Shown here one piece after another: positions 1 to 64,000 of a stretch of 64,000 nt of DNA (positions within the stretch are counted from its first letter, which is position 1; each line of letters begins with the position of its first letter). Both the position numbers and the translations under genes were made by a program. The notes under the pieces were generated by a model, which was given only the letters and a program-made list of their open reading frames with translations, was not told where the DNA came from and made no database searches. This stretch comes from Minisyncoccota bacterium (GTDB taxonomy: Bacteria > Patescibacteriota > Minisyncoccia > Phycocordibacterales > UBA6065): assembly GCA_035546035.1 (NCBI GenBank), contig DASZXC010000003.1, positions 479-64,478 of the forward strand. The letters are read 5' to 3'.

Positions 1-450
1 CACGACGAGTCTGCTGGCGGTTCAAGCTTCGGAGCATCCGCAAGGAGCTCCTCTCGATCAGGTCTAAGCCGGTCCTCTCGGCAGGGGATCGGATTCGTAT
101 CGGCGACCTTGGAGACAAGGCCGTCGAAGTCCGGAAACAATCGAGGGCCTCCCGGCCCGAATTTGCCTCGCTTCGCAGGCTCTTTCAGGACACATATGAA
201 GACAAGAGTCAGAACCATCGCCGATCTCGGGGTTGGTCCCCAGGAATCGGTATTCGAGAGGGCGGCGAGATTCGTCTCCCTCCGTCTCACGGCAAAGCAT
301 AAGCTCTGCCTGGCTATGGTCGGAGCCTGTATCGGATCGTACGTCACCCTCGGTCTCGTGAGATGCGCTGCCGTAGCGCTCTCCGACGACCCGGGCATCG
401 TTTACATCCCGGCTCTCGACTGGTGGTGGATCCTGCTTTTCGCACGATAA
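1..450 (+). CDS. 3' end of a gene entering from the left (hypothetical protein; C-terminal residues ...IPALDWWWILLFAR)
   Basis: Frame +1 is open from nt 1 to the TAA at 448-450 and is followed by an intrinsic terminator at 475-507. GC3 bias is only moderate and no family is recognised. Confidence 0.3.
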   Translation, partial: HDESAGGSSFGASARSSSRSGLSRSSRQGIGFVSATLETRPSKSGNNRGPPGPNLPRFAGSFRTHMKTRVRTIADLGVGPQESVFERAARFVSLRLTAKHKLCLAMVGACIGSYVTLGLVRCAAVALSDDPGIVYIPALDWWWILLFAR

Positions 451-474
451 GCCGGTTCCGCCCCAAGGTTTCAA

Positions 475-507
475 AAGGCGCTCTCCAGATCAGAGGGCGC
501 CTTTTTA
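475..507 (+). terminator. Rho-independent terminator (stem ggcgctctc / gagggcgcc, 7-nt loop, TTTTT)
   Basis: Hairpin plus T-run read directly from the sequence, immediately after the stop at 450. Confidence 0.6.
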
Positions 508-616
508 TCGCTCTTTCGTTGCGATTCGGCCCTCTTTTTGCTATATTTCTGGGGCGTTACAAGGTCCTGGCGAACTCGTATCAACGCCATTCCGGGCCGC
601 CTGTAGCATTGAAAAT

Positions 617-689
617 GCGCGTATAGCTCAGTTGGTAGAGCACATCACTGATACTGATGGGGTCCTAGGTTCAAATCCTAGTACGCGCA
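617..689 (+). tRNA. tRNA-Ile (anticodon GAT)
   Basis: Cloverleaf folded by hand: acceptor stem GCGCGTA/TACGCGC, D-arm GCTC-AGTTGGTA-GAGC, anticodon stem CATCA/TGATG with loop CTGATAC (anticodon GAT), T-arm CTAGG-TTCAAAT-CCTAG, discriminator A. No CCA is encoded. Confidence 0.9.
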
Positions 690-693
690 CAGC

Positions 694-725
694 GAAAGGA
701 ACCGACATGGTCGGTTTTTCCTTTC
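694..725 (+). terminator. Rho-independent terminator after the tRNA (aaccgac-atg-gtcggtt followed by a T-run)
   Basis: Hairpin plus TTTTT directly downstream of the tRNA. Confidence 0.55.
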
Positions 726-752
726 CGAAATTAGACTTAAATCCACACAACC

Positions 753-2165
753 TTGAACAAGAAGACCAAGATCGTCTGCACTATCGGACCGGCTACCGAA
801 TCCCAGCCGCAGCTCGAAAAGCTCCTCCGGGCGGGCATGAACGTCATGCGCCTCAACTTCTCGCACGGCGACTTCAGCGAGCATGGCAACCGCGTGAAGA
901 ATCTCAAGAAGGCGATAGAGGAGACCGGCATCCCTGCGGCGATCCTTCAGGACCTCGGCGGCCCGAAGATCCGTATCGGCACGTTCAAGACCGAGTCGGT
1001 CATGCTCAAGGAAGGCGCCAAGTTCACGCTCACGACCGACAAGGTCGAAGGCGACGAGGCGCGCGTATCGGTGAACTATCCTAATTTCGCGAAAGAGGTC
1101 AAGAAGGGTCATATCGTCTTCCTCCATGACGGCAGGAAGAAGCTCGAAGTCCTCGAGGTGAAGGGCAATAGCGTCGTCTGCAAGATCCTCGTCGGCGGCG
1201 AGATCAAGGGCAAGCGCGGCGTGAATCTCCCCGATTCCGACCTCACCATCTCGTCCCTCACTCCGAAGGACCTCGCCGACCTCGAATTCGGCATCAAGAA
1301 CAAGGTCGATTTCATGGCGCTCTCGTTCGTGCGCCGCGCGTCCGATATCACCGAACTCCGCGACATCCTCAAGGCCAAGAAATCCAAGGCCAAGATCATA
1401 GCCAAGATCGAGACTCCGCAGGCCCTCGCGTGCATAGACGAGATCATCGCGCTCGCTGACGGTATCATGGTCGCCCGCGGAGACCTTGCCATCGAGATCC
1501 CCGCAGAGAAAGTCCCTGCGGCCCAGAAGATGCTCATCAGGAAGTGCAACGAGGCGGGCAAGCCGGTCATCACCGCGACCCAGATGCTCGAATCGATGAT
1601 CAAGGCGCCGGTCCCTACGCGCGCAGAGGTCTCCGACGTCGCGAACGCCATTATAGACGGTACCGACGCTATCATGCTCTCCGAAGAGACGACGCTCGGC
1701 GACTATCCCGTACAGGCCGTCGAAGTCATGAATAAGGTCGCTCTCCAGGCGGAGGCGGGCATGGTCAAGAAGCAGCTCCTGGAGACCGTTCCCGGCGTCC
1801 TCTACGCTTCCGGCGAGTCGATCACGGCTTCGGCGGTGAAGCTCGCCGACAGGGTCGGCGCGAAGTTCCTGGTCTCGTTCACCGAGAGCGGCAAGAGCGC
1901 CCGATCCATGTCGCGCCATAAGCCCGACCAGCATATCGTCGTATTCACGCCGAACGAGCTCACGTTCCGCCAGTCCATATTGTCGTGGGCGACGATGCCG
2001 GTCCTCGTGAAGCGCACGACCGATTTCAACGAGGTCGCCAAGATGGTTCGCGACCATTTCCTGAAGTCCAAGCTCGCCAAGAAGGGAGACAAGGTCGTCA
2101 TCGCGTCCGCTCTGCCGTTCGGCGCGGGCACCGAGACGAACATGCTCCTCATAGAGACTTTGTAG
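753..2165 (+). CDS. pyk: Pyruvate kinase (TTG start)
   Basis: 470 aa: N-terminal KIVCTIGPA...MNVMRLNFSHG, MVARGDLGIEIP, and the PK C-terminal domain. Full-length and unambiguous. Confidence 0.95.
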   Translation: MNKKTKIVCTIGPATESQPQLEKLLRAGMNVMRLNFSHGDFSEHGNRVKNLKKAIEETGIPAAILQDLGGPKIRIGTFKTESVMLKEGAKFTLTTDKVEGDEARVSVNYPNFAKEVKKGHIVFLHDGRKKLEVLEVKGNSVVCKILVGGEIKGKRGVNLPDSDLTISSLTPKDLADLEFGIKNKVDFMALSFVRRASDITELRDILKAKKSKAKIIAKIETPQALACIDEIIALADGIMVARGDLAIEIPAEKVPAAQKMLIRKCNEAGKPVITATQMLESMIKAPVPTRAEVSDVANAIIDGTDAIMLSEETTLGDYPVQAVEVMNKVALQAEAGMVKKQLLETVPGVLYASGESITASAVKLADRVGAKFLVSFTESGKSARSMSRHKPDQHIVVFTPNELTFRQSILSWATMPVLVKRTTDFNEVAKMVRDHFLKSKLAKKGDKVVIASALPFGAGTETNMLLIETL

Positions 2166-2182
2166 TCTGCGATTTACAGGCA

Positions 2183-2240
2183 AATAAAAAGACTCCGTAA
2201 CGTCCCGCCAGGCCCTGGGACGTTACGGAGTCTTTTTATT
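2183..2240. terminator. Bidirectional intrinsic terminator / palindromic element (16-bp perfect stem gactccgtaacgtccc..gggacgttacggagtc flanked by A-run and T-run)
   Basis: Perfect inverted repeat with flanking aaataaaaa / tttttattt, sitting between the convergent pyk (+) and PLP-enzyme (-) genes. It shares a 21-nt core with the element at 3374-3446. Confidence 0.8.
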
Positions 2241-3135
2241 TGCCTGTGACGATACAAACTACAGAACCTCTAAAATGAGCGCCTTTGTTTATGGCACGGA
2301 TGAGTCCCGCGAGGCCGAGCGCGCCGTTGGCGGTCGCGGCGATGCCCTCTTTTTTCAAAAGCGCTATGGCACGCGCGATATCGGCATTCGATACGATCCA
2401 GCCTGTGCCACCAGTTCCTTTAATCGCTTCGACGACCGCTCCTTTGCGGTTAACGGCCTTGTCTACGATCGCGTCGGCGAGAGATATCTCGGGCTCGCTT
2501 TCCTCGGCAGAGAATTCGCGGGCGAGAGGGGAGTTGCCGGATGTCTGGACGATATGGACCTGCGGCACCGGCCCGGCGCCGTCCTTATCGTCTTTTTGCC
2601 AGCGCTCGATGAAATGCTTTGCCAATGCTTCCGCCGTCGTGCCTGACGACGTTCCTATGAATACGGCCGACAGACCGGGCGTCGCATCCATTTCCATGGC
2701 GAGCTCGGTATATCCAACGAGGGCGGCGTCGTCGGTAGACTGGCGAAGGCTTTCCTTGCCCCCGCCCTGGATCAGGCGGAACAGGGCCTGGAGCGGGCGA
2801 GGGGTCTCTTCTATGGTGATAGCGGGATCTTTGATCTCGTCCATGAGGGCCTTTCGCTTGGCTGGATTCATCTTTTCCCCGACGAGGATCGAAAGCGTCA
2901 GGCCGTCGCCGTTTACATTGCGCTCCTGGATGTGGCGCACCGCGGCGAGCGCGGCATTGCCCGACGACGATATGGCGAAATCTTTTTTGCCTTCGGCGAT
3001 CTTCAGGTCTATCATCACTGGTATCGAGCGGCCCTTGTGCGAGCCGTACGGATGGAGGTCTTCGCGCTTGAAATAGAGCCTGTCGAGGCCCAGTTCTTTG
3101 GCTATCTCCGGAGCTTCTGTCTGTGGAGTCTTCAC
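2236..3135 (-). CDS. Fold-type II PLP-dependent enzyme (ACC deaminase/D-cysteine desulfhydrase-like or threonine-synthase-like)
   Basis: 299 aa with motif FKREDLHPYGSHKGR (KREDL plus a lysine in SHKGR resembling the KRDDL...GGNKxRK signature) and a Gly-rich TSSGTTAEA loop. Substrate not assignable. Confidence 0.55.
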   Translation of the reverse strand: MKTPQTEAPEIAKELGLDRLYFKREDLHPYGSHKGRSIPVMIDLKIAEGKKDFAISSSGNAALAAVRHIQERNVNGDGLTLSILVGEKMNPAKRKALMDEIKDPAITIEETPRPLQALFRLIQGGGKESLRQSTDDAALVGYTELAMEMDATPGLSAVFIGTSSGTTAEALAKHFIERWQKDDKDGAGPVPQVHIVQTSGNSPLAREFSAEESEPEISLADAIVDKAVNRKGAVVEAIKGTGGTGWIVSNADIARAIALLKKEGIAATANGALGLAGLIRAINKGAHFRGSVVCIVTGK

Positions 3136-3210
3136 GTTCCTATACTAGCCTTTTTGCAGTACTATATAAAGCGTTTCGCGATTTAACCCGGCTTAAACAA
3201 AACAATCCGT

Positions 3211-3375
3211 ATGAAATGCGTCTGCCCTGAATGCAAGAACGATATCGATATGTCGCGGTATCCGCAGGTAGCCCAAAAGCACGTGATCGAGTGCGACAGA
3301 TGCGGAATAGTGCTCGAGGTCACGAATATTATGAACGGCGTCGTAGAGACCGAGATAGTAGACGAAGGCAAGTAA
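3211..3375 (+). CDS. Small zinc-ribbon protein with LysW/ArgW-like architecture (54 aa), absent from the ORF track
   Basis: ATG at 3211, translation MKCVCPECKNDIDMSRYPQVAQKHVIECDRCGIVLEVTNIMNGVVETEIVDEGK, stop TAA 3373-3375. The CPEC...CDRCG spacing and an acidic C-terminus resemble the amino-group carrier protein LysW, but the C-terminus is DEGK rather than EDWGE. High GC3 codons; promoter-like TATATAA lies upstream. Confidence 0.4.
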   Translation: MKCVCPECKNDIDMSRYPQVAQKHVIECDRCGIVLEVTNIMNGVVETEIVDEGK

Positions 3376-3446
3376 TAAGCACTAAAAACACCCCATAATG
3401 TCCCGCCAGGCCCTGGGACGTCTTAGGGTTTTTTTAGTGCTTATTA
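3374..3446. terminator. Bidirectional intrinsic terminator / palindromic element, second copy of the GTCCCGCCAGGCCCTGGGACG core
   Basis: Outer arms ataagcactaaaaa / tttttttagtgcttat. Inner core gtcccgccaggccctgggacg (3400-3420) is identical to 2202-2222. Lies between the convergent LysW-like ORF (+) and the Mur ligase (-). Confidence 0.7.
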
Positions 3447-4910
3447 TTTTCCTGCAAGGGCCTTTACCGTTTCCTCTATCATTCCACGGAATCCGTGCGA
3501 GCCGAGGAATGCTATGGCATCGCCTTCGCCCCTCGCGCGCGCGAGGAATTTCACGAGCTCCGCGTCGTCGTCTATATAATGGACGTCTTTGTGCGACTCT
3601 TTGACGAGAGCGGCGAGCTCTTCTCCTTCGAATGTCTTTTCAGGATCGGTCGGATCAGCCTTCAATTTAGTGAGGCGCGGGATGACCACGGTATCGGCAT
3701 CCCTGAACGCATCTTTATATGAGGGCTTGGACTGCTCGGTACGGTTGCCGGTATTCGGCTCGTACACGGCGACGATGAGGCCCGGATATATAGAACGGAT
3801 GATGGCGAGCGCTGATCTGGCTTTCTCCGGAGAGTGGGCGATGTCGTCTATGACGGCGACCTCGTGCTCGTAGCGCTTTTCGAGGCGGCGCTTCATGCCC
3901 CTGAACGTCGCTATGGCGTCGGTGATGTCGCCCGGAGCGATGCCGATCTCTCGCGCCATGGCGAAACAACCGGTGATATTCTCGGCATTGTATCCGCCGA
4001 GGAGGGGCGATTTGATACCGTACGCTTTGCCGTGATAGACGATGTCGAATGCAATGCCCTCGTGCGAGCCTTTGACGTTCTCATAGCGATAGTCGGCTTT
4101 CTCGTCCTTGCCATAGCTCACGTATTCGCGCTTCAAGCCGGCAAGGAGCTTCGGCACCGCTTCCGTATCGGCGCATGCGACGATCAGCCCGTTCTTTTTG
4201 CCGCCTTTGCCGTCGGCTTTCGGCGCGGGAACCGACGCGACGAGCGCTTTGAACGCGTCGAGGTAGCTTTTCTCCGTAGGGTAGACGTCGGCATGATCCC
4301 ATTTGACGGCGGTGAGCATGAGATGCGTCGGCTTGTAGTGGGCGAACTTCGGGCGCTTGTCCCATTTCGCCGTCGTATATTCGTCGCCTTCGATGACCGA
4401 CCATTCGCCCGCATCTATCGCTGCCGATGCCGAATTGTCTTGGGTGACGCCGCCGACCATGTATGAAGGCTTCATATCGGCATGTTTCAAGATATGGGAG
4501 AGAAGCGCTGACGACGTCGTCTTGCCGTAGGTGCCGGTAACGACGATCGAATGAGGCTTGATAATATGCTCGCCCGCCGCTTCAGGGAAAGACATGAACG
4601 GGATACCATGCTCTTTCACGTACAAGAGCTCTGGATTCTTGGTCGAAATGGCGTTGCCCACGATGACGAGATCAGGCGCTCCACCCCCGACCATTTTTTC
4701 AGGATGAAAACCAGGATAATAGGGAATGCCGAGATCAGTGAGATTGGTCGAAACGGGCGGGAAGAAGCCGGAATCCGAGCCGGTCACTTTATAGCCCTTC
4801 TGCCAGAGAGCCGTCGCGACGGCGCTCATAGCCACGCCGCATATGCCGATGAAATGGACTTTCTGGGTCTTTTGGGCGGCACCTTTCTTATTCGTGATGG
4901 TATTTTTCAT
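3444..4910 (-). CDS. murC: Mur ligase family: UDP-N-acetylmuramate--L-alanine ligase (MurC) or Mpl-type ligase
   Basis: 488 aa: N-terminal HFIGICGVAMSAVATAL...VTGSD (MurC/Mpl hallmark), P-loop VVTGTYGKTT, Mur ligase middle and C domains. MurC versus Mpl cannot be resolved by eye. Confidence 0.75.
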   Translation of the reverse strand: MKNTITNKKGAAQKTQKVHFIGICGVAMSAVATALWQKGYKVTGSDSGFFPPVSTNLTDLGIPYYPGFHPEKMVGGGAPDLVIVGNAISTKNPELLYVKEHGIPFMSFPEAAGEHIIKPHSIVVTGTYGKTTSSALLSHILKHADMKPSYMVGGVTQDNSASAAIDAGEWSVIEGDEYTTAKWDKRPKFAHYKPTHLMLTAVKWDHADVYPTEKSYLDAFKALVASVPAPKADGKGGKKNGLIVACADTEAVPKLLAGLKREYVSYGKDEKADYRYENVKGSHEGIAFDIVYHGKAYGIKSPLLGGYNAENITGCFAMAREIGIAPGDITDAIATFRGMKRRLEKRYEHEVAVIDDIAHSPEKARSALAIIRSIYPGLIVAVYEPNTGNRTEQSKPSYKDAFRDADTVVIPRLTKLKADPTDPEKTFEGEELAALVKESHKDVHYIDDDAELVKFLARARGEGDAIAFLGSHGFRGMIEETVKALAGK

Positions 4911-5310
4911 TCCGGAGTATCGTGAAAGCCCGGTAGAGCTGTTCTAGGAATATAGCACGCACGAGGTCGTGCGGGAACGTCATGGACGAGAGCGCGATCG
5001 ATCCGTCGGCGAGAGCACGGACTTCGTCCGAGAATCCGAATGGCCCGCCCACGACGAACACGGCGGATCTTATGCCCGCATTCAACTGCTTCTGGATGAA
5101 ATCGGCGAATTCGACCGATCGATATGCGCGGCCTTTTTCATCGAGCAGGAAAATGCGGTCGTATTTTTCGAGATTTTTCATGAGCTTATCGTCGGTCGTC
5201 TCGACGATATCGAATCCGCTGTAACGATCGATGCGCGACGAATAATCGGCGACGAGCGCCGCGACGTTCGGGTCTTGGGTCTTTCCTACGACAACGAGAG
5301 AGATCTTCAT
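4888..5310 (-). CDS. rlmH: 23S rRNA (pseudouridine1915-N3)-methyltransferase RlmH (SPOUT)
   Basis: 140 aa, MKISLVVVGK...FLLDEKG...SSMTFPH..YRA; typical YbeA/RlmH length and motifs. Confidence 0.8.
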   Translation of the reverse strand: MKISLVVVGKTQDPNVAALVADYSSRIDRYSGFDIVETTDDKLMKNLEKYDRIFLLDEKGRAYRSVEFADFIQKQLNAGIRSAVFVVGGPFGFSDEVRALADGSIALSSMTFPHDLVRAIFLEQLYRAFTILRNEKYHHE

Positions 5311-5311
5311 A

Positions 5312-5968
5312 TCATGGTTTAAGCAGTTCCTTGAGAGGCTCTATGTCCGTGCGCCATCTCTCGCCGTCGAACCATTCGCCGCCCTTGAACTGGAGCTTGT
5401 AGGTGTCGGTAGGGCGGGAGAGCGAGCCGAGATATACGTATCTCTTGTTGCATTCTTTGGCCTTCTGAAGGACCATGGTCATCATGCCGAGGCCGCGCGA
5501 CGGCTCGCGCGCGTCTTCGATGTAGAAAGGGAAGGCGTAGTGGAATATGTTCGCGCTGCGATATCCGATAACGAAGCCGATCTGCGAAGATCGGCGCGCG
5601 TCGCCGAATACGAGGAGCAGGTTGAAGTTGCTCTTGTCGGCGTCGGTGATGACCTCGCGCGCCTTGTTGGCGGTAAAGACGCTGTCGCCGAATTTCGCGT
5701 AGAAATCCTTGGCGAGCTTGCCGATCTGCCAGGAATAATCCTTGTAGGGCAGGGCCTCGGCCTCGAGGGCGAGATTTTCGGCTTTGCGGAGGATGCGCCG
5801 GTTCTCGCTCGAGAGTTCGAATCTGGAGAGATCGACGCGGAACGAGCGCGTCTGGTTCATGACGCCCTTGCCGACGCGCGTGAAGACATAGCCTTTATCG
5901 TACATCCGTTCGATGTTTTCGGGAGAAAGATCTGCTATGACCCGGCTGTCCCATGTGAGATATGACAT
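5312..5968 (-). CDS. Arginyl-tRNA--protein transferase / Bpt-like aminoacyl-tRNA-protein transferase family protein
   Basis: 218 aa: RSFRVDLSRFELSSENRRILRK (ATE_N-like signature) and RYVYLGS (ATE_C-like YLGY region). No Cys-rich N-terminal motif is present, so the assignment is tentative. Confidence 0.4.
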   Translation of the reverse strand: MSYLTWDSRVIADLSPENIERMYDKGYVFTRVGKGVMNQTRSFRVDLSRFELSSENRRILRKAENLALEAEALPYKDYSWQIGKLAKDFYAKFGDSVFTANKAREVITDADKSNFNLLLVFGDARRSSQIGFVIGYRSANIFHYAFPFYIEDAREPSRGLGMMTMVLQKAKECNKRYVYLGSLSRPTDTYKLQFKGGEWFDGERWRTDIEPLKELLKP

Positions 5969-5996
5969 ATGCGTGCGCGCGAGGCGCCCTATATTC

Positions 5997-7130
5997 CTAG
6001 TGAAGCCCTATCCAGACGCCGATGAGCACCATGCCGAGGTGCACGATCCACATGCGCATGATGACTTTTTCCTCGCTCCAGCCTTTCAATTCGAGGTGAT
6101 GATGCAAGGGCGCCATGCGGAATACGCGACGGCCGAATACGTGGCGACCGACGGATTGCACGAGTACGGTCGCAGCTTCGGCATAGAACATGAATGCGAT
6201 GAAGGGAAGTATGGCCATGCTGTTCACCGCCAATGCGTTGATGGCGAGCAATCCGCCGAGGCCGAGCGATCCGACGTCTCCCATCTGAAAGCGCGCAGGC
6301 TTTACGTTGAAATAAGTATAGGTGATGAGCGCTCCCACGGTTACCGCGTTCAGTATGGCGAGAGCGTCATAGCCCGCGATCCACGACAGGAATGCGAGCG
6401 CGCCGAATGTCGGGATGAGCATGCCTCCGGCCAAGCCGTCCATGCCGTCGGATACGTTCACGGCATTGGCGGTGAACATGACGACGAAGATGATGAGGGG
6501 AATAAGGAAGCCGTCGATCGAGACGAGCCCGTGAAAAGGGACGTATATGTCCCGCCACGCTTCGCCGAGCTTGTAATAGATCCACCAGACGGATACGGCG
6601 CCCGCGGCGAACTGGAGCAGGAGCTTTTCATGGACGAGGACGCCCGTACGCTGTTTGGATCCGAATATAGTCGTCGCGCGCTTGAAGACCGTCCAGGGCA
6701 GCGTGACGACGAGCCAGAGGCGGTAGAGGATGTTCTTGTGGACGCGTATGAGCGTCATCGTCTGCGACAGGCTCCTCTGGCGGCGGCCAGAGCCGAACGT
6801 ATTCAAAAGGTCGTCGAATGCGCCGAGAGCGGCGGACAAAAGCATGACGCCGACCGGTACCCACGTGTATCGGCGGTCCCAGTCAAAGAAATAGGCGAGC
6901 GCGGCGACCGTTACGATGACGAGGAGACCGCCCATGATCGGCGTATTCGCCTTTTCCGATCGGGATTCGAGGCCGAGCGTCTTGTCGCCTTCCGATTTGC
7001 GGACGATCCTCCCCCGGCGGAGGATCTTTATCAGAAACGGCGCCCATGCAAGGCTCGTCAGGCATGCTACGATGCCGAATCCGATGATGGTCGTAAGGCT
7101 ATGTATCTGAAGGGGGAGAAAGTCCGTCAT
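5997..7130 (-). CDS. mraY: Phospho-N-acetylmuramoyl-pentapeptide-transferase
   Basis: 377 aa polytopic membrane protein with NAVNVSDGMDGLAGG, MGDVGSLGLG and HHHLE motifs. The 494-aa antisense ORF 5913-7397 is rejected. Confidence 0.9.
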   Translation of the reverse strand: MTDFLPLQIHSLTTIIGFGIVACLTSLAWAPFLIKILRRGRIVRKSEGDKTLGLESRSEKANTPIMGGLLVIVTVAALAYFFDWDRRYTWVPVGVMLLSAALGAFDDLLNTFGSGRRQRSLSQTMTLIRVHKNILYRLWLVVTLPWTVFKRATTIFGSKQRTGVLVHEKLLLQFAAGAVSVWWIYYKLGEAWRDIYVPFHGLVSIDGFLIPLIIFVVMFTANAVNVSDGMDGLAGGMLIPTFGALAFLSWIAGYDALAILNAVTVGALITYTYFNVKPARFQMGDVGSLGLGGLLAINALAVNSMAILPFIAFMFYAEAATVLVQSVGRHVFGRRVFRMAPLHHHLELKGWSEEKVIMRMWIVHLGMVLIGVWIGLH

Positions 7131-7170
7131 GAGGCCCAGTATAGGCCAAAAGGCGACTTAAATAAAGGTT

Positions 7171-7986
7171 TTAAGCCAGGAATACGAGCCGGCGTACCGA
7201 GACTTCTTTTGCCCCGCGGGCGCTTTCAAGCGTATAGTTTTCCGGACCCGTCGCTCCTTTCTCTTTCCAGACCCCTTTGCCGCGGGCGATGTCACCCATG
7301 GTCTCGCCGGCAGGGACGAATATGTCGCCTTCGCGTACGCCGTGATCGGTCGTGCCGTCGGAAGGCCATGCGTATGAGTGCGCATATGAAAGCCTGATAC
7401 CGTTCGACGATCGCTCGACTCCCGTGATGACGAGCATGTGGTTATAGAGTCCGTCCTTACCCGTGCCCATGAACGTGATTATATCGCCCGGGCGCGCGTC
7501 GCTGGCCGCGATCTCGGCGCTATTCCTTTCGTTTGCGAACGTCGCTACGCCCATGTTCTCGGCAGGACGGAGACGCGCTATGAGCGAGCCTATGAAGCCC
7601 GAGCGGTTCGATCGCACGAACGCCGAGATGTTTCTGCCGCGCTTTTCCTGGGCGACGGCATTCAATACATGGTATGCGAAACCGGAGCAGTCGACGCCGA
7701 GGTCATGGGCGACGAGGAATTCCTTTAGTTTATCCGTCGAAAGCGTCGCCACGTTCACGCGCGAGTGCTTCGCGTCTATGTCCGCCTCTTCGGCGATCTC
7801 TTCAGGCGAGCCTTTGCCTTTGAGGACGCGCAACTGGCTGCGCGTCTTATGGCGCTTATTATTGAAATATGGGCACGAAGGCTTGGTCCCCAAAGGAAGG
7901 GCGAGGTATGCGTCGATGACCGCTCGAGCCCTGCCTTCGAGCTTCTCGGTCTCCGGTTTCGTTATCTCTACGGCGTCTTGATGCAT
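7171..7986 (-). CDS. NlpC/P60-family papain-like cysteine peptidase/amidase (no signal peptide seen)
   Basis: 271 aa. GVDCSGFAYHV (catalytic Cys) and GDIITF...LYNHMLVI (catalytic His) match the NlpC/P60 pattern. Its start overlaps the upstream ATP-grasp stop by 19 nt, suggesting translational coupling. Confidence 0.5.
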   Translation of the reverse strand: MHQDAVEITKPETEKLEGRARAVIDAYLALPLGTKPSCPYFNNKRHKTRSQLRVLKGKGSPEEIAEEADIDAKHSRVNVATLSTDKLKEFLVAHDLGVDCSGFAYHVLNAVAQEKRGRNISAFVRSNRSGFIGSLIARLRPAENMGVATFANERNSAEIAASDARPGDIITFMGTGKDGLYNHMLVITGVERSSNGIRLSYAHSYAWPSDGTTDHGVREGDIFVPAGETMGDIARGKGVWKEKGATGPENYTLESARGAKEVSVRRLVFLA

Positions 7987-9203
7987 GATGCGATGAATCG
8001 TCCCAAATCGTTCAGCTGATCGTGGGCCTTCATTATACCCGTCTCTGACTGAATACGGAAAAGCTCTTTATTATGATCCGTGTTCTCGTATGCCATGACG
8101 GCGAGGCCCTGTCCGCGAAGCGCGTCGATATCGACCGATGCGGGAATCTCCGTGACGCGCTTAACGATCTGGGCGCCTGATATGAGAGGCAGCCTTTCAG
8201 GAAAAGGCATATCGAGAAGCGCTGCGATGTGGGCTTCGAATATCGTCGGGGCGTCTGCCCCGGTTTTTTTCTCGAGCGCGGATTCGAATACGGCCGATGC
8301 GGGCTGCCGGGCGTTTATCTCCAAAAGCGATACCTTGCCCGTAGCGGCGTCATATATAACGTCTATGCCGAAGAGGCCTTTCCAACCCTCGGATTCGAGC
8401 CGCGCCCCGATCTGTTTTGCCATGCCCGCGGTGCTTTTGAGCAGGCCTCTGAAAGAAGCGTCGGCCGCCAGGCTCCAGTCATTGCCTATGGTCGAGAAGG
8501 GAAGGTCGGTGAAAGGCTCGAGGCCCGTGATCTGGTAGCTCGGATTTCCCATGAGCGTGCCTTTTCCGACGACGACGTTCATCGTAAACACGGGTCCGTC
8601 CACGAAATCGGCGACGCGGCATTCGCGCCGGGGAAAATCGGCGCGGATCTTCTCCAGGTCTTTGTCCGACTCGATCACGTATGTGCCTTGGCCCGTATGC
8701 GAGTGATTGAACTGGAGGACGGATTTTTTGCCCGCGTACGCAACGTCCTTACAGAGCATGATCCGATGCGGAGGCAGGAGACCGGCGATGTCATCGAGCC
8801 ATCGGACCTGCGACACCTTTTCCTCGACTTCTTTTGCGAGCTCCGCGCTCGGGTTCAAAAGATTCCAGCCTTTCTCTTTCGCCAACCGCTCTATGCGCGC
8901 CGTGTTCTGGAATACCAGAACGTCCGCCCCGCGTTCGGCGATCGTTTTCTGTGTTTCAGGAAGAGAAAGGAGGTCGAACGTATCCAGAAGCTCGCCGGCA
9001 TCCGCGCCTTTTGCTAGCCGCACGTTCTCGGAGAATCTCTTCCGGACCTCGCGGCCGTACGGCGTATCGTTCGAAACGATGAAATAATTTCCGGCAGGCT
9101 CCATACCGAGCGCGCGCTCTATGTCGCGGGTCACGTAGACAAGCGGCTTTTTAAGGCTAATATGCATTAATGATAGTATACTTATCGCCGAAACTATGGC
9201 CAC
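7968..9203 (-). CDS. ATP-grasp family ligase (pre-ATP-grasp N-terminal domain plus ATP-grasp), unknown substrate
   Basis: 411 aa: SVLQFNHSHTGQGTYVIES, ECRVADFVDGPVFTMNVV, GIDVIYDAATGKVSLLEINARQP. The annotated start overlaps the divergent rsmI start by 8 nt, so the true start may be a downstream Met (MHISLKK). Confidence 0.6.
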   Translation of the reverse strand: MAIVSAISILSLMHISLKKPLVYVTRDIERALGMEPAGNYFIVSNDTPYGREVRKRFSENVRLAKGADAGELLDTFDLLSLPETQKTIAERGADVLVFQNTARIERLAKEKGWNLLNPSAELAKEVEEKVSQVRWLDDIAGLLPPHRIMLCKDVAYAGKKSVLQFNHSHTGQGTYVIESDKDLEKIRADFPRRECRVADFVDGPVFTMNVVVGKGTLMGNPSYQITGLEPFTDLPFSTIGNDWSLAADASFRGLLKSTAGMAKQIGARLESEGWKGLFGIDVIYDAATGKVSLLEINARQPASAVFESALEKKTGADAPTIFEAHIAALLDMPFPERLPLISGAQIVKRVTEIPASVDIDALRGQGLAVMAYENTDHNKELFRIQSETGIMKAHDQLNDLGRFIASCIKTP

Positions 9204-9861
9204 TCTCTATATAGTCGCGACGCCGATAGGGAATCTCGAGGACATCACGCTCCGCGCTTTGCGCGTGCTCAAGGAAGTCTCCGTCATATTCTGCGAAGAC
9301 ACCCGCACTTCGCGCGTGCTCCTCTCCAAATACGGCATCAAGGTTCCGACCGAAAGCTTCCACGCCCAGAGCTCGCCCGTAAAGACCGATCGCGTCATCG
9401 AGCTCCTCGAAGCGGGGAACGATATCGCTCTCGTCACCGACGCGGGTACGCCGGGCATATCCGATCCCGGCATGCTTTTGGTCTCTGAGGTCCGCGCCCG
9501 CCTGCCGGCGGCGAATATCGTCGCCATTCCTGGCCCGTCAGCCCTTGCCGCCGCGGTTTCCATCGCCGGAAAGCCTCTCCATGAGTTCGTCTTCCTCGGA
9601 TTCTTGCCTCATAAGAAGGGCAGGCAGACCCTGTTCGAAGAGATCAAGGCCGGAGAGCGCCCATACGTGTTCTACGAATCTCCGCACCGCATAGAGAAGA
9701 CGCTCGAAGCGCTGAAGGGAATGGAAAAGACCGTCACTATACTTCGCGAGATCACCAAGATGCACGAATCATACGTGTCCGGAACCGCCGAAGAGGTCTT
9801 GAAGGCGTTCAGAGACAATCCGGGAACGCTCCGCGGAGAATTCGTCGTCATCGTCAGCTAA
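9196..9861 (+). CDS. rsmI: 16S rRNA (cytidine1402-2'-O)-methyltransferase RsmI
   Basis: 221 aa, LYIVATPIGNLEDIT...IFCEDTRTS...tetrapyrrole-methylase fold motifs. Confidence 0.85.
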   Translation: MATLYIVATPIGNLEDITLRALRVLKEVSVIFCEDTRTSRVLLSKYGIKVPTESFHAQSSPVKTDRVIELLEAGNDIALVTDAGTPGISDPGMLLVSEVRARLPAANIVAIPGPSALAAAVSIAGKPLHEFVFLGFLPHKKGRQTLFEEIKAGERPYVFYESPHRIEKTLEALKGMEKTVTILREITKMHESYVSGTAEEVLKAFRDNPGTLRGEFVVIVS

Positions 9862-9912
9862 TCAACAGCCGCGCGCTCTTCGTGCGCCTCTCTCGCGTGC
9901 TATAATGCGCGC

Positions 9913-10056
9913 ATGAGATTCAGGAACGTCATCATCGCCTTGGGTGTTCTGATAGTCATCGAGCCTTTACTCCGTTTCCCTTCATCGTGGGACGACGTCG
10001 TATACGGCATACTTGGCTTTTTCGTCATCGCGCTGGCGTACATGAGCCGCGGATAA
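9913..10056 (+). CDS. Candidate 47-aa two-TM small membrane protein (not in track), possibly leaderless
   Basis: ATG 9913 lies 7 nt after a perfect TATAAT (9901-9906). Translation MRFRNVIIALGVLIVIEPLLRFPSSWDDVVYGILGFFVIALAYMSRG has two hydrophobic segments. No SD. It could equally be a short upstream ORF / promoter region for the downstream gene. Confidence 0.25.
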   Translation: MRFRNVIIALGVLIVIEPLLRFPSSWDDVVYGILGFFVIALAYMSRG

Positions 10057-10071
10057 TCTTTCACATACCGA

Positions 10072-11313
10072 GTGTCAGGGAAGAACACCAAACAGAGCGT
10101 TCGAGCGTACAGGATAGGCGTCGGCCTATTCCTGCTTTTTATGTTCCTCGCCATTTTCCTCTATGCGGCCGGGCCGCTCTTCGAGCAGACGACCTATGAG
10201 AATAAGCCTGTCGAGGTCGCGACGACCACCGTACCCGTTCCGGTCGGCCGCCAGGCTACCCATGTGCCGACTCCGGAGCCGGTCAAAGGCATATATATGA
10301 CGTCGTGCGTCGCCGCGACGCCTTCGCTCCGCGTGAAGCTCGCCGACCTCATAGACGAGACCGAGCTCAACTCCGTCGTTATAGACATCAAGTCGTTCGA
10401 CGGGCATATCTCGTTCATGCCGGAGAATCCCGCGCTCAAAGACGCCGTCGGCGGATGCTATGTCAAAGACATGCAGGATTTCATCGACACGCTCCATGCG
10501 AAGGATATATATGTGATCGGCCGCGTCGCATCGTTCCAAGACCAGTACATGGTGGCGAAGCGTCCCGACCTCGCTGTCAAAAAAGAGAGCGCGACGTCTA
10601 CTGTCTGGCGCGACTATAAAGGCATCGCGTGGATAGACGCGTCGTCGGTCGAGCACTGGAAGTATCTCGTAGACATAGCGAAAGACGCCCATGCGATCGG
10701 TTTCGACGAGATAAACTTCGACTACATACGATTCCCGGCCGACGGCAATATGAAAGACATCTGGTATCCGCTGTCGGGGAAGAAAGACAAGAGCCAGGTC
10801 GTCAGGGGATTCTACGAATACCTCCATCACGAGCTCTCGCCGCTCGGCATCACCATATCGGGCGACCTCTTCGGCATGACGACGACCAATACCGACGACC
10901 TGAACATCGGGCAAATACTCGAATACGGATTGGCGAACTTCGATTACGTGATGCCGATGGTCTATCCGTCGCATTACCCGGACGGATTCTACGGGATCCC
11001 TGACCCGAACAAGGACGTCTACAAGGTCGTGAAGATCTCCATGGACAAGGCCGTCGCTCGCGCCGCCGCGACGACGACCCCGATCCTCACGGATACCCGT
11101 ATCGGTACCTCTACGCCCGCGGTCTATGCGAAGCCCGTATGGGACAGCAAGAAGCTCCGCCCGTGGCTTCAGGATAATAACTATCCGGTCACGTACACAG
11201 CTGAGATGGTGAGGGCGCAGATACAGGCCGACTACGATTCGAGCGCGACGAGCTGGTCGCTCTGGAATGCGGGGAACAAATATACGAGGGCGGCGCTCGA
11301 GCCGAAGCCGTGA
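10072..11313 (+). CDS. Membrane-anchored putative glycoside-hydrolase-like TIM-barrel protein (GHL/DUF4015-like)
   Basis: 413 aa with an N-terminal TM anchor. Motifs GIYMTSC, VVIDIKSFDG, GFDEINFDYIRFP, MPMVYPSHY recall the glycoside-hydrolase-like families. Assignment is from memory of the family patterns only. The antisense 458-aa ORF is rejected. Confidence 0.45.
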   Translation: MSGKNTKQSVRAYRIGVGLFLLFMFLAIFLYAAGPLFEQTTYENKPVEVATTTVPVPVGRQATHVPTPEPVKGIYMTSCVAATPSLRVKLADLIDETELNSVVIDIKSFDGHISFMPENPALKDAVGGCYVKDMQDFIDTLHAKDIYVIGRVASFQDQYMVAKRPDLAVKKESATSTVWRDYKGIAWIDASSVEHWKYLVDIAKDAHAIGFDEINFDYIRFPADGNMKDIWYPLSGKKDKSQVVRGFYEYLHHELSPLGITISGDLFGMTTTNTDDLNIGQILEYGLANFDYVMPMVYPSHYPDGFYGIPDPNKDVYKVVKISMDKAVARAAATTTPILTDTRIGTSTPAVYAKPVWDSKKLRPWLQDNNYPVTYTAEMVRAQIQADYDSSATSWSLWNAGNKYTRAALEPKP

Positions 11314-11386
11314 TATTGACTTTAGATTAAAATCATTATAGGATAGCAAGGAACTTTCCCAAGCGTTTCCTCGTTCCTTATATCTG

Positions 11387-11671
11387 ATGAATATTAAAAC
11401 CATAGCTCTATCCGTACTGGTGATCCCTGCCGCTGTCCTTGCCGGGCTTTGCATAAAATTCGGCGTGCTGCTCGTGCTGGGCAGTTTCCTCGGAATCCTC
11501 ATTGCTCTGTCTATCGTCGTGGTCCTCTTCGCTCTCTATCAGATGAGGCCTCGATGCGAGAACGACAGCTGCAAGTCGAGGCTCATCTTCAGCGGCACCT
11601 GCTCCCGATGCGGCAAGCCGCAGACGAGCTATCAGGCGGTCTCGAAGGTCCGCCGGTGCCGCGCGATCTGA
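11387..11671 (+). CDS. Small membrane protein with C-terminal Cys4 zinc ribbon (hypothetical)
   Basis: 94 aa: two hydrophobic helices, then CENDSCKS...CSRCGKP. Followed by an intrinsic terminator at 11696-11728. Confidence 0.4.
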   Translation: MNIKTIALSVLVIPAAVLAGLCIKFGVLLVLGSFLGILIALSIVVVLFALYQMRPRCENDSCKSRLIFSGTCSRCGKPQTSYQAVSKVRRCRAI

Positions 11672-11695
11672 TCGCCGGCGTTCGCCGTCAGACGA

Positions 11696-11728
11696 GCCGC
11701 TCTCATACCGAGAGCGGCTTTTCCTTTT
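11696..11728 (+). terminator. Rho-independent terminator (gccgctctc-atacc-gagagcggc-TTTTCCTTTT)
   Basis: Hairpin plus T-run downstream of the small membrane protein gene. Confidence 0.6.
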
Positions 11729-12106
11729 CGCCTTCCCGCGCTTTCGCGGTCTGGACAAAATCCGGCGATTCGATATAGTTTCGAAGGTCTTGTTCGCCGG
11801 CAACAAGCCCCTCGCTGAGGGGTTACGGTTTCCTCTCAGGAGCTTCGCCGGTATTTTACAAAATACATAACGATGCACCCACACGCCAGACGTACCATTG
11901 TCCTCGGTCCCAGCCTTCCCAAAGTCGATCCGGAAAAACCGGTTCCCGAACGCTCCTCGCGGAGCGTGCCGGAACCCGTGATTCCCGTCGGCTGCGGATT
12001 GGCGAGAGCCCGGGCCATCAAGGAAGATGCGGCCCGTCGCGGCCAGTCCGCGCCGGTAGGCCTCTCCGCGATGCCTGCTTGAACGTCGTGAAGTGCAAAA
12101 GCCTGC

Positions 12107-12140
12107 GCGGCCGCCGATGCATATCGGCGGCCGCTTTTTT
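12107..12140 (+). terminator. Strong rho-independent terminator (12-bp stem gcggccgccgat/atcggcggccgc, loop gcat, TTTTTT) ending 9 nt before the ATG of the VirD4-like gene
   Basis: Perfect 12-bp GC-rich stem plus six T. Its placement immediately upstream of a start codon is attenuator-like. Confidence 0.7.
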
Positions 12141-12148
12141 GTGACATA

Positions 12149-13993
12149 ATGATGGAAATGACCAGCGACGACAAAGTCACATACTTCGCCGAGACCGATG
12201 CCCGGAACAAGCGCGTCAAATTCGGGATCAAGGCAAAAGACCGCACCCGCCACGTCTATATCATCGGCAAGACGGGCATGGGCAAATCCACTCTCCTCGA
12301 GAATATGGCGGTGCAAGACATTCAGGGCGGGGAAGGCTGCTGCTTCATAGACCCTCACGGCAAGACCGCCGAGCTTCTCCTCAATTACGTTCCCGAAAAT
12401 CGCCTCAAGGACGTGCTCTATTTCGCGCCGTTCGACGTCGAGCACCCGATCGCGTTCAACGTCATGGAGGACGTCGGCTACGACAAGCGCCATCTCGTCG
12501 TATCCGGCCTCATGTCCACATTCAAAAAAATATGGGCCGATGCGTGGAGCGCCCGCATGGAATATATCCTCTCGAACACGCTTCTCGCGCTCCTCGAATA
12601 TCCAGGAGCGACGCTCTTGGGAGTGAACAAGATGCTCTCTGACAAGGACTATCGCAAAAAGGTCGTCGACAACATCAAAGATCCGGCGGTGAAGTCGTTC
12701 TGGGTGGACGAGTTCGCCAAATATACCGACAGGTTCGCCGCCGAAGCGACTCCGGCCATTCAGAACAAGATCGGCCAGTTCACGAATAACCCTCTCATCA
12801 GGAATATCATCGGCCAGCCGAAATCGTCGTTCGACCTTCGCAAGATGATGGACGACAGGAAGATTCTCATCGTGAACCTCTCGAAAGGCCGCGTGGGCGA
12901 ATCGAACGCCAATCTCCTCGGCGCTATGCTCATCACCAAGATATATCTCGCCGCGATGTCGCGCGCCGACGTCTCTGACAAGATAATGAAGACCCTGCCG
13001 AACTTCTACCTCTATGTGGACGAATTCCAGTCCTTCGCGAACGAGTCTTTCGCCGATATCCTCTCCGAGGCGCGAAAATACAAGCTGAACCTGACCATGG
13101 CGCATCAGTACATCGAGCAGATGTCCGAAGAAGTGCGCGCGGCGGTGTTCGGCAACGTCGGTACCATGATCGTGTTCCGGGTGGGCTCGTACGACGCAGA
13201 GGTCTTGGAGAAGGAATTCGCCCCGCAATTCACGGCTGAAGACATCGTGAACCTCGGCTTCGCGCAGATATATCTGCGGCTTATGATCGACGGGATAGGT
13301 TCGCAGCCGTTTTCGGCGACCACGCTGCCGCCGATACCCGAACCCGCCGTCACGTTCAAGGAGCAAGTCGTCCAGGGCTCGCGCGCCCAATTCACCCAAG
13401 TTCGTCCGGTCGTCGAAGAGCTCGTCCGCATGCAGACCTTGGGCGCGACGCCCGACAGGCCTCTCGCGACCATGAAGGCAGAGCCGCGCGACAGGACCAG
13501 CACGGCGGAAAGGGCTGACAGGCCGATGCCGCCGGCGCCTTCACCTATGCCGCCGCGCGAGCCGCGCAGGGAAGAGAGGCGTGACGATCGCCGCGAAGAT
13601 CGCAGAGACGACAGGCGCCTGCCGCAGGAGAATAATCGTCGCCACGAGACGCCGCCGATGGACGCGAGCGACGGATTTCATGGTTTCGACGCTATCAAGG
13701 CCATGGTCACGCCGCGTCCGCTTCAGAATAGCCAGAGCCAAGATCAGAAGCGCCCGAACGATCAGAGACCCGAAAAAAAGGGCGTGACCGAAGAGTCGCG
13801 AAACGACCTGCGTCAGGCACTCGCTTCTATAGCGAAGCCTCCGGCTGCTCCCAAAGAAGCGCCGAAGCAGGAGGCGAAGAAGGAAGCGGCTCCTCCGGCG
13901 CCTCCTGTCGCGCCGCGACCGCCTGAACTCAAGCATTCCGGACCGGCGAACGAGGTTCCGGAAGACGTCCTTAACAAACTCCTTGATATGTAA
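12149..13993 (+). CDS. P-loop ATPase of the VirD4/TraD/TraG type IV coupling-protein-like (DUF87/AAA-like) family, with an Arg/Asp/Glu/Pro-rich disordered C-terminal tail
   Basis: 614 aa: Walker A IIGKTGMGKST, Walker B YLYVDEFQSF, TraG-D_C-like LNLTMAHQYIEQ. No N-terminal TM segment. C-terminal ~170 aa are low-complexity (REPRREERRDDRREDRRDDRR...PPAPPVAPRPP). Confidence 0.55.
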   Translation: MMEMTSDDKVTYFAETDARNKRVKFGIKAKDRTRHVYIIGKTGMGKSTLLENMAVQDIQGGEGCCFIDPHGKTAELLLNYVPENRLKDVLYFAPFDVEHPIAFNVMEDVGYDKRHLVVSGLMSTFKKIWADAWSARMEYILSNTLLALLEYPGATLLGVNKMLSDKDYRKKVVDNIKDPAVKSFWVDEFAKYTDRFAAEATPAIQNKIGQFTNNPLIRNIIGQPKSSFDLRKMMDDRKILIVNLSKGRVGESNANLLGAMLITKIYLAAMSRADVSDKIMKTLPNFYLYVDEFQSFANESFADILSEARKYKLNLTMAHQYIEQMSEEVRAAVFGNVGTMIVFRVGSYDAEVLEKEFAPQFTAEDIVNLGFAQIYLRLMIDGIGSQPFSATTLPPIPEPAVTFKEQVVQGSRAQFTQVRPVVEELVRMQTLGATPDRPLATMKAEPRDRTSTAERADRPMPPAPSPMPPREPRREERRDDRREDRRDDRRLPQENNRRHETPPMDASDGFHGFDAIKAMVTPRPLQNSQSQDQKRPNDQRPEKKGVTEESRNDLRQALASIAKPPAAPKEAPKQEAKKEAAPPAPPVAPRPPELKHSGPANEVPEDVLNKLLDM

Positions 13994-14056
13994 CGCCTTC
14001 GCCTCCAAGAGGATTATAATGAGGCGCTACAATTCATATATCCCGTAAAAACCGCC

Positions 14057-15220
14057 ATGTCAGCAAAGAAAGCCCTTATATTCTCCCTCGCATACTATCC
14101 TCGCCTCGTCGGCGGGGCTGAAGTCGCCGTGAGGGAGATGACCGACCGTATCGATCCGGCGGACATCGAATTCCACATGGTCACCATGAAGGCCGGATCT
14201 CTGCCCGTGCAGGAGAAGATCGGCAACGTGACCGTCTACCGCGTCGGCCTTCCGGTGTCGTCGGGGCCGCTCTTCGCGCTCAATAAATACCTCTATCTCT
14301 TTCTTGCGCCGCTCAAGGCGTCGTGTCTCCATCGCTCGATGAAATTCGATTTCACCTGGAGCATCATGGCCTATGTCGCCGGCTTTCCCGGCCTTTTCTT
14401 CAAGCTCTTCCATATGGACGTGCCGTTCGTGCTCACGCTCCAGGAAGGCGATCCGATCGATTATATGCTCCGCAAGACGCGGTTCGTGCGGGGGACGTTC
14501 CGCAAGATATTCGCGCATGCCGACCGCATCCAGGCCATCTCGAAATACCTGGCCGATTTCGCGCGCGATATGGGTGCGACCGCAAAGCCCGTCGTCGTCC
14601 CGAACGGCGTAGATGTGGAGAAGTTCTCGAAATTCATCGTGGGCGAAGAGCTCCAGGCGATAAAGCGCGAGATCGGCAAAATGCCGGACGACGTATTCAT
14701 CGTCACAGCCGGACGCCTTGTGGAAAAGAATGCGGTCGGCGATATTATCGGCTCTCTCGTATACCTTCCGGCGAACGTGAAATTCCTCAATATCGGTTCG
14801 GGTCATCTGGAGCAAGGACTCAGACAACAGGCGAAACGGCTTGGCGTGGATAACCGCGTCATATTCAAAGGCTTCGTTCCGCATGAATCATTGCCCGGAT
14901 ACCTTCAGGCTTCCGACATATTCATCCGCCCGTCTCTCTCCGAAGGATTCGGCAATTCATTCGTCGAAGCGATGGTCGCAGGCATACCCGTCATCGCTAC
15001 GAGGACGGGCGGCATCGTCGACTTCCTCCGCGACAAAGAAACGGGGCTTTTCTGCGAAACGAATTCGCCGCAGGACATCGCCCGCAAGGTCCAGATATAT
15101 ATGCAGGACAAGAGCCTCCGCACCGAGATCGTGGATAATGCCATGCACATGGTCGTAGACCGCTATGACTGGAGGACGGTCGCGAACGACATGAAGGAGA
15201 AGGTTTTCGACCTGGTATGA
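14057..15220 (+). CDS. Glycosyltransferase family 4 (GT-B, retaining)
   Basis: 387 aa; C-terminal EGFGNSFVEAMVAGIPVIATRTGGIVDF, the canonical GT4/GT1 E-x7-E region. Confidence 0.8.
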   Translation: MSAKKALIFSLAYYPRLVGGAEVAVREMTDRIDPADIEFHMVTMKAGSLPVQEKIGNVTVYRVGLPVSSGPLFALNKYLYLFLAPLKASCLHRSMKFDFTWSIMAYVAGFPGLFFKLFHMDVPFVLTLQEGDPIDYMLRKTRFVRGTFRKIFAHADRIQAISKYLADFARDMGATAKPVVVPNGVDVEKFSKFIVGEELQAIKREIGKMPDDVFIVTAGRLVEKNAVGDIIGSLVYLPANVKFLNIGSGHLEQGLRQQAKRLGVDNRVIFKGFVPHESLPGYLQASDIFIRPSLSEGFGNSFVEAMVAGIPVIATRTGGIVDFLRDKETGLFCETNSPQDIARKVQIYMQDKSLRTEIVDNAMHMVVDRYDWRTVANDMKEKVFDLV

Positions 15221-15227
15221 TGAAGCC

Positions 15228-16340
15228 ATGAAGATTCTCGTAGCAACCGGCATATTCCCGCCGCAGATCGGCGGCCCTGCGACCTATTCCAAGCTCATAT
15301 ATGACGAGCTTCCGAAGCGCGGCATCGAAGTCGAGATCGCGAGCTTCGGCGACTACATCCACAAGCCGAGGTTCGTCAGGCATTTTATGTATTTCATGGA
15401 ATTGCTCCGCAAGGCGCCGGAAGCCGACATCATATATGCCATGGATCCCGTCTCCGTGGGGCTTCCGGCGCTCTTCGCTTCCCAGATACGCGGCAAGGAG
15501 CTCGTTCTCAAGGTCGTCGGGGACTATGCCTGGGAGCAGGGGACGCAGAGGTTCGGCGTGACCGATACGCTCGACCATTTCGCGCGGAACCATGGCGCGC
15601 ATGCCTGGCAGGTCAGGCTTCTCAAATGGATAGAAGCCTATGTCGCCGAAGGCGCGAAGCGCGTCATCACGCCTTCGAAATATCTGAAGTCGATACTCGT
15701 GGATTGGGGCGTGGACTCGCGCAATGTATCTGTCATATATAACGGCTTTCATATAGAGCCGGTCAAGGAGACTCCAAGCGTTCTGAAGAAGCGCATGAAA
15801 TGGACGGGCAAGACGATCGTCACCGTCGGGCGCCTCGTCCCATGGAAGGGGATCAAGGAAGTGATCGAGGCCATGCCCGACGTCATCGCCGCGCATCCCG
15901 ATGCCAAGCTCCTGGTTATCGGCGACGGGCCGGACGGGGAGAGCCTGAAGAAGCGCGCGACGGAGCTCGCCGTCGCCGACAGGGTCGCATTTACAGGCCG
16001 CTTGGATCAGAGAACGATGTTCGAATACGTGAAAGCATCCGACCTGTTCGTCCTGAATACGGCGTATGAAGGATTCTCGCACCAGATACTCGAAACCATG
16101 GCTTTAGGTACCCCGGTTATAACCACGGCTGTGGGCGGAAACGTCGAGATAATAAGGAATGCCGAGAACGGTATTTTGATCGCTCCTGGGGCCTTGCAGA
16201 GCCTTAAAGAGGCCATCATAGGTCTTTTGGGCAATATAAAGGGCGCTGACGGCCTTGCCCGAAAGGCTAAGAAAGACGTCTCCGGGTTCACCGACGAGAT
16301 CATGCTCGACAGGCTTGCGGACGAGCTAAAGAAGATATAG
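15228..16340 (+). CDS. Glycosyltransferase family 4
   Basis: 370 aa; EGFSHQILETMALGTPVITTAVGGNVEII. Confidence 0.8.
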   Translation: MKILVATGIFPPQIGGPATYSKLIYDELPKRGIEVEIASFGDYIHKPRFVRHFMYFMELLRKAPEADIIYAMDPVSVGLPALFASQIRGKELVLKVVGDYAWEQGTQRFGVTDTLDHFARNHGAHAWQVRLLKWIEAYVAEGAKRVITPSKYLKSILVDWGVDSRNVSVIYNGFHIEPVKETPSVLKKRMKWTGKTIVTVGRLVPWKGIKEVIEAMPDVIAAHPDAKLLVIGDGPDGESLKKRATELAVADRVAFTGRLDQRTMFEYVKASDLFVLNTAYEGFSHQILETMALGTPVITTAVGGNVEIIRNAENGILIAPGALQSLKEAIIGLLGNIKGADGLARKAKKDVSGFTDEIMLDRLADELKKI

Positions 16341-16346
16341 CGAAGT

Positions 16347-17453
16347 ATGACGAAAGTGCTCATGATATCAGCTGACGAAAAGGTGCTTCAGGTAGAAAGC
16401 CCTGTTCAGGCGCGCATGAAAGATTACGGATCGTGCTTCGACGAGCTTCACATCGTCGTGCGCTCTCTTAAAAATCCCGCTATCACGGCGGCGAAGATTT
16501 CTATAGCTCCAAATACGTTCGCGTATCCGACCCAGTCGGCCGGCAAGGCTTCATATATGAAAGACATCGTGCGCGTAGGCGGGGAAGTCATCGCGCAGGC
16601 CGGACTATCGCCGAAAGATTCCGTCATCACGGTCCAGGATCCTTTCGTCACAGGCTCCGCTGCCCTCGCATTGGCAAAACGGTCGGGCTTGCCGCTCCAT
16701 GTTCAGATTCATACCGATATGTACAGCCCCTATTTCAAAGATGGATTCCTCAACAGATTCCGCATACTCATGTCGGGTCGAGTGCTTCGCGCCGCCAAGG
16801 CGATCCGCACGGTATCAGAACGCACCCGCGCCGGTCTGCCGACGGCATTGCGCGCCAAGTCGTCCGTCGTGCCGGTCTACATAGACCTTCATGAGATAAG
16901 GAGAGCGCCGATCTCTGTCGATCTCCATCAAAAATATCCTCAATTCGAAAAGATCGCGCTCATGGCATCGCGCATCACCGCTGAAAAAGATATGCCGACG
17001 GCGTTGCGCGCATTCGCAAAAGCTCTCGCCGATCGCTCGGAGGCAGGTCTCGTCATCGCCGGCGCCGGTCCGGAGCTCGAGAATATCAAATCGCTCGTAA
17101 GCAGGCTCGGTCTCGACGAAAGCGTCGTCTTCGAGCCGTGGACAGACCATGATACTCTTGTCTCATATATGAAGACATGCGACGTTTTTATGCTCTCGTC
17201 TTTGTATGAAGGCTATGGCATGGCGCTCCTCGAAGCGCACGCGGCGGGCGCGACGATCGTTTCGACCGATGTCGGCATAGCGCCTCTTTTGGCAGGGGAA
17301 GTCTGCGAGCCGAAAGATGCCGATGCGTTCGCCCGATCGATCGTGCGCGCATTTTCAGGCGAGCTTCGCAATAAGAATTATGTGTATCCGTATCCGTCGC
17401 GCGCAGCATATCTGGCAGAGCATGCGAAAGATATAGAGCGCGCTTTGCCGTAA
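16347..17453 (+). CDS. Glycosyltransferase family 4
   Basis: 368 aa; YEGYGMALLEAHAAGATIVSTDVGIAPLL. Confidence 0.7.
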   Translation: MTKVLMISADEKVLQVESPVQARMKDYGSCFDELHIVVRSLKNPAITAAKISIAPNTFAYPTQSAGKASYMKDIVRVGGEVIAQAGLSPKDSVITVQDPFVTGSAALALAKRSGLPLHVQIHTDMYSPYFKDGFLNRFRILMSGRVLRAAKAIRTVSERTRAGLPTALRAKSSVVPVYIDLHEIRRAPISVDLHQKYPQFEKIALMASRITAEKDMPTALRAFAKALADRSEAGLVIAGAGPELENIKSLVSRLGLDESVVFEPWTDHDTLVSYMKTCDVFMLSSLYEGYGMALLEAHAAGATIVSTDVGIAPLLAGEVCEPKDADAFARSIVRAFSGELRNKNYVYPYPSRAAYLAEHAKDIERALP

Positions 17454-17470
17454 TCCCGTATAATCTCGCC

Positions 17471-17914
17471 ATGGATACCGCTCTGAATGTCATCCTCTTT
17501 CCGTACCGGCGGGCGATGCGCATATTCCGCCGATCGCAGTTTATCCGCTATATCTTTTCGGGCGGCACGGCCTCGGTTCTCGACGTCGCCCTCGTGTATG
17601 TCCTCGTGACGTATCTCAACGTCTATTATCTGGCCGCGGCGACGTTCGCTATGACGGTTTCATTCATCGCGCGATTCCTCCTCCAGAAATTCGTGGCTTT
17701 CCAGAACGATAACAAAGAAGAGGAGAAGAAGCAGTTCTTCGCGTACAGCATCCTCTATTTCGCGAGCCTTTGGGCGACGAATGCCATGCTCTACGTATTC
17801 GTCGAGAAGCTCCATATGGATGTCACGGTCTCGCAGGTTCTCGCCATACTCATATTCGCCGTCATCAGTTATTTCACCTATAAGTTGCTTATATTCAGGA
17901 AGAAGATCTCATGA
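17471..17914 (+). CDS. GtrA-family membrane protein (polyprenyl-phosphate-sugar flippase-associated)
   Basis: 147 aa, 4 TM; FIRYIFSGGTASVLDVALVYVL...FVAFQN matches the GtrA family. Confidence 0.7.
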   Translation: MDTALNVILFPYRRAMRIFRRSQFIRYIFSGGTASVLDVALVYVLVTYLNVYYLAAATFAMTVSFIARFLLQKFVAFQNDNKEEEKKQFFAYSILYFASLWATNAMLYVFVEKLHMDVTVSQVLAILIFAVISYFTYKLLIFRKKIS

Positions 17915-18963
17915 GGCTTCTTTTTATAACTCAAGCCCTCGACCTCGACGATCCGGTGCTTTCGGCGTATCACCGGCTCGTCAACGAAACGGCCAAGAAT
18001 TTCGATTCCGTAGTCGCCGTCTGCCTGAAAAAAGGGCGATGCGAATTGCCGGCGAATGTTACGATCCGCTCTTTGGGCAAAGAAAGGGGCGGCAGCCGAT
18101 TGGCCGCCAAGCTCCGCTACGTCTCTCGTTTCTACAAATATGTATTCGCGGAACGATATGACGCGGTCTTCGTCCACATGAATCAGGAATATATCCTGCT
18201 CGGCGGACCGTTCTGGAAGATGATGGGGAAGCGCATATACATGTGGAGGAACCACCATGCGGGATCGCTCCTCACCGACATCGCTGCTGCTTTCTGCGCG
18301 AAAGTATTCTGTACGTCTCGATTCTCGTACACGGCGAAATATAAAAAGACGGTTCTCATGCCCGTCGGCATAGACACGCAGACGTTCAAACCGGTACCGG
18401 ATACAAGGCGCATTCCCGGCTCGATCCTATTCCTGGCTCGCATGGCGCCGGTAAAGAAGCCTGATCTTTTTATCGAAATCCTTTTGCGCCTTGAAAAGAG
18501 CAACGTGCCGTTCACGGCGTCTCTCTACGGCGACCCTTTGCCGAAGGACGAGATATTCTACAAATTGCTCCAGGAAAAAGTCGCGGCGCTCGGCTTGGGC
18601 GACAAGACGGTGTTCTACCACGGCGTTCCGAACGGCGCGACGCCCGGTATATACAGCGCTCATGATGTTTCGGTGAATCTGTCTTCGTCCGGCATGTATG
18701 ACAAGACGATATTCGAGGCGATGGCGTGCGAGACTCTCGTGGTCGCTACGAATAAGAACCTCGACGGCCTTGTCCCGGCTGAATTCGTCGCGAAAGAGGG
18801 CGATGCGGAAGAAATCGCAGGAAAGATATCGCATCTGCTCGGGCTTTCGGCTCTGGAAAAAGATTCGTACCGCAAAAAGCTGCGCGCGACCGCCGAGGCG
18901 AAGCATTCTTTGGCTATGCTCGGCAAAAGGCTTGCGGAAGAAGTGGTCGAGCGGATAATCTAA
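17911..18963 (+). CDS. Glycosyltransferase (GT4-like, GT-B fold)
   Basis: 350 aa; the C-terminal half has a GT1/4-like Rossmann domain (SSSGMYDKTIFEAMACETLVVATN). Start overlaps the gtrA-like stop by 4 nt. Confidence 0.55.
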   Translation: MRLLFITQALDLDDPVLSAYHRLVNETAKNFDSVVAVCLKKGRCELPANVTIRSLGKERGGSRLAAKLRYVSRFYKYVFAERYDAVFVHMNQEYILLGGPFWKMMGKRIYMWRNHHAGSLLTDIAAAFCAKVFCTSRFSYTAKYKKTVLMPVGIDTQTFKPVPDTRRIPGSILFLARMAPVKKPDLFIEILLRLEKSNVPFTASLYGDPLPKDEIFYKLLQEKVAALGLGDKTVFYHGVPNGATPGIYSAHDVSVNLSSSGMYDKTIFEAMACETLVVATNKNLDGLVPAEFVAKEGDAEEIAGKISHLLGLSALEKDSYRKKLRATAEAKHSLAMLGKRLAEEVVERII

Positions 18964-18967
18964 CCAT

Positions 18968-19621
18968 ATGGACGTAAAAGCATTCGAGAACAGGCGCTGG
19001 AGCGGGGAAGACCAGGCGATCCAATTCAGGCACAGGGCGGCGCTCGACCTGGTCCCGCGCGGAACCGTGCTCGACCTCGGCTCGGGCGACGGCCTTTTGC
19101 TGTCGCTTCTGTGGAAAAAGAAGGCGATCACGGGCAAAGGGCTCGATCTTTCGGAAGAAGGCGTCAAAAAGGCGAATGCCAAAGGCCTCGACACCCGCGT
19201 ATACGATTTCGGGCTCAATAAATTGCCGTTCGCAGAGGGGAGCTTTGATACCGTCACGCTCCTCGATATCCTCGAGCATCTCTATGATCCAGGTTCGGTA
19301 TTGAAAGAGGCAGCGCGCGTCGCAAAGAAGAACGTCGTCGTCGGCGTGCCTAATTTCAGCTCGCTTCCGGCGCGACTGCAGGTTCTGCTCGGCCGCATTC
19401 CGGAGAATAACCAGCCGAAGAAGGGCCATGTCTACTGGTTCAACAAAAAAGCGCTCGAAAAGATCGCTGCGGATGCGGGATTGCGATTGGTCGAGCTTCA
19501 CACCAACACTCTTTTTGAAAGGGTTCCCGTCGTAGGGACGATAACGAGGCTCAAGGCGCGCTTCTGGCCGTCGCTCTTCGCGCTGTCGTTCGTGGCGAAG
19601 TTCGAGAAGCGCGGGAACTAA
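18968..19621 (+). CDS. Class I SAM-dependent methyltransferase (Methyltransf_11/MetW-like)
   Basis: 217 aa; VLDLGSGDGLL (motif I) ... FDTVTLLDILEHLYDP. Confidence 0.7.
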   Translation: MDVKAFENRRWSGEDQAIQFRHRAALDLVPRGTVLDLGSGDGLLLSLLWKKKAITGKGLDLSEEGVKKANAKGLDTRVYDFGLNKLPFAEGSFDTVTLLDILEHLYDPGSVLKEAARVAKKNVVVGVPNFSSLPARLQVLLGRIPENNQPKKGHVYWFNKKALEKIAADAGLRLVELHTNTLFERVPVVGTITRLKARFWPSLFALSFVAKFEKRGN

Positions 19622-19624
19622 ATC

Positions 19625-20329
19625 CTAGCGCACGAAGAGAGAGTCTTCGCGGAGGATGCCTCCGTCCTTGCCGTCGTGCCTCTGGTCTATGCCGCCTTTG
19701 TAGGTGAAGCCGAGGGAAGTCAGGAGCTTATATATATCGGCGAAAAGAGCCTGGCCTTCGTAGAACGGGACGAATGACGTCTCTACGATGAGCGCATTCG
19801 CGCTCTTAAGGAACTCCGCGCCGCCGAGGATGACTTTGTCTTCGTAGCCCTGCGTATCCATTTTGACGAGGATGTTCTTCTCGGTGCGGGCTGATCTCAT
19901 TTCAGGGATATCGTCGAGGCGGCGCACGGATATGGCCTCTGTGCTCTCGCCTTTGGTATGAGGATAGAGGTCTTTGTGGAGCTGGGCCATCTTGAGGAGC
20001 GACGAGCTCGCCGAATACGAGCTGCGGTTGATATCGGTCGCGGCGTTCCGGTCGCCGAGCGCGCAGTTGAAGGCTTGGAATCGAGGATCGCCCGCCCGCG
20101 AGGCGACGAGCTCGTCATAACAGTCTTTCAGAGGCTCGAACGAATATATGAACGCATCAGGAAGGACAGAGCGGATCTCTTCCGCGAATTGACCGGTGTT
20201 GGCGCCTATGTCGAGGACCGTCTTGATGCCGCGCTCCTTGAGCCAGATGAGCTGGTTCGGCTTGGGCCTGTATTTATGGAAATCGAGGCCGGCTTTCCAA
20301 AGTATCTTTCGGAGAGGGTTTACTGACAT
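19625..20329 (-). CDS. FkbM-family methyltransferase
   Basis: 234 aa; VLDIGANTGQFAEE ... LVKMDTQGYEDKVILGG, the FkbM-domain pattern. Confidence 0.7.
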   Translation of the reverse strand: MSVNPLRKILWKAGLDFHKYRPKPNQLIWLKERGIKTVLDIGANTGQFAEEIRSVLPDAFIYSFEPLKDCYDELVASRAGDPRFQAFNCALGDRNAATDINRSSYSASSSLLKMAQLHKDLYPHTKGESTEAISVRRLDDIPEMRSARTEKNILVKMDTQGYEDKVILGGAEFLKSANALIVETSFVPFYEGQALFADIYKLLTSLGFTYKGGIDQRHDGKDGGILREDSLFVR

Positions 20330-21252
20330 ATGCTTCGAACTATACGCGTTGTTTCCTGTTTAATCCAGCGGAGAGGGGAGATCTCCGCTGCGAACCCATA
20401 TTTCCATGAAGGTTCGACTGATGCGATCTCGTCCTGCGCCTTTTGGAGCGCGGCGATATAGGCATCGTAGATCTTCCCGTGATGGACGGTGATCGGATAC
20501 GGACGTACCGTATTTCCGTCGAGATATGCGATAAAGCCGTGGAAGTGATAGCAGACGAGGGCCTCTCCGTCTATGGAGAATCCTTCGCCCCGCTGCCTGA
20601 TGGTATAGCGGTCAATGTTCCACGTGCCGAGATTCACGCCCTTTTCCGGTATCTCTTCTATATTCGAAAATTCCTGCGGCCAGGTCTTCAGGTATGACTG
20701 GTCTCCGTGGCGGCCTTTGTCGTGATAGTTGAAGCACCATTCGATGCACTGACCTTTCCATTTTCGGAGCGCTGCCTTGCTTGTCTCGTCGTCCTTGAAG
20801 ACGATGAAACCCGAATTGAAATAACCGACGAGATCCGCGAGCGGCGCTTTCTTCGGCGTGAATTTATGGGACGTGAGCATGATAGACGCGTTCGGATGCG
20901 CATCGAAGAGGGGAGCGACGGAAGAATAGAAGAGCAGGTCTGAATCGGCGAATATGAGCGATCCCCTCACTTTTCTTTCGAGGAGATAGCTCATGATCGC
21001 CGGCTTGCACGTCCATGCGAATTCCTGCTTTGTCCGGGCGCGCGTCGCTTCCAAGTCTTTGTTCCCGATATCTACGAGCGCCACTGTCTTTATGCCCGGC
21101 TTCCCGAGCTTTTTAAAAAGCCTTTCGGATTCGTCGTCGAGGCACAGGACCCAGAGCCTCGAGCCGGGCATATGCCTTTCTATTGAATCAAAAAGAGCCA
21201 GGCATTTATAGACAAAGTTCTTGTCGGTAAGGGTGCAAAAATCGTAGGTCAT
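20320..21252 (-). CDS. Putative nucleotide-diphospho-sugar (GT-A-like) glycosyltransferase with DxD motif
   Basis: 310 aa; WVLCLDDES, ADSDLLF (DxD), GYFNSGFIVFK. Weak family assignment. Confidence 0.4.
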   Translation of the reverse strand: MTYDFCTLTDKNFVYKCLALFDSIERHMPGSRLWVLCLDDESERLFKKLGKPGIKTVALVDIGNKDLEATRARTKQEFAWTCKPAIMSYLLERKVRGSLIFADSDLLFYSSVAPLFDAHPNASIMLTSHKFTPKKAPLADLVGYFNSGFIVFKDDETSKAALRKWKGQCIEWCFNYHDKGRHGDQSYLKTWPQEFSNIEEIPEKGVNLGTWNIDRYTIRQRGEGFSIDGEALVCYHFHGFIAYLDGNTVRPYPITVHHGKIYDAYIAALQKAQDEIASVEPSWKYGFAAEISPLRWIKQETTRIVRSICQ

Positions 21253-22295
21253 GCAGTTTTCGTTATCGCGGTGAATACGCCCTCGGCGAGCTTCTTTGAG
21301 GTCAGGCGCGATTTGTAGAGATCATATCCTGCCGCCGCGAGCCTTTCACACGTATCAGGATTCTCTTTAAGGGCGATGATCTTCGCGACGAGCTCGTCTG
21401 CCGATGCAGGCTCGACGGCGGCGCAGGTCACGTTTTCTTCGAGGACTTCGAATATCGCCTTATTCCTGCCGGTAAGGTAGGGAAGCTTTAAGGCGATGCT
21501 TTCGAAGAGCTTGCACGGCAGGGTGCGATCGAGCCTCGGATGCCGCGCGAGCTGGCCGAGCGATATATGGCATTCGAGCATCCGCCGCCGCAATTCATGC
21601 GCGGGAAGCCTGTCATGGATATGCTCGAGATTTCTCGGAGCGAGCTCTACGAGGAGCGCATTTACTTTCCGATACATAAAGCCGTGCCCTATGACGAGGA
21701 ATCTGATTTCCGAATCCTCGAGCCTTTTCGCCGCCTCTATGACGGTGAGGATGCCTGATTCCGGCAGGAATCGGCCACGGAAGAGCACGGTGAAATCAGG
21801 CCGCTTCTGCACCGATGCATCATAGAAGAAATCCCTTTCGTCTATGCCCGAATACGAGAGGACGCATTTGCTCTTCGGGACCAAGAACAATCGGCTCGCA
21901 TATTCGATCTGCGCATTGCTTTCGAGGAGTATCCGCGAGGAAAGATGGAATGAAATGAAGTCTATCGCATACGATTTGAGCGCTTTCCAGCCCAAGAACC
22001 CGATCTCGCCGCGCGAGACGACGTTCGCTTCCCACTGCGACGACACGGCGTTGAATATGATCGGCAAACGGGTCGAAAGTTTCGCACGGATCGCGAGGAG
22101 AGGAGAGGGGTATCCGACGATGACGACGTCTCCCTGGCGCCATTCGCTTCGGAGGCGCGATATGAGGCGGCTATAGGAAAAGCTCTCCTTCTTTTCGGCT
22201 ATCTCGATGACCTCATGCCCGAGCTCGCGAAAGCCCTGAATGAGGTGAGTATCCTGGGTATAGAGGTTTTCGCTGTTGAGGTAGAGGAGTCTCAT
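21249..22295 (-). CDS. Glycosyltransferase (GT-B, GT1/4-like)
   Basis: 348 aa; C-terminal Rossmann-like region (LFESIALKLPYLTGRN...), divergent. Confidence 0.45.
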   Translation of the reverse strand: MRLLYLNSENLYTQDTHLIQGFRELGHEVIEIAEKKESFSYSRLISRLRSEWRQGDVVIVGYPSPLLAIRAKLSTRLPIIFNAVSSQWEANVVSRGEIGFLGWKALKSYAIDFISFHLSSRILLESNAQIEYASRLFLVPKSKCVLSYSGIDERDFFYDASVQKRPDFTVLFRGRFLPESGILTVIEAAKRLEDSEIRFLVIGHGFMYRKVNALLVELAPRNLEHIHDRLPAHELRRRMLECHISLGQLARHPRLDRTLPCKLFESIALKLPYLTGRNKAIFEVLEENVTCAAVEPASADELVAKIIALKENPDTCERLAAAGYDLYKSRLTSKKLAEGVFTAITKTA

Positions 22296-22358
22296 CCGTG
22301 CCTTTAAATCGCCTTTAAATATAGCATTAAATCTGCTATATTTCCCTTATATTTCAAC

Positions 22359-22979
22359 ATGAAATCCTACTCCATCATTCGCGACGGAGAGTACCGTAAC
22401 CTGCGCGGCATCTCTCTCGACGGGGCGATCCTCGACCTCGGCGGCAATATCGGGTCCGAATATCACAGCCTCATCGGAGGCTCGCACGCGTTTACGACCG
22501 TGAACATAGATCGGTCGCATCCGTGCGACATGATATTCGACATTCAGGAGAAATTCCCGCTCGAGACCGGTTCGTTCGATGCGGTCATTTCTATGAACGT
22601 ATTCGAGCATATCTATGGATTCCATAACGCATTTTCGGAGTCGGCGCGCGTGCTGAAGGCGGGCGGCACGTTCGTATTCGCCGTGCCGTTCATGCACCAC
22701 ATCCACGGCTGTCCTGACGATTACATGCGATACACCAAGTCCACGCTCGAAAAGCTCCTTCTCGAAAACGGATTCAAGCGTATGGACATACGCGAGATCG
22801 GCTACGGCATATGTTCGCTGGTCTACCAATCCGCGTCGGGAGCGTTGCCGCGGATCATAAAACCGGCCTTCAAGGCGGTCGCCGTCGGCATAGACAAGGC
22901 CTTGCTCAAGATCATTCCTCGCTATCGCGCCATGGCGGAAAGGATACCGCTCGGCTATTTCGTGGTGGCCCATAAATAA
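22359..22979 (+). CDS. Class I SAM-dependent methyltransferase
   Basis: 206 aa; ILDLGGNIGSE ... FDAVISMNVFEHI ... LKAGGTFVFAVP. Confidence 0.7.
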   Translation: MKSYSIIRDGEYRNLRGISLDGAILDLGGNIGSEYHSLIGGSHAFTTVNIDRSHPCDMIFDIQEKFPLETGSFDAVISMNVFEHIYGFHNAFSESARVLKAGGTFVFAVPFMHHIHGCPDDYMRYTKSTLEKLLLENGFKRMDIREIGYGICSLVYQSASGALPRIIKPAFKAVAVGIDKALLKIIPRYRAMAERIPLGYFVVAHK

Positions 22980-22980
22980 C

Positions 22981-24123
22981 ATGAAGCGCCGACTTTTTCT
23001 CGTATTCCATGGCAGGTTCCCGGGCGAGAAAGCAGCCTCTCTTTTCGCGGCGAAAAGCGCCGAGGCTTTTGCGGATGTCGGTCTCGAGGTGACGGTTCTT
23101 GTTCCAAAAAGGAAGGGTGTCGATAGCCAGACTGCATATGACTATTTCGGCGTGAGGAATGTTTTTTCGATCGTCGAGATACCTGCCACCGAATTGTCGC
23201 CGGTCTTCCGGAAGATATCGTTCTGGATGAGCTACCGCTCGTTCTCAAAGGGTATTGTTGCCTATATAAAAGCTCATGCAGTCTCTGACGACATCGTCTA
23301 TTCGAACGAAACCTTGCCTCTGCTCGCCGCGTCGCGCGTCGCGGGAAATACTTTCTATGAAATGCACGATTTTCCGGAGAGCAAGCTCGCGCTCTTCGGC
23401 CGATTTTTGAAAAAGATGAAATGGGTGCTCGTCCATAACAAATGGAAGATGGAAAAGGTCGAGAGGGCATTCGGCATCTCTGCCGAGCGCATGCTCTATG
23501 AGCCGAATGCGGTAGATATAGGAGCTTTCGATATCTCCGTGTCTAAAGAAGAAGCTCGAAAGAAGCTTGGTTTGCCTCCGGATAAAAAGATCGCCGTGTA
23601 TACAGGGCATCTCTATGGCTGGAAGGGCGTGGATGCGCTCGCGCAGGCAGCAGGCATGCTCGCCGATGATTTTCTTGCCGTATTCGTGGGCGGTACCGAT
23701 GCCGACGTCGCAGCGTTCAAATCGAAATACGGCGACTCGCCGCGGATTCTGATCGCAGGCCACAAAAAGTACGCTGAAATCCCTGTCTGGCAAAAGGCCG
23801 CTGACGTTCTGGCGCTTCCTAATTCGGGTAAAGAAGCGATATCTCTCTACTACACGTCGCCGATGAAGCTGTTCGAATACATGGCGAGCCGGAGGCCGAT
23901 CGTCGCATCCGACATCCCATCCATCCGCGAGATCGTGGACGGATCGTCGGCGTCTCTGGTCCCGCCTGATGATGCAAAAGCCCTCGCGGATGCGATCCGG
24001 ACGCTCGCTTCTGATTCTCAAGGGGGAGAGGCTCTCGCCCAGAGCGCTTTCGCGCGGGTTTCCAGTCATACATGGGAGAAGCGCGCCCGTCGCATCCTTT
24101 CTTTCATAGAAAAAAATGGTTAA
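22981..24123 (+). CDS. Glycosyltransferase family 4
   Basis: 380 aa; GT4 C-terminal domain (KLFEYMASRRPIVASDIPSIREIV). Confidence 0.75.
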   Translation: MKRRLFLVFHGRFPGEKAASLFAAKSAEAFADVGLEVTVLVPKRKGVDSQTAYDYFGVRNVFSIVEIPATELSPVFRKISFWMSYRSFSKGIVAYIKAHAVSDDIVYSNETLPLLAASRVAGNTFYEMHDFPESKLALFGRFLKKMKWVLVHNKWKMEKVERAFGISAERMLYEPNAVDIGAFDISVSKEEARKKLGLPPDKKIAVYTGHLYGWKGVDALAQAAGMLADDFLAVFVGGTDADVAAFKSKYGDSPRILIAGHKKYAEIPVWQKAADVLALPNSGKEAISLYYTSPMKLFEYMASRRPIVASDIPSIREIVDGSSASLVPPDDAKALADAIRTLASDSQGGEALAQSAFARVSSHTWEKRARRILSFIEKNG

Positions 24124-25519
24124 GGATTTTGTTGCGCGCTATAAAGTCGAGGTCATCATATTCTGCATCGCCCTCGCCGCGAGGCTCGTACTTTTTTCCA
24201 TCGTTTTTGCCCACAATGACGGCAATCTCCTGAATTCGATCCACGGCGACGACGGATATTATGAATTGTCGCAGGGAATCCTGAATGGCCACGGCATGAC
24301 GTGGGATACGCAGCCGCCGTTCGCACCGAATCCTTTGCGCCCGCCGGTCTGGCCGTATCTCATTGCGTTTTTTGCGGGCGTGTTCAAAACATACTGGGCC
24401 GTATTCGCTTTCGAGCTTGTCCTCGGAAGCCTTATCCCAGTCCTCGCATACAGGGTCGCACGTATGCTCTTCGGGCATCGCATAGGGAAGTGGACAGCGA
24501 TCATCATGTGCGTCGAGCCGTACCTCATGTTGTTTTCGATCATCCTCTATACCGAGACGTGCTTCATGTTCTTTTTCCTCCTTTTTCTGATATTCCTCAT
24601 CAGATATATAGAACGGCCGACGATCCGGTCGGCGCTCTACGCGGGTCTGACGCTCGGCCTCGCCACGATGGTGAAGCCGACGGTTCAATATCTGCCGATA
24701 TTGATACCGATCGCGCTCGCGATCATGTGGCGCGAACGTTTGCGCGGTCCACAACAAGGCGGCGAAGGTACGGCTTTAGCGAAGCAATGCGCGATATTCC
24801 TTCTGATGTTCTTGGTCGTCATCGCTCCGTGGCTCGTGCGAAATCACCAAGCGTTCGGCGTCTGGGGCATGAGCGCCCAACCGGAATTCAATCTGTACGT
24901 GTATCTCGCGCCGACGCTGCTCGCCATAGACAACGGCACCGACTTCAAAACGGAATACGCCGCATTTGTTGAAAGAGGCGGCTTCGATCCGAATTCCATA
25001 ACGCTCGCCAATGCGGATATCTATAAATCGAAGGGGCTCGATGTTATCAGAGACCACAAGCTCGCGCTCATGAAATCAGGGCTCATAACGCTCGTCACGT
25101 TCTTTACCCATGACGGCATGCTCACGGTGCTCGGATATTCAGGCATTACGATACCGAACGTCGTTTCGAAGCCGGTCATACAATTAGCTTCTCATCCGAT
25201 CGAGCTTGCATCGGTCATGGCGCGCTATGCGGCAAGCCCTGCTGTGCTCATCATCCTCTTGCGCTTGTTCTGGATCGCCGTGACGATATCGTTCGTATAC
25301 GGCGCATGCAGATATCTCCGCAGGGGAGACAAAGCCGCTGCCGCGATCATGATTCTCATAGTCCTCTATTTCGCCGGTACGACGGCGATCAACGGATTCG
25401 GCGTGAATGCGCGATTCAGGATGCCGGTGGACGCTATCATCCTCGGATTCGCTCTATTTGGACTTTTTTCCATAAAAAGGGATAATACGCGCACTGAAAT
25501 CCCTGCAGCTGCTCGATGA
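24116..25519 (+). CDS. Polytopic GT-C-type glycosyltransferase (ArnT/PMT_2/GT39-83-like)
   Basis: 467 aa, ~11 predicted TM helices; N-terminal loop with DDGYY; overall architecture of polyprenyl-phosphate-sugar-dependent GT-C enzymes. Confidence 0.55.
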   Translation: MVKDFVARYKVEVIIFCIALAARLVLFSIVFAHNDGNLLNSIHGDDGYYELSQGILNGHGMTWDTQPPFAPNPLRPPVWPYLIAFFAGVFKTYWAVFAFELVLGSLIPVLAYRVARMLFGHRIGKWTAIIMCVEPYLMLFSIILYTETCFMFFFLLFLIFLIRYIERPTIRSALYAGLTLGLATMVKPTVQYLPILIPIALAIMWRERLRGPQQGGEGTALAKQCAIFLLMFLVVIAPWLVRNHQAFGVWGMSAQPEFNLYVYLAPTLLAIDNGTDFKTEYAAFVERGGFDPNSITLANADIYKSKGLDVIRDHKLALMKSGLITLVTFFTHDGMLTVLGYSGITIPNVVSKPVIQLASHPIELASVMARYAASPAVLIILLRLFWIAVTISFVYGACRYLRRGDKAAAAIMILIVLYFAGTTAINGFGVNARFRMPVDAIILGFALFGLFSIKRDNTRTEIPAAAR

Positions 25520-25526
25520 TCCTGCG

Positions 25527-27092
25527 ATGAAGCTTTCTATCGTAATCCCCGCATATAACGAGGAAAAGACCCTGGAGGAGATCCTTTCCCGGGTCTTTGC
25601 CGTCTCTATTCCCGGATGGACGACCGAGATCGTTGTCGTTGACGACGCTTCGACCGACGGGACGCCGGATATACTCAAAAAGCACGGAAAGAAGCTAAAA
25701 TCGGTCAGACTCGATAAGAATTCAGGCAAGGGCACGGCCGTCCTCCGCGGCCTCTCTGAAGCGACAGGCGACTATATCGTCATACAGGACGCCGACCTTG
25801 AATATCACCCGAAAGATATCCTGTCGCTTGTCGTTGCATTAGATGTAGGTGGCGCGGCCGGCAAGCAGGCCGTATATGGATCGCGTAACCTGTATCATGA
25901 GAAGCGCGAGGGATTCATATTCCAGCGCCTTGGCGTTTGGAGCATCACTAAAATGATCAATGTGCTCTATGACGCGGACCTCACTGACGTCTGGACGTGC
26001 TACAAGCTTTTTCCGGCAGACGCCAAAAAATATTTCGTGCCGGGCCGATTCGAATCCGAGCTCATATTTACCGCCGCGCTCCTCCGTAACGGCTACGATA
26101 TCCGCGAAGTCCCGATATCCCATGCTCCCCGCACGGCTGCGGAAGGCAAAAAGATCCGCTATCGCGACGGATTCCGCGCCATACAGCTTCTCTTCGCCGA
26201 CAGGCTCGGCAATATCCGGAAACCGCAGATCCGCGTGACGGGGGACCACTCCCACATCATCTGCTGTCCGTTCTGCAAGGCGGATCTCCTTAAAACCGAA
26301 AACGGCCTCGTCTGCAAAACCCACGGGCATTTCGTTGTGGATGAATCGCGCCGACCGATCCTTATCGAGAAAGGCGTATATGAGCATAACAGCGACCAGC
26401 ACGAATCGGGCGTGAACTGGCTCAAATCGTTCTTCAAGCAATTCCCGAAGGTCTATTATTCGATCTGGCACATGTTCTGCCCGGTCATGATGCTCGTGAA
26501 TGGCCCGCGCATGGTGCTCGACAGGGTAGAAGAGGGCTCAACGGTCATAGACGTAGGCTCCGGTCCCGAGCGCCTCGGCAAGGAATTCATAAACGTGGAT
26601 ATATTCCCGTTCCCCGAAGTTGACATCGTGTCTGATGCGACGCAATTGCCGTTCAAAAACGATACGATCGATGCCGCCGTGTCCGAATCGCTGTTCGAGC
26701 ACGTGCCGGATGCGCATAAGGTCGCGCGCGAAATGGTCCGCGTCGTGAAGCCTGGGGGCTATGTATACGTTTCCGCTCCGTTCATGCATCCGTACCATGC
26801 GTCGCCCGACGATTTCAATCGCTGGACGATATCGGGCCTGAAGCATATGTTCTCTGACCTCGATATCGTCGAATCGGGCGTGAGGTCGGGGCCGTGGTCA
26901 ACGTTCCTCATGTTCCTCGCGTACTGGCTCGGCGTCATATTCTCGTTCGGCTCGCGCAAAGCCGCGCCGTTCATGGCGCACGTATTCATGCTCGTACTCG
27001 GCCCGCTCAAATATCTCGATTACATATTCATATATATTCCAGGGTCTGATGCGGTAGCGACGCATCTGTATATATTGGGAAGGAAGAAATAA
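25527..27092 (+). CDS. Fusion protein: GT2 (Dol-P-Man/Glc synthase-like) domain + Trm112-like Zn-ribbon + class I SAM methyltransferase domain + C-terminal TM segments
   Basis: 521 aa. N-terminus KLSIVIPAYNEEKTLEEIL...VVDDASTDGT...IQDADLEYHP (GT2/DPM-like), then CCPFCKADLLKTENGLVCKTHGHF (Zn-ribbon), then VIDVGSGPERLG...LFEHVPDAHK...VKPGGYVYVSAPF (MTase), then hydrophobic C-terminus. Confidence 0.7.
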   Translation: MKLSIVIPAYNEEKTLEEILSRVFAVSIPGWTTEIVVVDDASTDGTPDILKKHGKKLKSVRLDKNSGKGTAVLRGLSEATGDYIVIQDADLEYHPKDILSLVVALDVGGAAGKQAVYGSRNLYHEKREGFIFQRLGVWSITKMINVLYDADLTDVWTCYKLFPADAKKYFVPGRFESELIFTAALLRNGYDIREVPISHAPRTAAEGKKIRYRDGFRAIQLLFADRLGNIRKPQIRVTGDHSHIICCPFCKADLLKTENGLVCKTHGHFVVDESRRPILIEKGVYEHNSDQHESGVNWLKSFFKQFPKVYYSIWHMFCPVMMLVNGPRMVLDRVEEGSTVIDVGSGPERLGKEFINVDIFPFPEVDIVSDATQLPFKNDTIDAAVSESLFEHVPDAHKVAREMVRVVKPGGYVYVSAPFMHPYHASPDDFNRWTISGLKHMFSDLDIVESGVRSGPWSTFLMFLAYWLGVIFSFGSRKAAPFMAHVFMLVLGPLKYLDYIFIYIPGSDAVATHLYILGRKK

Positions 27093-27118
27093 AAAAACCG
27101 CCGCGCGGCGGTTTTTTG
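27090..27118. terminator. Bidirectional intrinsic terminator (AAAAAAAccgccgcgcggcggTTTTTT)
   Basis: GC-rich palindrome flanked by an A-run and a T-run, between convergent genes. Confidence 0.8.
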
Positions 27119-27123
27119 CATGT

Positions 27124-27912
27124 TTATCTGAATTTTATCGCTGCGGCGTCTTTTGGTGTCGTCCACTCGCCCGATTCAGGGACGAATTTGACCGGAGCGG
27201 CCTTGCAGACGAATACGCATCTAAAATTGAATATATATTTTTCAACGACATCGAATCCGGCGCAGTTGAGGAGGGATTCAAGGCATGAGGGCGTCATGCC
27301 CCAGAACCAATTGGCATAGCCTTCCTGAGGCTCGTAAGGGCCTGTAATAGCCCTCTGCATGCCGATACCGCGCTGCCATACCTTTCGCTGGTTTTCGTTG
27401 AGGAATGGGTAGAATACGGCCGCATTGCTGAGACCCTTCATCTCAGGGATGGAGGCAGTGTTCAGGATAAACGTCTCTTTGGTGATCGCGCGGAGCCTCA
27501 TGAGCATATGGGACGGATCAGGAGTGTGATAGAGCACGCCTGCGCAGAGGACGACGTCGCATGCACCGATCTTTTTTATCGTCTCGGCGGAATTGATGTC
27601 GCCTTGGATGAATTCGACCTTCGAGCCGCGCTTTTTCTTCGCTTCTATGAATTCCTTGCTTTCAGGGTAAACGTCGACGGCGACTGACCGGATCGCGCCT
27701 GCTTCTTCTGCTGCGAACGTATTCGCTCCGTGGACGCCCCAGAGCGCGCCGATGTCTGCGAACGACTTGCCGGAGGCGTATTTTCTGACGAGAGACGCAT
27801 TGTCGAATGCGTCGTTGGTCATGTCTTTGCCGAGGACGATCTTGGACGATTTTCGGATGACTCTTTTCAGGAATCGGTTATTAAGGGCCAGGACGCGGAG
27901 TTTGTAGAGCAT
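27124..27912 (-). CDS. Class I SAM-dependent methyltransferase-like protein
   Basis: 262 aa; FADIGALWGVHGANTFAAEEAG ... CDVVLCAGVLYHTPDP (MTase motifs I and post-II). Confidence 0.5.
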   Translation of the reverse strand: MLYKLRVLALNNRFLKRVIRKSSKIVLGKDMTNDAFDNASLVRKYASGKSFADIGALWGVHGANTFAAEEAGAIRSVAVDVYPESKEFIEAKKKRGSKVEFIQGDINSAETIKKIGACDVVLCAGVLYHTPDPSHMLMRLRAITKETFILNTASIPEMKGLSNAAVFYPFLNENQRKVWQRGIGMQRAITGPYEPQEGYANWFWGMTPSCLESLLNCAGFDVVEKYIFNFRCVFVCKAAPVKFVPESGEWTTPKDAAAIKFR

Positions 27913-27949
27913 TGGGGTTATCGCACGTGCTACTCATTATACATAGTCC

Positions 27950-28873
27950 CTAATATCGCGCGAGTTCGGAGTATTTATTGGTGAAGAACGAAGTTTTGTT
28001 TTTATAGTAAGCCCAATCCATGGCTTCATTCTTGAATATGATATGAGGTACGTTCGCATACCATGCGGCGAAAGCGCCGAAGCTCGAGTCGGATCCGATG
28101 ACCGCGTCAGCCCGAGAGAGGAGGAAGAGGTCCGTGACCGAATTCTCCTTTGAGATATGTATGTTGAGACCATCGAATTTCCTCGCGTCTATAGGCCCAT
28201 CAGAAGTTATGAGGAAAAGCGCGGCGGCGGCATCCATCGAATTTTCGCGGATGTATTCGTCCAAGGTCTCGCGGACCCGTTTCTGGCCCACGATAAATCT
28301 GCCGCCCTTAAAGCCGGCATAGTCGCTTTGGCGGATGTGGACGCCGACGATCTTCGAGTGCTTCTCCCGGAGCGGCGCGATTATGGAATCGACGCGTTTA
28401 GCGACGAAATCCGCCGGCTTGAATGCTTCGCGGAGCGCAGAGCCGAATTTTTCAAGCCCTTTCGGATTCCTGAAAAGCCAGCCGGTGAAATAGAGCGCGT
28501 CGTATCTCTGAAGGCGGTCGGGGAGAGGCGCGGACGGCGGAAGATACGTCGCCTGATTCAGGCTGTTTTCAGACGAGTATACGCGAGAGGGTTCGAACCA
28601 TGCCGTTATGCGCGATCGCAGGGCGTATTTACGCCGTTCGATCCTATTGATGAAGCTCGACCGCCTGCGCGGCTTTCGGAATAGAAGCCTCGCCTTTAGA
28701 TTCGTTACGAAGCTTTCGTCTTTGAGGAAGCGGAAGAAATGGTGGTACTCGTAGAACGAAGGATTGCGGACGGTCGCGCCGATCTCGAGGCCGTATGCGC
28801 ATATGCTCACGTAATTCCAGAGCTGGTTCGCCAGCTCGCCGCCACCGTGCTTGAGAATGACGAGCTTCTTCAT
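27950..28873 (-). CDS. Putative GT11-like (alpha-1,2-fucosyltransferase-like) glycosyltransferase, divergent
   Basis: 307 aa; N-terminus MKKLVILKHGGGELANQLWNY resembles the GT11 GGLGNQMFQY start, but weakly. Confidence 0.3.
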   Translation of the reverse strand: MKKLVILKHGGGELANQLWNYVSICAYGLEIGATVRNPSFYEYHHFFRFLKDESFVTNLKARLLFRKPRRRSSFINRIERRKYALRSRITAWFEPSRVYSSENSLNQATYLPPSAPLPDRLQRYDALYFTGWLFRNPKGLEKFGSALREAFKPADFVAKRVDSIIAPLREKHSKIVGVHIRQSDYAGFKGGRFIVGQKRVRETLDEYIRENSMDAAAALFLITSDGPIDARKFDGLNIHISKENSVTDLFLLSRADAVIGSDSSFGAFAAWYANVPHIIFKNEAMDWAYYKNKTSFFTNKYSELARY

Positions 28874-29637
28874 TATTTTTGGAAATGATAGAGGCCGGTG
28901 CCGAACCCTTTTTTCGCGTCGCAGAATCTTTCGACGTCTCTTCCGTAAACGTAGCTTTCTTCCTGCAGCTTCAATCCAGGGAAGAGGGATATGACTTGCT
29001 CGCGCGTGAATGCGCGGTGCGCGTTGAAGTATGTTTTGCTCTCACGGTCTATGGGCACGGATATATAGAGCGATCCGCCGGGGGCGAGCACGCGGGAGAG
29101 TTCCTTCGCCGATTTTTCGGTGCCGAATTGGTCGAGCGGGTCGCCGTAGCGGCCGAGACCGATATGCTCGATGACGCAGATCGAAGAAAGCGACTCGAGC
29201 TCGCCGTCTTTGAAGGGAAGCGCGGTTATATCGCCTTTAACGAATGAGAGGCCGGGAATAGAGACGGAGAGAGGGCGGATGTCTACCATCGCCGTCGGCA
29301 CGAATTGGGAGATTATGCCTACCATCAATGCTTGCGAACCGACATCGCAGTGCTTTCGAGGCTTCGCTTCGAAGACTTTCTTTGCGCACCAGCATCCCTG
29401 GATAAAATAGACCGGATCGATATCGGTGAGGGCAGTCTTGTCGTATATGCGGGGGAAGAGGTCTGCCGTAGAGACCTTGAACGAAGGGTTCTTTTCGAGC
29501 CTTCGATATTTTCTATAGTCGGAAAAATACGCCGAAAGGTTTTTGATGCGCGATCCAAACCCCGGCTTCACGCGAAAGATTCGCGCCATGACGATCGCGT
29601 ATTTGAAAGGGGGAAAGCGCTTCAGGGATTCTCTCAT
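28873..29637 (-). CDS. SAM-dependent methyltransferase (DUF268-like)
   Basis: 254 aa; HCDVGSQ ... FKDGELESLSSICVIEHIGLGRYGD ... LAPGGSLYISVP. Confidence 0.5.
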   Translation of the reverse strand: MRESLKRFPPFKYAIVMARIFRVKPGFGSRIKNLSAYFSDYRKYRRLEKNPSFKVSTADLFPRIYDKTALTDIDPVYFIQGCWCAKKVFEAKPRKHCDVGSQALMVGIISQFVPTAMVDIRPLSVSIPGLSFVKGDITALPFKDGELESLSSICVIEHIGLGRYGDPLDQFGTEKSAKELSRVLAPGGSLYISVPIDRESKTYFNAHRAFTREQVISLFPGLKLQEESYVYGRDVERFCDAKKGFGTGLYHFQK

Positions 29638-29643
29638 GCGATT

Positions 29644-30645
29644 TTATAGTACGACTTCCGCGAAGTTTTCGCGAGGGAAGCCCCAGTCTTCAGGGTTGGT
29701 CTTGTAAGGGATTTTCGTCTCGAGCATCTTTTTGGTGTCTTCTTGGAATTTCGTGAATGAAGCGAGGTACCTGACGCCTTTGTGGTGATGGTAGATGTGA
29801 TATACGGAGTGGGGCAGGATTTTCTGTTTTAATCCGAAACAATAGAGCACGTAGAGGATATAGCCGTCGAGCGTGCCGCTGCCCACGGTCATCTGGTCGT
29901 ATCCGCGGACTTTCTCTACGGCGCCCCTATGCATCATGAGGAAGTCTCCGGCAGCGTTCGTGTGCATGATCGATTCATCAGATTCTTTGTCCCTAAAAGG
30001 GTTGAGGAACGGGCATTGGAGGAGTATCTTCCTTGTCCTGCCGTGGATAAGGGCAGAGAGCCATTCTTTGAATGAAAGATATACGGTCCTGTCGTTGTAC
30101 ATGATCTTGATCGCGTCTTTCTCCGCGCGAGCGAGCACTTCTGCAGCCGAAAGCCGCGGGTCTATCCAGTTCATAGCCATATCCTTGCGATTGATGCGGT
30201 AGAAGGAATTCGCATCGAGTTCCTTTGCCGCGAAGAAGTCAAAGAGCTTGTCGCTGTAGAGCACGTCCGGATTCGTCGCCACGATCCATTCGCCTTTGGA
30301 GCGCCTCATGCCTATGTTCTTTCCGATGAATTCGCAGACGGTTACCTTTTCATTGTCGGGAAGCGTCTTGTGAAAGCTCGCCGGCACGGTGACGAAACGG
30401 ACTGCCAGATAGCGGTTATCCTCGATGACGAGCTCTTCATATATATGCTTCTTATGGGCCGGGGGATTGTATTCGACGAAGACGAGCTCGCACCAGAGCT
30501 TGGTGCGGTTGGTCTGGTATATAAGGACTTTTATGAACGCATTGATGCGGTTCGTCCAATTGCCGCCGTAATCGTCGTTGCGGGCGGTCACTACGAATGA
30601 GATGAACGGGCTCATTTGGTTTTTCCGTAAAGGATCCTCTGCCAT
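29644..30645 (-). CDS. Putative glycosyltransferase (GT-A-like), family unclear
   Basis: 333 aa; ISFVVTARNDDYGG ... WIVATNPD. Weak similarity to GT2-like transferases from memory only. Confidence 0.3.
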   Translation of the reverse strand: MAEDPLRKNQMSPFISFVVTARNDDYGGNWTNRINAFIKVLIYQTNRTKLWCELVFVEYNPPAHKKHIYEELVIEDNRYLAVRFVTVPASFHKTLPDNEKVTVCEFIGKNIGMRRSKGEWIVATNPDVLYSDKLFDFFAAKELDANSFYRINRKDMAMNWIDPRLSAAEVLARAEKDAIKIMYNDRTVYLSFKEWLSALIHGRTRKILLQCPFLNPFRDKESDESIMHTNAAGDFLMMHRGAVEKVRGYDQMTVGSGTLDGYILYVLYCFGLKQKILPHSVYHIYHHHKGVRYLASFTKFQEDTKKMLETKIPYKTNPEDWGFPRENFAEVVL

Positions 30646-31637
30646 TCGATCGTGCGCGCGAGACCGGCATCGAGGCCGACGAAATCCGTTTTTGAGAACT
30701 CTTTTTTAGCTTTCGAAAGGTCGAGCCAGACGTCTTCCGGCGCGCCGCCGAGGGCCTGTGCCGAAGCGCCGGCCTTTACCGGCGCGCCGGCTATGCCGCC
30801 GATCTTCGCGGCCAGCTCCGCGATCGTGGTCTTGCTCTCTCCGCCCACGTTATAGACGAATTCCTTGCCCGAAAGCAGTATCTTCCACATCATCTCTACC
30901 GCATCGGTGACATAGCAATACGTCCTCTTCGCCGCGCCGCTATCCATCATGGCTATCTCGCCGTTCAGGGCTTTTTCGATGAATGAATTGAGCACGCGCT
31001 GGTCGCCTTTCTTGGTTCCCGGTCCGTAGGCGAGGGAGAGGCGGGCCGCTTTGGCGTCCAATCCTTTCGCCCGATACGCATCGGCGATCGCTTCGCCCGA
31101 ACGCTTGCCTTCGATATAGCACGCGCGTGGATGTTCGGGACCCGTCGTCCCTATGTCCGTTTCCTTGTAGGGAACGTTCTTCGAGCCGCTGTATATCTCG
31201 CTCGTCGATACGAAGAGGAATTTGCCGCCGGTCTTAACCTTTTCCGCGAGCATGGACGTCGCGAGCGTATTGAGCGCCAGCGTCTTTACCGGATCCGAGA
31301 GGAACTTTCCCGGTTGGCCGTATCCCGCGGCGTGTATGACGATATCGGCGGACGGGAGGCTTTGAAGGAATGCGGGATCGGTGAGGTCTCCGGCAATGAT
31401 CTCCGAGCCTTTCGGCAGGAGCTCTTTGAAATAGGCGTCCGGAGCATTGTGGACCACTGCGATGACCTTGACCGCGATACCGTTCGCTTCAGCCTGTTTC
31501 AAGGAAGCGGCGAAATATGTGCCGACGAGGCCGGTTATGCCCGTGATGAGCACGCTTTTACCTTGAAGCGACGAAAGGTCTGTAGCCTCGGCGATACTTT
31601 CCGCGTCTTTATATATGAGGTCTGCGAGAGTATTCAT
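30612..31637 (-). CDS. NAD-dependent epimerase/dehydratase (extended SDR)
   Basis: 341 aa; VLITGITGLVGTY (GxxGxxG), YIEGKRSGE (YxxxK). Confidence 0.7.
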   Translation of the reverse strand: MNTLADLIYKDAESIAEATDLSSLQGKSVLITGITGLVGTYFAASLKQAEANGIAVKVIAVVHNAPDAYFKELLPKGSEIIAGDLTDPAFLQSLPSADIVIHAAGYGQPGKFLSDPVKTLALNTLATSMLAEKVKTGGKFLFVSTSEIYSGSKNVPYKETDIGTTGPEHPRACYIEGKRSGEAIADAYRAKGLDAKAARLSLAYGPGTKKGDQRVLNSFIEKALNGEIAMMDSGAAKRTYCYVTDAVEMMWKILLSGKEFVYNVGGESKTTIAELAAKIGGIAGAPVKAGASAQALGGAPEDVWLDLSKAKKEFSKTDFVGLDAGLARTIEWQRILYGKTK

Positions 31638-32519
31638 TTATATGATCTTTTCTATCCTCTCCCTGATATCGGCTGCCGTGAGCTTCAGATATGCGTCTAT
31701 ATCGCCGACATTGCCGTATTTATGGATGAATTCGCGCGGTACGCCGATGTGGTGTACGCTCGGCGATTTCTTCGCCATCTCTGCCGATTTCGCTATGTCC
31801 CAATCGAGAGAGCCTTCATAGAAAGGCTCGCAGACGATCACCTTGTCTCCCGCGATATTCGTCGCCAGCGCATCTCGGTCGAAAGGCGCGACGGTCGTGT
31901 AATAGAGGATCGTCACGTCCAGTCCTTTGCAGGCTTCGCGCACGCTTTCGAGCATCGGCCCTACGGTCACGACCGTAGCTTTCAAGCCTTTTTGTACGAT
32001 CATGGCTTTGCCGAACTCTACGGGGAAGCTCTCTTTATTGCTTCGCTCGCTCAAGCGGAAGTATGTAGGCTTGCCGTCCGCATAGGTCGCCCTGAACAGC
32101 GAGTCGAATTCCGCAGGCGTTCCCGGTACGACGATCTCCATGTTCGGGACGTTCTTCAGTATGCCGACGTCGCCAGGGCAGTGATGGGTGCCTCCCATGA
32201 CCGCATAATCGTACGATCCGCCGATGCCTATGAAGTTGCCGCCGATATTCTGGTATCCGAAATCGTCTTTGATCTGTTCAAGCGAACGTTCGACTATGAA
32301 CGGGGCGATGGTGTGCACGACAGGGATCATGTCGTGGAGCGAGAGACCTGCGGCCAGGCTCACCGTCGATTGCTCGAGGATGCCGATATTGTAGACGCGG
32401 TCAGGATGCTCTTTGAAAGCGTTCCTGAACCCGAATACGCTTATGTCGCCCAAAAGCAGGACGAGGCGCGGGTCGGTCTTCAGTATATCTTCGACGGTCT
32501 TTACGAATTGTTTTCTCAT
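31638..32519 (-). CDS. Transketolase, C-terminal subunit (pyrimidine-binding + C-terminal domains)
   Basis: 293 aa; YNIGILEQSTVSLAAGLSL...HHCPGDVGIL...EIVVPGTP. Stop is adjacent to the N-terminal subunit gene. Confidence 0.85.
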   Translation of the reverse strand: MRKQFVKTVEDILKTDPRLVLLLGDISVFGFRNAFKEHPDRVYNIGILEQSTVSLAAGLSLHDMIPVVHTIAPFIVERSLEQIKDDFGYQNIGGNFIGIGGSYDYAVMGGTHHCPGDVGILKNVPNMEIVVPGTPAEFDSLFRATYADGKPTYFRLSERSNKESFPVEFGKAMIVQKGLKATVVTVGPMLESVREACKGLDVTILYYTTVAPFDRDALATNIAGDKVIVCEPFYEGSLDWDIAKSAEMAKKSPSVHHIGVPREFIHKYGNVGDIDAYLKLTAADIRERIEKII

Positions 32520-32521
32520 GG

Positions 32522-33280
32522 CTATATCAGTTCTTTAAGGAATGCTTCGAGCTCCTCGGGTTTCGGCGATTTGTGGTGCCATTCCGGATTGTGTTCCATG
32601 GACTTCACGCCCTTGCCTTTTATCGTGGCGGCGATGACGGCGATGGGCCTCTCGCTCTTTGCGGTCAACGCCTTATATATCGCCTCTTCATCGTGCCCGT
32701 CTATCGCTATGGTGTGCCAGCCGAATGATTTGAACTTCGCTTCTACGTCTCCGAGCACGAGCGAGCGGTCATTCGAGTGGTTGTAGTCGACGATGCAGCA
32801 GAGGTTGTCGAGCTTTTGGTGGGGCGCAAGGAGCGCGGATTCCCATACCGTACCCTCATTGCACTCGCCGTCGCCTATGATGGTATAGACCCGGCCCTTC
32901 TGCTTCCGTATCTTCATCGCCAGAGCGAGGCCGACTGCCATAGGGAAGCCATGGCCGAGCGAGCCCGTAGAGGTCTCTACTCCCGGAACTTTTGTCCGGT
33001 CCGGATGACCGCCGAGGATGCTGTCGAATCTTCCGAACGAATGGAGCGTCTCCTCGGTGATGAATCCTTTTTCCGCGAGGACGGCATAGAGGCCGATGGA
33101 AGCGTGGCCCTTCGAAAGCACGAATCGGTCGCGGTCAGGGTGCGATACGGTCTCGGGACTTATGTTAAGGACGCGGTCATAGAGGACCCAGAGTATCTCC
33201 AGGATCGAAAACGCCGTAGATATGTGGCCTTCTCCGGATTTGGTCGCTATTTCCAGTATCTTTCGTTTCAGATGCTTCAT
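32522..33280 (-). CDS. Transketolase, N-terminal subunit (TPP-binding)
   Basis: 252 aa; GHISTAFSILEIL, GSLGHGFPMAVGLALA, IIGDGECNEGTVWE, CIVDYN. Confidence 0.85.
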   Translation of the reverse strand: MKHLKRKILEIATKSGEGHISTAFSILEILWVLYDRVLNISPETVSHPDRDRFVLSKGHASIGLYAVLAEKGFITEETLHSFGRFDSILGGHPDRTKVPGVETSTGSLGHGFPMAVGLALAMKIRKQKGRVYTIIGDGECNEGTVWESALLAPHQKLDNLCCIVDYNHSNDRSLVLGDVEAKFKSFGWHTIAIDGHDEEAIYKALTAKSERPIAVIAATIKGKGVKSMEHNPEWHHKSPKPEELEAFLKELI

Positions 33281-33289
33281 AGGCCGATG

Positions 33290-34135
33290 CTACATTATAA
33301 TCTCTTTAATACCTCCGAGGTAACGAGGATTCTGGTCCTTTACCCTCCACATATAGAGGGGGCTCAAAACGACGTGGCTGTTGCGGAACGTCTCTGCCAC
33401 ATGGAAATTGAAATCCTTGTCGGCGCCGCGGCCCATGAATGAGGGCCATACCCGGTCGCGGAGCTTTCTGAACACGACTTTCTCGATGACCGTTCGTTCA
33501 AAAAGCGGAGAATTGCCCGCCGCCGGATAATTTTCCAGCGAACCGAAGAAAAGCTTGTTTACGATCCTCTTTCGTTTCCAGTGGAAGGGGATAATGCGAT
33601 TAAGGCGCGTCGAGATTTTGGCGACAAAGCCTTTCGATCTCTGCGACATCGCATACAGCGCATCCGGTCCGATGACCTCGGGATTTTCAAGAAGACCGGC
33701 TTTTTTACCGACGAGATCCTGGTCAAATTGGATCCAGTCGATCGTGAGGTGCGTCGATCCGTGCTTTTTAAGCAAGCTGTATTGGAGCTCGATGCGATTG
33801 AGGAACGACGCATCGTCAGCGTCTTGGAACGTTATATATGCGCCGCGGGCCTCTCGGAGTCCCGTATTGCGCGCGGACCAGCCAGCATTCACGTTGCGGT
33901 TCAGCGCGGCATCGAACCTTTCAGGGTCATTGTCGGCGGAAAGGAGTTTCGCCCGACTATCCTGCGCTGCGATCGCTTCTACGGCCTTTTTCGTGCCGTC
34001 GGTAGACGCATCGTCCACGACGATGACTTCGAGGTTATCGTAGGTCTGACGGAGGATCGAATCCAAGGCTGCCGCGATCGTTTTCTCGCAATTGTAAACC
34101 GGTATGATGACGCTTATGAGAGGCTTGTCGCTCAT
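33290..34135 (-). CDS. Glycosyltransferase family 2
   Basis: 281 aa; ISVIIPVYNCEKTIAAALDSILRQTY..EVIVVDDASTDGT ... QDADD. Confidence 0.8.
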   Translation of the reverse strand: MSDKPLISVIIPVYNCEKTIAAALDSILRQTYDNLEVIVVDDASTDGTKKAVEAIAAQDSRAKLLSADNDPERFDAALNRNVNAGWSARNTGLREARGAYITFQDADDASFLNRIELQYSLLKKHGSTHLTIDWIQFDQDLVGKKAGLLENPEVIGPDALYAMSQRSKGFVAKISTRLNRIIPFHWKRKRIVNKLFFGSLENYPAAGNSPLFERTVIEKVVFRKLRDRVWPSFMGRGADKDFNFHVAETFRNSHVVLSPLYMWRVKDQNPRYLGGIKEIIM

Positions 34136-34144
34136 GGCTTAGTT

Positions 34145-35317
34145 TTACAGCTTCAGTATATCGTCTATGAATCGTCCGTATGCTTCGCTGAAGGCCTTTT
34201 TGGTGTGATGCGAACGGACGTAATTCCAGACCTGGCGAGCTTTTTCTTTGATCTCGCCCTCTGGCATCATCGAGAAGCCGCGCGCCGCTTGCCGTACCGA
34301 TTCGACGGTCGGATTCTCCATGACGATAGCGCCGAGGTTTTCGTTAAGACCGGTTTGCGGCGTGACGATCGGGACGAGACCGCCATGGCACGACTGGATC
34401 ACGGCGCCTGACGTGCCTTCAGCCGATGACGGATATATGATGGCCCCGCACGCGTTGAACACCTCGCTGATATCCCTTCCTCCGACCGTGATGCGGCCCT
34501 CTTGGTCTATTTTAGGCCTGGTATAACGGATGATGTTCGGGAGCGCGAGCTCTTTTTCGTATTCCTCGGCGAAATCGGGTTCGTGCGCGGCCGGTCCGAG
34601 GATATGGAGCGTGAGATCCGGCATGCCCGCGAACGCTTCGATCGCGAGGTCCAGGCCCTTCAATATCGCGCCGCCCCCGCCGAAATAGAGGAAATGCTTT
34701 CGGGCTGCGGCGAAATCCTTATTCTCCGGGAAAGGGAATTCTTGGACGACCGAGATCGGTACAGGAAACATAGGTTTGCCGAAGCGCTCGAACGTTTTGA
34801 GCACATTCTCATTGCCGAAGCCTTCGAGAAAATCGGCGATCGCCACGCTCTGGGTGGGCGCTACCTGTCTCTTCGGAGTAATGGACGTGCCGCGGCGCTT
34901 ATTTATCGCTGTGAGGCGCGCTTTCTCGCGCTCGTTGTATTCCGCATAGTACGGATTGTCTATGTGGACGGCTTTCTTGCAGGAAGCGGGGAGGTATTTC
35001 GAAAGACGCTCGAGGTCTTGCTGAATATCTATGCATGCGACGTAGGGCTTTTTGGGGATGAATACGTGCTCGCGAGCGTTGATGATGTCTACGTCATACC
35101 CGCGCACCGAGAACAGGCGCGCCATCTCCGCGGATTCCCAGTAATTGCTGTGAGGATCAGTCTTGTATTCCCAGGGGAAGAGAGTGAACGTATCGGTGAT
35201 ATAGGAAATGAGGACCGAACCCTTACGCTTTCCTCGCGCGGGTACATGCACGACGCGCTGAAGCTTGTTCGTGACTTTATTGATCATCGTCTGGAATATA
35301 TTCGCAGGATTATGCAT
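34145..35317 (-). CDS. Glycosyltransferase (GT-B, GT1/4-like C-terminal domain)
   Basis: 390 aa; FLYFGGGGAILKGLDLAIEAF ... SSAEGTSGAVIQSCHGGLVPIVT. Confidence 0.5.
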   Translation of the reverse strand: MHNPANIFQTMINKVTNKLQRVVHVPARGKRKGSVLISYITDTFTLFPWEYKTDPHSNYWESAEMARLFSVRGYDVDIINAREHVFIPKKPYVACIDIQQDLERLSKYLPASCKKAVHIDNPYYAEYNEREKARLTAINKRRGTSITPKRQVAPTQSVAIADFLEGFGNENVLKTFERFGKPMFPVPISVVQEFPFPENKDFAAARKHFLYFGGGGAILKGLDLAIEAFAGMPDLTLHILGPAAHEPDFAEEYEKELALPNIIRYTRPKIDQEGRITVGGRDISEVFNACGAIIYPSSAEGTSGAVIQSCHGGLVPIVTPQTGLNENLGAIVMENPTVESVRQAARGFSMMPEGEIKEKARQVWNYVRSHHTKKAFSEAYGRFIDDILKL

Positions 35318-37064
35318 GGTCTTTATGGTGAAGCTCGAACCAGAGAGCGAGGCAGAGGAATGTCCAGAGCCTATAGTTGCCCGTAATACCCCGGGCTTTT
35401 GCCTGGTCTATGTAGGCAAAGATCGGGTGCGACGGGTCGTCCATTATCGACGATATTTTCTTTTGAACGGTCTCGGCCTTGAGCCATATATCTACGGGTG
35501 CGCCGAAGCCCTGCTTGCGGCGATAGACGAATTCTTTCGGGAAAACTTCAGCGAGGATGTCTTTGAGGATGATTTTGTTCTCGGTCTTATTTATCTTGAA
35601 TTCGATTGGCAGGCTATATATGTATTCTGCAAACTCGGTGTCGAGGAAAGGCGAGCGGATCTCGAGCGAATGCATCATGCTCGTGCGGTCTACCTTGGTC
35701 AAAAGCTGACCCGGCAGATATATATTGAGGTCGAAGGCGTTTATCTTTCCCGTGCCTCTCGGAGCGTCTACGAGAATTTTCTTCTCATATGAGTGGTCTG
35801 AAGAGTCTTTTTTCTTTATAAGGCTCTGTACCTGTCCGTCCGAGAATACTCCGGTCATTTTCTTGTACGAGCTGAAATGGGTATGGAAAAGCCTCTGGTG
35901 GAGAGGGGTATGCCAATATTTCTGATACCAGCCGTATCCCATGAAAAGCTCGTCCGCGCCGTCGCCCGTGAGAGCGACTTTGACCTTCGATGCGGCGAGC
36001 TTAGAAACAAGATGTTGCGGAAAATCTGAAGAATCGGCGTGAGGCTCGTCGAAATATCCGATGACTTCTTTGAGAGCTTCGAGATCGGGTTTTTCCGCGG
36101 CGAGCGTATAGTGGTCGGTGCCGATTTTCTCTGACGCGGCCTTTGCATAGGACAGCTCGTCTTTGGCCTCGCCATATCCTACTGAAAATGTTTTAATCGG
36201 TCGGTCCATGTGTTTGTGGGCTTCCAGCGTAACGATCGTGGAGTCGACGCCGCCGGAGAGGAGGGAGCCTATCTCTACGTCTGCGACCATCCTCTTTTCG
36301 ACCGCCTTAGCAAAGAGCCTCTTGATCTCTGCTTTCGCTTCGCCATACGAAGCCGCGGTCTTTTTCTTCTCTATCTGCCAGTATCGCCGCGATTCCAATG
36401 AGCCGTCCTTTACGATCCCCGCATGCGCAGGCGGGAGAGTATGGACATTGGAATAGATCGTCTTGTACGGAGGTATGTAGCCGAGCCGTAGATAGTCGGC
36501 GATAGACCCGGGATCGACGATGCCTTTGAAGAGGCCTGCGGCAAAGATCGTTTTTATTTCAGAGCCGGCGATGAACATGCCGTCATGGAACGCATAGTAG
36601 AAAGGCTTTTTTCCGAACCTGTCGCGCGCGATGAAAAGCTCTTTTTTCGCATCGTCCCAGAGGGCGAACGCGAACATACCGTCTATGTGGTCTACGCACG
36701 AGGCTCCGTATTCGGCGTATGATTTCAAGATGACCTCGGTATCTGAATGAGACCGGAAGACATGGCCTTTCCTTTCGAGCTCTGCGCGCAGATCCTTGTA
36801 TCCGTATATCTCGCCGTTAAATACGATGGTGTAGGGACCTTCGTTGTCTTTCATCGGCTGATGGCCTGCAGGAGAGAGATCGACGATGGCGAGGCGCGTC
36901 ATGCCGAGGATCGAGCCGCTGGTCGAGTCGCTGGTCGAGTCGCCGGCGCGTTCGAAGCCTTTATCGTCAGGCCCGCGCTTGTGGATGCAAGTGAGCATCG
37001 CCTCGACGGAGGAGTCTTTGATGGAGTCCGTGTTTTTCCCGGCTATGGCTATGATGCCGCACAT
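35310..37064 (-). CDS. asnB: Asparagine synthase (glutamine-hydrolysing)-like amidotransferase (AsnB family)
   Basis: 584 aa; N-terminal MCGIIAI (Ntn Cys2), SLLSGGVDSTIV (PP-loop SGGxDS). AsnB paralogs are common in glycan clusters. Confidence 0.8.
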   Translation of the reverse strand: MCGIIAIAGKNTDSIKDSSVEAMLTCIHKRGPDDKGFERAGDSTSDSTSGSILGMTRLAIVDLSPAGHQPMKDNEGPYTIVFNGEIYGYKDLRAELERKGHVFRSHSDTEVILKSYAEYGASCVDHIDGMFAFALWDDAKKELFIARDRFGKKPFYYAFHDGMFIAGSEIKTIFAAGLFKGIVDPGSIADYLRLGYIPPYKTIYSNVHTLPPAHAGIVKDGSLESRRYWQIEKKKTAASYGEAKAEIKRLFAKAVEKRMVADVEIGSLLSGGVDSTIVTLEAHKHMDRPIKTFSVGYGEAKDELSYAKAASEKIGTDHYTLAAEKPDLEALKEVIGYFDEPHADSSDFPQHLVSKLAASKVKVALTGDGADELFMGYGWYQKYWHTPLHQRLFHTHFSSYKKMTGVFSDGQVQSLIKKKDSSDHSYEKKILVDAPRGTGKINAFDLNIYLPGQLLTKVDRTSMMHSLEIRSPFLDTEFAEYIYSLPIEFKINKTENKIILKDILAEVFPKEFVYRRKQGFGAPVDIWLKAETVQKKISSIMDDPSHPIFAYIDQAKARGITGNYRLWTFLCLALWFELHHKDHA

Positions 37065-37068
37065 GTGA

Positions 37069-38007
37069 TTACAATCTTATCCAATTCTCCGCATAGACGT
37101 CTTTCGTATCCGCTTTCGGAGCATTCCTAAACCAGACCTTCGGCGCGACGACGACCTTGTCCGTGCGCGGATTGAGCCATGCGCCCCACCAGCCGAACGA
37201 CGAATTGGCGATGATATGGTGCTTGCACGCGCTCATGAGGGCCAGGTCTTCATAGTCGCTCGCCTCGGTGCCTTTTATGCACGTGACGGGATGTTTCAGG
37301 CCCTTGAAGTTCTCGACTGACCACGCATAGTCGTCGGAGAATATGAAGAAATGAGGATTCGCGACGTTCTTTTCGATATGGGCGATGGCCGCGGCGTAAT
37401 AGCTCATGGAACAGACGCCGTGCATCTCTGCGGCAAGGGGGTCGGTGACATAGTCGCCGCGCCGGACATGGAGGGAGACCGCATTTGCTTTCTTTATCTC
37501 TTCGAGCGCCTTGAGGCTCGCTTCCGAAAGCGCTTTTACGGGCGTTATCTCGGCTCGGAGTTCATCAGCGATGTGTCTGAAATACTTCTCGCCCTGCCAG
37601 TCGCCGTCGAAATAGGTCGAGCTTTTCCGGGCAAAGACTTCAACGTCATATGCGAACGTCTTTTCAGGATAATAGAAAGGGAGGAAGAATCGCTTTCCGC
37701 GGAGATATTTATAGAATGCGTCGAATGCCTTGTAATGCTTACGGATGCCGACGAAGCCGAACATGTCGCCGTCTTCGGCAAAAGGCGTTTTCGTGTTGAA
37801 GAGGTTGAGGGAGTATTTTCTGTGTATCTTATGCGGGTCCCAGCGGGCGTCGTCGCACACTTTTTTGTCGATCAGATAGGGCATTCCGAGGCGCGCCGAG
37901 ACTCCGCGCGCGAATGCGTACTGAAAGAGCTGATTGCCTGTGCCGCCTTGGATGCGTACGATGATCTTTTTCATTCTTTTATCGTTGCCGGATCGACCGT
38001 CTTCCAC
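37069..38007 (-). CDS. GT11 alpha-1,2-fucosyltransferase
   Basis: 312 aa; IIVRIQGGTGNQLFQYAFARG at the N-terminus (the GT11 hallmark), HVRRGDY. Confidence 0.7.
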   Translation of the reverse strand: MEDGRSGNDKRMKKIIVRIQGGTGNQLFQYAFARGVSARLGMPYLIDKKVCDDARWDPHKIHRKYSLNLFNTKTPFAEDGDMFGFVGIRKHYKAFDAFYKYLRGKRFFLPFYYPEKTFAYDVEVFARKSSTYFDGDWQGEKYFRHIADELRAEITPVKALSEASLKALEEIKKANAVSLHVRRGDYVTDPLAAEMHGVCSMSYYAAAIAHIEKNVANPHFFIFSDDYAWSVENFKGLKHPVTCIKGTEASDYEDLALMSACKHHIIANSSFGWWGAWLNPRTDKVVVAPKVWFRNAPKADTKDVYAENWIRL

Positions 38008-38870
38008 ATGTCTTTGAAACCGGCGTTTCCATAGACCTTGTTCTTGTCGTCGCCTTCGACGACCTCGAAGCCGTTCGATTCCATAAAAGCGTCGAGCTCC
38101 GCTTCCGTATACGCTCCTTCGTATTCCGCCTCGAGGGGGATCTCGGCGATGACGAAGACGATCCTCTTCAGATATTCTCCGGCGCTTCGTATAACGGCGA
38201 TATCGTTTCCTTGGGTATCTACCTTAAGCGCGTCTATGCGCTTGAATCGATCCCAAGGGATATGCGAGAGAAAGTCGGAAAGCCGTACCGTCGGGACGGA
38301 TATCTGTTTCGCCGTGCGGTAGCGGAGAGGCCTTAGAAAGCTCGATGTGCCGACGCCGTCCGTCACGTTGAATCGTTTCATGTCCGGCTTCGCATCGTCT
38401 ACGGCAAGGCCGAATACGAGCATGTTCTTTCCGAGGCTCTGTGCCCAGTCGACGCCGCCAACCTTTCGAAGCGAAGGCGCGACGAGCGTTCGGAGCTTAT
38501 TTCGATCGGCCTTGCCCGTGAATATAAAATCGAGCGCTTCAGGGTTCGGTTCGAAGCCGAATACGAACGTTCGCGGGTCGTTCTTGATCCACAGAGCGGA
38601 ATTCGGGGCGGTGTAGGAAAGCCCCACGTCTAGGCGGAGCGATGTGATATCGCGGGGTATGTCGAGGCCGAACGCGCTCTCCGTCGAGCGAGCCGATGCA
38701 TAGAGCTTGTCCGTCAGCGCGCGCATGTCGTGCGCGGTATCGCGACACGCCGACGCATCTCGAGCGATCGATCTTTCCTTTGAGCGCTCGCCAAGGCTTT
38801 GCCACTTCTTTTGAAGCGGCGCATATATGCTCGAAGGCACGATATTCTTGGCTAAGCGTTTGATCGACAT
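37971..38870 (-). CDS. FkbM-family methyltransferase
   Basis: 299 aa; FGFEPNPEA ... ALKVDTQGNDIAVIRSAGEYL. Confidence 0.6.
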   Translation of the reverse strand: MSIKRLAKNIVPSSIYAPLQKKWQSLGERSKERSIARDASACRDTAHDMRALTDKLYASARSTESAFGLDIPRDITSLRLDVGLSYTAPNSALWIKNDPRTFVFGFEPNPEALDFIFTGKADRNKLRTLVAPSLRKVGGVDWAQSLGKNMLVFGLAVDDAKPDMKRFNVTDGVGTSSFLRPLRYRTAKQISVPTVRLSDFLSHIPWDRFKRIDALKVDTQGNDIAVIRSAGEYLKRIVFVIAEIPLEAEYEGAYTEAELDAFMESNGFEVVEGDDKNKVYGNAGFKDMWKTVDPATIKE

Positions 38871-39512
38871 CTATCGTTTTGGGTAGATACGGATGTTGTC
38901 GTTCTTGACCTCGAATCCGTAGCCGGCCGCCGTCGCCATCTTTTCCACTCTTTCGAGGGTCGGATAGTTATTCTTGCCGACGAATTCGCGGGCGTCGTCT
39001 ATGAGGATCACGTGGTTCTTGACCGGATGGGCGAATATGACCTTGAGCTCTTCTTCGACGGGCGTATCGACGTCGGTGCGCGTCGTCTCGCCGCCGGAGA
39101 AATGCGCGTCGAGCCAGAAGAGCGCGGGCTCTTGTATCTCCGCGAGCATCTTGGGAAGCATGACTCCGCTATCGCCGTGGAAAAGCTTCACGTGCCTTTC
39201 GTTCGCGTATTTTTTGACGGCGTCGGCATAGAGCGCATCGGAGAGCTCGACGGAATATATCGCGTCGAAGCGGCGGATCATGGTGTCGATCATCTCGCCC
39301 TTGTACGTGCCGGTCTCGACGAATACGCGCGGCTTGAACTTGGAATAGTAGCCGATGATCGAGTTCACGCGCTCTGCGTGGAGCTTTGCGTGCTTTCGGC
39401 GCTCTCGGACTTTGATGTAGATCCCATAGAGGCCGAATACCTTCAATACTCCTTTCGCCACGCGGCGGGCCGGGGTAGAAGGGATATGTGGTTTGCTGTA
39501 GACGATGCTCAT
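38871..39512 (-). CDS. Class I SAM-dependent O-methyltransferase (TylF/MycF/CmcI-like)
   Basis: 213 aa; VFVETGTYKGE ... LFWLDAHFSGG ... ILIDDA. Confidence 0.5.
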   Translation of the reverse strand: MSIVYSKPHIPSTPARRVAKGVLKVFGLYGIYIKVRERRKHAKLHAERVNSIIGYYSKFKPRVFVETGTYKGEMIDTMIRRFDAIYSVELSDALYADAVKKYANERHVKLFHGDSGVMLPKMLAEIQEPALFWLDAHFSGGETTRTDVDTPVEEELKVIFAHPVKNHVILIDDAREFVGKNNYPTLERVEKMATAAGYGFEVKNDNIRIYPKR

Positions 39513-39513
39513 A

Positions 39514-40461
39514 TTATTGTATGTTCTTAAGGAATCTATCGAAGAAGACCTGGGTCGTATATTCTTTCACCGCTCTCCGGTACGCGTTCTCGATTATCGG
39601 CTTGTATGAATCATAGTTGGCGAGGATCTCCCGGACCGTTTCTTCGAGCTTGTCCGGTTCGTAATACACGAATTCTTTTCCGGGGGTGAAAAACTTCTCT
39701 ATGATATTGAATTCGTCTTTGCGGCAGAGGATGAGGGATTTGCCGAACGCCGCGTCGAATGTCCTGGATTTGATCTGGGGCACCATCGCCGTCTGCTTCT
39801 TGAACATGCCCCTGATGCTCCAGCGCGGTATGCCCGCATAGGCTTTGTTTTCCTTCCAGCCGCGCGTCCCGCGGACGCATCTTATCTCTTGGTCGCGGAG
39901 GAAGAGCAGGTTGTGGACGAGCGTGATCTTGGATTCGGATACAAGCTTGATCTTCTGGTCATAATCCGCGTTCGGATCGGTGGTAAGAGGGTAGTCTGCA
40001 GGGGCAACGAGGCGGTAATTGAATCTCGCTATCTCTTTCACGCTCTTCTCGATCTCGGGCGTATATTCGGTGAAGATGTGCCCGGCGTATATGATGTCGT
40101 ATTTCTTGTCGAACGTCTTCGGTATCTTGTTCTCGTTAAAAGGTATGAAAGAGAAGGCGCGCTTGTCGTTCTCGTATCTTTTATTGAGCCATTCGACGGT
40201 GTACGGGCATATGCTGAAGACTTTGTAGAGGAGGTCTTCGTATATCTCGTGCCTGAAGTCGCGGTTGTCGGTGAAGAACCTATTCGGCTCTTCGAATTCG
40301 AGATGCACGATCTTGTCGCCTTTGATGTCGAGAAGGCCGCGAAAATCCAAGAATCCTTCGATGAGCCAGAAATCTCCCGCCCTGCCGGCGAAGCGCGCGA
40401 AATCGAATGTCCTCGTGGCGTCGAATTTATACGTCTTTACGCGCTTGTTGAAGATTTTCAT
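39514..40461 (-). CDS. Hypothetical protein, possibly CgeB-like GT-B glycosyltransferase
   Basis: 315 aa; only the C-terminal KSRTFDAAFGKSLILC...FVYYEPDKLEETV resembles the GT1/CgeB-like C-terminal region. Confidence 0.3.
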   Translation of the reverse strand: MKIFNKRVKTYKFDATRTFDFARFAGRAGDFWLIEGFLDFRGLLDIKGDKIVHLEFEEPNRFFTDNRDFRHEIYEDLLYKVFSICPYTVEWLNKRYENDKRAFSFIPFNENKIPKTFDKKYDIIYAGHIFTEYTPEIEKSVKEIARFNYRLVAPADYPLTTDPNADYDQKIKLVSESKITLVHNLLFLRDQEIRCVRGTRGWKENKAYAGIPRWSIRGMFKKQTAMVPQIKSRTFDAAFGKSLILCRKDEFNIIEKFFTPGKEFVYYEPDKLEETVREILANYDSYKPIIENAYRRAVKEYTTQVFFDRFLKNIQ

Positions 40462-41714
40462 GAGAGTTTCTCGGTATGGTGATCGAGGATGTTCGATATC
40501 TTGCCAGGGTTGTAGCCGCGATAGACCTTTGATCGGGGATTGTCCACGTCGAGTATCTCGAAATTGACGTCTTTCTTGGTATCAAACGATCGGATGCCCG
40601 GGTCATGGAGATGGACATCGAACGTGTGTATGCCGACATTGAAAAGGAATTTCGGTATCTTGACCGTCGTCGAATAGGTGCCCGGTTCGCGATCGAACGC
40701 CTCGCCCTTCTTATCCGAATCCGACGTGACGAGGAGGAGTTCGCCGTCGGCATGGATATAGAGCGATAGTATCGAGCGCTCGATCTCGCGCTTGATCGTG
40801 TAATCTACCTGGACGGTGAAATCCTTGCTCACCGGTATGCGCGGCGTAAGCTCGCCGTCTTCGTCCTTGATGGTCACTTTAGTGACGAATGCGTCCTGGT
40901 CCTTCGGCTCGAATTCAGTGACACTCAAAAGGGAGGCTTCCTGGAGGTATCGGTCGATGACCTTTTCGGTCTCGCCGATCATCTTTATCTTTCCTTTTTC
41001 GAGCAAGATGCAGGTCTTACAGAGCGATCGTACTGCGGACAGGTTATGGCTGACGAACAATATCGTGCGGCCCTGGGCTTGGGTCACTTCTTCCATCTTG
41101 CCGAGGCATTTCTTTTGGAATTCTGCGTCGCCGACGGCGAGGACCTCGTCCACGAGCAGTATGTCCGGCTCCATATGCGCCGCGACCGAGAATGCGAGGC
41201 GCACGTACATGCCGCTCGAATAGTATTTGACCGGCGTATCTATGAATTTCTCTATGCCCGCGAATTCGACGATGGATTCGAAGTTCTTCGCGATCTCCTT
41301 CTTCTTCATGCCCAAGATGGCGCCGTTGAGGAATATGTTCTCGCGTCCGGTGAGCTCGGGATGGAAGCCGGTGCCGACTTCGAGGAGCGACGCCACGCGG
41401 CCGCGCATGACGATCTCGCCTTCGGAAGGCGGCGTGATGCCCGTGAGGATCTTGAGGAGCGTCGATTTTCCCGCTCCGTTTCTGCCGATGATGCCGATGA
41501 CCTCTCCGGGCATCACCTGGAAATCGATGCCTTTGAGCGCCCAGAACTCTTCTTTCGTGCCGATGCCGGCCACGTTCTTGGCTTTCTGCTTGAAGAATTT
41601 GAACGGGCTCTTTACGATGTTCATGAGCACGTCGCGCAGGGCAACATACTTGCCCCGATAGTGGCTGATGCTATATCGCTTGCCGACGCCTTTTACTTCG
41701 ATGATGGGTTTCAT
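40458..41714 (-). CDS. wzt: Polysaccharide ABC exporter ATP-binding protein (Wzt/TagH-type) with C-terminal carbohydrate-binding extension
   Basis: 418 aa; GRNGAGKSTLLK (Walker A), YSSGMYVRLAF (signature), LLVDEVLAVGD (Walker B), plus a ~170-aa C-terminal domain typical of Wzt. Confidence 0.85.
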   Translation of the reverse strand: MKPIIEVKGVGKRYSISHYRGKYVALRDVLMNIVKSPFKFFKQKAKNVAGIGTKEEFWALKGIDFQVMPGEVIGIIGRNGAGKSTLLKILTGITPPSEGEIVMRGRVASLLEVGTGFHPELTGRENIFLNGAILGMKKKEIAKNFESIVEFAGIEKFIDTPVKYYSSGMYVRLAFSVAAHMEPDILLVDEVLAVGDAEFQKKCLGKMEEVTQAQGRTILFVSHNLSAVRSLCKTCILLEKGKIKMIGETEKVIDRYLQEASLLSVTEFEPKDQDAFVTKVTIKDEDGELTPRIPVSKDFTVQVDYTIKREIERSILSLYIHADGELLLVTSDSDKKGEAFDREPGTYSTTVKIPKFLFNVGIHTFDVHLHDPGIRSFDTKKDVNFEILDVDNPRSKVYRGYNPGKISNILDHHTEKLS

Positions 41715-41726
41715 AGTCGATTGCGA

Positions 41727-42551
41727 TTAGAGTATATCGGCGAAATACCTCTCGACTTTTTTAAAATACGCCGAGCCGACAAGGAGTATGACGAGGCAGG
41801 CCAGCGACGATATGCCGAGGAGCGTCCAGTTGACGGCGGTCGTGCCCAAAAGCGCCGCGCGCGCCGACTGGATGACGCCCGTCATCGGGTTAAGGGCGAG
41901 GAGCCACGAATATTTGCCCGCGATAGATGCCGGATATATGACCGGCGTGAGGAACAAGAGTATCTGGATGAAGAACGGCAGCGCGTATCGCACGTCGCGA
42001 TATTTTACATTGACGGCCGCGAGGAAGAGGCCGGCGCCCACCGATGCCATGAACGTGATGAGCAGAAGCAGAGGGATGAGCCAGATGCCCATAAGATGCG
42101 GCACGAATCCGTAATAGATCATGAGCCCGGCGAGCACGATCGCGGCGAACAGGAAGTCCACGAATTTGGATATGACGCCGGAGATAGGGAGGAGGAGGCG
42201 GGGGAAGTAGACCTTGGTTATGATCGCCTGGTTCCCGATGAGGACGTTCGACGTATCAGAGAGCGCGCCCGAAAAGAATTGCCAGAAAAGGAGGCCCGTA
42301 TAGACGAAGATCGGATATGGCACGCCGTCCGATGGCACCTGGGCCAGATTGCCGAAGAATACCGAGAACACGATCATCGTCACGAACGGCTGGAGTATCG
42401 CCCAAAGCGCGCCGATGAACGTCTGCTTATAGCGCACCTTGAAATCGCGCCAGGTGAAGAAATAGAGCAGCTCGCGGTAATTCCAAAGCTCCCTGACGTC
42501 GTTCCAGGAAAAGCTTTTCTTCGGGCGTATAACGGTGAGGGTCTCGTGCAT
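41727..42551 (-). CDS. wzm: ABC-2 type polysaccharide exporter permease (Wzm)
   Basis: 274 aa, 6 TM, ABC-2 family pattern (ILQPFVTMIVFSVFFG...); directly upstream of wzt. Confidence 0.85.
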   Translation of the reverse strand: MHETLTVIRPKKSFSWNDVRELWNYRELLYFFTWRDFKVRYKQTFIGALWAILQPFVTMIVFSVFFGNLAQVPSDGVPYPIFVYTGLLFWQFFSGALSDTSNVLIGNQAIITKVYFPRLLLPISGVISKFVDFLFAAIVLAGLMIYYGFVPHLMGIWLIPLLLLITFMASVGAGLFLAAVNVKYRDVRYALPFFIQILLFLTPVIYPASIAGKYSWLLALNPMTGVIQSARAALLGTTAVNWTLLGISSLACLVILLVGSAYFKKVERYFADIL

Positions 42552-42554
42552 GCT

Positions 42555-43475
42555 CTATATATTGTTGAAGTCCTGGAACGGGTCGTAGAACTTGTAGACT
42601 TTCACCATCTCCGCGATACCGTCGTCGAGAGTCTTCTTCGGCTTGAAGCCGAGGGCCGCGAGCTTTGCATAGCTTATGTTGAAATCGCGCGTGTCGGCGT
42701 CTTTGATCTCCGAATTGACGATCTTGCAGCCGGTAGCCTTCGCGATCTTTTCAGCGATCTCGAGCTTTGTGAAATTGAGCGAATCAGAGCCGACGTTGTA
42801 GACGTTGCCTTTCATCCGGTCTGTCTTGTCGAGGGCAAGGAGGTATGCGTCTATCGCATCGTCTATGTGGAGGCAGGTGCGCTTGGAATGCGCCTGGAAG
42901 AGCACGAGGACGCGATCGTAAATAGCGCGATAGCAGAAATCGTTGACGATGAGGTCGGTGCGCATGCGCGGGCTCGCCCCGAAAATAGTGGCGAAGCGGA
43001 AGCCGATGCTGTTCTTACGCTTCATGACGGCCTCTTCGCCGGCGAATTTCGTCTTGCTGTACACGCTCTTCAGCTTTACCGGCGTGGTCTCGTCGCAGTT
43101 CGCGCCTTTCTGATCGCCGTATACCGTCGTGGTGCCGGCATAGACGATAAGGGTCTCTGGATCGGCGAGTTCGGCGATCTTTATCGTCGCTTCCGCGTTT
43201 ATGGACCATGCCGACGAAGGGTTCGCCTCGCACGCAGGAAGGCCGCCGAGGCCGCCGAGATGGAATATGACGTCGAAGCCCGCGAGAGTCTCTTTCGTCA
43301 CGTTGCGTATGTCGTCTTTCGCTACCGAAAGCCGCGCATTCTTCACCAGGTGCATGACAGGATCATATCCGTAGAGGAAATTGTCGTGGATCGTGACGTC
43401 ATGCGCGCGGTCGAGGAGCTTTTCCGCGAGGAGGATGCCTTTGTAGCCCGCACCGCCGGTGATGAGGATCTTCAT
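42555..43475 (-). CDS. NAD-dependent sugar epimerase/dehydratase (extended SDR)
   Basis: 306 aa; KILITGGAGYKG (GxxGxxG), YSKTKFAGE (YxxxK). Confidence 0.8.
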   Translation of the reverse strand: MKILITGGAGYKGILLAEKLLDRAHDVTIHDNFLYGYDPVMHLVKNARLSVAKDDIRNVTKETLAGFDVIFHLGGLGGLPACEANPSSAWSINAEATIKIAELADPETLIVYAGTTTVYGDQKGANCDETTPVKLKSVYSKTKFAGEEAVMKRKNSIGFRFATIFGASPRMRTDLIVNDFCYRAIYDRVLVLFQAHSKRTCLHIDDAIDAYLLALDKTDRMKGNVYNVGSDSLNFTKLEIAEKIAKATGCKIVNSEIKDADTRDFNISYAKLAALGFKPKKTLDDGIAEMVKVYKFYDPFQDFNNI

Positions 43476-43485
43476 ATAAATGATT

Positions 43486-43734
43486 TTACCACCTGTTAAT
43501 CTTGTTCACGACCTTCTTCTTGAGCTTGAGGTACTCTTTCACGGCGCCTTTCTCGAGGTCAGGGGAGACGAGGCGGAGGATCTCCTTGCCGAGGATGCGG
43601 TATTGGCCGCCGACCTTGTTCGCGCGGATGAGCCCGCGCTTCAGCATGCGCTTTATGGTACTTTCGCTTATGCGGAGCACCTGGCGGGTCTCTTCCGTCG
43701 TATAGACTGCGTTGGGCTTGATCTCTTCTGCCAT
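43486..43734 (-). CDS. Helix-turn-helix DNA-binding protein (excisionase/MerR-like HTH_17 family)
   Basis: 82 aa; YTTEETRQVLRISESTIKRMLKRGLI matches the HTH_17 pattern. Confidence 0.6.
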   Translation of the reverse strand: MAEEIKPNAVYTTEETRQVLRISESTIKRMLKRGLIRANKVGGQYRILGKEILRLVSPDLEKGAVKEYLKLKKKVVNKINRW

Positions 43735-43752
43735 AGCCTCATTTTAGTGTAA

Positions 43753-43772
43753 GTGTCAAAAGGTGTCAAAAG
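43753..43772. promoter_or_regulatory. Tandem direct repeat GTGTCAAAAG x2 (with degenerate flanking copies) in the divergent promoter region
   Basis: gtgtcaaaag gtgtcaaaag read directly, between the HTH gene (-) and the ligase-like gene (+); candidate operator. Confidence 0.4.
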
Positions 43773-43817
43773 GTTTCATGCTCAAATCACGATATTTTAT
43801 ATGCTATATTTGAAGCC

Positions 43818-45995
43818 ATGACGCTCAACACCATATTGAAAAAGACCGCGATCGCGACGATTTTTTCCGTATTTATCATTCCGTTCATCGTGCCCGGCGA
43901 CATGTTCTTCCCGTTCATCACGGGGAAGGGCTTCCTCTTCAGGGTCTTGGTCGAGATCGGCTTCGCGGCGTGGCTTCTCCTCTCGCTCCGCGACGCGTCG
44001 GTCAGGCCGCGCAAGTCATGGGTGCTCTGGGCTTTCGGCGCATTCGTGGCGGTCATAGGCATTGCCGACATATTCGGCGTCAATCCGTGGAAGAGCTTCT
44101 GGTCCAATTTCGAGCGCATGGAAGGATATATCACCATCCTTCATATCTTCCTCTATTTCATCGTCGCGTCTTCGGTCCTCGCGACGGAAAAGCTCTGGAA
44201 GCGATTCCTTGAATGGTCGGTGTGGTCGAGCCTTGCCATGTCTCTCTACGGCTTCCTCCAGCTTTCGGGCGTATTCCAGATCAATCAGGGCGGCGTGCGC
44301 GTCGACGGAACGTTCGGTAATGCGACGTACCTCGCCATATACGCCGTCTTCAATATATTCTTTGCCCTCATACTCATAAATAGGGACAAGGAGCTTTGGA
44401 AAAAGATATCCTACGGCGTCATCGCATTCCTCGATTTCATCATCCTCTATCACACGGCGACTCGCGGCTCGATCTTGGGCCTTCTCGGCGGCCTGCTCCT
44501 TTCGGGGCTCCTCATAGCTATATTCGACAAGGGCGAAAGGAAGATCCGCATAGCGGCGGCTTCAATCGTGGGCGCGGTGATACTCCTCGTCATCGGATTC
44601 ATCGGCGTCCGGCATGCGTCGTTCGTGGCGAACAGTCCGGTATTGTCGCGATTCGCCTCTATCTCGTGGGCGGATACCCAGACCCAGGCCCGCGCATATA
44701 TATGGCCGATGGCGATCAAAGGCTGGGAAGAGAAGCCTGTGCTCGGCTGGGGCCAGGAGAATTTCAACTATATATTCAACGCCAACTATGATCCGCGCAT
44801 GTATTCGCAGGAGCAGTGGTTCGACCATGCGCATAATACGGTCCTCGATTGGCTCGTCGCGGGTGGCTTGCTCGGCCTCCTCGCGTATCTGTCGCTTTTT
44901 GTGACGGCGGTCTGGCTCCTCTGGAAGAAGTCGCCAGACGTGTCCTTCACGGAGAAAGCGCTCTTTACCGGCCTCGGCGCGGCGTATTTCTTCCATAATC
45001 TCTTCGTATTCGATAATCTCGTAAGCTACATATTATTCGTCGCGGTCCTCGCCTTCATCCATTTCAAGGCGACGAGGCTCGAAAAACCCGTCGCTTCGGA
45101 GAAGGGCGAGATCGACGGAGACGACATACGCATGGCCGGTCCGATCATCCTCGTCGCCCTCGCATTCGCCGTCTGGTTCTTCAATTGGCGCGGATACGAG
45201 ACGAACCTCGCCATGATAGACGGCCTTCGCGCGACGAGCGTGTCGCCGGTCCAGGCCCAGGCCGCATTGGACGGATTCGCTAGGGCCGCGTCTTATGATA
45301 CGCTCGGCAGGCCTGAATTGGTCGAGCGCGTCATCGGCGCCGTTCCCGCGATGAACAGCGACGCGGTGCCTCTCGATATCCGCCAGAAATTCGCCGAGCT
45401 CGCGAAGGGTCTCGTAGACGCCCAGATCGCGCGATTCCCGGGCGACGCCCGTTACGAGACGTTCGCCGGCACGTTCTATTCGTCATACGGACAGGCCGCC
45501 GACGCCGAGAAGCACTATCTCGAAGCGGTTAAATTGTCGCCGAAGAAGCAGACGATACTTTTCCAGGTCGGCAGCTTCTATATAACGTCGAAGCAGTATG
45601 ACAAGGCGATCGCGACGTTCAAGGAAGCCTATGACCTCGACCATTCATTCGCTACCGCGGCGCAATATTATGCGATGTCTCTCGCATATGCGGGCAGGGA
45701 GACGGAGGCAAAGGCCGTTCTCGCCCAAGCGGGCCTGGATACGTCTATGACGGACGACAATTTCCTCCGCGCATATATAGATGCCGACAATTGGACGAAA
45801 GTGCTCTCGATATTGAAGGCGCGCATCGCGGCGAATCCAAAAGATGTCGGAAGCATGCAGAATCTCGCGGCTGCATATTATCAGATGGGTAATAAGGCGA
45901 TGGCCGTAGCGACCTTCAGGCAGATAGAAACCGTCGATCCGTCCCTCAAGGCGCAGGTCGAGCAGTACATACAGGCTATTCAGAACGGGCAGTAA
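43818..45995 (+). CDS. O-antigen ligase/polymerase (Wzy_C/WaaL)-domain polytopic membrane protein with C-terminal TPR repeats
   Basis: 725 aa; ~12 TM helices including a YHTATRGS...LLGLLGGLLL region typical of the O-antigen ligase domain; C-terminal ~250 aa are TPR-like. Confidence 0.6.
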   Translation: MTLNTILKKTAIATIFSVFIIPFIVPGDMFFPFITGKGFLFRVLVEIGFAAWLLLSLRDASVRPRKSWVLWAFGAFVAVIGIADIFGVNPWKSFWSNFERMEGYITILHIFLYFIVASSVLATEKLWKRFLEWSVWSSLAMSLYGFLQLSGVFQINQGGVRVDGTFGNATYLAIYAVFNIFFALILINRDKELWKKISYGVIAFLDFIILYHTATRGSILGLLGGLLLSGLLIAIFDKGERKIRIAAASIVGAVILLVIGFIGVRHASFVANSPVLSRFASISWADTQTQARAYIWPMAIKGWEEKPVLGWGQENFNYIFNANYDPRMYSQEQWFDHAHNTVLDWLVAGGLLGLLAYLSLFVTAVWLLWKKSPDVSFTEKALFTGLGAAYFFHNLFVFDNLVSYILFVAVLAFIHFKATRLEKPVASEKGEIDGDDIRMAGPIILVALAFAVWFFNWRGYETNLAMIDGLRATSVSPVQAQAALDGFARAASYDTLGRPELVERVIGAVPAMNSDAVPLDIRQKFAELAKGLVDAQIARFPGDARYETFAGTFYSSYGQAADAEKHYLEAVKLSPKKQTILFQVGSFYITSKQYDKAIATFKEAYDLDHSFATAAQYYAMSLAYAGRETEAKAVLAQAGLDTSMTDDNFLRAYIDADNWTKVLSILKARIAANPKDVGSMQNLAAAYYQMGNKAMAVATFRQIETVDPSLKAQVEQYIQAIQNGQ

Positions 45996-46022
45996 TAGTC
46001 GCGGCGCGAAATTCGCATACCT

Positions 46023-47084
46023 GTGAAGATATCAGAAAACATACCGCTTGCTCCCTATACGACGTTCAAGATCGGCGGAGCCGCGCGCTATTTTTGCGTC
46101 GCGAAGAGCGAAGCGGAGATCGGAGAGGCCGTGGCGTTCGCGCGCAACAAGAAGGTTCTGCTTGTTATTCTGGGCGGCGGGTCGAACGTGGTTGTCTCTG
46201 ATGCAGGAGTCCCGGGCCTCGTCATGAAGATGGAGATGAAGGGCGCGACATACGAAGAGAAGGACGGGGCTATCATGGTCACGGCATGGGCGGGGGAGAA
46301 TTGGGACGAGCTCGTCGGGAAGACCGTCGAATGGGGAGCATGGGGTCTGGAGAATCTCTCTGCCATACCGGGGACTGTCGGTGCCGCACCGGTCCAGAAC
46401 ATCGGGGCGTATGGCACCGAAGCGATGGACGTCATCGAATCCGTGCGCGCCATAGATCGCGCGACCGGTGCGGCGCGCCTCTTCACCAACAAAGAATGCG
46501 GCTTCTCATACCGCGATAGCATATTCAAAACCGAAGAGGGCAAAAAATGGGCCATCGTTTCCGTTACCTTCAGGCTCTCGAGAGCGCCGAAGCCGAACCT
46601 TTCATACAAAGACCTTAAAGAGCGCTTTGCCTCCCGGATCGCCGCGAATGAAACGCCGTCGCAGTCAGAGATCCGCGATGCCGTCGCCGAGATCCGTCGC
46701 GGAAAATTCCCCGACATAGCGAAGACCGGCACGGCGGGTTCTTTCTGGAAGAACCCGATCATATGCCGCGAACATTTCGAGGGCATCAAGAAGCGTTTTC
46801 CCGATCTGCCGTCGTTTCCAGCGGATGCTCCCGCGGGAAGCCGTGAAGTCGGTCCCGCGGAAGAAGCCGTCAAAGTGCCTCTGGCCTGGATCCTCGATAA
46901 GATCTGCGGCCTCAAGGGATATTCGAAAGGAAAGATATCTCTCCATCAGAATCAGCCACTTGTCGTCGTCGCTGAAAAGGGCGCGACCGCCGCAGAGGTC
47001 TGCTCCTTCGAGAACGGTATCCGCGCTATCGTAAAAGAGAAGACGGGCATAGACATACAGCCCGAAGTCGGCTTCTTGGAATAA
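46023..47084 (+). CDS. murB: UDP-N-acetylenolpyruvoylglucosamine reductase (GTG start)
   Basis: 353 aa; PLAPYTTFKIGGAARYF, ILGGGSNVVVSD (FAD-binding), C-terminal MurB domain. Confidence 0.9.
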   Translation: MKISENIPLAPYTTFKIGGAARYFCVAKSEAEIGEAVAFARNKKVLLVILGGGSNVVVSDAGVPGLVMKMEMKGATYEEKDGAIMVTAWAGENWDELVGKTVEWGAWGLENLSAIPGTVGAAPVQNIGAYGTEAMDVIESVRAIDRATGAARLFTNKECGFSYRDSIFKTEEGKKWAIVSVTFRLSRAPKPNLSYKDLKERFASRIAANETPSQSEIRDAVAEIRRGKFPDIAKTGTAGSFWKNPIICREHFEGIKKRFPDLPSFPADAPAGSREVGPAEEAVKVPLAWILDKICGLKGYSKGKISLHQNQPLVVVAEKGATAAEVCSFENGIRAIVKEKTGIDIQPEVGFLE

Positions 47085-47133
47085 TGGCCTTAAAAGGGGC
47101 TAAATGCGCGTCAGTATGGTAGAATAGCGCCCT

Positions 47134-49674
47134 ATGGCATCTTTCTTAACGAAGCTGTTCGGCGACCAGAATACGTCAGATCTGAAGCCGTTTTTGGCCT
47201 TAGTGCCGAAGATAAACGCTCTCGAGGAAGGCTTTAAGGCGCTTTCCGACGCCGATCTCAAAGGCAAGACCGCGGAATTCAAAGAGCGCCTCGTTAAAGG
47301 CGAGACTGAAGACGATCTATTGCCGGAGGCCTTCGCGGCGGTCCGCGAAGCGGCCCGCCGCACCCTCGGCCAGCGTCACTTCGACGTCCAGCTCGTCGGC
47401 GGCGCCATTTTGCATAAAAGCGGCATAGCCGAAATGCGCACGGGCGAAGGCAAGACGCTCGTCGCCACGCTCCCGACATACCTCAACGCGCTCTCCGGTC
47501 ACGGCGTCCACGTCGTCACGGTGAACGACTATCTGTCCCGCCGCGACGCGGCATGGATGGGACAGGTGTACGATTTCCTCGGCCTCACCTCTGCCGTCAT
47601 CAATCACGAATCCTCGTATCTTTACGATCCGGCGCATCGCAGCGCTCCGAATGACGCGAATGCCGACGAAAATCGCGACGAGACCGGCGCGTTCAAGGTC
47701 GCGCATGAGTTCCTCCGTCCCTGCTCTCGCAAGGAAGCCTATGCCGCCGACGTCACGTACGGCACCAACCAGGAATTCGGCTTCGACTACCTACGCGACA
47801 ACCTCGAATACTCGCCGGAAAACCTCCGCCAGCGCGAATGGAACTACGCCGTCGTGGACGAAGTGGACTCGATCCTCATAGACGAGGCGCGAACGCCGCT
47901 CATCATCTCGTCCGCTACGTCCGAATCCGAAGATTTGTATAAGATGTTCGCCAAGATCTCGACGAACCTCGTCAAAGACGAAGACTTCAAGCTCGACGAG
48001 AAGCGCAAGGCGATCCAGCTTACCGACGCGGGCATAACCAAGGCCGAAAAGCTCCTCGGCATCGACAACATATATACCGACCGCGGCGTTAAATACGTGC
48101 ATCACCTCGAAACGGCAGTCCGTGCCAAGGCTCTTTTCCATGTAGACAAGGAATACGTCGTCAGGAACGGCGAAGTGATCATCGTGGACGAATTCACCGG
48201 TCGCCTCCAGCCCGGTCGCCGCTGGTCCGAAGGCCTTCATCAGGCAATCGAGGCAAAAGAAGGCGTCACTATACAAAAGGAGACCCGCACGTTCGCTTCG
48301 ATCACGTATCAGAACTTCTTCAGGCTCTATAAGAAGCTCTCCGGCATGACGGGTACCGCCCTTACGTCCCGCGAAGAGTTCCATAAAGTATACGGCCTCA
48401 ACACTATCGCCGTCCCTACCAACAGGCAGGTCGCGAGGATAGACAGGAACGACCAGATATTCCAGACCGAGCAGGGAAAATTAAAGGCTATCGCCCGCAA
48501 GGTCAAAGAAGTGAACCAAAAAGGCCAGCCGGTGCTTATTGGCACGGTTTCGATCGAAAAGAACGAGACGCTTTCAGACTATCTGAAGCGCGAAGGCATC
48601 AAGCACGAGATCCTCAACGCCAAGAACCATGAAAGGGAAGGCGAGATCATCGCCCAGGCCGGAAGTTTCAGCGCCGTCACTATCGCGACGAACATGGCGG
48701 GCCGCGGCGTGGACATCAAGCTGGGCGGCGCGCTCGCGTCCAAAGAAGACGGCGACAAAGTGCGCGCGGTGGGCGGCTTGTTCGTCCTCGGCACGGAAAG
48801 GCACGAAGCCCGGCGCATAGACAACCAGCTCCGCGGACGTTCCGGCCGCCAGGGCGACCAGGGCGAGACGCAATTCTTCGTATCGCTCGAAGACACGCTC
48901 ATGCGCGTCTTCGCGACCGACATGGTCAAGCGCATGATGGGCCGATTCGGCATTCCCGAAGACGAGCCTGTCGAGAACCGCATGATAACGAGGTCGCTCG
49001 AAACGGCGCAGACCCGCATCGAAGGTTTCAACTTCGACGCCCGAAAGCACGTCCTCGAATATGACGACGTCATGAACCTCCATCGAAAGACCATATACGA
49101 CCGCAGGAGGAAGATGCTGATTGGCACAGATGGCGAAGCCATCGCCGAATTCACCGCTCTCATAGACGAGAACGATGAAGAGGGCAAAAAACTTGCCGAT
49201 TTCGTCAAAGCCAAGCGATCGGAGATGAGCGATGCAGGATTCGCCGCCGCTCTTCGCAGGCTTTTCCTCCAGTGCATAGACATGTTCTGGGTCGAGCATC
49301 TCGAGGCCATGGAATATCTCCGCTCGTCGGTCAATCTCCGCGCCTATGGCCAACGCGATCCGTTGGTCGAGTACAAGAGGGAAGGCCTCGCGCTCTTTAA
49401 ATCCATGCAGATGTCCATAAACGCCCAGGTCATGAATCTGGCAAAGAATATCGGACAGATAACTGGCGCGGTTACGGTAGATATGAAGCCTCTCAACGCC
49501 GTCGAAGCCGACGCAAAGGGCATTCTGGGCGCCGACGGCGCGAAGTCGGCAGCTTCCGCCGACAGAATGGGCCGAAACGACAAAATAGTTATCACCAGGG
49601 GCGGGGAGGAAAAAGAGGTAAAATGGAAGAAGCTCGATTCATACCTGAAAGACGGCTGGGTAGCGAAGAGATAA
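47134..49674 (+). CDS. secA: Preprotein translocase ATPase SecA
   Basis: 846 aa; DEAD-like motor with MRTGEGKTLVATL, DEVDSILIDEARTPLIIS, TNMAGRGVDIKLGG; lacks the C-terminal Zn-finger tail. Upstream has a TGgTAGAAT extended -10. Confidence 0.95.
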   Translation: MASFLTKLFGDQNTSDLKPFLALVPKINALEEGFKALSDADLKGKTAEFKERLVKGETEDDLLPEAFAAVREAARRTLGQRHFDVQLVGGAILHKSGIAEMRTGEGKTLVATLPTYLNALSGHGVHVVTVNDYLSRRDAAWMGQVYDFLGLTSAVINHESSYLYDPAHRSAPNDANADENRDETGAFKVAHEFLRPCSRKEAYAADVTYGTNQEFGFDYLRDNLEYSPENLRQREWNYAVVDEVDSILIDEARTPLIISSATSESEDLYKMFAKISTNLVKDEDFKLDEKRKAIQLTDAGITKAEKLLGIDNIYTDRGVKYVHHLETAVRAKALFHVDKEYVVRNGEVIIVDEFTGRLQPGRRWSEGLHQAIEAKEGVTIQKETRTFASITYQNFFRLYKKLSGMTGTALTSREEFHKVYGLNTIAVPTNRQVARIDRNDQIFQTEQGKLKAIARKVKEVNQKGQPVLIGTVSIEKNETLSDYLKREGIKHEILNAKNHEREGEIIAQAGSFSAVTIATNMAGRGVDIKLGGALASKEDGDKVRAVGGLFVLGTERHEARRIDNQLRGRSGRQGDQGETQFFVSLEDTLMRVFATDMVKRMMGRFGIPEDEPVENRMITRSLETAQTRIEGFNFDARKHVLEYDDVMNLHRKTIYDRRRKMLIGTDGEAIAEFTALIDENDEEGKKLADFVKAKRSEMSDAGFAAALRRLFLQCIDMFWVEHLEAMEYLRSSVNLRAYGQRDPLVEYKREGLALFKSMQMSINAQVMNLAKNIGQITGAVTVDMKPLNAVEADAKGILGADGAKSAASADRMGRNDKIVITRGGEEKEVKWKKLDSYLKDGWVAKR

Positions 49675-49693
49675 CCGAAACGATCGAGCCCTT

Positions 49694-50260
49694 ATGCTTG
49701 AAGTAATCCTTGCTCAATACGGTCTTGTCGCCGTCTTTCTCGGTACCTTCTTTGAAGGCGAGATCGTCGTCATCGCCGCCGGGATCCTGGCGAGCCTCGA
49801 GTTCTTGCCTCTTCCCGCGGTTTTGGCCGTGGCGTTCGCGGCGACGTTCCTCGGCGACCAGTTCTTTTTCTTCGTAGGAAGGCAGAAAGGCACCGCATTC
49901 CTCGAGAAGCGCCACCGAAGGCACTGGAGGAAGCGCGCGGAGAAGGTCCACGACCTCATCCACAACCATCAGAACAAGATCCTATTCGGCTACCGCTTCC
50001 TCTACGGCCTCCGCATCCCGACGCTCTTCGCACTCGGAACGAGCGAGCTTCCGACCAAGAAATTCGTCCTCCTCAATATCGTCAATTCCGCCGTCTGGAC
50101 GTCGCTCTTCGTCCTCGGCGGCTATTTCTTCGGCGACGTCTTTATTTCATATTTCGATACGGCGAAAATCTATACCCGCGAGATACTCATCGGCGCCGGC
50201 ATATTCGCTCTTCTGGTCTGGGTCGGTTCCTGGCTCAAGAATAGGGAAGAATATAACTAG
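49694..50260 (+). CDS. DedA/VTT-domain family membrane protein
   Basis: 188 aa; FFEGEIVVIAAGILAS ... FGYRFLYGLRIP pattern of DedA. Confidence 0.75.
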   Translation: MLEVILAQYGLVAVFLGTFFEGEIVVIAAGILASLEFLPLPAVLAVAFAATFLGDQFFFFVGRQKGTAFLEKRHRRHWRKRAEKVHDLIHNHQNKILFGYRFLYGLRIPTLFALGTSELPTKKFVLLNIVNSAVWTSLFVLGGYFFGDVFISYFDTAKIYTREILIGAGIFALLVWVGSWLKNREEYN

Positions 50261-51816
50261 GATACAAGGTTCGCGCCTGTCATGACGGCAGGTTTTTTGA
50301 TGCCTAAAAGCGCGAGCATGGTCGGCGCTATGTCGGCAAGGCCGCCCGTGACGCCCTGCGGCGCATGTGCGAGCTGTCTTTTGGTGAATTTTACCGCAGC
50401 GCTCGTGATGATGGCAGGTACGGGATTGATCGTATGTGCGGTATGCTTTTCTCCGGTCGCCGGGTCGATGTTGAGCTCCGCATTACCATGGTCCGCAGTG
50501 ACGAATGCGACGCCGCCTCGTTTTACCAGAGCTTCCACGACGCGTTTCAATTGAGCGTCTACGGTTTCCACAGCTTTTACGATGGCCGCGACGTTCGCGG
50601 TATGGCCGACCATGTCGGGATTGGCGAAATTGATGAATATGAAATTCGCTCCCGCTTCGATCTCTTCGATCGCCTTGTCTGCGATCGCTTCGGCGCGCAT
50701 TTCGGGCGCTTGATCGTGGGTCTTCACGTCCTTGCGGCTTTCCAGGAGGAGATGTCTTTCGCCCGGATACGGCTTTTCGACGCCGCCGTTCATGAAATAG
50801 GTCGCGTGAGGGAACTTTTCCGTCTCTGCTATGTGCGCTTGGGTCATGCCCGCCGCCGAAATCTCTTTCGCGAGCGTCGTCTCTATGATTCGGGGAGGGA
50901 AAGCGACTTCGCACCCGAACGTCTTGTCATATTCCGTCAGCGTCGCGAAGGCGATATTTTCTTTTGCGGCGCGCTCGATCGTCTTTTTCGATATCTGGCG
51001 GGCGCGATCGGCGCGGAAATTGAAAAAGAATGCCGCATCGCCGGACCGTATCGGATAGCTCTTGCCGCTTTTGTCCAAAAACACGACGGGTTCGAGGTGC
51101 TCGTCGAGTGCCCCTTTCGCATGGAGGCGCGATATGACTTCCGACGGGATCTCGCCTGGCTCGCAGACGTTTCCCTTGCATTCGAAGAGTGCTTCCTCGG
51201 CTTTTTTCACGCGGTCCCAATTATTGTCGCGGTCCATAGCATAGAAGCGGCCCGTCGCCGTGGCGATGAATCCGATACCGATCTTCTCTAGATCGGATTC
51301 GAGTTCGCGGAGGAATTGCGCCGAGCTCTGCGGCGGAGTGTCGCGGCCGTCGGTGTATGCGTGGATGGCGACTTGGCGGATGCCGGCGTCTTTTGCCGCC
51401 TGGACGAATGCGACAAGGTGGTCCTGATGGGCATGCACGCCGCCGTTACCGATGAGGCCCTTAGCATGGAGCGTCGAACCATTCTTTTTGACGTGGTCGA
51501 AGAGCTTTTTGAATGCCGGGATGCGCGCGAATTCGCCGCTCTCGATGGATTTCTTTATGCGCACGAGGTCGGTGTCTATGACCGTGCCTGCGCCGATCGT
51601 GGTGTGGCCGATCTCGCTGTTTCCCATCTGTCCGCGCGGCAGGCCTACGTGAAGGCCGGACGCTTCGAGCAGGGTATGAGGATATTCGCGCCAGATCTTA
51701 TCGAAAAAAGGCTTTTTTGCCGCCGACACGGCGTTGTCTTCCGGATCTTCCCGATGGCCCCAGCCGTCGAGGACGATGAGCGCGGTTTGAGCGAAGGTTT
51801 TCATAGGGTTTTTCAT
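50257..51816 (-). CDS. gpmI: 2,3-bisphosphoglycerate-independent phosphoglycerate mutase
   Basis: iPGM motifs (LIVLDGWGHR, GNSEIGHT, metalloenzyme domain). The track ORF extends to 51936, but the conserved N-terminus begins at MKNPMKTFAQTALIVLDGWG, so the start is more likely 51816 or 51804. Confidence 0.85.
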   Translation of the reverse strand: MKNPMKTFAQTALIVLDGWGHREDPEDNAVSAAKKPFFDKIWREYPHTLLEASGLHVGLPRGQMGNSEIGHTTIGAGTVIDTDLVRIKKSIESGEFARIPAFKKLFDHVKKNGSTLHAKGLIGNGGVHAHQDHLVAFVQAAKDAGIRQVAIHAYTDGRDTPPQSSAQFLRELESDLEKIGIGFIATATGRFYAMDRDNNWDRVKKAEEALFECKGNVCEPGEIPSEVISRLHAKGALDEHLEPVVFLDKSGKSYPIRSGDAAFFFNFRADRARQISKKTIERAAKENIAFATLTEYDKTFGCEVAFPPRIIETTLAKEISAAGMTQAHIAETEKFPHATYFMNGGVEKPYPGERHLLLESRKDVKTHDQAPEMRAEAIADKAIEEIEAGANFIFINFANPDMVGHTANVAAIVKAVETVDAQLKRVVEALVKRGGVAFVTADHGNAELNIDPATGEKHTAHTINPVPAIITSAAVKFTKRQLAHAPQGVTGGLADIAPTMLALLGIKKPAVMTGANLVS

Positions 51817-51947
51817 GCGTTTAAGAGAGCCTCTATTGTACAAAAAGTTGTGCACCGCGAGTCCTTGACCGAGTCCCTCGGCAGTTGTAGGGTATTTGAG
51901 GTAACGAGCACACTCAGAAACATAAACCTTTAACAAAAGGATTTGGT

Positions 51948-52439
51948 ATGTCAGTAAAAAAGAATACGTCAGGAACAGGTAGCGTACTCAGCGGCTACGT
52001 CGATGTGGATGACCGGAAACAGCCCGAACACGCGGAACACGACTGGCGGTTCCTCGGCAGGGGCATGGATGCCGACGACGCGCACGAGCTCCAGGAGTCG
52101 GAGCGTCGCGGCATCGAGCTGATCGAGGTCATTCCGGAACGCGGCGGTAAGCGTCTCCGTCACACGGGTTTCGTCTTCGAAGGCCAGCTTCCCGTTCTCC
52201 AGGCGGATCTCCGCAACGGGCTCGACGCGTGCGATTGCGACTGCGCCGCCAAGGGCAAGGTCTGCATTCGCTGTTGCACGCACCAAGATCTGCTCGGCGT
52301 TCCGGCCGCCGTAACGGAGCTCATCGAGGTCACCAACCGCCGGACAAAAATCGTCGGCGGGCGGAAGCTCGCGGAGGTCTTCGACCTTGTTATGCCGTAT
52401 GGAGTCGCGTCCATGCTCGGTCTCGCTCGCGCGGAATAA
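51948..52439 (+). CDS. Hypothetical Cys-rich protein (CDCDC...C..CC cluster)
   Basis: 163 aa; AAAGGA 7 nt upstream of the ATG; ends 16 nt before an intrinsic terminator with TTTTT on this strand. The co-phased minus-strand ORF 51969-52454 has equally high GC3 but no RBS and starts inside the terminator hairpin. Confidence 0.35.
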   Translation: MSVKKNTSGTGSVLSGYVDVDDRKQPEHAEHDWRFLGRGMDADDAHELQESERRGIELIEVIPERGGKRLRHTGFVFEGQLPVLQADLRNGLDACDCDCAAKGKVCIRCCTHQDLLGVPAAVTELIEVTNRRTKIVGGRKLAEVFDLVMPYGVASMLGLARAE

Positions 52440-52455
52440 GTCCGCTCCGCGCATA

Positions 52456-52487
52456 AAGCCGCCCCGGTTTTCCAGGGCGGCTTTTTC
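52456..52487. terminator. Intrinsic terminator (aagccgccc...gggcggctt + TTTTT), probably serving both the + ORF and the convergent eno
   Basis: Hairpin followed by TTTTT on the + strand, and by a weaker UUUAU on the minus strand. Confidence 0.6.
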
Positions 52488-52509
52488 ATCGGAGAGATCG
52501 CGGCAGGAT

Positions 52510-53820
<1,311 letters not shown>

Positions 53821-53862
53821 CTAAAGGTAATAGGGCACCATTATACATGCTATACTTTTTTC

Positions 53863-54192
53863 ATGAAAATCATCCTCAGATTTTTGCTCGTTGCCGGTGC
53901 GATCATGGCTTTGCCGCATCTTGTCCCCGGCATCGCCGTCGCGGGCATATACCCGGCGCTTATCGCGGCCGCCATATTCGGTCTCTTGAATCTCGTCGTC
54001 AAACCGATCGTCGGCATCGTGACGCTGCCTATAAATATCGTCACCCTCGGCCTCTTCGGGCTCGTCGTGAACAGCCTCTTGCTCTGGTTCGTCGGCTCGT
54101 TCGTCGCCGGATTCTCAGTCGCCACGTTCACGGCCGCATTCGTCGGCGCCCTTATCCTGGCCGTCGTTAACTGGATTGCGCACCTCTTTTAA
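53863..54192 (+). CDS. Phage-holin-4_2-like 4-TM small membrane protein
   Basis: 109 aa; GLLNLVVKPIVGIVTLPINIVTLGLFGLVVNSLLLW matches the holin superfamily IV-like family that is widespread in non-phage contexts. Confidence 0.55.
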   Translation: MKIILRFLLVAGAIMALPHLVPGIAVAGIYPALIAAAIFGLLNLVVKPIVGIVTLPINIVTLGLFGLVVNSLLLWFVGSFVAGFSVATFTAAFVGALILAVVNWIAHLF

Positions 54193-54208
54193 GGTAAGGT
54201 GACACCCT

Positions 54209-55180
54209 ATGGCATTCGTAGACGAAGTAGAATTTCACGTAAAGGCGGGCAAAGGCGGAAGCGGCGTCGAGCGCTGGCTCCATGAGAAAGGCAAGGAGTT
54301 CATGGGTCCCGCAGGCGGCAACGGCGGCAAGGGAGGCGACGTGTACGTCGAGGCTGTCCGCGATATCGGCATTTTGAACTCGTACCGAAACGTGAAGCTT
54401 TTTGAAGCCGAAGACGGCAAAGACGGCGACAAGAAGGGAATGGAAGGCCGCGCGGGCGAGGATCTGATCCTCAAGCTGCCCGTCGGTTCCGTCGTCTATA
54501 ACAAGGACACCGAGCAATCGTTCGAGCTTTTGAAGGAAGGCGAGCGCGCGCTCGTCTTGAAAGGCGGCCGCTACGGCCTGGGCAACGAGCACTTCAAGGC
54601 TTCGACCAATCAGAGGCCGACCCAGACGACCGAAGGCCGAACGGGCGAGGAAGCTGATTTCCATGTCGTCCTGAAGCTCATCGTGGACGCCGGCTTCGTC
54701 GGGTTCCCGAATGCGGGCAAGTCGTCGCTCTTGAACGCGCTCACGAACGCGAAATCGAAAGTGGCTTCGTATCAATTCACCACGCTCGAGCCGGCCCTCG
54801 GCGACATGTACGGATTCATCCTCGCCGACATCCCCGGCCTCATCGAAGGCGCGTCGGAAGGAAAGGGTCTCGGCGACAAATTCCTGCGCCACATATCGCG
54901 CACGAAGATGGTCCTGCACTGCATATCGCTCGAAAACGAAGACATCGCGGCGGCATACAAGACCATTCGCGCCGAGCTCGAGAACTATTCAGACGAATTG
55001 GCGAAGAAGCGCGAGATCATCCTCCTCACTAAGACCGATCTCGTAGACGAAGCCGCCCTCTCGAAGAAAGTGAAGGAAGCGAAGAAGCTTAATCCCGAAG
55101 TCCTGTACGTTTCGGTCATAAACGACGAGCAGGTGAAAGCTCTGAAAGACGGATTGGTGAAGACTTTGCGGCAGGAATAG
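54209..55180 (+). CDS. obg: GTPase Obg (short form lacking the C-terminal OCT domain)
   Basis: 323 aa; Gly-rich Obg fold (GGNGGKGGDV), G domain GFPNAGKSSLL ... DIPGLIEGA. Confidence 0.9.
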   Translation: MAFVDEVEFHVKAGKGGSGVERWLHEKGKEFMGPAGGNGGKGGDVYVEAVRDIGILNSYRNVKLFEAEDGKDGDKKGMEGRAGEDLILKLPVGSVVYNKDTEQSFELLKEGERALVLKGGRYGLGNEHFKASTNQRPTQTTEGRTGEEADFHVVLKLIVDAGFVGFPNAGKSSLLNALTNAKSKVASYQFTTLEPALGDMYGFILADIPGLIEGASEGKGLGDKFLRHISRTKMVLHCISLENEDIAAAYKTIRAELENYSDELAKKREIILLTKTDLVDEAALSKKVKEAKKLNPEVLYVSVINDEQVKALKDGLVKTLRQE

Positions 55181-55191
55181 CGCGCTCGCGC

Positions 55192-55232
55192 ATATAAAAA
55201 AACCGATAGGAGCAATCCTATCGGTTCGTTCG
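55192..55232. terminator. Bidirectional intrinsic terminator (A-run, ccgatagga-gcaa-tcctatcgg, T-rich)
   Basis: Stronger in the minus orientation (hairpin followed by TTTTTTTTAT), terminating the acetyltransferase gene; also follows obg. Confidence 0.7.
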
Positions 55233-55245
55233 CGCTTGGCGGCGC

Positions 55246-55911
55246 TTAGGGTCTGATCCATCCCGGCGCCGGGGCAGGGATTATCTCGCTGACGACCTTG
55301 GCGGGGTTTCCGCCCGCTATCGCGTTGTCGGGCACGTCCTTCACCGCCAGAGCCATCGCTCCGACGATGGAGTTCTCCCCGACGGTGACGCCGTGGCGGA
55401 CGAAAGCCCGGAACCCGATCCAGCAGTTCCTCTTCAGGCGGATGTTCCCTTTCTTCACCGGCGCGCCCGGGAACACGGGATGATAATCCGACGTGAAGAG
55501 CACCGATTCGTTGCCGAGCTTTGCATGAGACTCGATCACGACTTCGCAGCCGGTCTCGACGTGGATCAGAGCGCCTTGGTTGATATAGACGCCCTCGCCT
55601 ATGATCAGCCTGCCGCCTTCGTTCACGTAGAGGACGGTCCGGTCTCTCGACGAGGACCAGATGGCGCAGTTCTTCCCGAAGGAGATCGTGCCTCTGTTGC
55701 ACAGGCTCGGACAGTCGCCTTCGATGTGGGGTATGTTGTCTCGCACCCCGCGCCTGCGAAAATACAGCTCGTTTCGGAATCTCTTGCAGCGCTTCATGAC
55801 GCGCCGGGCAAATCGCTTGCCCTTCGCGAACAGGGAATCGTCTTTCATATGCGGTTTGGATGGTTGTTGTAGAGAGCGTTTATGATATAAGTATATCAAA
55901 TATATATCCAA
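55246..55911 (-). CDS. Hexapeptide-repeat (left-handed beta-helix) acyl/acetyltransferase, LacA/NodL/CysE superfamily
   Basis: 221 aa in the track. Hexapeptide repeats (IGEGVYINQGALIHVETGCEVVIESHAKLGNESV ... GENSIVGAMALAV). The likely true start is the internal MKDDSLF (about 55848). Confidence 0.65.
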   Translation of the reverse strand: MDIYLIYLYHKRSLQQPSKPHMKDDSLFAKGKRFARRVMKRCKRFRNELYFRRRGVRDNIPHIEGDCPSLCNRGTISFGKNCAIWSSSRDRTVLYVNEGGRLIIGEGVYINQGALIHVETGCEVVIESHAKLGNESVLFTSDYHPVFPGAPVKKGNIRLKRNCWIGFRAFVRHGVTVGENSIVGAMALAVKDVPDNAIAGGNPAKVVSEIIPAPAPGWIRP

Positions 55912-55981
55912 ATGTCAATGGCATTTTGGAATGTCTTAGAAAAGTCCGGTTTCTTTGTGCGAATAGGGTCTCTTTGCTAGT

Positions 55982-57451
55982 ATGGATTTCGCGATGAAGA
56001 CCTATATTCCTACGATCGGTCTCGAGATCCACGCGGAGCTCAAGACCGCGACCAAGATGTTCTGCGACTCCAAGAACGACCCGTTCAACAGCGCCCCGAA
56101 TGCGAACGTCTGTCCGATCTGTATGGGACATCCGGGCACGCTTCCGGTCATAAACAAGAAGGCGGTCGAGCACGTCCTCCGTGTCGGAGTCGCATTGGGC
56201 GCAGAGCTCGCGGACTTCACCGAATTCGACCGCAAGAACTATTTCTATCCCGATATCCCGAAGGGCTATCAGCTTTCCCAATATAAATATCCGCTCGTGA
56301 AGGGCGGCAGGCTCGGCGACGTAGAGATAACCCGCGTGCACCTGGAAGAAGACACCGCGTCGTCGGTCCATGACAGCGAGAACGGGCAGAGCGACTACTC
56401 GCTCGTGGATTTCAATCGCGCGGGCGTGCCTTTGATGGAGCTTGTCACCGAGCCGGTCATCCATTCTGCTGAAGAGGCGGGAGATTTCGGCCGCGAGCTC
56501 CAGCTTTTGCTTCGCACGCTCGGCGTATCCGAAGCGAACATGGAAAAAGGAGAGATGCGCGTCGAGGCGAACATCTCTATCGCCACGGAAGAAGACACCG
56601 CCGCGCGAAAATTCGGCACGAAAGTTGAAGTGAAGAACCTCAATTCGTTCAAAGCCGCCGAAAAAGCGATCGCGTACGAAGTCGCGCGACACATCGAGGT
56701 CATCGAATCGGGAGGCAAGATCGAGCAGGAGACCCGCGGCTGGGACGACAATAAAGGCAAGACGTTCAGCCAGCGCAAGAAAGAGGACTCTCACGACTAT
56801 CGCTATTTCCCGGATCCTGACCTGCCGAAGCTCAAGATATCGGAGATACCTGAATTTTCCCTGAAGAATCTCCGCGACACTATGCCCGAGCTGCCGTGGG
56901 AGAAGCGCGAGCGCTATGCGGCGATCGGTCTGAAGCCTACTGATATACATATATATGTGTCGTCGCCTCTCGTCGGGTCTTTCTTCGAAGCCTCTACCGT
57001 CGGTTTCGGTAAGAAAGAGGCCATTTTGACGGCCTCCAACTATATTTCCACCGATATCCTGGGCCTTATAAAGAAGAAATACGGCGAAGGTCGGGAAGAG
57101 CGAATCTCTACACTGCCGTTCGGCCCTAAAGAGTTCGCGAAACTCGTAGCTATGATCGATTCCAAGTCCGTTTCCTCGCGCGGAGCGAAAGACATCCTCG
57201 CCATCATGTTCGAAAAGGGCGGAGAGCCCGAGGCGATCGCCGCCGAAAATAATCTCGGCCAGAAATCCGACGAAGGCGCGGTAAAAAAGATCGCCGAGGA
57301 AGTGATCGCTGAAAATCCGGCTGTGGCGGAAGATTTCAAGAAGGGCAAGCAGGCATCGCTGCAGTTCCTCATCGGACAGGGTATGAAAAAATCGAAAGGA
57401 TCCGCGAATCCGGAAGTCTTGAAGAGCGCTCTCGCGTCGCTTCTCTCGTAA
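55982..57451 (+). CDS. gatB: Asp-tRNA(Asn)/Glu-tRNA(Gln) amidotransferase subunit B
   Basis: 489 aa; PTIGLEIHAEL, GatB/YqeY C-terminal domain. The true start is probably MKTYIPT at 55994. Confidence 0.9.
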   Translation: MDFAMKTYIPTIGLEIHAELKTATKMFCDSKNDPFNSAPNANVCPICMGHPGTLPVINKKAVEHVLRVGVALGAELADFTEFDRKNYFYPDIPKGYQLSQYKYPLVKGGRLGDVEITRVHLEEDTASSVHDSENGQSDYSLVDFNRAGVPLMELVTEPVIHSAEEAGDFGRELQLLLRTLGVSEANMEKGEMRVEANISIATEEDTAARKFGTKVEVKNLNSFKAAEKAIAYEVARHIEVIESGGKIEQETRGWDDNKGKTFSQRKKEDSHDYRYFPDPDLPKLKISEIPEFSLKNLRDTMPELPWEKRERYAAIGLKPTDIHIYVSSPLVGSFFEASTVGFGKKEAILTASNYISTDILGLIKKKYGEGREERISTLPFGPKEFAKLVAMIDSKSVSSRGAKDILAIMFEKGGEPEAIAAENNLGQKSDEGAVKKIAEEVIAENPAVAEDFKKGKQASLQFLIGQGMKKSKGSANPEVLKSALASLLS

Positions 57452-57468
57452 TATCGTCTTCAAATCTC

Positions 57469-57981
57469 ATGACAAGCTTTTTCATCACCATAGCGGTCGC
57501 CGTCGCGGCGATCGTCGGAGGTGTCGCACTGCGCGGGCATCCGTCGGAAAAGATCTCTTCGGCTACGACGACCGCAACGAGCACGCATGCAACCGCGCTC
57601 TCCGACGAAAGATATCCCCATGCAGAAGTGACGATAGGAGGGAAAGCGTTCGATGCTCTCGTCGCGGACACGGAGGAGCTCAAGGATCTCGGTCTCGGCG
57701 ACCGAAAAGGCCTCGAAAAAGACCAGGCAATGCTGTTTCCGTTCGACGAGCCTTCGTATCTCGGATTTTGGATGAAAGACATGCTCTTTTCGATAGACAT
57801 GTTGTGGCTCGATGCCGATCTTCGCGTCGTCTCGTTCGAGTCGAACGTCTCTCCGAAGACGTATCCGAAAGCTTTCTTTCCTCCGAAGCCTGCGCAGTAT
57901 GTGATCGAGCTCTCTGCCGGCGCTTTGTCAGAGCTTGGTGTAAAAGCCGGAGATAAAATAAATCTCTCGGCGCATCGGTAA
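57469..57981 (+). CDS. DUF192 (COG1430) domain protein with N-terminal TM anchor
   Basis: 170 aa; ADTEEL..GLGDRKGL..AMLFPF..P..FWMKDMLFSIDMLWLDADLRVV follows the DUF192 pattern. Confidence 0.65.
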   Translation: MTSFFITIAVAVAAIVGGVALRGHPSEKISSATTTATSTHATALSDERYPHAEVTIGGKAFDALVADTEELKDLGLGDRKGLEKDQAMLFPFDEPSYLGFWMKDMLFSIDMLWLDADLRVVSFESNVSPKTYPKAFFPPKPAQYVIELSAGALSELGVKAGDKINLSAHR

Positions 57982-58263
57982 TCTGTTTCCCGTCGGGAAA
58001 TGCCGAAAGTCTCTTCATTTTTTCTTGATTTTTATTTTTCTCGTTCGGCTCCCTTCCGGATTTCAAAAAGACGCCCGAGGACGGATCTTAAAATCGCACA
58101 TATTTAAGCGCTTTTACGAGCGTCCTTAAAATCTTGTTTTGACAGAGGGCGCCTGCCGTTCTCTAAGTTCTATTCCACAACTTTTCGCCTATCGGCTCGT
58201 GTAAAATAAATCAGCGTTAAATTTTTTATCAGCCATCCCTCAACCATTATCAACTTCCGCGTC

Positions 58264-61125
58264 ATGAACATCTTCATCACCAAGAGAGACGGCACGAAGC
58301 ATCTCTTCAACGCAGACAAGATCAACCGTTCGATCGAGCGCGCCGCTACAGGTCTCTCCGATCCGATATCGATGGTGACCCAGATCGCGACTGATACGCG
58401 CCTCACCATGTATGATGGCATGACTACCGAGGAATTGGACAAAGCCACTATCAACGCGGCCATCCAGAACATCCAGTACGACACCGATTTCGACAAAGTA
58501 GCGACTCGTCTCTTGCTCAAGACCGTATATAAGAAGGTCTTAGGCGACTATGACACCGAAAACGCATCTGAATTGATGGAAAAGCACCGCTCCGGCTTTC
58601 CGGAGTACGTGAAAAAAGGCGTGGCGGAGAATCGCCTCCACCCTGACATGATCGCGAAGTACGATCTCGAGAAGCTTGCCGCCGCTCTCGACATGTCGCG
58701 CGACGATCTCTTCCTCTATTCGGGCCTCGACGGTCTCATGAACCGCTACTCGATCAGGAATCTCAAGCAGGAGCCGACCGAGACCCCGCAGTATCTCTTC
58801 ATGCGCATCGGCATGGGTCTTGCTTATAACGAGGAGAACCCGACCGAATGGGCGATCAAGTTCTATGACAAGATGTCGAAGCACGAATTCATCGCCGGCG
58901 GTTCGACGAACGTTGCCGCGGGCACGAATCGCCCTTCGCTCGCGAATTGCTTCCTCCTCGAGATCCACGACGATATGTCGCATATCGCGAAGTCGGTCGC
59001 CGATGTCATGCTCCTCTCGAAAGGCTCCGGCGGCATCGGCGCGTCGATCACCAAGCTCCGCGCGTCGGGCTCGCCGCTCAAATCCAATTTCGGCGGAGCG
59101 TCTACCGGCCCGACGCCGTTCGCCAAGATCATTGATACCGCCATCCGCGCTATCCAGCGCGGCGGTAAGAAAAAGGGCGCTCTCTGTTTCTATATGGAGA
59201 ACTGGCACCTCGATTTCCCTGATTTCATAGACTGGAAGCACAATGCCGGCGACGACTATCTCCGTATGAGGACGGCCAATACGGCGGCTTTCTTGAGCGA
59301 CGAATTCATGAAGCGCGTCATTTCGGGCCAGGACTGGTATATGTTTGACCCTGCCGACGCCCCTGAATTGAACGAGCTCTACGGCGCGGCTTTCTCGGCT
59401 AAATATAAAGAATATTGCGCAAAAGCCGAGAGGGGAGAGCTCCGCATCTGGAAGAAGGTTCCTGCATCCGAGCAGTGGCGCCAGATACTGACATCTCTTC
59501 AGTCTACGTCGCACCCATGGATCACGTGGAAGGACCCTATCAACCTCCGCGCTTTGAATAACAACACCGGCACGATCCATATGTCGAACCTCTGCACGGA
59601 GATCTGCCTCCCGCAGGACAAAGACAACGTCGCCGTCTGTAACCTCATCTCCGTCAACCTCGCCGTTCACGTATCGAATAAGGAAGTCAATTGGGCGAAG
59701 CTCGAAGACTCTGTCCGCCTCGCCGTTCGCCAGCTCGACAACCTCATAGACATCAACAAGCTTCCGATCCCTGAAGCCGTCCGATCGGACAAAGAGAACC
59801 GCGCCATCGGCCTCGGCGTCATGGGTCTCGCCGACGTATTCGAGAAGCTTGGCCTCTCGTACGATTCCGAGCACGCATGGGATTTCGCCGACCGCATATT
59901 CGAATTCGTCTCATACATGGCTATAGACGAATCGACGAACCTTGCCCAAACGCGCGGCGCGTACAACAATTTCGCCGGCTCGCGATGGGCGCAGGGCATG
60001 GTGCCCGTGGACACTATTAGGGCTCTCGAAGAGGACCGCGGCCGACCGGTGACCGTGTCGAAAGAATCTCGACACAAGGGCCTCAACTGGGACCTCCTCC
60101 GACAGAAAGTTAAGCGCGGTATGCGAAACGCGACCCTCATGGCCGTCGCTCCGAATGCGAACATCGGCCTCGTCGCTGGCACGACGCCCGGCATGGACCC
60201 TCGCTTCGCGCAGGTATTCTCGCGCAATAAGATATCGGGCAAGTACATGGATATCAACCATAACCTCGTGAAGGACCTCAAGAACATGGGCATATGGGAG
60301 AAGGTCCGCAGCCAGATCATCGAAAGCCAGGGCGACATCGCCAACATCGACGGCATCCCGCAGCACATCAAAGACGTATATAAGACTTCGTTCACCACGT
60401 CGCCGCTCGCATTCATCGAAGTCGCCGCTCGCGCGCAGAAGTGGATAGACCAGGCTATCTCGCGAAACATGTATCTCGAGACCCGCGACGTTGAAGAGAC
60501 GATGAAGATATATACCGCCGCATGGGAGAAGGGAGTGAAGACCACCTATTATCTCCATATGAAGCCGCGCCATACGGCAGAGCAATCCACGGTCCGCGTG
60601 AATAAGGCCGAAGTCATGGGCAAGAAAGGCTTTGCCGCCGTCGCCTCGACGCTCTCGTCTACCGTTGCCGACAAGAAAGCCCCGTTCGAGGCCCCTCTCC
60701 AGAAATCTCTCGAAATAGTCGAGCCGGCCCCCCTTCGCACGGCAGAGCCTGTCGTCGTCATGGCTCCGCCTGCCCCGAAGGCGGCGGTGTCGTGGAGCCT
60801 TCCGAAGGCAGAGCCAGCTGCTCCGATGGCCGCTCCGGTATCGTTCGCCGCTCCGAAGCAGGTCTCGTTCGCGGCCGCTCCCGTAGCTCCGGCTCCGGCC
60901 GCCAGGGCCGAGAAGGCGGCAGAGGCCGTTTCTGCGCCCGAAACGCCCCGCGCCGCGGCCCAAGGCTACCGATCTCTCTCCGACCTTGCGGCTGCCATGC
61001 CGGCCGCTCAAGGCGAGGAGGGCTCTTCCGCAAAGGCCGCGCTGTCCTTCAAGATCGTGAATGGCCGCAGAATCTTTGCTCCTTCCGATCCTTCGGAAGA
61101 GAATCTCTGCGACAGCTGCCAGTAG
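58264..61125 (+). CDS. nrdA: Ribonucleoside-diphosphate reductase alpha subunit (class I) with ATP-cone and an extended Ala/Pro-rich C-terminal tether ending in CDSCQ
   Basis: 953 aa; N-terminal ATP-cone (IFITKRDGTKHLFNADKINRSIERA), catalytic core motifs (NLCTEI, PNANIG...), and a C-terminal Cys pair after a ~150-aa low-complexity A/P-rich segment. Confidence 0.9.
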   Translation: MNIFITKRDGTKHLFNADKINRSIERAATGLSDPISMVTQIATDTRLTMYDGMTTEELDKATINAAIQNIQYDTDFDKVATRLLLKTVYKKVLGDYDTENASELMEKHRSGFPEYVKKGVAENRLHPDMIAKYDLEKLAAALDMSRDDLFLYSGLDGLMNRYSIRNLKQEPTETPQYLFMRIGMGLAYNEENPTEWAIKFYDKMSKHEFIAGGSTNVAAGTNRPSLANCFLLEIHDDMSHIAKSVADVMLLSKGSGGIGASITKLRASGSPLKSNFGGASTGPTPFAKIIDTAIRAIQRGGKKKGALCFYMENWHLDFPDFIDWKHNAGDDYLRMRTANTAAFLSDEFMKRVISGQDWYMFDPADAPELNELYGAAFSAKYKEYCAKAERGELRIWKKVPASEQWRQILTSLQSTSHPWITWKDPINLRALNNNTGTIHMSNLCTEICLPQDKDNVAVCNLISVNLAVHVSNKEVNWAKLEDSVRLAVRQLDNLIDINKLPIPEAVRSDKENRAIGLGVMGLADVFEKLGLSYDSEHAWDFADRIFEFVSYMAIDESTNLAQTRGAYNNFAGSRWAQGMVPVDTIRALEEDRGRPVTVSKESRHKGLNWDLLRQKVKRGMRNATLMAVAPNANIGLVAGTTPGMDPRFAQVFSRNKISGKYMDINHNLVKDLKNMGIWEKVRSQIIESQGDIANIDGIPQHIKDVYKTSFTTSPLAFIEVAARAQKWIDQAISRNMYLETRDVEETMKIYTAAWEKGVKTTYYLHMKPRHTAEQSTVRVNKAEVMGKKGFAAVASTLSSTVADKKAPFEAPLQKSLEIVEPAPLRTAEPVVVMAPPAPKAAVSWSLPKAEPAAPMAAPVSFAAPKQVSFAAAPVAPAPAARAEKAAEAVSAPETPRAAAQGYRSLSDLAAAMPAAQGEEGSSAKAALSFKIVNGRRIFAPSDPSEENLCDSCQ

Positions 61126-61134
61126 CCGGTCCGT

Positions 61135-61228
61135 AAAAGCCCTTTTCCAAACGCACGCGGTTTCTTTGCTAAGAAATTGCTCGTGTTCGTGCCAGTCGCG
61201 CTCGCATGGCGTTTGGAAAAGGGCTTTT
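61135..61228 (+). promoter_or_regulatory. Intercistronic stem-loop between nrdA and nrdB (20-bp perfect stem aaaagcccttttccaaacgc / gcgtttggaaaagggctttt, ~54-nt loop)
   Basis: Perfect 20-nt inverted repeat read from the sequence; no T-run follows, so it is more likely a processing/stability or coupling element than a terminator. Confidence 0.5.
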
Positions 61229-61297
61229 GCTTCCCTTACGAGGAGTCCTGGTTTATTATTAGGCCCGTCAATTAGATTCCCTTAATCACTTACCATC

Positions 61298-62281
61298 ATG
61301 GCACTTATCGGAAAAGCATCGCCGGAGGACGTGAACCTGCATCCGCTCCGCTACAAATGGGCGTACGACCTCTATAACCAGGCAGTCCGTAACACCTGGT
61401 TCCCGCACGAGATAGCTCTTAAGGAAGACCTCGACGACTGGGCGAAGATGACCGAAGACGAGAGGCATGCAGTCAAATTCCTCATGGCGTTCTTCAACCC
61501 TGCGGAACTGATCGTGAATCGCTCGATCGCTCTCGGCATCTATCCCTACCTCAAGTCTCCTGAATGCCATCTTTATCTGGCAAAGCAGATGTGGGAGGAG
61601 GCGAACCACTGCGTGGCGTTCGAGTACGTGCTCGAAACGTTCCCGTTCGATAGGGAGAAAATCTACAACGTCCATCTCGAAGTGCCTTCGATGCAGGCGA
61701 AAGAAGCCTTCATCACCAAGTATATGAAGCGTATGATGGACGAGACGCTCGATATCTCGACGCCTGACGGCAAGAAAGACTTCATCAGGAACCTCGTCGC
61801 GACGAATATCGTGATGGAAGGCATCTGGTTCTATTCAGGCTTTATGGTGGCACTGTCATTTAGGCAGAGAAACCAGCTCCGAAACTTCGGCTCTATGATC
61901 AACTGGGTCATCCGCGACGAATCGCTGCACCTCAAGTTCGGCATGAACCTCGTGCATCATATCCTCGAAGAGAACGCCGAGCTTTTGACCGAGGAATTCG
62001 CGACCGAGATCCGCGACATCATCATCGAAGGCGTGAACCTCGAAGTCAATTACAACAAGGATCTCTTCCCGAACGGCATCCTCGGCCTCAACGCCGACTA
62101 CGTGAACCAGTACGTCATGTACGTCTGCGACCGGCGCCTCGAAGAGCTCGGCTTGCCGAAGTATTACAACGCTACGAACCCTGCCAAGTGGATGGCGACG
62201 TCGACCGACGTATTCGAGCTCGTGAACTTCTTCGAAGCTCAGAACACGAACTACGAAGTGGACTCGGGGCACAAGAAATAG
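61298..62281 (+). CDS. nrdB: Ribonucleoside-diphosphate reductase beta subunit (ferritin-like di-metal R2)
   Basis: 327 aa; ExxH motifs (EEANH ... RDESLH); Phe at H+4 of the first ExxH, where class Ia has the radical Tyr. Confidence 0.9.
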   Translation: MALIGKASPEDVNLHPLRYKWAYDLYNQAVRNTWFPHEIALKEDLDDWAKMTEDERHAVKFLMAFFNPAELIVNRSIALGIYPYLKSPECHLYLAKQMWEEANHCVAFEYVLETFPFDREKIYNVHLEVPSMQAKEAFITKYMKRMMDETLDISTPDGKKDFIRNLVATNIVMEGIWFYSGFMVALSFRQRNQLRNFGSMINWVIRDESLHLKFGMNLVHHILEENAELLTEEFATEIRDIIIEGVNLEVNYNKDLFPNGILGLNADYVNQYVMYVCDRRLEELGLPKYYNATNPAKWMATSTDVFELVNFFEAQNTNYEVDSGHKK

Positions 62282-62303
62282 GGCGGAGCTCGATACGAGC
62301 AAA

Positions 62304-62335
62304 AGAAAAATCCCGCCTGTAGGCGGGATTTTCCA
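62304..62335. terminator. Bidirectional intrinsic terminator shared by nrdB (+) and rnpB (-): gaaaaatcccgcctgtaggcgggattttcc
   Basis: Palindrome cccgcc-tgta-ggcggg flanked by an A-run and a T-run in both orientations. Confidence 0.8.
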
Positions 62336-62336
62336 T

Positions 62337-62631
62337 GCTGCTGTACCTATAAGCCGAATTCTGTTGTCGACGGCCATTTATCTGGGACCGATGTCGCCAT
62401 CGGCCTCAAGCGGCTCTCCGGTCTTGCGACCGGCGCGGCCTTGCACATAGGTAAGAATTTTGCCGTTTCACCCCGGCCAGTCTATTCGACCGGCCGGACT
62501 CGTCTCTGTTCGCATCTCTAGGATTACTCCCGGCGGGCGTTACCCGCTACCGTGCTCCGCCTTGCGACGGATGTGTTCGGACTTTCCTCTAGGATGCCTA
62601 AGCCCCCTAGCGGCCGTCCGGTACAGGCCAA
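62337..62631 (-). ncRNA. rnpB: RNase P RNA (bacterial type A, reduced size ~295 nt)
   Basis: Reverse complement reads GGCCUGUACCGG...GAGGAAAGUCCGAACAC (P4 5' strand), ...GCGGGUAACGCCCGCC..., ...GGGGUGAAACGGC..., ...GCUUGAGGCC...CAGAUAAAUGGCCGUCGACAACAGAAUUCGGCUUAUAGGUACAG (P4 3' strand, ACAGAAuuCGGCUUAU). The 5' CUGUACC pairs with the 3' GGUACAG to form P1. A promoter (TTGGCT-17-TATAAT) lies just upstream on the minus strand. Confidence 0.75.
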
Positions 62632-62637
62632 CAAATT

Positions 62638-62672
62638 ATACACTGATTATGCCCAAAAGCCAAGCCCTGTAA
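62638..62672 (-). promoter_or_regulatory. Sigma70-like promoter for rnpB (-35 TTGGCT, 17-nt spacer, extended -10 TGTATAAT)
   Basis: Reverse complement of 62632-62672 is TTGGCTTTTGGGCATAATCAGTGTATAATTTGTTG; the -10 ends about 7 nt before the P1 5' strand. Confidence 0.45.
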
Positions 62673-62675
62673 GCG

Positions 62676-62704
62676 TTGTAGGGCAGAAAGCGATTTTATA
62701 TAAT
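62676..62704 (+). promoter_or_regulatory. Sigma70-like promoter for the downstream membrane-protein gene (-35 TTGTAG, 17-nt spacer, -10 TATAAT)
   Basis: ttgtag-ggcagaaagcgatttta-tataat read from the sequence, ~70 nt upstream of the ATG at 62775, back-to-back with the rnpB promoter. Confidence 0.35.
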
Positions 62705-62774
62705 GAACCTCGCATCAAAGGCTTTTCGGCCGTTTTGCCGGCATTATCCGATCATTTTCATTGAGACAAAGACT

Positions 62775-64000
62775 ATGACACCGACCGCTTCATCGAAGCT
62801 CGACAGGGTAGCGTTCTACGCGCTTCAGGCGACGCTTTTCTTCGCTCCGCTCTTCTTTATCCCCTCGATCTCCGTCCCTCTCCAAACTGGCAAATCGGCG
62901 GTCATCCTTTTCGGCATAACGGCGGCGCTCGTCGTCTGGCTCATCGCTCGATTGAAAGACGGATCGTTCTCGTGGCCGAAGACCTGGCTCTATGCCGGCG
63001 CGGGCATCCTCGGCCTCGTCTACACGGTCTCGGCTCTCGCATCGGCTAATCAGGCGTCGTCGCTTGCCGGCACATCGTTCGAGCTCGGCACTCTCGCATT
63101 CTTCCTGCCGTCCCTTTTCCTCTTCGTCCTCATCTCTCTGGTCACGAAGTCGGAAAAGCAGGTCTTCTATTCGTATATGACGCTCTTCGTAGCGTTTCTC
63201 GTCGCCGGGCTGTTCCATGCCGTCCGCTTCATCGGCGGCGCCGATGTTCTCTCGTTCGGTGTCTTCACCGACGTTACGGCGAACTTCATAGGCAAGTGGA
63301 ACGATGTCGGCATATTCTTCGGCCTCGGCGCCGTCCTTTCGCTCATAACGCTTGAAAGGACGGCGCTCTCGCGCCTGCTTAAGATCCTGGTCTATGCCGT
63401 CTTCGTGCTCTCGCTCGTCATGCTCGTCGTGGTCAACTTCTCGCCGGTCTGGGTCGCTCTCGCGGCGCTCTCACTCGTGTTCTTCATATACGAGCTTTCT
63501 TACGGTAAGCGATCTGACGGCGCCTCGCGGGGCAATATCGGCGCGCGCATCCCGTATCACGCTCTTATCACGCTCGTCATCGCGGTCATATTCATCTTCT
63601 TCGGCGGCAGGATAAGTTCGCTCATCGCGAATACCCTCGGCACGTCGCAGGTAGAAGTGCGTCCGTCGTGGTCGGCGACCTTGGATATCACCGAATCTGC
63701 TCTCAAAGATAATCCCGTCCTCGGCACCGGCCCCAATCGATTCGCTTCGGAATGGCTCATGAACAAGCCTGTCGGCATCAACGGCACGCTCTTCTGGAAC
63801 ACCGATTTCAACTACGGCATCGGATTCATACCGAGCCTGGCGACGACGACCGGCATACTCGGCATCCTCGCAGCGCTCTTCTTCGTCGGCCTCTTCGTCT
63901 GGACGGCGATAAAAGCGCTCCTCAAAGAAGGAACCTCTCCGTTCTCGCGCTATCTCGTCCTCTCGTCCTTGTTCGCGAGCGCGTATCTTTGGGTCTTCTC
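62775..64000 (+). CDS. Polytopic membrane protein (5' part; runs off the window), paralog-like of the O-antigen-ligase-domain protein at 43818
   Basis: Open frame with no stop from ATG 62775 to the window end (not in the track because it is incomplete). The translation is dominated by hydrophobic helices (…ATLFFAPLFFIPSISVPLQTGKSAVILFGITAALVVWLIA…) with strong GC3 bias, and its architecture resembles the N-terminus of 43818-45995. Confidence 0.5.
   Translation, partial: MTPTASSKLDRVAFYALQATLFFAPLFFIPSISVPLQTGKSAVILFGITAALVVWLIARLKDGSFSWPKTWLYAGAGILGLVYTVSALASANQASSLAGTSFELGTLAFFLPSLFLFVLISLVTKSEKQVFYSYMTLFVAFLVAGLFHAVRFIGGADVLSFGVFTDVTANFIGKWNDVGIFFGLGAVLSLITLERTALSRLLKILVYAVFVLSLVMLVVVNFSPVWVALAALSLVFFIYELSYGKRSDGASRGNIGARIPYHALITLVIAVIFIFFGGRISSLIANTLGTSQVEVRPSWSATLDITESALKDNPVLGTGPNRFASEWLMNKPVGINGTLFWNTDFNYGIGFIPSLATTTGILGILAALFFVGLFVWTAIKALLKEGTSPFSRYLVLSSLFASAYLWVF

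Follow-up and report, generated by a model that had tools for sequence, protein, structure and literature searches.

A LysW-fold zinc-ribbon protein with an invariant C-terminal lysine in a peptidoglycan gene cluster of Patescibacteria: a candidate carrier

To our knowledge, the chemistry of LysW-type amino-group carrier proteins (AmCPs) has been described in thermophiles, archaea, and a small number of antibiotic pathways, always with a terminal Glu and the enzymes LysX/Z/Y/J/K. The AmCPs, which comprise LysW and ArgW of Thermus, Sulfolobus, and Thermococcus and further members in the secondary metabolism of Streptomyces and Serratia, are acidic ribbons of about 54 residues with four cysteines; their genes are coupled to those for an ATP-grasp ligase and a hydrolase. 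Glutathionylspermidine synthetase/amidase (GspSA) couples or fuses an ATP-grasp ligase with a cysteine amidase of the CHAP/NlpC-P60 superfamily; the two activities make and break one amide bond at the C-terminus of a peptide. The CysO-CysM-Mec+ system of Mycobacterium joins a fold-type II PLP enzyme to the C-terminus of a small carrier, from which a hydrolase frees the amino acid. CysO is a beta-grasp protein whose Gly-Gly end bears a thiocarboxylate, with activation by an E1-like adenylase and release by a JAMM protease. In peptidoglycan cross-bridge formation of Enterococcus and Lactococcus, the D-aspartate ligase Aslfm, an ATP-grasp enzyme, joins a side-chain carboxylate to a Lys epsilon-amine and is paired with an aspartate racemase acting at the alpha-centre, again in a cell-wall context. 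The acceptor of Aslfm is the stem-peptide Lys of UDP-MurNAc-pentapeptide, and a carrier protein is not involved.

We describe ZnR, a small protein of the Patescibacteria (CPR), a phylum of ultra-small bacteria. It shares with LysW and ArgW its size, its acidic four-cysteine ribbon, its fold, a strictly conserved C-terminal tail, and genetic coupling to an ATP-grasp ligase and a hydrolase. The differences lie in the tail, the partners, and the setting. LysW ends in an aromatic-Gly-Glu type of tail (EDWGE), whereas ZnR ends in [D/E]EGK or EEEK, with about 3 residues predicted to be free. LysW works with LysX/Z/Y/J/K, whereas the partners of ZnR are an ATP-grasp enzyme outside the LysX/RimK type, a PLP enzyme of the PALP fold, and an NlpC/P60-type amidase. 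ZnR also differs from LysW in its peptidoglycan-gene context, its restriction to Patescibacteria, and its scores under the NCBIfam LysW cutoffs. Compared with GspSA, the domain order is reversed (here the ATP-grasp is N-terminal and the amidase C-terminal), sequence similarity is not detectable, and a PLP enzyme is additional; the substrate of GspSA is glutathione, and here it would presumably be a protein tail. The ZnR module has neither the beta-grasp fold nor the thiocarboxylate Gly-Gly, E1-like adenylase, and JAMM protease of CysO; a check for the beta-grasp fold and C-terminal Gly-Gly of CysO, ThiS, and MoaD found instead a zinc ribbon ending in EGK or EEEK. The likeness to Aslfm would lie in the reaction proposed below and in the cell-wall setting. 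RimK offers a parallel as an ATP-grasp enzyme that acts on an acidic C-terminus, that of ribosomal protein S6, also a small protein; however, RimK adds Glu to the alpha-carboxylate of a terminal Glu and belongs to the RimK/LysX clade, whereas the ligase here is PurK/PurT/Lal-like.

The gene lies in a stretch of 64,000 nucleotides (the window). The features of its neighborhood are given below, with the evidence for each in brackets.

2236 to 3135, minus strand: fold-type II (PALP) PLP enzyme, ThrC-like, of a distinct family (PF00291, PDB profile, linkage)
3136 to 3210, no strand: A+T-rich intergenic region of 75 bp between the genes for ZnR and the PLP enzyme (sequence; the divergent pair recurs)
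3211 to 3375, plus strand: ZnR, a LysW-fold zinc-ribbon protein of 54 amino acids (translation, PF21344, alignment, AlphaFold2 model, Foldseek, pN/pS)
3374 to 3445, no strand: hairpin with a long perfect stem and U/A tracts on both sides (RNA fold, terminator-like site)
3444 to 4910, minus strand: MurC-like Mur ligase, convergent on ZnR (three Mur ligase domains, TIGR01082)
5312 to 5968, minus strand: ATE_C/Fem-like (GNAT-fold) putative aminoacyl-tRNA transferase (NCBIfam, PF04377)
5997 to 7130, minus strand: MraY, phospho-MurNAc-pentapeptide transferase (PF00953, TIGR00445)
7171 to 7986, minus strand: cytoplasmic NlpC/P60-type papain-like amidase (weak Pfam NLPC_P60/CHAP, invariant triad, fusions)
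7968 to 9203, minus strand: ATP-grasp carboxylate-amine ligase of a CPR-specific family (AlphaFold2, Foldseek, PF02655 on homologues)

The ZnR ORF is a real gene. Translation of 3211-3375(+) gives MKCVCPECKNDIDMSRYPQVAQKHVIECDRCGIVLEVTNIMNGVVETEIVDEGK and a stop, confirming the 54-residue ORF of an initial annotation made from the letters alone. That annotation had called the ORF unannotated; NCBI already lists an identical protein as VHE10_00495, named hypothetical, from a MAG of Candidatus Paceibacterota. A comparison of 51 distinct orthologous coding sequences gives a pN/pS of 0.30 (pS 0.85), and variability is 0.53 at third codon positions, 0.21 at first, and 0.16 at second. The suggested divergent arrangement with a PLP enzyme also stands: the PALP-fold gene at 2236-3135(-) begins 75 bp away. 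Because a consensus scan of the intervening 3136 to 3210 gave no sigma-70 match, we only infer that this stretch is, as presumed, the shared promoter region of the two genes. The hairpin 3' of the ZnR stop folds at -35.3 kcal/mol (z = -7.5; 0 of 200 shuffles equal it) and has a terminator-like site at 3408-3431 within its region; it is probably a bidirectional terminator between the convergent genes for ZnR and murC.

The globular domain of ZnR is homologous to that of LysW. It carries two CxxC knuckles (C5/C8 and C28/C31) and matches PF21344 (Zn_ribbon_LysW) over residues 5-40 with 30.9 bits and E = 2e-7, which passes Pfam's 27-bit gathering threshold. All 42 of 42 diverse relatives match PF21344, by far the top family (best E = 1.9e-13). 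The best PDB sequence matches of the ZnR profile are the LysW chains 5k2m_E and 3wwl_A. The AlphaFold2 model (pLDDT 92) returns LysW chains as its top five Foldseek neighbors (TM 0.70-0.75), the best superposition having TM 0.75 and an rmsd of 1.3 A over 50 columns; titles among the PDB matches include 'LysW-gamma-AAA' and 'LysW-gamma-aminoadipic semialdehyde'. In the model, residues 44-51 form a beta-strand packed on the domain and about 3 residues (EGK) are free, the last block having lower confidence (mean pLDDT 71). The resemblance to LysW noticed in the initial annotation thus reflects true homology of the zinc-ribbon domain, and its fallback of a simply unrelated zinc ribbon was wrong. 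By a count from the sequence, ZnR has 10 acidic and 6 basic residues; this composition and the carrier-protein fold led us to reject a DNA-binding regulator of the divergent gene.

Homology does not extend to identity: ZnR is not LysW or ArgW. Against the curated models it scores 22.5 bits for NF041070 (LysW/ArgW; cutoff 75) and 19.4 bits for TIGR01206 (lysW; cutoff 53.2), both below cutoff, and the best of the 42 relatives reaches only E = 5.9e-10 with such NCBIfam models. The terminal Glu of the EDWGE-type tail is absent, and ZnR ends in Lys. A search for the rest of the pathway, which the initial annotation had pointed to through LysZ/Y/J/K, found no LysX/Z/Y/J/K-type genes among the 58 called genes of the 64-kb window and no such domains among the called genes of related loci with Pfam tables. 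RimK-type LysX, AA_kinase, semialdehyde dehydrogenase, class-III aminotransferase, and M20 peptidase were all absent from the window and the annotated neighborhoods. As far as we know, Patescibacteria generally are without amino-acid biosynthesis.

Relatives of ZnR occur in at least 167 GTDB species genomes, every one of them from Patescibacteria, at a fixed length and position and in one copy per genome. Conservation in related genomes, the lack of which had been named as a possible refutation, is therefore borne out, with purifying selection. The searches returned 28 close homologues and 89 profile matches. Alignments show C5, C8, C28, and C31 to be invariant, as is the pair K9-N10 directly after the first knuckle in the close-homologue alignment (A1). 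The best-conserved part is the tail. EIVDEGK closes 28/28 close homologues, TEIVDEGK is found in 71 of the 89 orthologues, and all 89/89 end in Lys; among the matches listed for more distant relatives, 103/110 end in EEEK and 110/110 in Lys. K54 is kept in at least 90% of 42 diverse sequences (31-70% identity). By group, the tail reads [D/E]-E-G-K-COOH in Paceibacteria and E-E-E-K-COOH in other CPR classes, and the canonical tails DDFGE and EWEE appear only among the weakest profile matches (P0107, P0117). Where the initial annotation had wondered about the last residues, the comparison over homologues gives Lys throughout, not Glu. We take ZnR as the founding member here of a Patescibacteria-wide subfamily defined by its invariant C-terminal Lys. 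The tail of true LysW is just as conserved; it is there that covalent attachment takes place, and the C-terminal Glu carries the substrate on its gamma-carboxyl (PMC8305020).

The tightest neighbor of ZnR is the PALP enzyme, not the ligase. The two genes are adjacent and divergent in 81/86 loci, with most exceptions at contig ends; 80 related loci were found with alignment A1 and are biased to the DEGK subgroup, and EEEK-subgroup gene contexts come from seven loci only. In one locus (L091) PALP and ZnR share an operon; in another (L058) ZnR, ATP-grasp, and NlpC-like genes are present and a local PALP is absent. The PLP enzyme matches PF00291 (5e-32) and retains the Lys of the Schiff base (GSHKGRS) as well as its loops for the substrate carboxylate (SSGN) and the phosphate (GTSSGTT). 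These intact motifs imply a substrate with a free alpha-amino acid moiety and so favor tethering through a side chain. Against the PDB, its profile finds ThrC first (3e-21), then Ser/Thr dehydratases and Asp/Ser racemases; it lies far below the ThrC equivalogs (NF004170, 59.2 bits against a cutoff of 421; TIGR00260, 37.3 against 167.1), and where ThrC has its NSxNPxRxEGQK stretch, the aligned region reads LRQS(T)DD without variation. One candidate explanation was that ZnR is the detached N-terminal zinc ribbon of an archaeal-type ThrC-like enzyme. What suggested it was that the alignment of the PALP ORF to ThrC models starts only at about position 74-80. Against it, short ThrCs of solved structure already align from residue ~30 and have no ribbon. 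In addition, the ZnR profile found no ThrC or cysteate synthase chains in the PDB at E <= 10, and no ZnR-PALP fusion is present among the 89 profile matches; the idea was dropped.

The wider setting is a peptidoglycan precursor cluster. The MurC-like gene (271.7 bits to TIGR01082 murC, cutoff 335.1) neighbors ZnR in 78/86 loci. The ATE_C/Fem-like protein matches NCBIfam arginyltransferase models at E = 5e-6, under cutoff. MraY (PF00953; TIGR00445 at 2.7e-49) follows the NlpC-like gene both at the ZnR locus and in distant CPR lineages. PALP, ATP-grasp, and NlpC-like genes occur together in 39/41 loci with adequate flanks, and in Dojkabacteria and other classes the order is ZnR, then divergently PALP, ATP-grasp, NlpC-like, and MraY. 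The ATP-grasp gene directly follows PALP in L087, L088, L089, L092, and a JGI contig; none lies within 8 kb in L090. The link between ZnR and the ATP-grasp gene that had been suspected in the window thus recurs, in operons divergent from ZnR, in distant CPR lineages. In L091, ZnR, the ATE-like gene directly downstream of it (PF04377 ATE_C, weak), a Mur ligase gene, and PALP form one overlapping operon, and loci of relatives add murG, ftsW, and pgeF. Since the block as a whole is conserved as a peptidoglycan cluster within one phylum, this linkage may in part be inherited synteny and not direct partnership. A literature search returned no paper tying LysW-like proteins to Patescibacteria peptidoglycan.

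The ATP-grasp enzyme, about 4.6 kb from ZnR at 7968-9203(-), was correctly recognized as such: its AlphaFold model (pLDDT 94) and Foldseek agree. The suggestion that it belongs to the LysX class does not hold. Foldseek gives TM 0.6-0.66 to PurK, PurT, biotin carboxylase, and L-amino-acid ligase; together with GAR synthetase these make up the top 50 PDB neighbors, and neither LysX nor RimK is among them. The protein (399 aa from the NCBI start) keeps the fold and motifs in alignment and model, and its homologues match only ATP-grasp_3 (PF02655) in Pfam; matches to ATPgrasp_ST and ATPgrasp_YheCD are faint or weak. The amidase has an invariant Cys100 in GxDCSGF, His183, and His203, as well as a conserved N-terminal domain (PYFNN...GKGSP). 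The first 19 nt of its gene lie within the end of the ATP-grasp gene, and in three lineages (L045, L067, L087) the amidase is fused to the ATP-grasp C-terminus. PDB sequence and profile searches with both proteins gave motif-level matches only (E >= 0.06) and no characterized close relative of either. A D-Ala-D-Ala ligase with PALP as racemase was considered and is not favored: the ligase has no Ddl match in Pfam or NCBIfam beyond one of 0.0034 to an archaeal pseudomurein ATP-grasp, its top 50 structural neighbors include no Ddl chain, and fusion to an amidase would be unexpected for a Ddl.

What might this module do? ZnR probably serves as the handle of a carrier-protein pathway not described before, rather than being LysW itself, because its gene is accompanied by those for a PLP enzyme, an ATP-grasp ligase, and a cysteine amidase in a cell-wall cluster. 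The 'diverged carrier' of the initial annotation comes nearest to this reading. We infer covalent loading, the attachment site, the substrate, and the product; our best explanation, which we hold tentatively and at slightly less than an even chance, is that the C-terminal Lys is loaded by the ATP-grasp enzyme and unloaded by the amidase, in the service of peptidoglycan precursor metabolism. ZnR would insert its short, protruding tail into the active site of each of the three co-inherited enzymes. The ligase would make an amide bond at the terminal Lys, most likely between its epsilon-amine and the side-chain carboxylate of an amino acid, since this leaves the alpha-amino and alpha-carboxyl groups free. 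The ThrC/racemase/dehydratase-like PLP enzyme would act on the tethered, or the cognate free, amino acid, and the NlpC/P60-type amidase would hydrolyze the bond and regenerate the carrier. A ligase and a hydrolase fused around one bond suggest a logic of loading and unloading; this pairing parallels LysX/LysK and the ATP-grasp/CHAP architecture of glutathionylspermidine synthetase/amidase. The product would most likely be a cell-wall building block or modification, given a module that sits in a peptidoglycan precursor cluster (murC, mraY, fem-like). Several observations speak against a carrier: the free tail of about 3 residues in the AlphaFold2 model is a far shorter tether than that of LysW, the ATP-grasp is not LysX/RimK-like, neither it nor the amidase has a characterized close relative, part of the linkage may be inherited synteny, and single loci are without a local PALP (L058) or a nearby ATP-grasp gene (L090).

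A more specific version, which we regard as improbable, is an 'inverted-polarity' carrier that holds the side-chain carboxylate of its substrate on the epsilon-amine of the terminal Lys and yields a D- or unusual diamino acid for peptidoglycan. The ATP-grasp enzyme would join L-Glu or L-Asp to K54 through the gamma or beta carboxylate, the PALP enzyme would then racemize or otherwise change the free alpha-amino-acid end, and the NlpC/P60 amidase would free the product stereospecifically. Gamma-D-glutamyl amide bonds are the canonical targets of the NlpC/P60 superfamily. In its SSGN loop and Lys, the PALP enzyme is similar to racemases and dehydratases of fold-type II, and the setting is the minimal metabolism of CPR bacteria.

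Several readings without a loaded carrier have to be weighed against the favored one. ZnR could be a noncovalent accessory or regulatory subunit that is never modified, its acidic surface binding the PLP enzyme, amidase, or ligase; the E-x-K-COOH tail would then mimic the end of a peptidoglycan stem (gamma-D-Glu-L-Lys-COOH) as pseudo-substrate or product, and ZnR would either activate the PLP enzyme or gate or inhibit the NlpC/P60 amidase, which is cytoplasmic. We consider this unlikely. In its favor, linkage to PALP is the tightest and most universal, through the presumed shared promoter region or a common operon; no more than about 3 residues of the tail stand free in the model; Glu-Lys termini are natural substrates in a peptidoglycan-gene setting; and an NlpC/P60 enzyme that works in the cytoplasm and keeps its triad intact would plausibly need control. 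However, the geometry of an alpha-linked L-Glu/Gly-L-Lys matches gamma-D-Glu-L-Lys poorly, the fusion of ligase and amidase points to a bond made and then broken and hence to an acceptor, and covalent carriage is the only role known for the LysW fold (PMC8305020). A coupled peptidase, the invariant Lys and acidic residues of the tail, and the faint ATPgrasp_ST and ATPgrasp_YheCD matches recall instead a RiPP- or graspetide-like substrate, a single-turnover scaffold on which the ATP-grasp enzyme would form a lactam between the K54 epsilon-amine and a tail Asp or Glu, or whose tail would be converted to a small molecule that the NlpC/P60 peptidase removes. That is quite improbable for a protein that has no leader/core architecture, that is folded, highly conserved, and housekeeping-like, present once per genome in a cell-wall cluster and not in a variable island, with residues 44-51 predicted to be structured and a ligase of PurK/PurT/Lal-like structure.

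The primary idea of the initial annotation, a genuine LysW/ArgW carrier for lysine or ornithine biosynthesis, draws on homology, fold, a nearby ATP-grasp gene, and sources that call relatives 'lysine biosynthesis protein LysW'. It is very improbable and contradicted on two of its defining features. The scores fall far under both curated cutoffs, a C-terminal Lys replaces the substrate-carrying Glu (PMC8305020), the ATP-grasp is not LysX-like, and LysX/Z/Y/J/K-type genes are absent from the window and annotated neighborhoods. Scarcely credible, finally, is a chance ORF or a generic zinc ribbon of no specific function. The ORF is short, inspection of the sequence before the ATG showed no obvious Shine-Dalgarno, its codon score in a crude gene caller is a modest 7.5, and there are many weak matches to other zinc-ribbon families; yet purifying selection, fixed length and position across 167 species genomes, PF21344 as top family in 42/42 members, and a confident fold prediction tell against it, and conservation refutes it.

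Relatives of ZnR carry the public names 'LysW', 'sulfonate ABC transporter', 'ribosomal protein S27E', and 'hypothetical'. The comparisons made here leave the specific names without support and contradict 'LysW'. The ZnR subfamily keeps the LysW fold, changes the reactive terminus to Lys, swaps the enzyme set, and sits in a cell-wall cluster. Its hosts in the CPR are largely uncultured and metabolically minimal; the proteins of the module are small and soluble, and the carrier hypothesis is therefore directly testable. If it is true, ZnR would represent a new biosynthetic logic and an unrecognized step in the building or editing of CPR peptidoglycan.

ZnR, a 54-aa zinc-ribbon protein with the LysW fold, is discussed here together with the following features; the fused ORFs lie in relatives' genomes.

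3211-3375 (+), ZnR
2236-3135 (-), PALP, a fold-type II PLP enzyme
3374-3445, 72-nt hairpin directly 3' of ZnR, between it and the convergent murC-like gene; free energy -35.3 kcal/mol, z = -7.5, with a terminator-like site there
3444-4910 (-), murC, a MurC-like Mur ligase
5312-5968 (-), fem-like gene
5997-7130 (-), mraY
7171-7986 (-), NlpC-like, an NlpC/P60-type amidase
7968-9203 (-), ATP-grasp ligase
L045:14635-16539, L067:13045-15369 and L087:4770-6989, ATP-grasp/NlpC-like fused ORFs

ZnR is a real gene. Its translation, MKCVCPECKNDIDMSRYPQVAQKHVIECDRCGIVLEVTNIMNGVVETEIVDEGK followed by a stop, is identical to that in the initial annotation, which called the ORF unannotated; NCBI lists the same sequence, annotated without function, under "hypothetical protein VHE10_00495" of a Candidatus Paceibacterota MAG, which places the window in a Patescibacteria (CPR) genome. 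A first search retrieved 28 homologues of 54-57 aa (identity 63-100%), as well as a 75-aa copy, P0020, with an apparently mis-called upstream start; all homologues carrying an organism name are Patescibacteria (CPR). The ZnR profile finds 89 matches among 1.84 billion representatives, and a genome scan places a relative in 167 species-representative genomes, so that the ORF is kept in related genomes. Across 51 distinct orthologous coding sequences, pN is 0.26 and pS 0.85 (ratio 0.30), and variability is 0.53 at third codon positions, 0.21 at first, and 0.16 at second. The 4 cysteines, P6, E7, K9, and N10 are invariant among close homologues. The chance that the ORF is spurious is negligible.

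The resemblance to LysW noted initially reflects solid homology to its globular domain, on which sequence and structure comparisons converge. ZnR scores 30.9 bits against Pfam PF21344 (Zn_ribbon_LysW; gathering cutoff 27), and this family is matched by 42/42 members of a diverse alignment (best E-value 1.9e-13), with all other families far behind. Among PDB sequences, the family profile best matches LysW of Thermococcus (5k2m_E, E = 5.6e-4) and Thermus (3wwl_A); the 5 best Foldseek matches of the AlphaFold model (pLDDT 92) are all LysW chains (TM 0.70-0.75, rmsd 1.3 A over 50 columns).

The likeness passes the PF21344 cutoff but not those of 2 curated LysW/ArgW models, where ZnR scores 22.5 bits (cutoff 75) and 19.4 bits (cutoff 53.2) and the best of 42 relatives also falls far short. 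The non-Glu end noted initially holds across the family: the last residue of ZnR is Lys, the tail EIVDEGK is invariant in 28/28 close homologues, and TEIVDEGK is found in 71/89 orthologues. In another subgroup, which is larger and comes from Dojkabacteria, Spechtbacteria, and further CPR lineages, EEEK is the ending of 103/110 proteins. Canonical LysW tails (…DDFGE, …EWEE) are confined to the weakest profile matches. This terminus is conserved more strongly than the remainder of the protein; in the model, residues 44-51 are predicted to pack as a strand, leaving about 3 residues free. As for the rest of the LysW pathway, RimK, AA_kinase, Semialdhyde_dh, Aminotran_3, and Peptidase_M20 domains are absent from all 58 genes called in the window and from the called genes of the fetched neighbourhoods. 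On these grounds we reject ZnR as LysW itself, a reading that keeps the fold in its favour and is left with very little probability. Tandem LysW-like ribbons, 2 or 3, occur in P0063, P0077, P0094, P0095, P0100, and P0110 of the representative library; P0063 ends in EEEK as well.

The neighbourhood was sampled at 86 loci (80 via the genome scan and 6 via encoding-contig look-ups). For the EEEK subgroup, contexts come from 7 look-ups. The divergent PLP-enzyme gene described initially is PALP-fold and starts 75 bp from ZnR; it is the immediate divergent neighbour (gap <200 bp) in 81/86 loci, and in 4 of the remaining 5 ZnR lies near a contig end. The convergent side is taken by murC in 78/86, and both adjacencies persist at neighbour-protein identities down to 42-50%. 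ATP-grasp and NlpC-like genes are also present in 39 of the 41 loci with adequate flanks; in the window both are found 3.8-5.8 kb past the ZnR stop, beyond murC-rlmH-fem-like-mraY, and overlap by 19 nt (7968-7986, NlpC-like start and ATP-grasp stop). Distant CPR classes have a new order, ZnR(+) followed by PALP(-), ATP-grasp, NlpC-like, and MraY, found in L087, L088, L089, L092, and a JGI contig; L087 is a complete Dojkabacteria genome of 1.04 Mb. L091 has a single co-directional operon of ZnR, an ATE_C-like transferase, a Mur ligase, and PALP, with the last 3 genes overlapping. In L045, L067, and L087, ATP-grasp (N-terminal) and NlpC-like (C-terminal) are one polypeptide of 634-774 aa. Since the linkage outlasts rearrangement and includes gene fusion, it points to function and not simply to synteny by descent.

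Other genes accompany the module. A Cu-oxidase_4 gene (YfiH/PgeF-type, "peptidoglycan editing factor" family) lies directly downstream of ZnR on the same strand at L001:8374-9156 and L087:8193-9038, in the latter 7 bp past the stop; none was found beside ZnR in the window. The 218-aa fem-like protein, weakly similar to arginyl/leucyl-tRNA-protein transferases (ATE_C/Bpt), stands where other CPR classes have full-length FemAB genes, and its counterpart at L091:8210-8893 is the next gene after ZnR. The fem-like protein may be an aminoacyl-tRNA transferase of single-domain Fem-like type, with a Lys epsilon-amine as its target. A TP_methylase-family protein (9196-9861(+)) and a DUF4015 putative glycoside hydrolase (10072-11313(+)) are syntenic in 45/86 and 29/86 loci, and accompany the module in most Paceibacteria loci. 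L058:1572-4280 is the sole genome fragment with ZnR, murC, NlpC-like, and ATP-grasp where PALP is not adjacent; 3 co-directional ORFs (241, 125, and 439 aa) take its place. The Spechtbacteria contig L090 has a DUF1611 protein (3117-4253) after murC, where others have fem-like and mraY, and no ATP-grasp within 8 kb.

Elsewhere in the window, tRNA-Ile(GAT) (617-690(+)), its sole tRNA, lies just upstream of a pyruvate kinase gene (753-2165(+); TIGR01064, 553 bits). Antisense to the latter, a 501-aa ORF without family match (678-2183(-)) was rejected as a shadow ORF, of the kind usual at 56% G+C. A solitary type IV secretion-like protein of 614 aa (12149-13993(+)), whose ATPase domains are of the TrwB/TraG/VirD4 coupling-protein type, adjoins the cell-wall cluster. 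A surface-glycan island of about 30 kb (14057-43475), of unusual size for a genome as reduced as those of CPR bacteria, encodes at least 10 glycosyltransferases (GT1/GT2/GT4/GT8/GT11), about 8 methyltransferases (FkbM, MetW-like, others), GtrA, PMT_2, 2 NAD epimerases/dehydratases, asparagine synthase, a split transketolase pair (31638-33280), and an ABC-2 exporter (40458-42551); a Wzy_C-TPR protein (43818-45995) follows. A Phage_holin_4_2 membrane protein (53863-54192(+), E = 7e-29) lies between enolase and Obg, with no further phage genes nearby.

The ATP-grasp has 898 homologues; among the 120 matches listed, all named ones are from CPR lineages. It has no significant match among PDB sequences, and is modelled (pLDDT 94) as a full three-domain ATP-grasp nearest to PurK, PurT, biotin carboxylase, GAR synthetase, and L-amino-acid ligase (TM 0.6-0.66). 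Its initially suspected link to ZnR stands in a generic sense, but not its LysX class: no LysX or RimK chain is among the best 50 structural matches. The NlpC-like protein has an invariant GxDCSGF cysteine, 2 invariant histidines, a family-specific N-terminal domain, and no evident signal peptide in the alignment. By profile, the nearest relative of PALP is short ThrC (E = 3e-21), ahead of Ser/Thr dehydratases and Asp/Ser racemases, and its N-terminal half alone is matched by cysteine-synthase-type enzymes. It falls far under all ThrC equivalog cutoffs, and retains the Schiff-base Lys, the phosphate-binding loop, and the SSGN loop; the conserved SSGN loop would imply that the alpha-amino-acid end of the substrate is free. 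The stretch aligning to ThrC NSxNPxRxEGQK is replaced by an invariant LRQS(T)DD.

Four features are considered together: a fold not known outside a covalent carrier, the conserved terminus, the ligase-amidase coupling, and the PLP-enzyme loop. As the simplest account of them, we tentatively read ZnR as a reusable carrier protein, at a little under an even chance. Its terminal Lys would be charged by the ATP-grasp and freed again by the NlpC-like amidase, with the PLP enzyme at work between these 2 steps. The bond may join the Lys epsilon-amine to a substrate side-chain carboxylate, which would satisfy the PLP enzyme's requirements; NlpC/P60 enzymes canonically cleave gamma-D-glutamyl amide bonds. 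This specific epsilon-amine, D-amino-acid version is rather improbable. A non-covalent subunit, regulatory or pseudo-substrate, is an unlikely account. A graspetide-like scaffold, either cross-linked or sacrificial, is more doubtful still; the leftover weight goes to something else.

Public names of family members are inconsistent and unsupported, and full-text searches found no link of LysW-like proteins with Patescibacteria or with a module of this kind. ZnR is clearly of LysW lineage, but differs from LysW in its reactive terminus, enzyme set, and biological context; the cell-wall gene context suggests that the product of the module is a peptidoglycan building block.

Follow-up and report, generated by a model that had tools for sequence, protein, structure and literature searches.

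Gene content and layout of the locus

We analyzed a 64-kb window (the whole stretch of DNA considered here) from an uncultured candidate phyla radiation (CPR) bacterium, in which the gene for a predicted ATP-grasp amide ligase and that for a cysteine amidase of the NlpC/P60-CHAP superfamily (hereafter P60) head a run of genes on one strand (Table 1). A first-pass annotation had proposed that the stop codon of the former and the start of the latter overlap by 19 nt on the same strand and that murC and mraY lie nearby; the coordinates agree, and both neighbors are on the strand of the pair and conserved in relatives. The operon is tightly packed from 9167 to 3444, with gaps of at most 40 nt, and mraY begins 40 nt downstream from the P60 gene. 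Signals in the promoter scan did not rise above those in shuffles. The murC gene is the sole Mur ligase gene in the window, and rlmH, present in just 11 of 80 species-level GTDB loci, is a passenger gene within the operon. The surrounding synteny is largely housekeeping (rsmI, rlmH, pyruvate kinase, RadC).

Table 1. Features of the ATP-grasp/P60 locus, in window coordinates
Feature	Coordinates	Strand	Remarks
ATP-grasp amide ligase gene (predicted)	7968..9167	-	399 aa from ATG 9167
ATP-grasp/P60 gene overlap, 19 nt	7968..7986	-	TAG 7970..7968, ATG 7986..7984
P60 (NlpC/P60-CHAP superfamily) cysteine amidase gene (predicted)	7171..7986	-	271 aa, ATG start
mraY (phospho-MurNAc-pentapeptide transferase)	5997..7130	-	TIGR00445 E 2.7e-49
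Bpt/Fem-like protein, 218 aa	5312..5968	-	weak Bpt/ATE_C similarity
rlmH (SPOUT rRNA methyltransferase)	4888..5310	-	PF02590 E 1.5e-42
murC/mpl-like Mur ligase	3444..4910	-	closes the co-directional run
Hairpin and T-run	3408..3431		near LysW-like gene; terminator scan
LysW-like zinc-ribbon protein, 54 aa	3211..3375	+	Pfam Zn_ribbon_LysW
PALP, fold-type II PLP enzyme	2236..3135	-	distantly threonine-synthase/SbnA-like

The ATP-grasp reading frame stays open to a GTG at 9203 (7968..9203, 411 aa), but the true start is most likely the ATG at 9167, judging from the N-terminus found in all homologs, M-x-x-x-KKP(I/L)VYVTRDIERALG, from the deposited protein P0121 (399 aa, 100% identity and coverage), and from the overlap that a start at 9203 would create with the divergent rsmI start (9196). 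A contig encoding the window's own ATP-grasp protein was found; it is 2 kb long and carries no neighbor genes. Four long open reading frames on opposite strands (5913..7397 and 8229..9017 on the plus strand, 10126..11502 and 11408..13399 on the minus strand) overlap genes with family support and were dismissed as spurious high-GC shadows.

The ATP-grasp protein

The AF2 model of the ligase (pLDDT 93.8) has a three-domain ATP-grasp fold with 519 PDB matches at E<=1e-3 in Foldseek, the best of them among PurK, PurT, biotin carboxylase, and PurD (E 5e-17 [5.5e-17], TM 0.63-0.68); PDB sequence searches with the proteins and profiles of both the ligase and P60 returned chance-level matches only. 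Pfam ATP-grasp_3 is matched by 36 of the 44 family members compared. Across these 44 sequences, 62 columns are invariant, including the Gly-rich lid loop H157-T158-G159-x-G161-T162 (HTGxGT) and the residues D269, E283, and N285 of the segment GIDxxxD...LLEINARQPAS, which we take to correspond to D257, E270, and N272 of Ddl.

These sequence comparisons indicate that the protein belongs neither with Ddl nor with the carboxylase subunits. It matches no Ddl model (TIGR01205, Dala_Dala_lig_C), and its relatives do so sparingly, TIGR01205 weakly in seven of 44 (best 8.8e-5) and Dala_Dala_lig_C in one; a search with an E. coli DdlB sequence found no canonical Ddl in the window or the 80 loci. The nearest named family is PRK06524/NF005096 (“biotin carboxylase”), matched by all 44 members (best E 3e-22) with an hhalign probability of 98.2% at a distant 24-29% identity. 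The window protein reaches 71.6 bits where the family cut-off is 684, and is not a member; the Pfam biotin carboxylase domains (Biotin_carb_N, CPSase_L_D2) are absent from the protein, and the gene cluster holds no biotin carrier or carboxyltransferase gene. Neither the window protein nor any of the 44 relatives matches GSP_synth (PF03738) at E<=0.01, and one relative in 44 matches rimK_fam weakly.

In the PRK06524 family itself, the gene directly precedes one for a cysteine amidohydrolase of the C45 autoproteolytic acyltransferase/hydrolase type, with a 4-nt overlap in Rhizobium, and such pairs were seen in Rhizobium, Roseobacter, Shinella, and Chondrinema plasmids. Bona fide members (677-766 bits) occur with C45, ornithine decarboxylase, agmatinase, and C-N hydrolase genes in four to five of five plasmid loci. 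A tblastn search of plasmids with the P60 protein gave no match. For 42 of the 44 CPR members, the second-best family is NF053643 “Ddl_archaea” (best E 2.8e-12; 16 bits for the window protein, cut-off 500). This family is the pseudomurein-cluster ATP-grasp (OG0001014) of Methanobacteriales/Methanopyrales, whose gene has an MraY-like neighbor within a cluster for wall precursors (PMC11915815).

The P60 hydrolase

The window P60 falls below the Pfam cut-offs for both NLPC_P60 (18.4 vs. 23 bits) and CHAP (17.3 vs. 26 bits). Among its relatives, 28 of 44 match NLPC_P60 (best E 1.5e-7) and 27 of 44 match CHAP (best 1.5e-6), and precomputed Pfam assignments list P0100 and P0118 under PF00877 and four further proteins under PF05257 (CHAP); the predicted family assignment holds at the superfamily level only. 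A fold search with the AF2 model (pLDDT 92.8) gave weak papain-fold matches, with the E. coli Gsp amidase among the top ones (E 0.05).

The active site can be read from the alignment and model. Two of its residues never vary, Cys100 (within G(V/I)DCSGF) and His183; conservation of His203 is at least 90%, with Asn in its place in one displayed sequence. The DCSG motif aligns with that of LytE. In the model, Cys100 forms the N-terminus of helix 100-116, and His183 (strand 181-193) and His203 (strand 196-205) sit on adjacent strands. The core is flanked by a conserved N-terminal domain of ~95 aa (PYFNNRR...GKG.P.EI.EE) and a C-terminal extension of ~65 aa.

The hydrolase is predicted to be cytoplasmic. 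As the first-pass annotation had claimed, no signal peptide was found in any of 44 members by a simple hydropathy scan, used here rather than SignalP (12-residue hydropathy <=1.62 within the first 45 aa), and no transmembrane-like segment is present (maximum 19-residue hydropathy 1.02). Thus, neither of the two findings that would have undone the earlier proposal, a ligase of Ddl or carboxylase class or a P60 with a signal peptide, was made.

Pairing and fusion of the two genes

Conservation of the pair in related genomes proved extensive: the two genes are adjacent in 78 of the 80 species-level GTDB loci, down to 43% identity. Sixty-two of the adjacent pairs are co-directional and 16 convergent, with P60 inverted. 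The co-directional pairs comprise 25 overlaps, 32 gaps of 1-57 nt, four larger gaps, and one in-frame fusion, so that the junction in most lies between -32 and +57 nt (mode -13). Fusions with the ATP-grasp domain N-terminal and P60 C-terminal number 27 among the best 150 P60 cluster representatives (612-779 aa), and all retain the (D/E)CS(G/A) motif. One of them (P0330) is encoded in the same rsmI/mraY/murC synteny as the window pair, and another (P0287) was found on seven to nine contigs.

Adjacency in 78 of 80 loci together with recurrent fusion indicates coupling far beyond chance, and we take the obligate pair, from its gene order and domain content, to be one functional unit, a conserved and putatively bifunctional module. 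The tight or overlapping junctions and the natural fusions bear out the co-expression that had been proposed from the overlap. Translational coupling is a narrower matter: the overlap supports it here, but it is not universal, given the 16 of 78 loci with an inverted P60 and the many short gaps elsewhere. The module was detected in at least 244 of 185,579 species representatives and is confined to Paceibacteria-type CPR bacteria; such rarity argues against a universal step in wall synthesis. A literature search found no description of an ATP-grasp/P60 pair, and PADLOC, which screens for anti-phage defense, returned no match for the ATP-grasp protein, P60, one fusion protein, or their neighbors. 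The first-pass annotation had mentioned neither the fusions nor the Bpt/Fem-like and LysW-like carrier genes described below.

Conserved neighbors and the LysW-like protein

The genes around the pair recur across the loci: mraY adjoins it in 68 of 80, a Bpt/Fem-like gene is conserved in 59, a murC/mpl-like gene in 54, and the PALP gene in 49, and murD is nearby in 23. In a second synteny type, murB lies divergently upstream of the pair; this is also the case in Magasanikbacteria, in which mraY does not adjoin the pair. The Bpt/Fem-like protein matches NF002341 (E 5e-6) and, weakly and in locus L083, Pfam ATE_C, a similarity to aminoacyl-tRNA-protein transferases with a Fem-like GNAT fold. The Mur ligase scores 271.7 bits for murC (TIGR01082, cut-off 335) and 236.7 bits for mpl, below cut-off there too. 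This conserved context of murB, mraY, the Bpt/Fem-like transferase, murC, and the PLP enzyme points to peptidoglycan-precursor chemistry.

The LysW-like gene is divergent from the PALP gene, with a shared region of 75 bp, and convergent with murC. Its acidic product (pI 4.7) scores above the Pfam gathering threshold for Zn_ribbon_LysW (30.9 bits, GA 27) and below both NCBIfam LysW cut-offs (22.5/75 and 19.4/53). In an alignment of 29 sequences, 17 columns do not vary, among them the final four residues (D51-K54) of an invariant C-terminus E(I/V)(I/V)DEGK (...VDEGK in the window); the DEGK tail occurs in 47 of the 48 loci with the gene, the remaining one being cut by an assembly gap. When metagenome loci were anchored on the LysW-like gene, a P60 gene was present in 29 of 32 informative loci, adjoined by the ATP-grasp gene in all but one, which is cut at a contig end. 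Two loci (L164 and L170) carry the LysW-like cluster and lack the pair within 5 kb, and Magasanikbacteria-type loci lack the LysW-like gene near the pair. The annotated cluster loci contain no M20, kinase, or reductase gene.

Proposed function and alternatives

The best explanation, which we put forward tentatively at somewhat less than an even chance, is that the module is a coupled amide synthetase/amidase probably acting on a soluble peptidoglycan-precursor peptide. The ATP-grasp half would convert a carboxylate into an acyl-phosphate and join it to an amine; the P60 half, through a Cys100-His183-His203 triad, would form a thioester acyl-enzyme and hydrolyze or transfer a γ-glutamyl or isopeptide-type amide. 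Most probably, both would work on one conjugate or on successive intermediates. Such a precursor is the likeliest substrate because of the conserved neighbors murB, mraY, the Bpt/Fem-like transferase, murC, and murD, and a UDP-MurNAc stem peptide undergoing lineage-specific modification or trimming would fit best. We infer both the ligase/amidase chemistry on a shared substrate and the peptidoglycan link. The latter gains from the second-best NCBIfam relative being the pseudomurein-cluster ATP-grasp beside an MraY-like gene. Against it, the structural neighbors (PurK, PurT, biotin carboxylase, and PurD) act on small carboxylates and on amines bound to nucleotides rather than on peptides, the ornithine decarboxylase and agmatinase genes beside PRK06524 relatives point to polyamines rather than the wall, and, in housekeeping synteny, neighborhood alone is a weak functional argument. 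Further, an antagonistic ligase/amidase pair would run a futile cycle unless regulated.

Strict 1:1 pairing with frequent fusion is also typical of synthetase/glutaminase couples, and the peptidoglycan-precursor context suits an amidotransferase in which P60, as a glutaminase forming a γ-glutamyl thioester, would feed NH3 to the ATP-grasp protein for amidation of a carboxylate, for example the α-carboxyl of D-iso-Glu or the ε-carboxyl of DAP in the precursor, by analogy with MurT/GatD or CarB/CarA. CarB is an ATP-grasp enzyme with a Cys-His glutaminase partner, and NlpC/P60 enzymes are specialized in γ-glutamyl amides; however, we know of no NlpC/P60 glutaminase, and glutamine hydrolysis has no need of the ~95 N-terminal and ~65 C-terminal residues of P60, so we regard this reading as rather unlikely. 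Sequential rather than antagonistic action would account for the fusion better, as in muropeptide salvage, where P60 would cut imported host stem peptides at the γ-D-Glu-diamino acid bond, like cytoplasmic YkfC, the ATP-grasp protein would re-ligate the fragment, and the murC/mpl-like ligase would attach it to UDP-MurNAc. CPR bacteria are auxotrophic episymbionts, the DCSGF motif is canonical in γ-D-Glu endopeptidases, and the operon's Mur ligase scores nearly equally for Mpl and MurC, under both cut-offs. Yet murD near the pair in 23 loci implies that the normal stepwise pathway is seemingly present, the gene cluster has no peptide transporter, and similarity of the ATP-grasp protein to known L-amino-acid and dipeptide ligases is at the superfamily level only, which leaves salvage a distinctly doubtful proposition. 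A carrier-protein cycle, which we consider similarly doubtful, would have the pair load and unload the LysW-like protein while the PLP enzyme modifies the tethered residue, making a new CPR pathway to a non-proteinogenic peptidoglycan building block: either an amino acid would be ligated to Glu52 of the tail, modified there, and cleaved off, as with LysX/LysK, or the encoded C-terminal Lys would be removed and re-added, on the model of tubulin tyrosine ligase/vasohibin or of “pearlin” scaffold-peptide chemistry. The Pfam-level domain match and invariant tail, the opposite charges of carrier and hydrolase (P60 is basic, pI 8.8), the common divergent region with the PLP gene, the 29 of 32 co-occurrence, and the lack of any other ATP-grasp gene in the cluster all suit it. 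LysK, moreover, cleaves a γ-Glu-N-α-amino-acid bond, and bonds of this type are what P60 enzymes attack in peptidoglycan. On the other side, the LysW-like gene tracks murC and PALP rather than the pair, as the Magasanikbacteria-type loci and L164/L170 illustrate, the ATP-grasp protein is not of LysX/RimK type, the tail differs from that of LysW, and LysZ/Y/J-type enzymes are absent.

If the wall neighbors were mere conserved synteny, the module could be a true functional analog of glutathionylspermidine synthetase/amidase (GspSA) acting on polyamine or other small-amine conjugates, as the gene associations of PRK06524 and the Gsp amidase fold match would suggest. That kinship is distant and that match not significant, polyamine genes are absent from the surroundings of the CPR module in loci with annotated neighbors, and murB or mraY adjacency persists in two different synteny types; we find this very unlikely. 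An ATP-dependent epimerase on the analogy of MurL/MurD2, passing from acyl-phosphate to Cys thioester to epimerization (PMC8788868), seems highly improbable. Lastly, CPR genomes are compact and overlaps in them common, and P60 lies on the opposite strand in some loci, so the overlap might reflect genome compaction between independent functions. The fusions effectively refute this: there are 27 independent fusion clusters in orthologous synteny, adjacency survives inversion, and co-occurrence is nearly complete, making it scarcely credible that the two act apart.

Significance

Much of bacterial diversity belongs to the CPR/Patescibacteria, which are mostly uncultured and retain peptidoglycan synthesis although most other biosynthetic pathways are absent. 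A lineage-specific module between murB and mraY that is often fused is a cloneable candidate for a new step in wall chemistry, be it modification, editing, or salvage. The associations described above also suggest that this ATP-grasp clade generally partners a cysteine amidohydrolase, P60 in CPR and C45 in Proteobacteria/Bacteroidota. The clade is labeled “biotin carboxylase” in thousands of records, a name that is probably wrong for PRK06524; if the partnership is general, a widespread annotation is in error and a broader ligase/amidase class is still to be defined.

Comparison with known systems

The PRK06524 pairs resemble the CPR module in setting an ATP-grasp gene next to a gene for a cysteine-nucleophile amidohydrolase, but C45 has an Ntn fold whereas the window partner is papain-like, and the genes around them encode ornithine decarboxylase, agmatinase, and ABC transporters. 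The pseudomurein ATP-grasp protein, of putative function, shares the MraY-type neighbor and the wall-precursor cluster, with no P60 partner reported. The LysW/LysX/LysK system likewise has a small acidic zinc-ribbon protein with a conserved tail, encoded near ATP-grasp and amide hydrolase genes. The tail motif of LysW is EDWGE. In CPR, by contrast, the tail reads ...VDEGK, the ATP-grasp protein falls outside the RimK/LysX type, a cysteine P60 takes the place of the M20 metallopeptidase, kinase, reductase, and aminotransferase genes are missing from the cluster, and the carrier gene does not adjoin the pair. MurT/GatD, the lipid II isoglutaminyl synthase, may be likened to the module as a two-protein wall-precursor unit of an ATP-dependent carboxylate activator and a Cys-His amidohydrolase, although the Mur-ligase fold of MurT and the class-I glutaminase GatD have no counterpart in the CPR pair.

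The likeness to GspSA drawn in the first-pass annotation holds for architecture, and GspSA and trypanothione synthetase-amidase remain the closest architectural analogs: an ATP-dependent amide synthetase and a cysteine amidase of the CHAP/NlpC-P60 superfamily, joined in one cytoplasmic unit. It fails for homology, given the missing GSP_synth match and the weak fold match. The domain order is reversed, the ligase being N-terminal in the CPR fusions; the CPR ATP-grasp protein is PurK/biotin carboxylase-like and PRK06524-related; and the context is one of cell-wall rather than thiol or polyamine genes. The common plan of ligase plus cysteine amidase is therefore a matter of architecture, not of homology.

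Physical coupling of the ligase and hydrolase

The window derives from a Candidatus Paceibacterota (CPR/Patescibacteria) MAG, and the two ORFs match two deposited proteins from a 129-kb contig, P0001 and P0121, at 100% identity. The ATP-grasp ORF is open from a GTG; given the N-terminus common to all homologues, M-x-x-x-KKP(I/L)VYVTRDIERALG, and the 399-aa length of the deposited protein, its start is most likely ATG 9167, which leaves 28 bp to the divergent rsmI start (9196). The adjoining gene, for an NlpC/P60-type cysteine hydrolase (hereafter P60), begins at an ATG (7986..7984) inside the ATP-grasp gene, whose TAG stop codon occupies 7970..7968; the resulting 19-nt overlap on the same strand is just as the first-pass annotation gave it.

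Each GTDB species was represented by one genome in a search for the ATP-grasp. The module is restricted to a CPR lineage, with ATP-grasp loci in at least 244 species representatives, and the best 80 (43–73% identity) were examined. The P60 gene is immediately adjacent in 78 of these 80. One exception (L018) ends at a contig end; the other (L054) lacks a P60 gene after the ATP-grasp gene, and the ∼800 bp that follow there (3605..4414 of that locus) contain no long ORF in any frame, look non-coding, and may represent an RNA gene or a misassembly. Co-directional pairs number 62 (25 overlapping, typically by 13 or 19 nt; 32 with gaps of 1–57 nt; four with larger gaps; one fused in frame), and in the remaining 16 the P60 gene is inverted yet abuts the ATP-grasp gene. 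The translational coupling first proposed is thus the usual state in the clade of the window without being obligatory.

The P60 alignment, used as the query of an exhaustive profile search, recovered 624 cluster representatives, of which 196 reach E ≤ 1e-30, and 27 of the best 150 are fusions of 612–779 aa in which a full ATP-grasp N-terminal half precedes a full P60 C-terminal half that always retains the catalytic Cys motif. One fusion (P0330) has exactly the synteny of the window, and another, from Magasanikbacteria (P0287), recurs on 7–9 contigs. The fusions are orthologous, and an ATP-grasp gene also adjoins distant P60 homologues (38–43% identity). Adjacency and recurrent, orthologous fusion rule out two independent genes; the coupling is real.

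The ATP-grasp protein and a divergent P60 protein

The window ATP-grasp protein itself has no Pfam match, although ATP-grasp_3 is matched by 36 of its 44 relatives. Its AF2 model (pLDDT 93.8) resembles PurK, PurT, biotin carboxylase, and PurD (Foldseek E ∼1e-16, TM ∼0.65), and an HTGxGT lid and D269/E283/N285 are invariant in the family. It is neither a conventional Ddl, for which the models are almost totally silent, nor a carboxylase subunit, scoring 71.6 bits against the cut-off of 684 for NF005096 ("biotin carboxylase").

The P60 protein belongs to the NlpC/P60-CHAP papain-fold superfamily, of which it is a divergent representative that scores below the family threshold; its relatives match NLPC_P60 (28/44) and CHAP (27/44) about equally. 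In the AF2 model (pLDDT 92.8), the invariant Cys100 of G-V/I-DCSGF sits at a helix N-terminus, with His183 and His203 on the next two strands; Foldseek against the PDB returned only weak papain-fold matches to IdeS, E. coli Gsp amidase, and a C. difficile NlpC/P60 protein. The catalytic domain is flanked by two conserved regions, a basic domain at the N-terminus (PYFNNRR...GKG.P.EI.EE) and an extension at the C-terminus. Neither a signal-peptide-like stretch nor a TM segment occurs in any family member, in agreement with the earlier reading, and the protein is therefore cytoplasmic.

Gene neighborhood

The pair does lie beside mraY and murC, within one packed minus-strand run (gaps ≤40 nt) of ATP-grasp, P60, mraY, a 218-aa protein, rlmH, and a murC/mpl-like ligase. 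Among the 80 loci, neighbors include mraY in 68, the 218-aa protein in 59, murC in 54, and, after murC, the PLP enzyme in 49, with murD beyond it in 23. A second synteny type has murB as its divergent neighbor upstream, and in Magasanikbacteria murB alone remains adjacent; the module thus retains a peptidoglycan-precursor neighbor in differing layouts. Plain housekeeping genes (rsmI, rlmH, pyruvate kinase, and RadC) also occur nearby. The 218-aa protein might act on the wall precursor as a Fem-like transferase dependent on aminoacyl-tRNA, and the PLP enzyme could supply an unusual wall amino acid. Because the Mur ligase scores below both the MurC and Mpl cut-offs, its substrate could be either L-Ala or a preformed peptide.

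Features of the window
Feature	Position	Strand	Remarks
Pyruvate kinase	753..2165	+	Convergent with PLP enzyme gene
Hairpin	2188..2235		Perfect 20-bp stem and T-run between pyruvate kinase and PLP genes; probably a bidirectional terminator
Fold-type II PLP enzyme	2236..3135	−	Distantly threonine-synthase/SbnA-like
LysW-like zinc-ribbon protein	3211..3375	+	54 aa; CPEC...CxxCG; between murC and PLP gene, on opposite strand
Hairpin	3408..3431		With T-run, 3′ of LysW-like gene
Mur ligase (murC/mpl-like)	3444..4910	−	MurC 271.7/335, Mpl 236.7/389
218-aa protein	5312..5968	−	Between mraY and rlmH; weak Bpt/arginyltransferase (ATE_C) similarity, Fem-like aminoacyl-tRNA transferase fold
Long ORF	5913..7397	+	Antisense to mraY
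P60 gene	7171..7986	−	271 aa
ATP-grasp ORF	7968..9203	−
Long ORF	8229..9017	+	Antisense to ATP-grasp
Long ORF	10126..11502	−	Antisense to DUF4015
DUF4015 putative glycosyl hydrolase	10141..11313	+	Conserved upstream block
Long ORF	11408..13399	−	Antisense to coupling ATPase
VirD4/TraD-like coupling ATPase	12149..13993	+	Conserved upstream block
Three GT4 glycosyltransferases	14057..17450	+	Conserved upstream block

Gene order in the upstream block (10141..17450) is repeated in many related genomes. The four long ORFs, all antisense to well-supported genes, match no family and are atypical in codon-position GC; in a genome of 56% GC they are probably shadow ORFs.

A LysW-like gene

The 54-aa protein matches the LysW globular domain of Pfam (30.9 bits vs. 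threshold 27), and its C-terminus is an invariant E(I/V)(I/V)DEGK. Its gene and the PLP gene diverge from a common region of 75 bp. The search for it covered 85 sequences, the window and 84 loci, and the gene is present in 48. A LysW-anchored metagenome scan confirmed 351 stretches as encoding relatives, and the pair is also present in 29 of 32 informative loci. Two metagenome loci (L164 and L170) carry the LysW-like/PLP/murC/mraY cluster with no ATP-grasp or P60 gene within 5 kb beyond mraY; there the pair may be located elsewhere, as in Magasanikbacteria, or absent. The gene provides a lead toward a possible carrier-protein pathway.

Interpretation and comparison with known systems

Stated most safely, the pair would be a physically coupled amide synthetase/amidase unit. 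That its substrate belongs to soluble peptidoglycan-precursor chemistry is the most probable reading, to which we give slightly less than an even chance. An amidotransferase, in which the P60 half would serve as glutaminase, is an unlikely alternative. A carrier cycle acting on the LysW-like protein would recall LysW/LysX/LysK, which likewise combines a carrier, an ATP-grasp ligase, and a releasing hydrolase; however, the tail, ATP-grasp type, and hydrolase type all differ here, and the LysW-like gene tracks murC and the PLP gene rather than the pair. We regard such a cycle as quite improbable. Salvage of muropeptides, supplying the Mpl-like ligase, seems just as improbable.

Relatives of the ligase offer further comparisons. 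All 44 family members match NF005096/PRK06524 (best 3e-22), and a tblastn search of plasmids yielded 14 distant homologues that carry the annotation "biotin carboxylase." Five that were checked are NF005096 members or just under its cut-off (677–766 bits vs. 684), and hhalign joins their family to the CPR family with 98.2% probability. In four of five plasmid loci inspected (L087–L091; Rhizobium, Chondrinema, Roseobacter, and Shinella), a C45 autoproteolytic cysteine acyltransferase/hydrolase directly follows the ATP-grasp gene, and the inspected loci have ornithine-decarboxylase-type, agmatinase, or C-N hydrolase genes alongside, together with genes for ABC transporters. Polyamine-conjugate metabolism is a very unlikely role for the CPR pair. 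With C45 as partner on plasmids and P60 in CPR, the entire clade seems to join an ATP-grasp to a cysteine amidohydrolase partner, the latter in two unrelated folds. The name "biotin carboxylase" for NF005096/PRK06524 proteins looks wrong, and their system with C45 appears uncharacterized.

A literature search found no paper describing the ATP-grasp/P60 pair, and PADLOC gave no match. The pseudomurein-cluster ATP-grasp model NF053643 is matched by 42 of the 44 members (best 2.8e-12), and the archaeal pseudomurein ATP-grasp gene adjoins an MraY-like gene (PMC11915815), as the CPR pair does. The parallel drawn at first pass with glutathionylspermidine synthetase/amidase survives as one of architecture, a synthetase coupled to an amidase, but not of homology: the CPR unit is a new form of an already known bifunctional enzyme type.

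Follow-up and report, generated by a model that had tools for sequence, protein, structure and literature searches.

A soluble VirD4/TrwB-like ATPase of Paceibacteria whose gene is preceded by a terminator hairpin and a candidate leaderless-type promoter

The ATPase gene, its neighbours and its product

The stretch of DNA analysed here (64,000 nt, hereafter the window) carries at 11387-13993 a gene for a VirD4/TraD-type ATPase, preceded by the gene of a small membrane protein and by a gap of about 450 nt that holds two terminators, a promoter-like site, several hairpins and a 69-codon open reading frame (Table 1). The region is flanked by a DUF4015 gene and by a GT4 glycosyltransferase gene. 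Across 80 related loci, a DUF4015 homologue was found upstream on the same strand in 47 and sequence homologous to the GT4 gene downstream in 61, and the gene order DUF4015-ATPase-GT4 recurs in relatives.

Table 1. Features of the ATPase locus in window coordinates.
Feature	Position	Strand	Basis or detail
DUF4015 putative glycosyl hydrolase with N-terminal membrane helix	10072-11313	+	Pfam DUF4015, E 2.4e-86
Small membrane protein, 94 aa	11387-11671	+	ORF list; two membrane helices and a Cys4 zinc-ribbon-like tail
Intrinsic terminator of the small membrane-protein gene	11694-11728	+	Stem 11694-11720, 11 pairs, then T-rich tail
Promoter-like site of the middle unit, TGGACA-16-TATAGT	11752-11779	+	10 of 12 consensus matches
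Pair of small hairpins, side by side, close to the predicted 5' end of the middle transcript	11790-11808 and 11809-11823	+	Read from the sequence
Pro-, Arg- and Ala-rich ORF of 69 codons	11873-12082	+	ORF list
Long imperfect hairpin inside the 69-codon ORF	11907-12015	+	z = -4.4 for 11900-12020
Strong intrinsic terminator predicted to end the middle unit	12107-12140	+	12-bp stem 12107-12134, 10 G-C pairs, 4-nt loop, TTTTTT 12135-12140
Candidate extended -10 element TGACATAAT of the ATPase gene	12142-12150	+	CATAAT preceded by TGA; ends 7 nt before ATG 12158
ATPase ORF	12149-13993	+	ORF list
ATPase (nucleotide-binding) domain	12158-13441	+	Pfam, conservation in 36 homologues, AlphaFold2, Foldseek
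Walker A, GKTGMGKST	12266-12292	+	Invariant in 36 homologues; starts at residue 37
All-alpha insertion in the ATPase domain	about residues 108-232		Helical block between Walker A and Walker B (AlphaFold2)
Walker B, FYLYVDEF	13004-13027	+	Invariant in 36 homologues
Disordered charge- and proline-rich tail	13442-13993	+	pLDDT, alignment of 36 homologues
Tail motif 1, PPMDASDGFHGFDAIKAM	13652-13705	+	Kept across 36 homologues
Tail motif 2, KKGVTEESRNDLRQALASI	13778-13834	+	Kept across 36 homologues
Tail motif 3, EVPEDVLNKLLDM	13952-13990	+	Kept across 36 homologues
GT4 glycosyltransferase, first of four heading a large glycan gene cluster	14057-15220	+	Pfam Glycos_transf_1, Glyco_transf_4

An initial annotation, made from the letters of this DNA and its reading frames, had described the product as a stand-alone VirD4/TraD-type coupling ATPase with Walker A and B and TraG-D_C-like motifs and with no transmembrane anchor, and had proposed classification by profile searches; this description held throughout. 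The protein scored above the curated Pfam cut-offs for TrwB_AAD_bind (32.7 bits, cut-off 20.5), T4SS-DNA_transf (27.5 bits, cut-off 20.1), TraG-D_C (24.4 bits, cut-off 22) and DUF87 (24.4 bits, cut-off 23.2), the PADLOC HerA and mad8 models matched it weakly, and its scores against NCBIfam equivalogs were all far below cut-off. An AlphaFold2 model of moderate quality (mean pLDDT 61) found its best Foldseek matches in Cag-beta (8dol), DotL (6sz9_A), HerA (4d2i) and TrwB (1e9s), with the DndH C-domain also among the matches; the TM-scores to solved coupling proteins were low (0.3-0.4) and the identities about 12-16%. No membrane segment was detected in the protein, in which the highest Kyte-Doolittle mean over 19 residues is 1.19. 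Among 83 family representatives with a short N-terminus a membrane-like segment was present in four, and in remoter relatives with 270-490 additional N-terminal residues it was often present.

More than half of the residues of the first sequence in an alignment of 36 homologues are invariant in the ATPase domain, and the family comprises 6,114 clusters (50% identity) at E <= 1e-30. The ATPase is a soluble VirD4/TrwB-like coupling-protein homologue, highly conserved across Paceibacteria and among the most conserved proteins of that group. Among the FtsK/HerA P-loop translocases it belongs to the VirD4/TrwB coupling-protein branch and, by analogy with these enzymes, would form a hexameric ring that moves or hands over a polymer at the expense of ATP; its hexameric state, its substrate and its partners are predictions.

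The tail was correctly described at the outset as highly charged and of low complexity, its last 183 residues containing 24 R, 12 K, 16 D, 17 E, 31 P and 21 A. The AlphaFold2 model places it in disorder (pLDDT below 50 at residues 431-544 and 559-599), with helical islands at residues 545-559 and 602-610. Three motifs recur across the 36 homologues, separated by linkers that vary in both length and sequence, and these motifs probably dock the ATPase to partner proteins. They would offer a direct handle for partner pull-downs.

Transcription units and the start of the ATPase gene

Two membrane helices in the 94-aa protein are consistent with its residues 1-55, which are hydrophobic throughout, and its four cysteines are arranged as C57-x4-C62-x9-C72-x2-C75, in agreement with the tiny two-helix Cys4-ribbon protein of the initial annotation. 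Neither Pfam nor NCBIfam contained a family for it. The 96-aa ORF of related locus L001 is 38% identical to it (dN/dS 0.51), and no other sequence relative was detected among the 80 loci; by eye, similarly built small ORFs can be made out in L002, L029 and L202. The protein is restricted to a small lineage, and two terminators separate its gene from that of the ATPase, both of which run counter to the earlier suggestion of a conserved small membrane partner. The first of these terminators, originally placed at 11696-11728, is kept in sequence in L001 and L002, and the unit encoding this lineage-restricted zinc-ribbon protein would end there.

The second terminator, also recognized in the initial annotation by its 12-bp stem and TTTTTT run, has a hairpin energy of -25.5 kcal/mol and is nearly identical in L001. 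Its distance to the start codon had been put at 9 nt. The T-run in fact ends 8 nt before the first of three candidate ATG codons, and the homologues start at the third, ATG 12158 (MTSDDK...), so that 17 nt lie between the T-run and the likely start; in the closest relative an in-frame stop comes after the first ATG (ATGATATAA). The absence of a clear Shine-Dalgarno (SD) sequence was likewise noted correctly, but it is not particular to this gene, as an SD-like 4-mer precedes one of 52 genes in the window.

Between this terminator and the start codon lies the candidate extended -10 element, whose hexamer CATAAT carries one mismatch and for which no -35 box is evident upstream. The arrangement of CATAAT, 7 nt and ATG is common to the window, L001 and L002. 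More widely, 41 of 79 homologous loci carry a -10-like hexamer 5-10 nt ahead of the ATPase ATG, most often at 7 nt (19 loci), then at 8 nt (9 loci) and 9 nt (8 loci), and many related loci show a terminator hairpin, then a T-rich stretch, TGTATAAT, 7-9 nt and ATG. A -10-like hexamer also precedes the start by 6-9 nt in nine of the 52 window genes, among them the MraY-like gene, secA and a Wzy-like gene. As far as sequence can tell, this spacing is the pattern of leaderless mRNA; a literature search found no description of leaderless translation in Paceibacteria.

Taken together, we judge it reasonably probable from these sequence patterns that the region 11387-13993 comprises three separate transcription units, the third being the ATPase gene with a promoter of its own. 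Transcribed from TGACATAAT, the ATPase mRNA would begin at or beside ATG 12158 and thus be leaderless, which would account both for the missing SD sequence and for a terminator that lies against the start codon. The transcription start and the efficiency of the terminator are predictions. Most likely, the hairpin beside the ATPase start codon terminates a small, separate gene that precedes it, with the promoter of the ATPase gene following, and it is for this reason unlikely to belong to a riboswitch.

The proximity of terminator and start codon had originally been read as attenuator or riboswitch architecture, in which the 450-nt gap would be a cis-regulatory leader of the ATPase mRNA and the hairpin at 12107-12140 a conditional terminator. 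A strong terminator near a start codon with highly structured RNA upstream would suit such a leader, as would the partial, G+C-rich complementarity of upstream segments to the terminator arms, the best duplexes of which reach -17 and -19.6 kcal/mol. However, no antiterminator was found that competes well with the terminator, and keeping the terminator 3' arm unpaired would cost 21 kcal/mol overall. A scan against Rfam, which had been proposed together with a check of leader conservation, returned no family for 11300-12400 even at E <= 10, nor any at gathering score for the window and 14 related loci. The ATPase is conserved across the whole class, whereas its upstream DNA aligns with that of L001 alone (67% over 381 nt), the match to L002 consisting of the first terminator. 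A leader would find no room in many relatives, where 30-105 nt separate the end of the DUF4015 gene from the ATPase gene. Moreover, the -10 element between terminator and ATG is family-wide, with a peak at about 7 nt from the ATG, and the middle unit has its own promoter-like site and ORF. The leader reading is therefore not supported, and we regard it as very improbable.

The middle unit and its 69-codon ORF

The initial annotation had offered, as a fallback, that the gap encodes a small RNA or the proline-rich 69-aa ORF, and this fared better: the ORF and the two adjacent small hairpins are both present, and the unit has a terminator and a promoter-like site of its own, the latter kept, by sequence comparison, in three lineages. 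Despite diverged flanks, TGGACA and a -10-like hexamer at 16-17 nt recur in L001 (TATATT) and L002 (TAGACT). Hairpins are also present at this position in L001, in L002 and in many further loci, and the 5' untranslated stretch that contains the two hairpins of the window (11784-11872) has a fold z of -2.5. Transcription would start at the promoter-like site, yield a highly structured transcript of about 355 nt with the 69-codon ORF and stop at 12107-12140. The unit would fill the slot that separates the DUF4015 gene from that of the ATPase and that in many Paceibacteria holds a fast-evolving small ORF.

Two readings of this unit have to be weighed, namely that the ORF encodes a small protein, or that the unit (about 11784-12140) gives a structured small RNA confined to its lineage, with the ORF a by-product of G+C-rich sequence. 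At the position of the 69-codon ORF, L001 has an ORF of equal length with in-frame indels and 54% amino-acid identity (dN/dS 0.38, with synonymous sites saturated at dS 1.16), which speaks for a protein, while the differences by codon position (25, 22 and 34) are not significant. About 20 further lineages have an ORF of 57-97 aa in the corresponding slot, ending 70-190 nt 5' of the ATPase gene, with dN/dS of 0.25-0.35 in close pairs. Related small proteins with conserved peptide motifs were found in L002, L202, L203 and L208, and in A+T-rich relatives the same-slot ORFs follow an A/C-rich unstructured spacer and start ATGGCAAA; an open frame of 60 codons is unlikely to arise by chance in those relatives. 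Both observations count against the structured-RNA reading. In favour of the structured RNA, on the other hand, the ORF lacks the GC3 bias of the genome (0.67 against about 0.77), its product found no entry in protein databases, and its similarity to the small-protein family in the same slot of relatives is not significant. In addition, conservation between the window and L001 is about equal in the 5' untranslated part and in the ORF, although the synonymous sites of the latter are saturated.

The folding of the unit points in the same direction. Its predicted folding is much more stable than that of shuffled sequence or of genuine coding segments: z is -4.9 for the window, -5.1 for L001 and -4.1 for L002, whereas coding controls gave -1.0 to +1.0. 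The long hairpin inside the ORF reaches z = -4.4 by itself (Table 1). This hairpin belongs to a consensus structure common to the window and L001 that contains 10 compensatory pairs, and projecting the best fold of one of these sequences onto the other kept 71% of pairs in register, compared with 40-54% when partners were slid by 1-3 columns. Yet where one partner of a pair has changed in this comparison, pairing persists in only about half of the cases, a covariance model of the hairpin matched the window and L001 and no further copy, and the absence of an Rfam match applies to this reading as well. In our view the 69-codon ORF is probably a fast-evolving small protein; a non-coding role is possible, and a structured RNA with the ORF as its by-product appears the less likely account, albeit one that deserves serious consideration.

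Possible role of the ATPase and comparison with known systems

Orphan homologues of VirD4-type coupling proteins (T4CPs) are abundant in Patescibacteria and mostly lie far from virB4, as described in 2025, and their takeover for another function was raised by the authors in the passages drawn on here (PMC12102498, Microb Genom 2025). The window ATPase fits this published description and is most likely a member of the group. The same passages do not mention the missing anchor, the three tail motifs, the DUF4015-ATPase-GT4 order or the leaderless-type promoter.

The ATPase might instead be a working coupling protein that delivers DNA or protein to a machine for type IV secretion or conjugation whose genes lie elsewhere in the genome. 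Its best sequence and fold matches are indeed coupling proteins, and Patescibacteria carry a VirB4-centred system according to the above study (PMC12102498). That study also reports, however, that of the 5,713 coupling-protein homologues of Patescibacteria only 148 are encoded near virB4, that relaxases are rare and that in Southlakia the coupling-protein homologue was dispensable, unlike other secretion genes, which were essential (PMC12102498). The gene setting in the window argues in the same sense, being chromosomal and housekeeping with fixed neighbours. The initial annotation had noted no type IV secretion genes nearby and had proposed a genome search for secretion and competence components; in the 64-kb window, where this search was run, the first point held, as the ORFs scanned against Pfam included no gene for type IV secretion, a relaxase, a pilus or competence (about 10 ORFs at 24116-37064 lay outside the scan). 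The conserved acidic-hydrophobic C-terminal peptide, which may resemble the TraM-binding tail of F-plasmid TraD, would speak for such a machine. Given the lack of an N-terminal membrane domain and the low NCBIfam equivalog scores as well, we consider a role in such a machine improbable.

A role close to the envelope would fit the recurrent position of the ATPase between the DUF4015 glycosyl hydrolase and the GT4/Wzm-Wzt glycan cluster. We tentatively propose, as one possibility to which we would not commit ourselves, that the anchor-less ATPase is a core Paceibacteria protein taken over from conjugation for housekeeping in the cell envelope or in DNA uptake, with the tail motifs docking partners and the upstream small ORF or RNA a possible lineage-specific modulator or partner. 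The value of the locus is otherwise descriptive and lies in an anchor-less coupling-type ATPase with fixed glycan-gene neighbours and a disordered tail bearing three docking-type motifs. The candidacy of its upstream region as a regulatory RNA fails, which saves follow-up effort, and where a terminator abuts a start codon in this genome, the most likely cause is close packing of leaderless transcription units. The near-absence of SD sequences and the spacing of about 7 nt between -10 box and ATG should help in calling gene starts in these genomes.

Compared with the type IV coupling proteins VirD4, TrwB, TraD, Cag-beta and DotL, the ATPase has the same P-loop domain with an inserted all-alpha domain, exceeds the cut-offs of three of their Pfam families (TrwB_AAD_bind, T4SS-DNA_transf and TraG-D_C), has three of their structures (8dol, 6sz9_A and 1e9s) among its top matches and carries a C-terminal extension with a candidate docking peptide. 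It differs from them in having no N-terminal membrane domain, in its distance from every NCBIfam equivalog and from the solved proteins, and in its fixed chromosomal position beside glycan genes, with DUF4015 and GT4 neighbours in related loci and, among the window ORFs that were scanned, no relaxase or secretion gene linked to it. With the HerA/FtsK hexameric translocases it shares the ASCE P-loop core, the DUF87 match and the fold matches to HerA and the DndH C-domain. Different from these, no HAS-barrel or nuclease partner was seen, the matches to coupling proteins are stronger and the gene setting is unlike that of a defence or repair system.

Like attenuators and riboswitches, the locus has a strong intrinsic terminator near a start codon and after structured RNA; in contrast to them, it has no conserved aptamer and no competing antiterminator, its upstream stretch is not conserved across homologous loci, and its terminator is followed by a candidate promoter element. 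For Actinobacteria and Deinococcus, leaderless mRNAs have been described in which the -10 box precedes the start codon by about 7 nt. The ATPase gene resembles these in its sequence pattern, with a -10 hexamer 6-9 nt before the ATG, an ATG start and no SD sequence.

Start codon and probable promoter of the ATPase gene

The features listed in the initial annotation (the coupling-type ATPase with its charged tail, the terminators, the hairpins and the 69-aa and 94-aa ORFs) were all present in the window, with both terminators recovered by a scan and the two small hairpins and both small ORFs matching their description. The candidate start codons were also found, but homologues of the ATPase begin at MTSDDK, corresponding to the third ATG, which corrects the earlier start assignment; in the closest relative, the first ATG meets a stop codon at once. 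The missing Shine-Dalgarno (SD) sequence was likewise confirmed, although as a property of the genome rather than of this gene: when 52 gene starts of the window were searched at -5 to -18, an SD-like 4-mer was found before only one.

Related loci bearing ATPase homologues were fetched from species-representative genomes (80 loci), and the 60-nt stretches preceding their ATPase starts were lined up. A hexamer resembling TATAAT or TATACT, often with TGn in front of it, stands just 5' of the ATG. For hexamers matching at five or more of the six positions, the distance to the ATG peaked sharply at 7 nt (19 loci), 8 nt (9) and 9 nt (8), and 41 of 79 loci carried a hexamer at 5-10 nt. The complete order in many loci is a terminator hairpin, a T-rich stretch, TGTATAAT, 7-9 nt and the ATG. 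The corresponding window element is TGACATAAT, and the arrangement of CATAAT, 7 nt and ATG is kept in two related loci, L001 and L002. Such an arrangement would be expected for a promoter making a leaderless mRNA. In the window as a whole, a -10-like hexamer lies 6-9 nt before the start of nine of the 52 genes, several of them behind an intergenic gap (examples in the table). The near-absence of SD sequences together with these nine genes suggests that leaderless mRNAs are probably common in this genome; the literature consulted contained no specific account of leaderless translation or SD use in Patescibacteria, Paceibacteria included.

The simplest reading of the -10-like arrangement immediately before the ATG, made from sequence only, is that the second terminator would close the upstream unit and that transcription of the ATPase gene would begin anew. 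The same terminator had been taken to indicate an attenuator or riboswitch, and this regulatory-RNA interpretation of the gap is not supported. An Rfam search of 11300-12400 at E <= 10 yielded sub-threshold chance matches only; at the gathering score, matches were limited to RNase P RNA and one tRNA in the whole window and to one tRNA in 14 related loci. According to ARAGORN, tmRNA was absent both from the window and from 20 loci. By blastn across 25 loci, the upstream gap aligned between the window and L001 alone, besides short terminator-sized matches, and a covariance model of the hairpin at 11900-12022 recovered only the window and L001 from 886 kb of related sequence (89 sources). An antiterminator search gave no strong rival pairing to the terminator (-25.5 kcal/mol), and unpairing its 3' arm costs 21 kcal/mol. 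Furthermore, the DUF4015 gene ends only 30-105 nt before the ATPase in many relatives, indicating that the family as a whole is without such a leader. Some partial read-through of the terminator may still occur.

A metagenome scan with the conserved pattern of the first terminator was non-specific, matching at least 120 stretches; among the matches listed, there was neither a close ATPase relative nor a leader match beyond the terminator itself.

Positions of the features, in the window unless a related locus is named
Feature	Position (strand)	Description
ORFs beside the Mur ligase and MraY-type genes	5312-5968 (-), 7171-7986 (-), 7968-9203 (-)	218, 271 and 411 aa; no Pfam match (E <= 1e-4 or 1e-3)
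MraY-like gene	5997-7130	-10-like hexamer before start
FPSSW ORF	9913-10056 (+)	47-aa membrane ORF between the TP_methylase-family and DUF4015 genes; TATAAT 6 nt before ATG (-10-like hexamer)
DUF4015 gene	10072-11313	
94-aa gene (pep94)	11387-11671	small membrane protein
Antisense open frame	11408-13399 (-)	663 codons, opposite the ATPase gene
First terminator	11694-11720	
Promoter-like site	11752-11779	TGGACA-16-TATAGT
69-codon ORF	11873-12082	
Long hairpin of the consensus fold	~11907-12015	within the 69-codon ORF
Second terminator	12107-12134	then TTTTTT, to 12140
-10-like element	12142-12150	ends 7 nt before ATG 12158
ATPase gene	12149-13993	ATG used by homologues, 12158
Glycan gene cluster	14057-45995	~30 kb, large for a reduced genome
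Gene at end of glycan cluster span	43818-45995	-10-like hexamer before start
secA	47134-49674	-10-like hexamer before start
RNase P RNA, bacterial class A	62335-62629 (-)	144.6 bits; match covers just 295 nt of the 367-position model, hence a shortened form
Small-protein family, 46-72 aa	L002:4706-4912, L202:~2195-2411, L203:2182-2391, L208:544-753	just upstream of the ATPase
Gap with repeats	L016:~2131-2606	upstream of the ATPase

The structured unit upstream of the ATPase gene

The gap between the 94-aa gene and the ATPase gene has a promoter-like site of its own, ~355 nt before the end of the second terminator, and so would be transcribed as a separate unit. L001 and L002 retain TGGACA together with a -10-like hexamer at a spacing of 16-17 nt, although the DNA next to the site has diverged. 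Compared with shuffled sequence, the gap folds with z = -4.9 in the window, -5.1 in L001 and -4.1 in L002; the coding controls, five window coding segments and the pep94 gene, gave z from -1.0 to +1.0. The consensus fold with L001 contains 84 pairs, 10 of them compensatory, and includes a long hairpin. In a projection test, which we consider fairer than the consensus and in which the best fold of one sequence is laid on the other, 71% of pairs hold in register versus 40-54% with partners slid, and of the pairs in which one side has changed, only about half are kept. The RNA-structure signal of the gap is real, yet not decisive with two sequences. The gap is a small structured unit restricted to this lineage.

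As to its product, we lean towards a fast-evolving small protein, encoded by the 69-codon ORF on a structured mRNA. The L001 ORF is of equal length and in the same place, with indels that are all in frame (+3, +3, -6), and the two products are 54% identical with a dN/dS of 0.38, dS being saturated at 1.16. The alternative, a pure sRNA from which no protein is made, is in our judgement less likely, although it would accord with the codon-position G+C of the ORF (0.71/0.59/0.67, versus ~0.55/0.36/0.77 for real genes), with the lack of any entry among 5.8 billion proteins, where even the ORF itself is missing, and with the lack of significant similarity to the neighbouring small-protein family. 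The disordered tail of the ATPase itself shows a similar codon-position G+C of 0.71/0.51/0.67. In favour of a protein, an ORF of 57-97 aa ending 70-190 nt before the ATPase occupies the same slot, between the DUF4015 and ATPase genes, in ~20 other lineages; several of these lineages have A+T-rich genomes, in which chance would seldom leave such frames open. The slot units share a plan, consisting of a -10 box (TAGTAT), TCCGGA/TCCAGA, a hairpin, an A/C-rich spacer and a ATGGCAAA start. Also against a pure sRNA, a small-protein family of the form MPDWM...ILADDALAHQESRMAMAN is common to L002, L202, L203 and L208, with dN/dS of 0.25-0.35 in close pairs (~0.35 for L202 versus L208).

The motifs of this family are MP(D/A/S)(W/Y)M and ILADDALAHQESRMAMAN. 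Membership of the window ORF, suggested by eye from GLAR...DDA, was rejected by a shuffle test: shuffled sequences equalled the score of the window ORF in 23 of 500 cases and that of the L001 ORF in 224 of 500. A profile search with five slot ORFs against the 5.8-billion-protein database returned three proteins only, two of which were the L203 and L202 queries; no more than three members of the L002/L202/L203/L208 family occur in that database. In DUF4015-ATPase gaps of 350-580 nt (e.g. L003, L011, L020, L026, L031, L037, L038 and L039), the recurring unit follows the shared plan without alignable sequence, with an ORF of 57-97 aa followed by a terminator; the peptide motifs A-T-x-x-[DQ]-I-L-G and G-x-[KR]-H-E-[IL]-D were recognized by eye, and no Pfam family matches these ORFs. 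In L016, the usual small ORF is replaced by short hairpin-forming repeats, ccccctttagtaaaggggg, ccctctttatcaaagaggg and gggaggttgggagggat (the last twice).

The 94-aa small membrane protein is plausibly the product of a real gene. It consists of ~55 hydrophobic residues followed by C-x4-C-x9-C-x2-C, and its L001 counterpart, a 96-aa ORF with 38% identity, shares both membrane helices and the cysteine motif. Similarly designed proteins are present in L002, L029 and L202. No evidence points to it as a conserved partner of the ATPase: a sequence relative was found in L001 alone among 80 loci, and two terminators stand between the two genes.

Gene setting

The ATPase is 100% identical to an NCBI protein encoded on a 129-kb contig of a Candidatus Paceibacterota metagenome-assembled genome, which places the window in a Patescibacteria (CPR) genome. 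The Pfam scan covered most of the larger window ORFs outside 24116-37064. Housekeeping genes identified were those for pyruvate kinase, a Mur ligase, an MraY-type family-4 glycosyltransferase, a TP_methylase-family methyltransferase, MurB, SecA, phosphoglycerate mutase, enolase, Obg, GatB and ribonucleotide reductase. Downstream of the ATPase, the glycan gene cluster encodes, among the ORFs scanned, at least seven GT4-type glycosyltransferases, GT8- and GT11-like enzymes, FkbM and MetW-type methyltransferases, a Wzm/Wzt-type ABC exporter, an epimerase and a Wzy_C-TPR protein. Among the scanned ORFs there was no gene for type IV secretion, a relaxase, a pilus or competence, in line with the initial annotation that no other type IV secretion genes lie nearby.

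The gene order in close relatives is TP_methylase, small membrane protein, DUF4015, a variable slot, ATPase and three GT4 genes; DUF4015 is a neighbour in 47 of the 80 loci, and GT4-like sequence lies downstream of the ATPase in 61. Small ORFs bearing the FPSSW motif also precede the ATPase in L004, L006, L019, L040, L043, L048 and L057. The long antisense frame is almost certainly a codon-bias artefact of a G+C-rich gene and no real gene.

Relation of the ATPase to coupling proteins

The ATPase ORF scored above the Pfam cut-offs for TrwB_AAD_bind, T4SS-DNA_transf, TraG-D_C and DUF87, and its family is very large, with 6,114 clusters (50% identity) at E <= 1e-30. Conservation is unusually high: across 36 homologues (63-86% identity), more than half of the first ~428 positions are invariant. 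In a moderate AlphaFold2 model (mean pLDDT 61), residues 108-232 form a helical insertion in a P-loop core, and Foldseek against the PDB placed the coupling proteins Cag-beta (8dol) and DotL (6sz9_A) at the top, followed by HerA, DndH and TrwB. The NCBIfam equivalog models TraD, CD1115 and CedD were matched only far below their cut-offs. Together, the Pfam, Foldseek and model evidence places the ATPase in the coupling-protein branch of the FtsK/HerA translocases. Membership in a defence system was considered and rejected: PADLOC gave only weak similarity to HerA and mad8, and the gene setting was unsupportive.

The charged tail described earlier was confirmed as the last 183 residues, which are rich in Arg, Lys, Asp, Glu, Pro and Ala and predicted to be disordered. 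It is more than a low-complexity stretch, for the alignment shows conservation of three short motifs in it, PPxDxxDGFxxLxxLK, (K/R)KGVTxESRNDLRxALASI and a C-terminal KEVPEDVLKKILE, the latter two predicted helical, while the linker varies in length and composition. These motifs may serve as docking sites for partners.

As first noted, no membrane-like segment is present in the ATPase. Of the 150 best cluster representatives, 39, among the more distant relatives P0184-P0270, have ~130-460 extra N-terminal residues, which shifts Walker A to residue 166-496; the extensions of nine that were scanned gave no Pfam match. Many of the extended forms begin with a hydrophobic segment, suggesting that membrane-anchored forms exist elsewhere in the family.

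Two defining features of working coupling proteins are missing from the ATPase: the N-terminal membrane domain and, among the scanned window ORFs, a linked relaxase or secretion apparatus. According to the passages on such homologues in a 2025 study, 5,713 VirD4-type coupling-protein homologues are spread over 2,918 Patescibacteria genomes, with just 148 of the 5,713 lying near virB4 and relaxases being rare (PMC12102498), so that a stand-alone ATPase is of a known kind. Those passages make no mention of a missing anchor, tail motifs, a glycan-cluster gene order or a leaderless-type promoter. In Southlakia, they report, the homologue is dispensable while other secretion genes are essential, and the authors point to a possible co-option of these coupling-protein homologues for other functions (PMC12102498). 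The ATPase joins this already known, functionally unassigned group.
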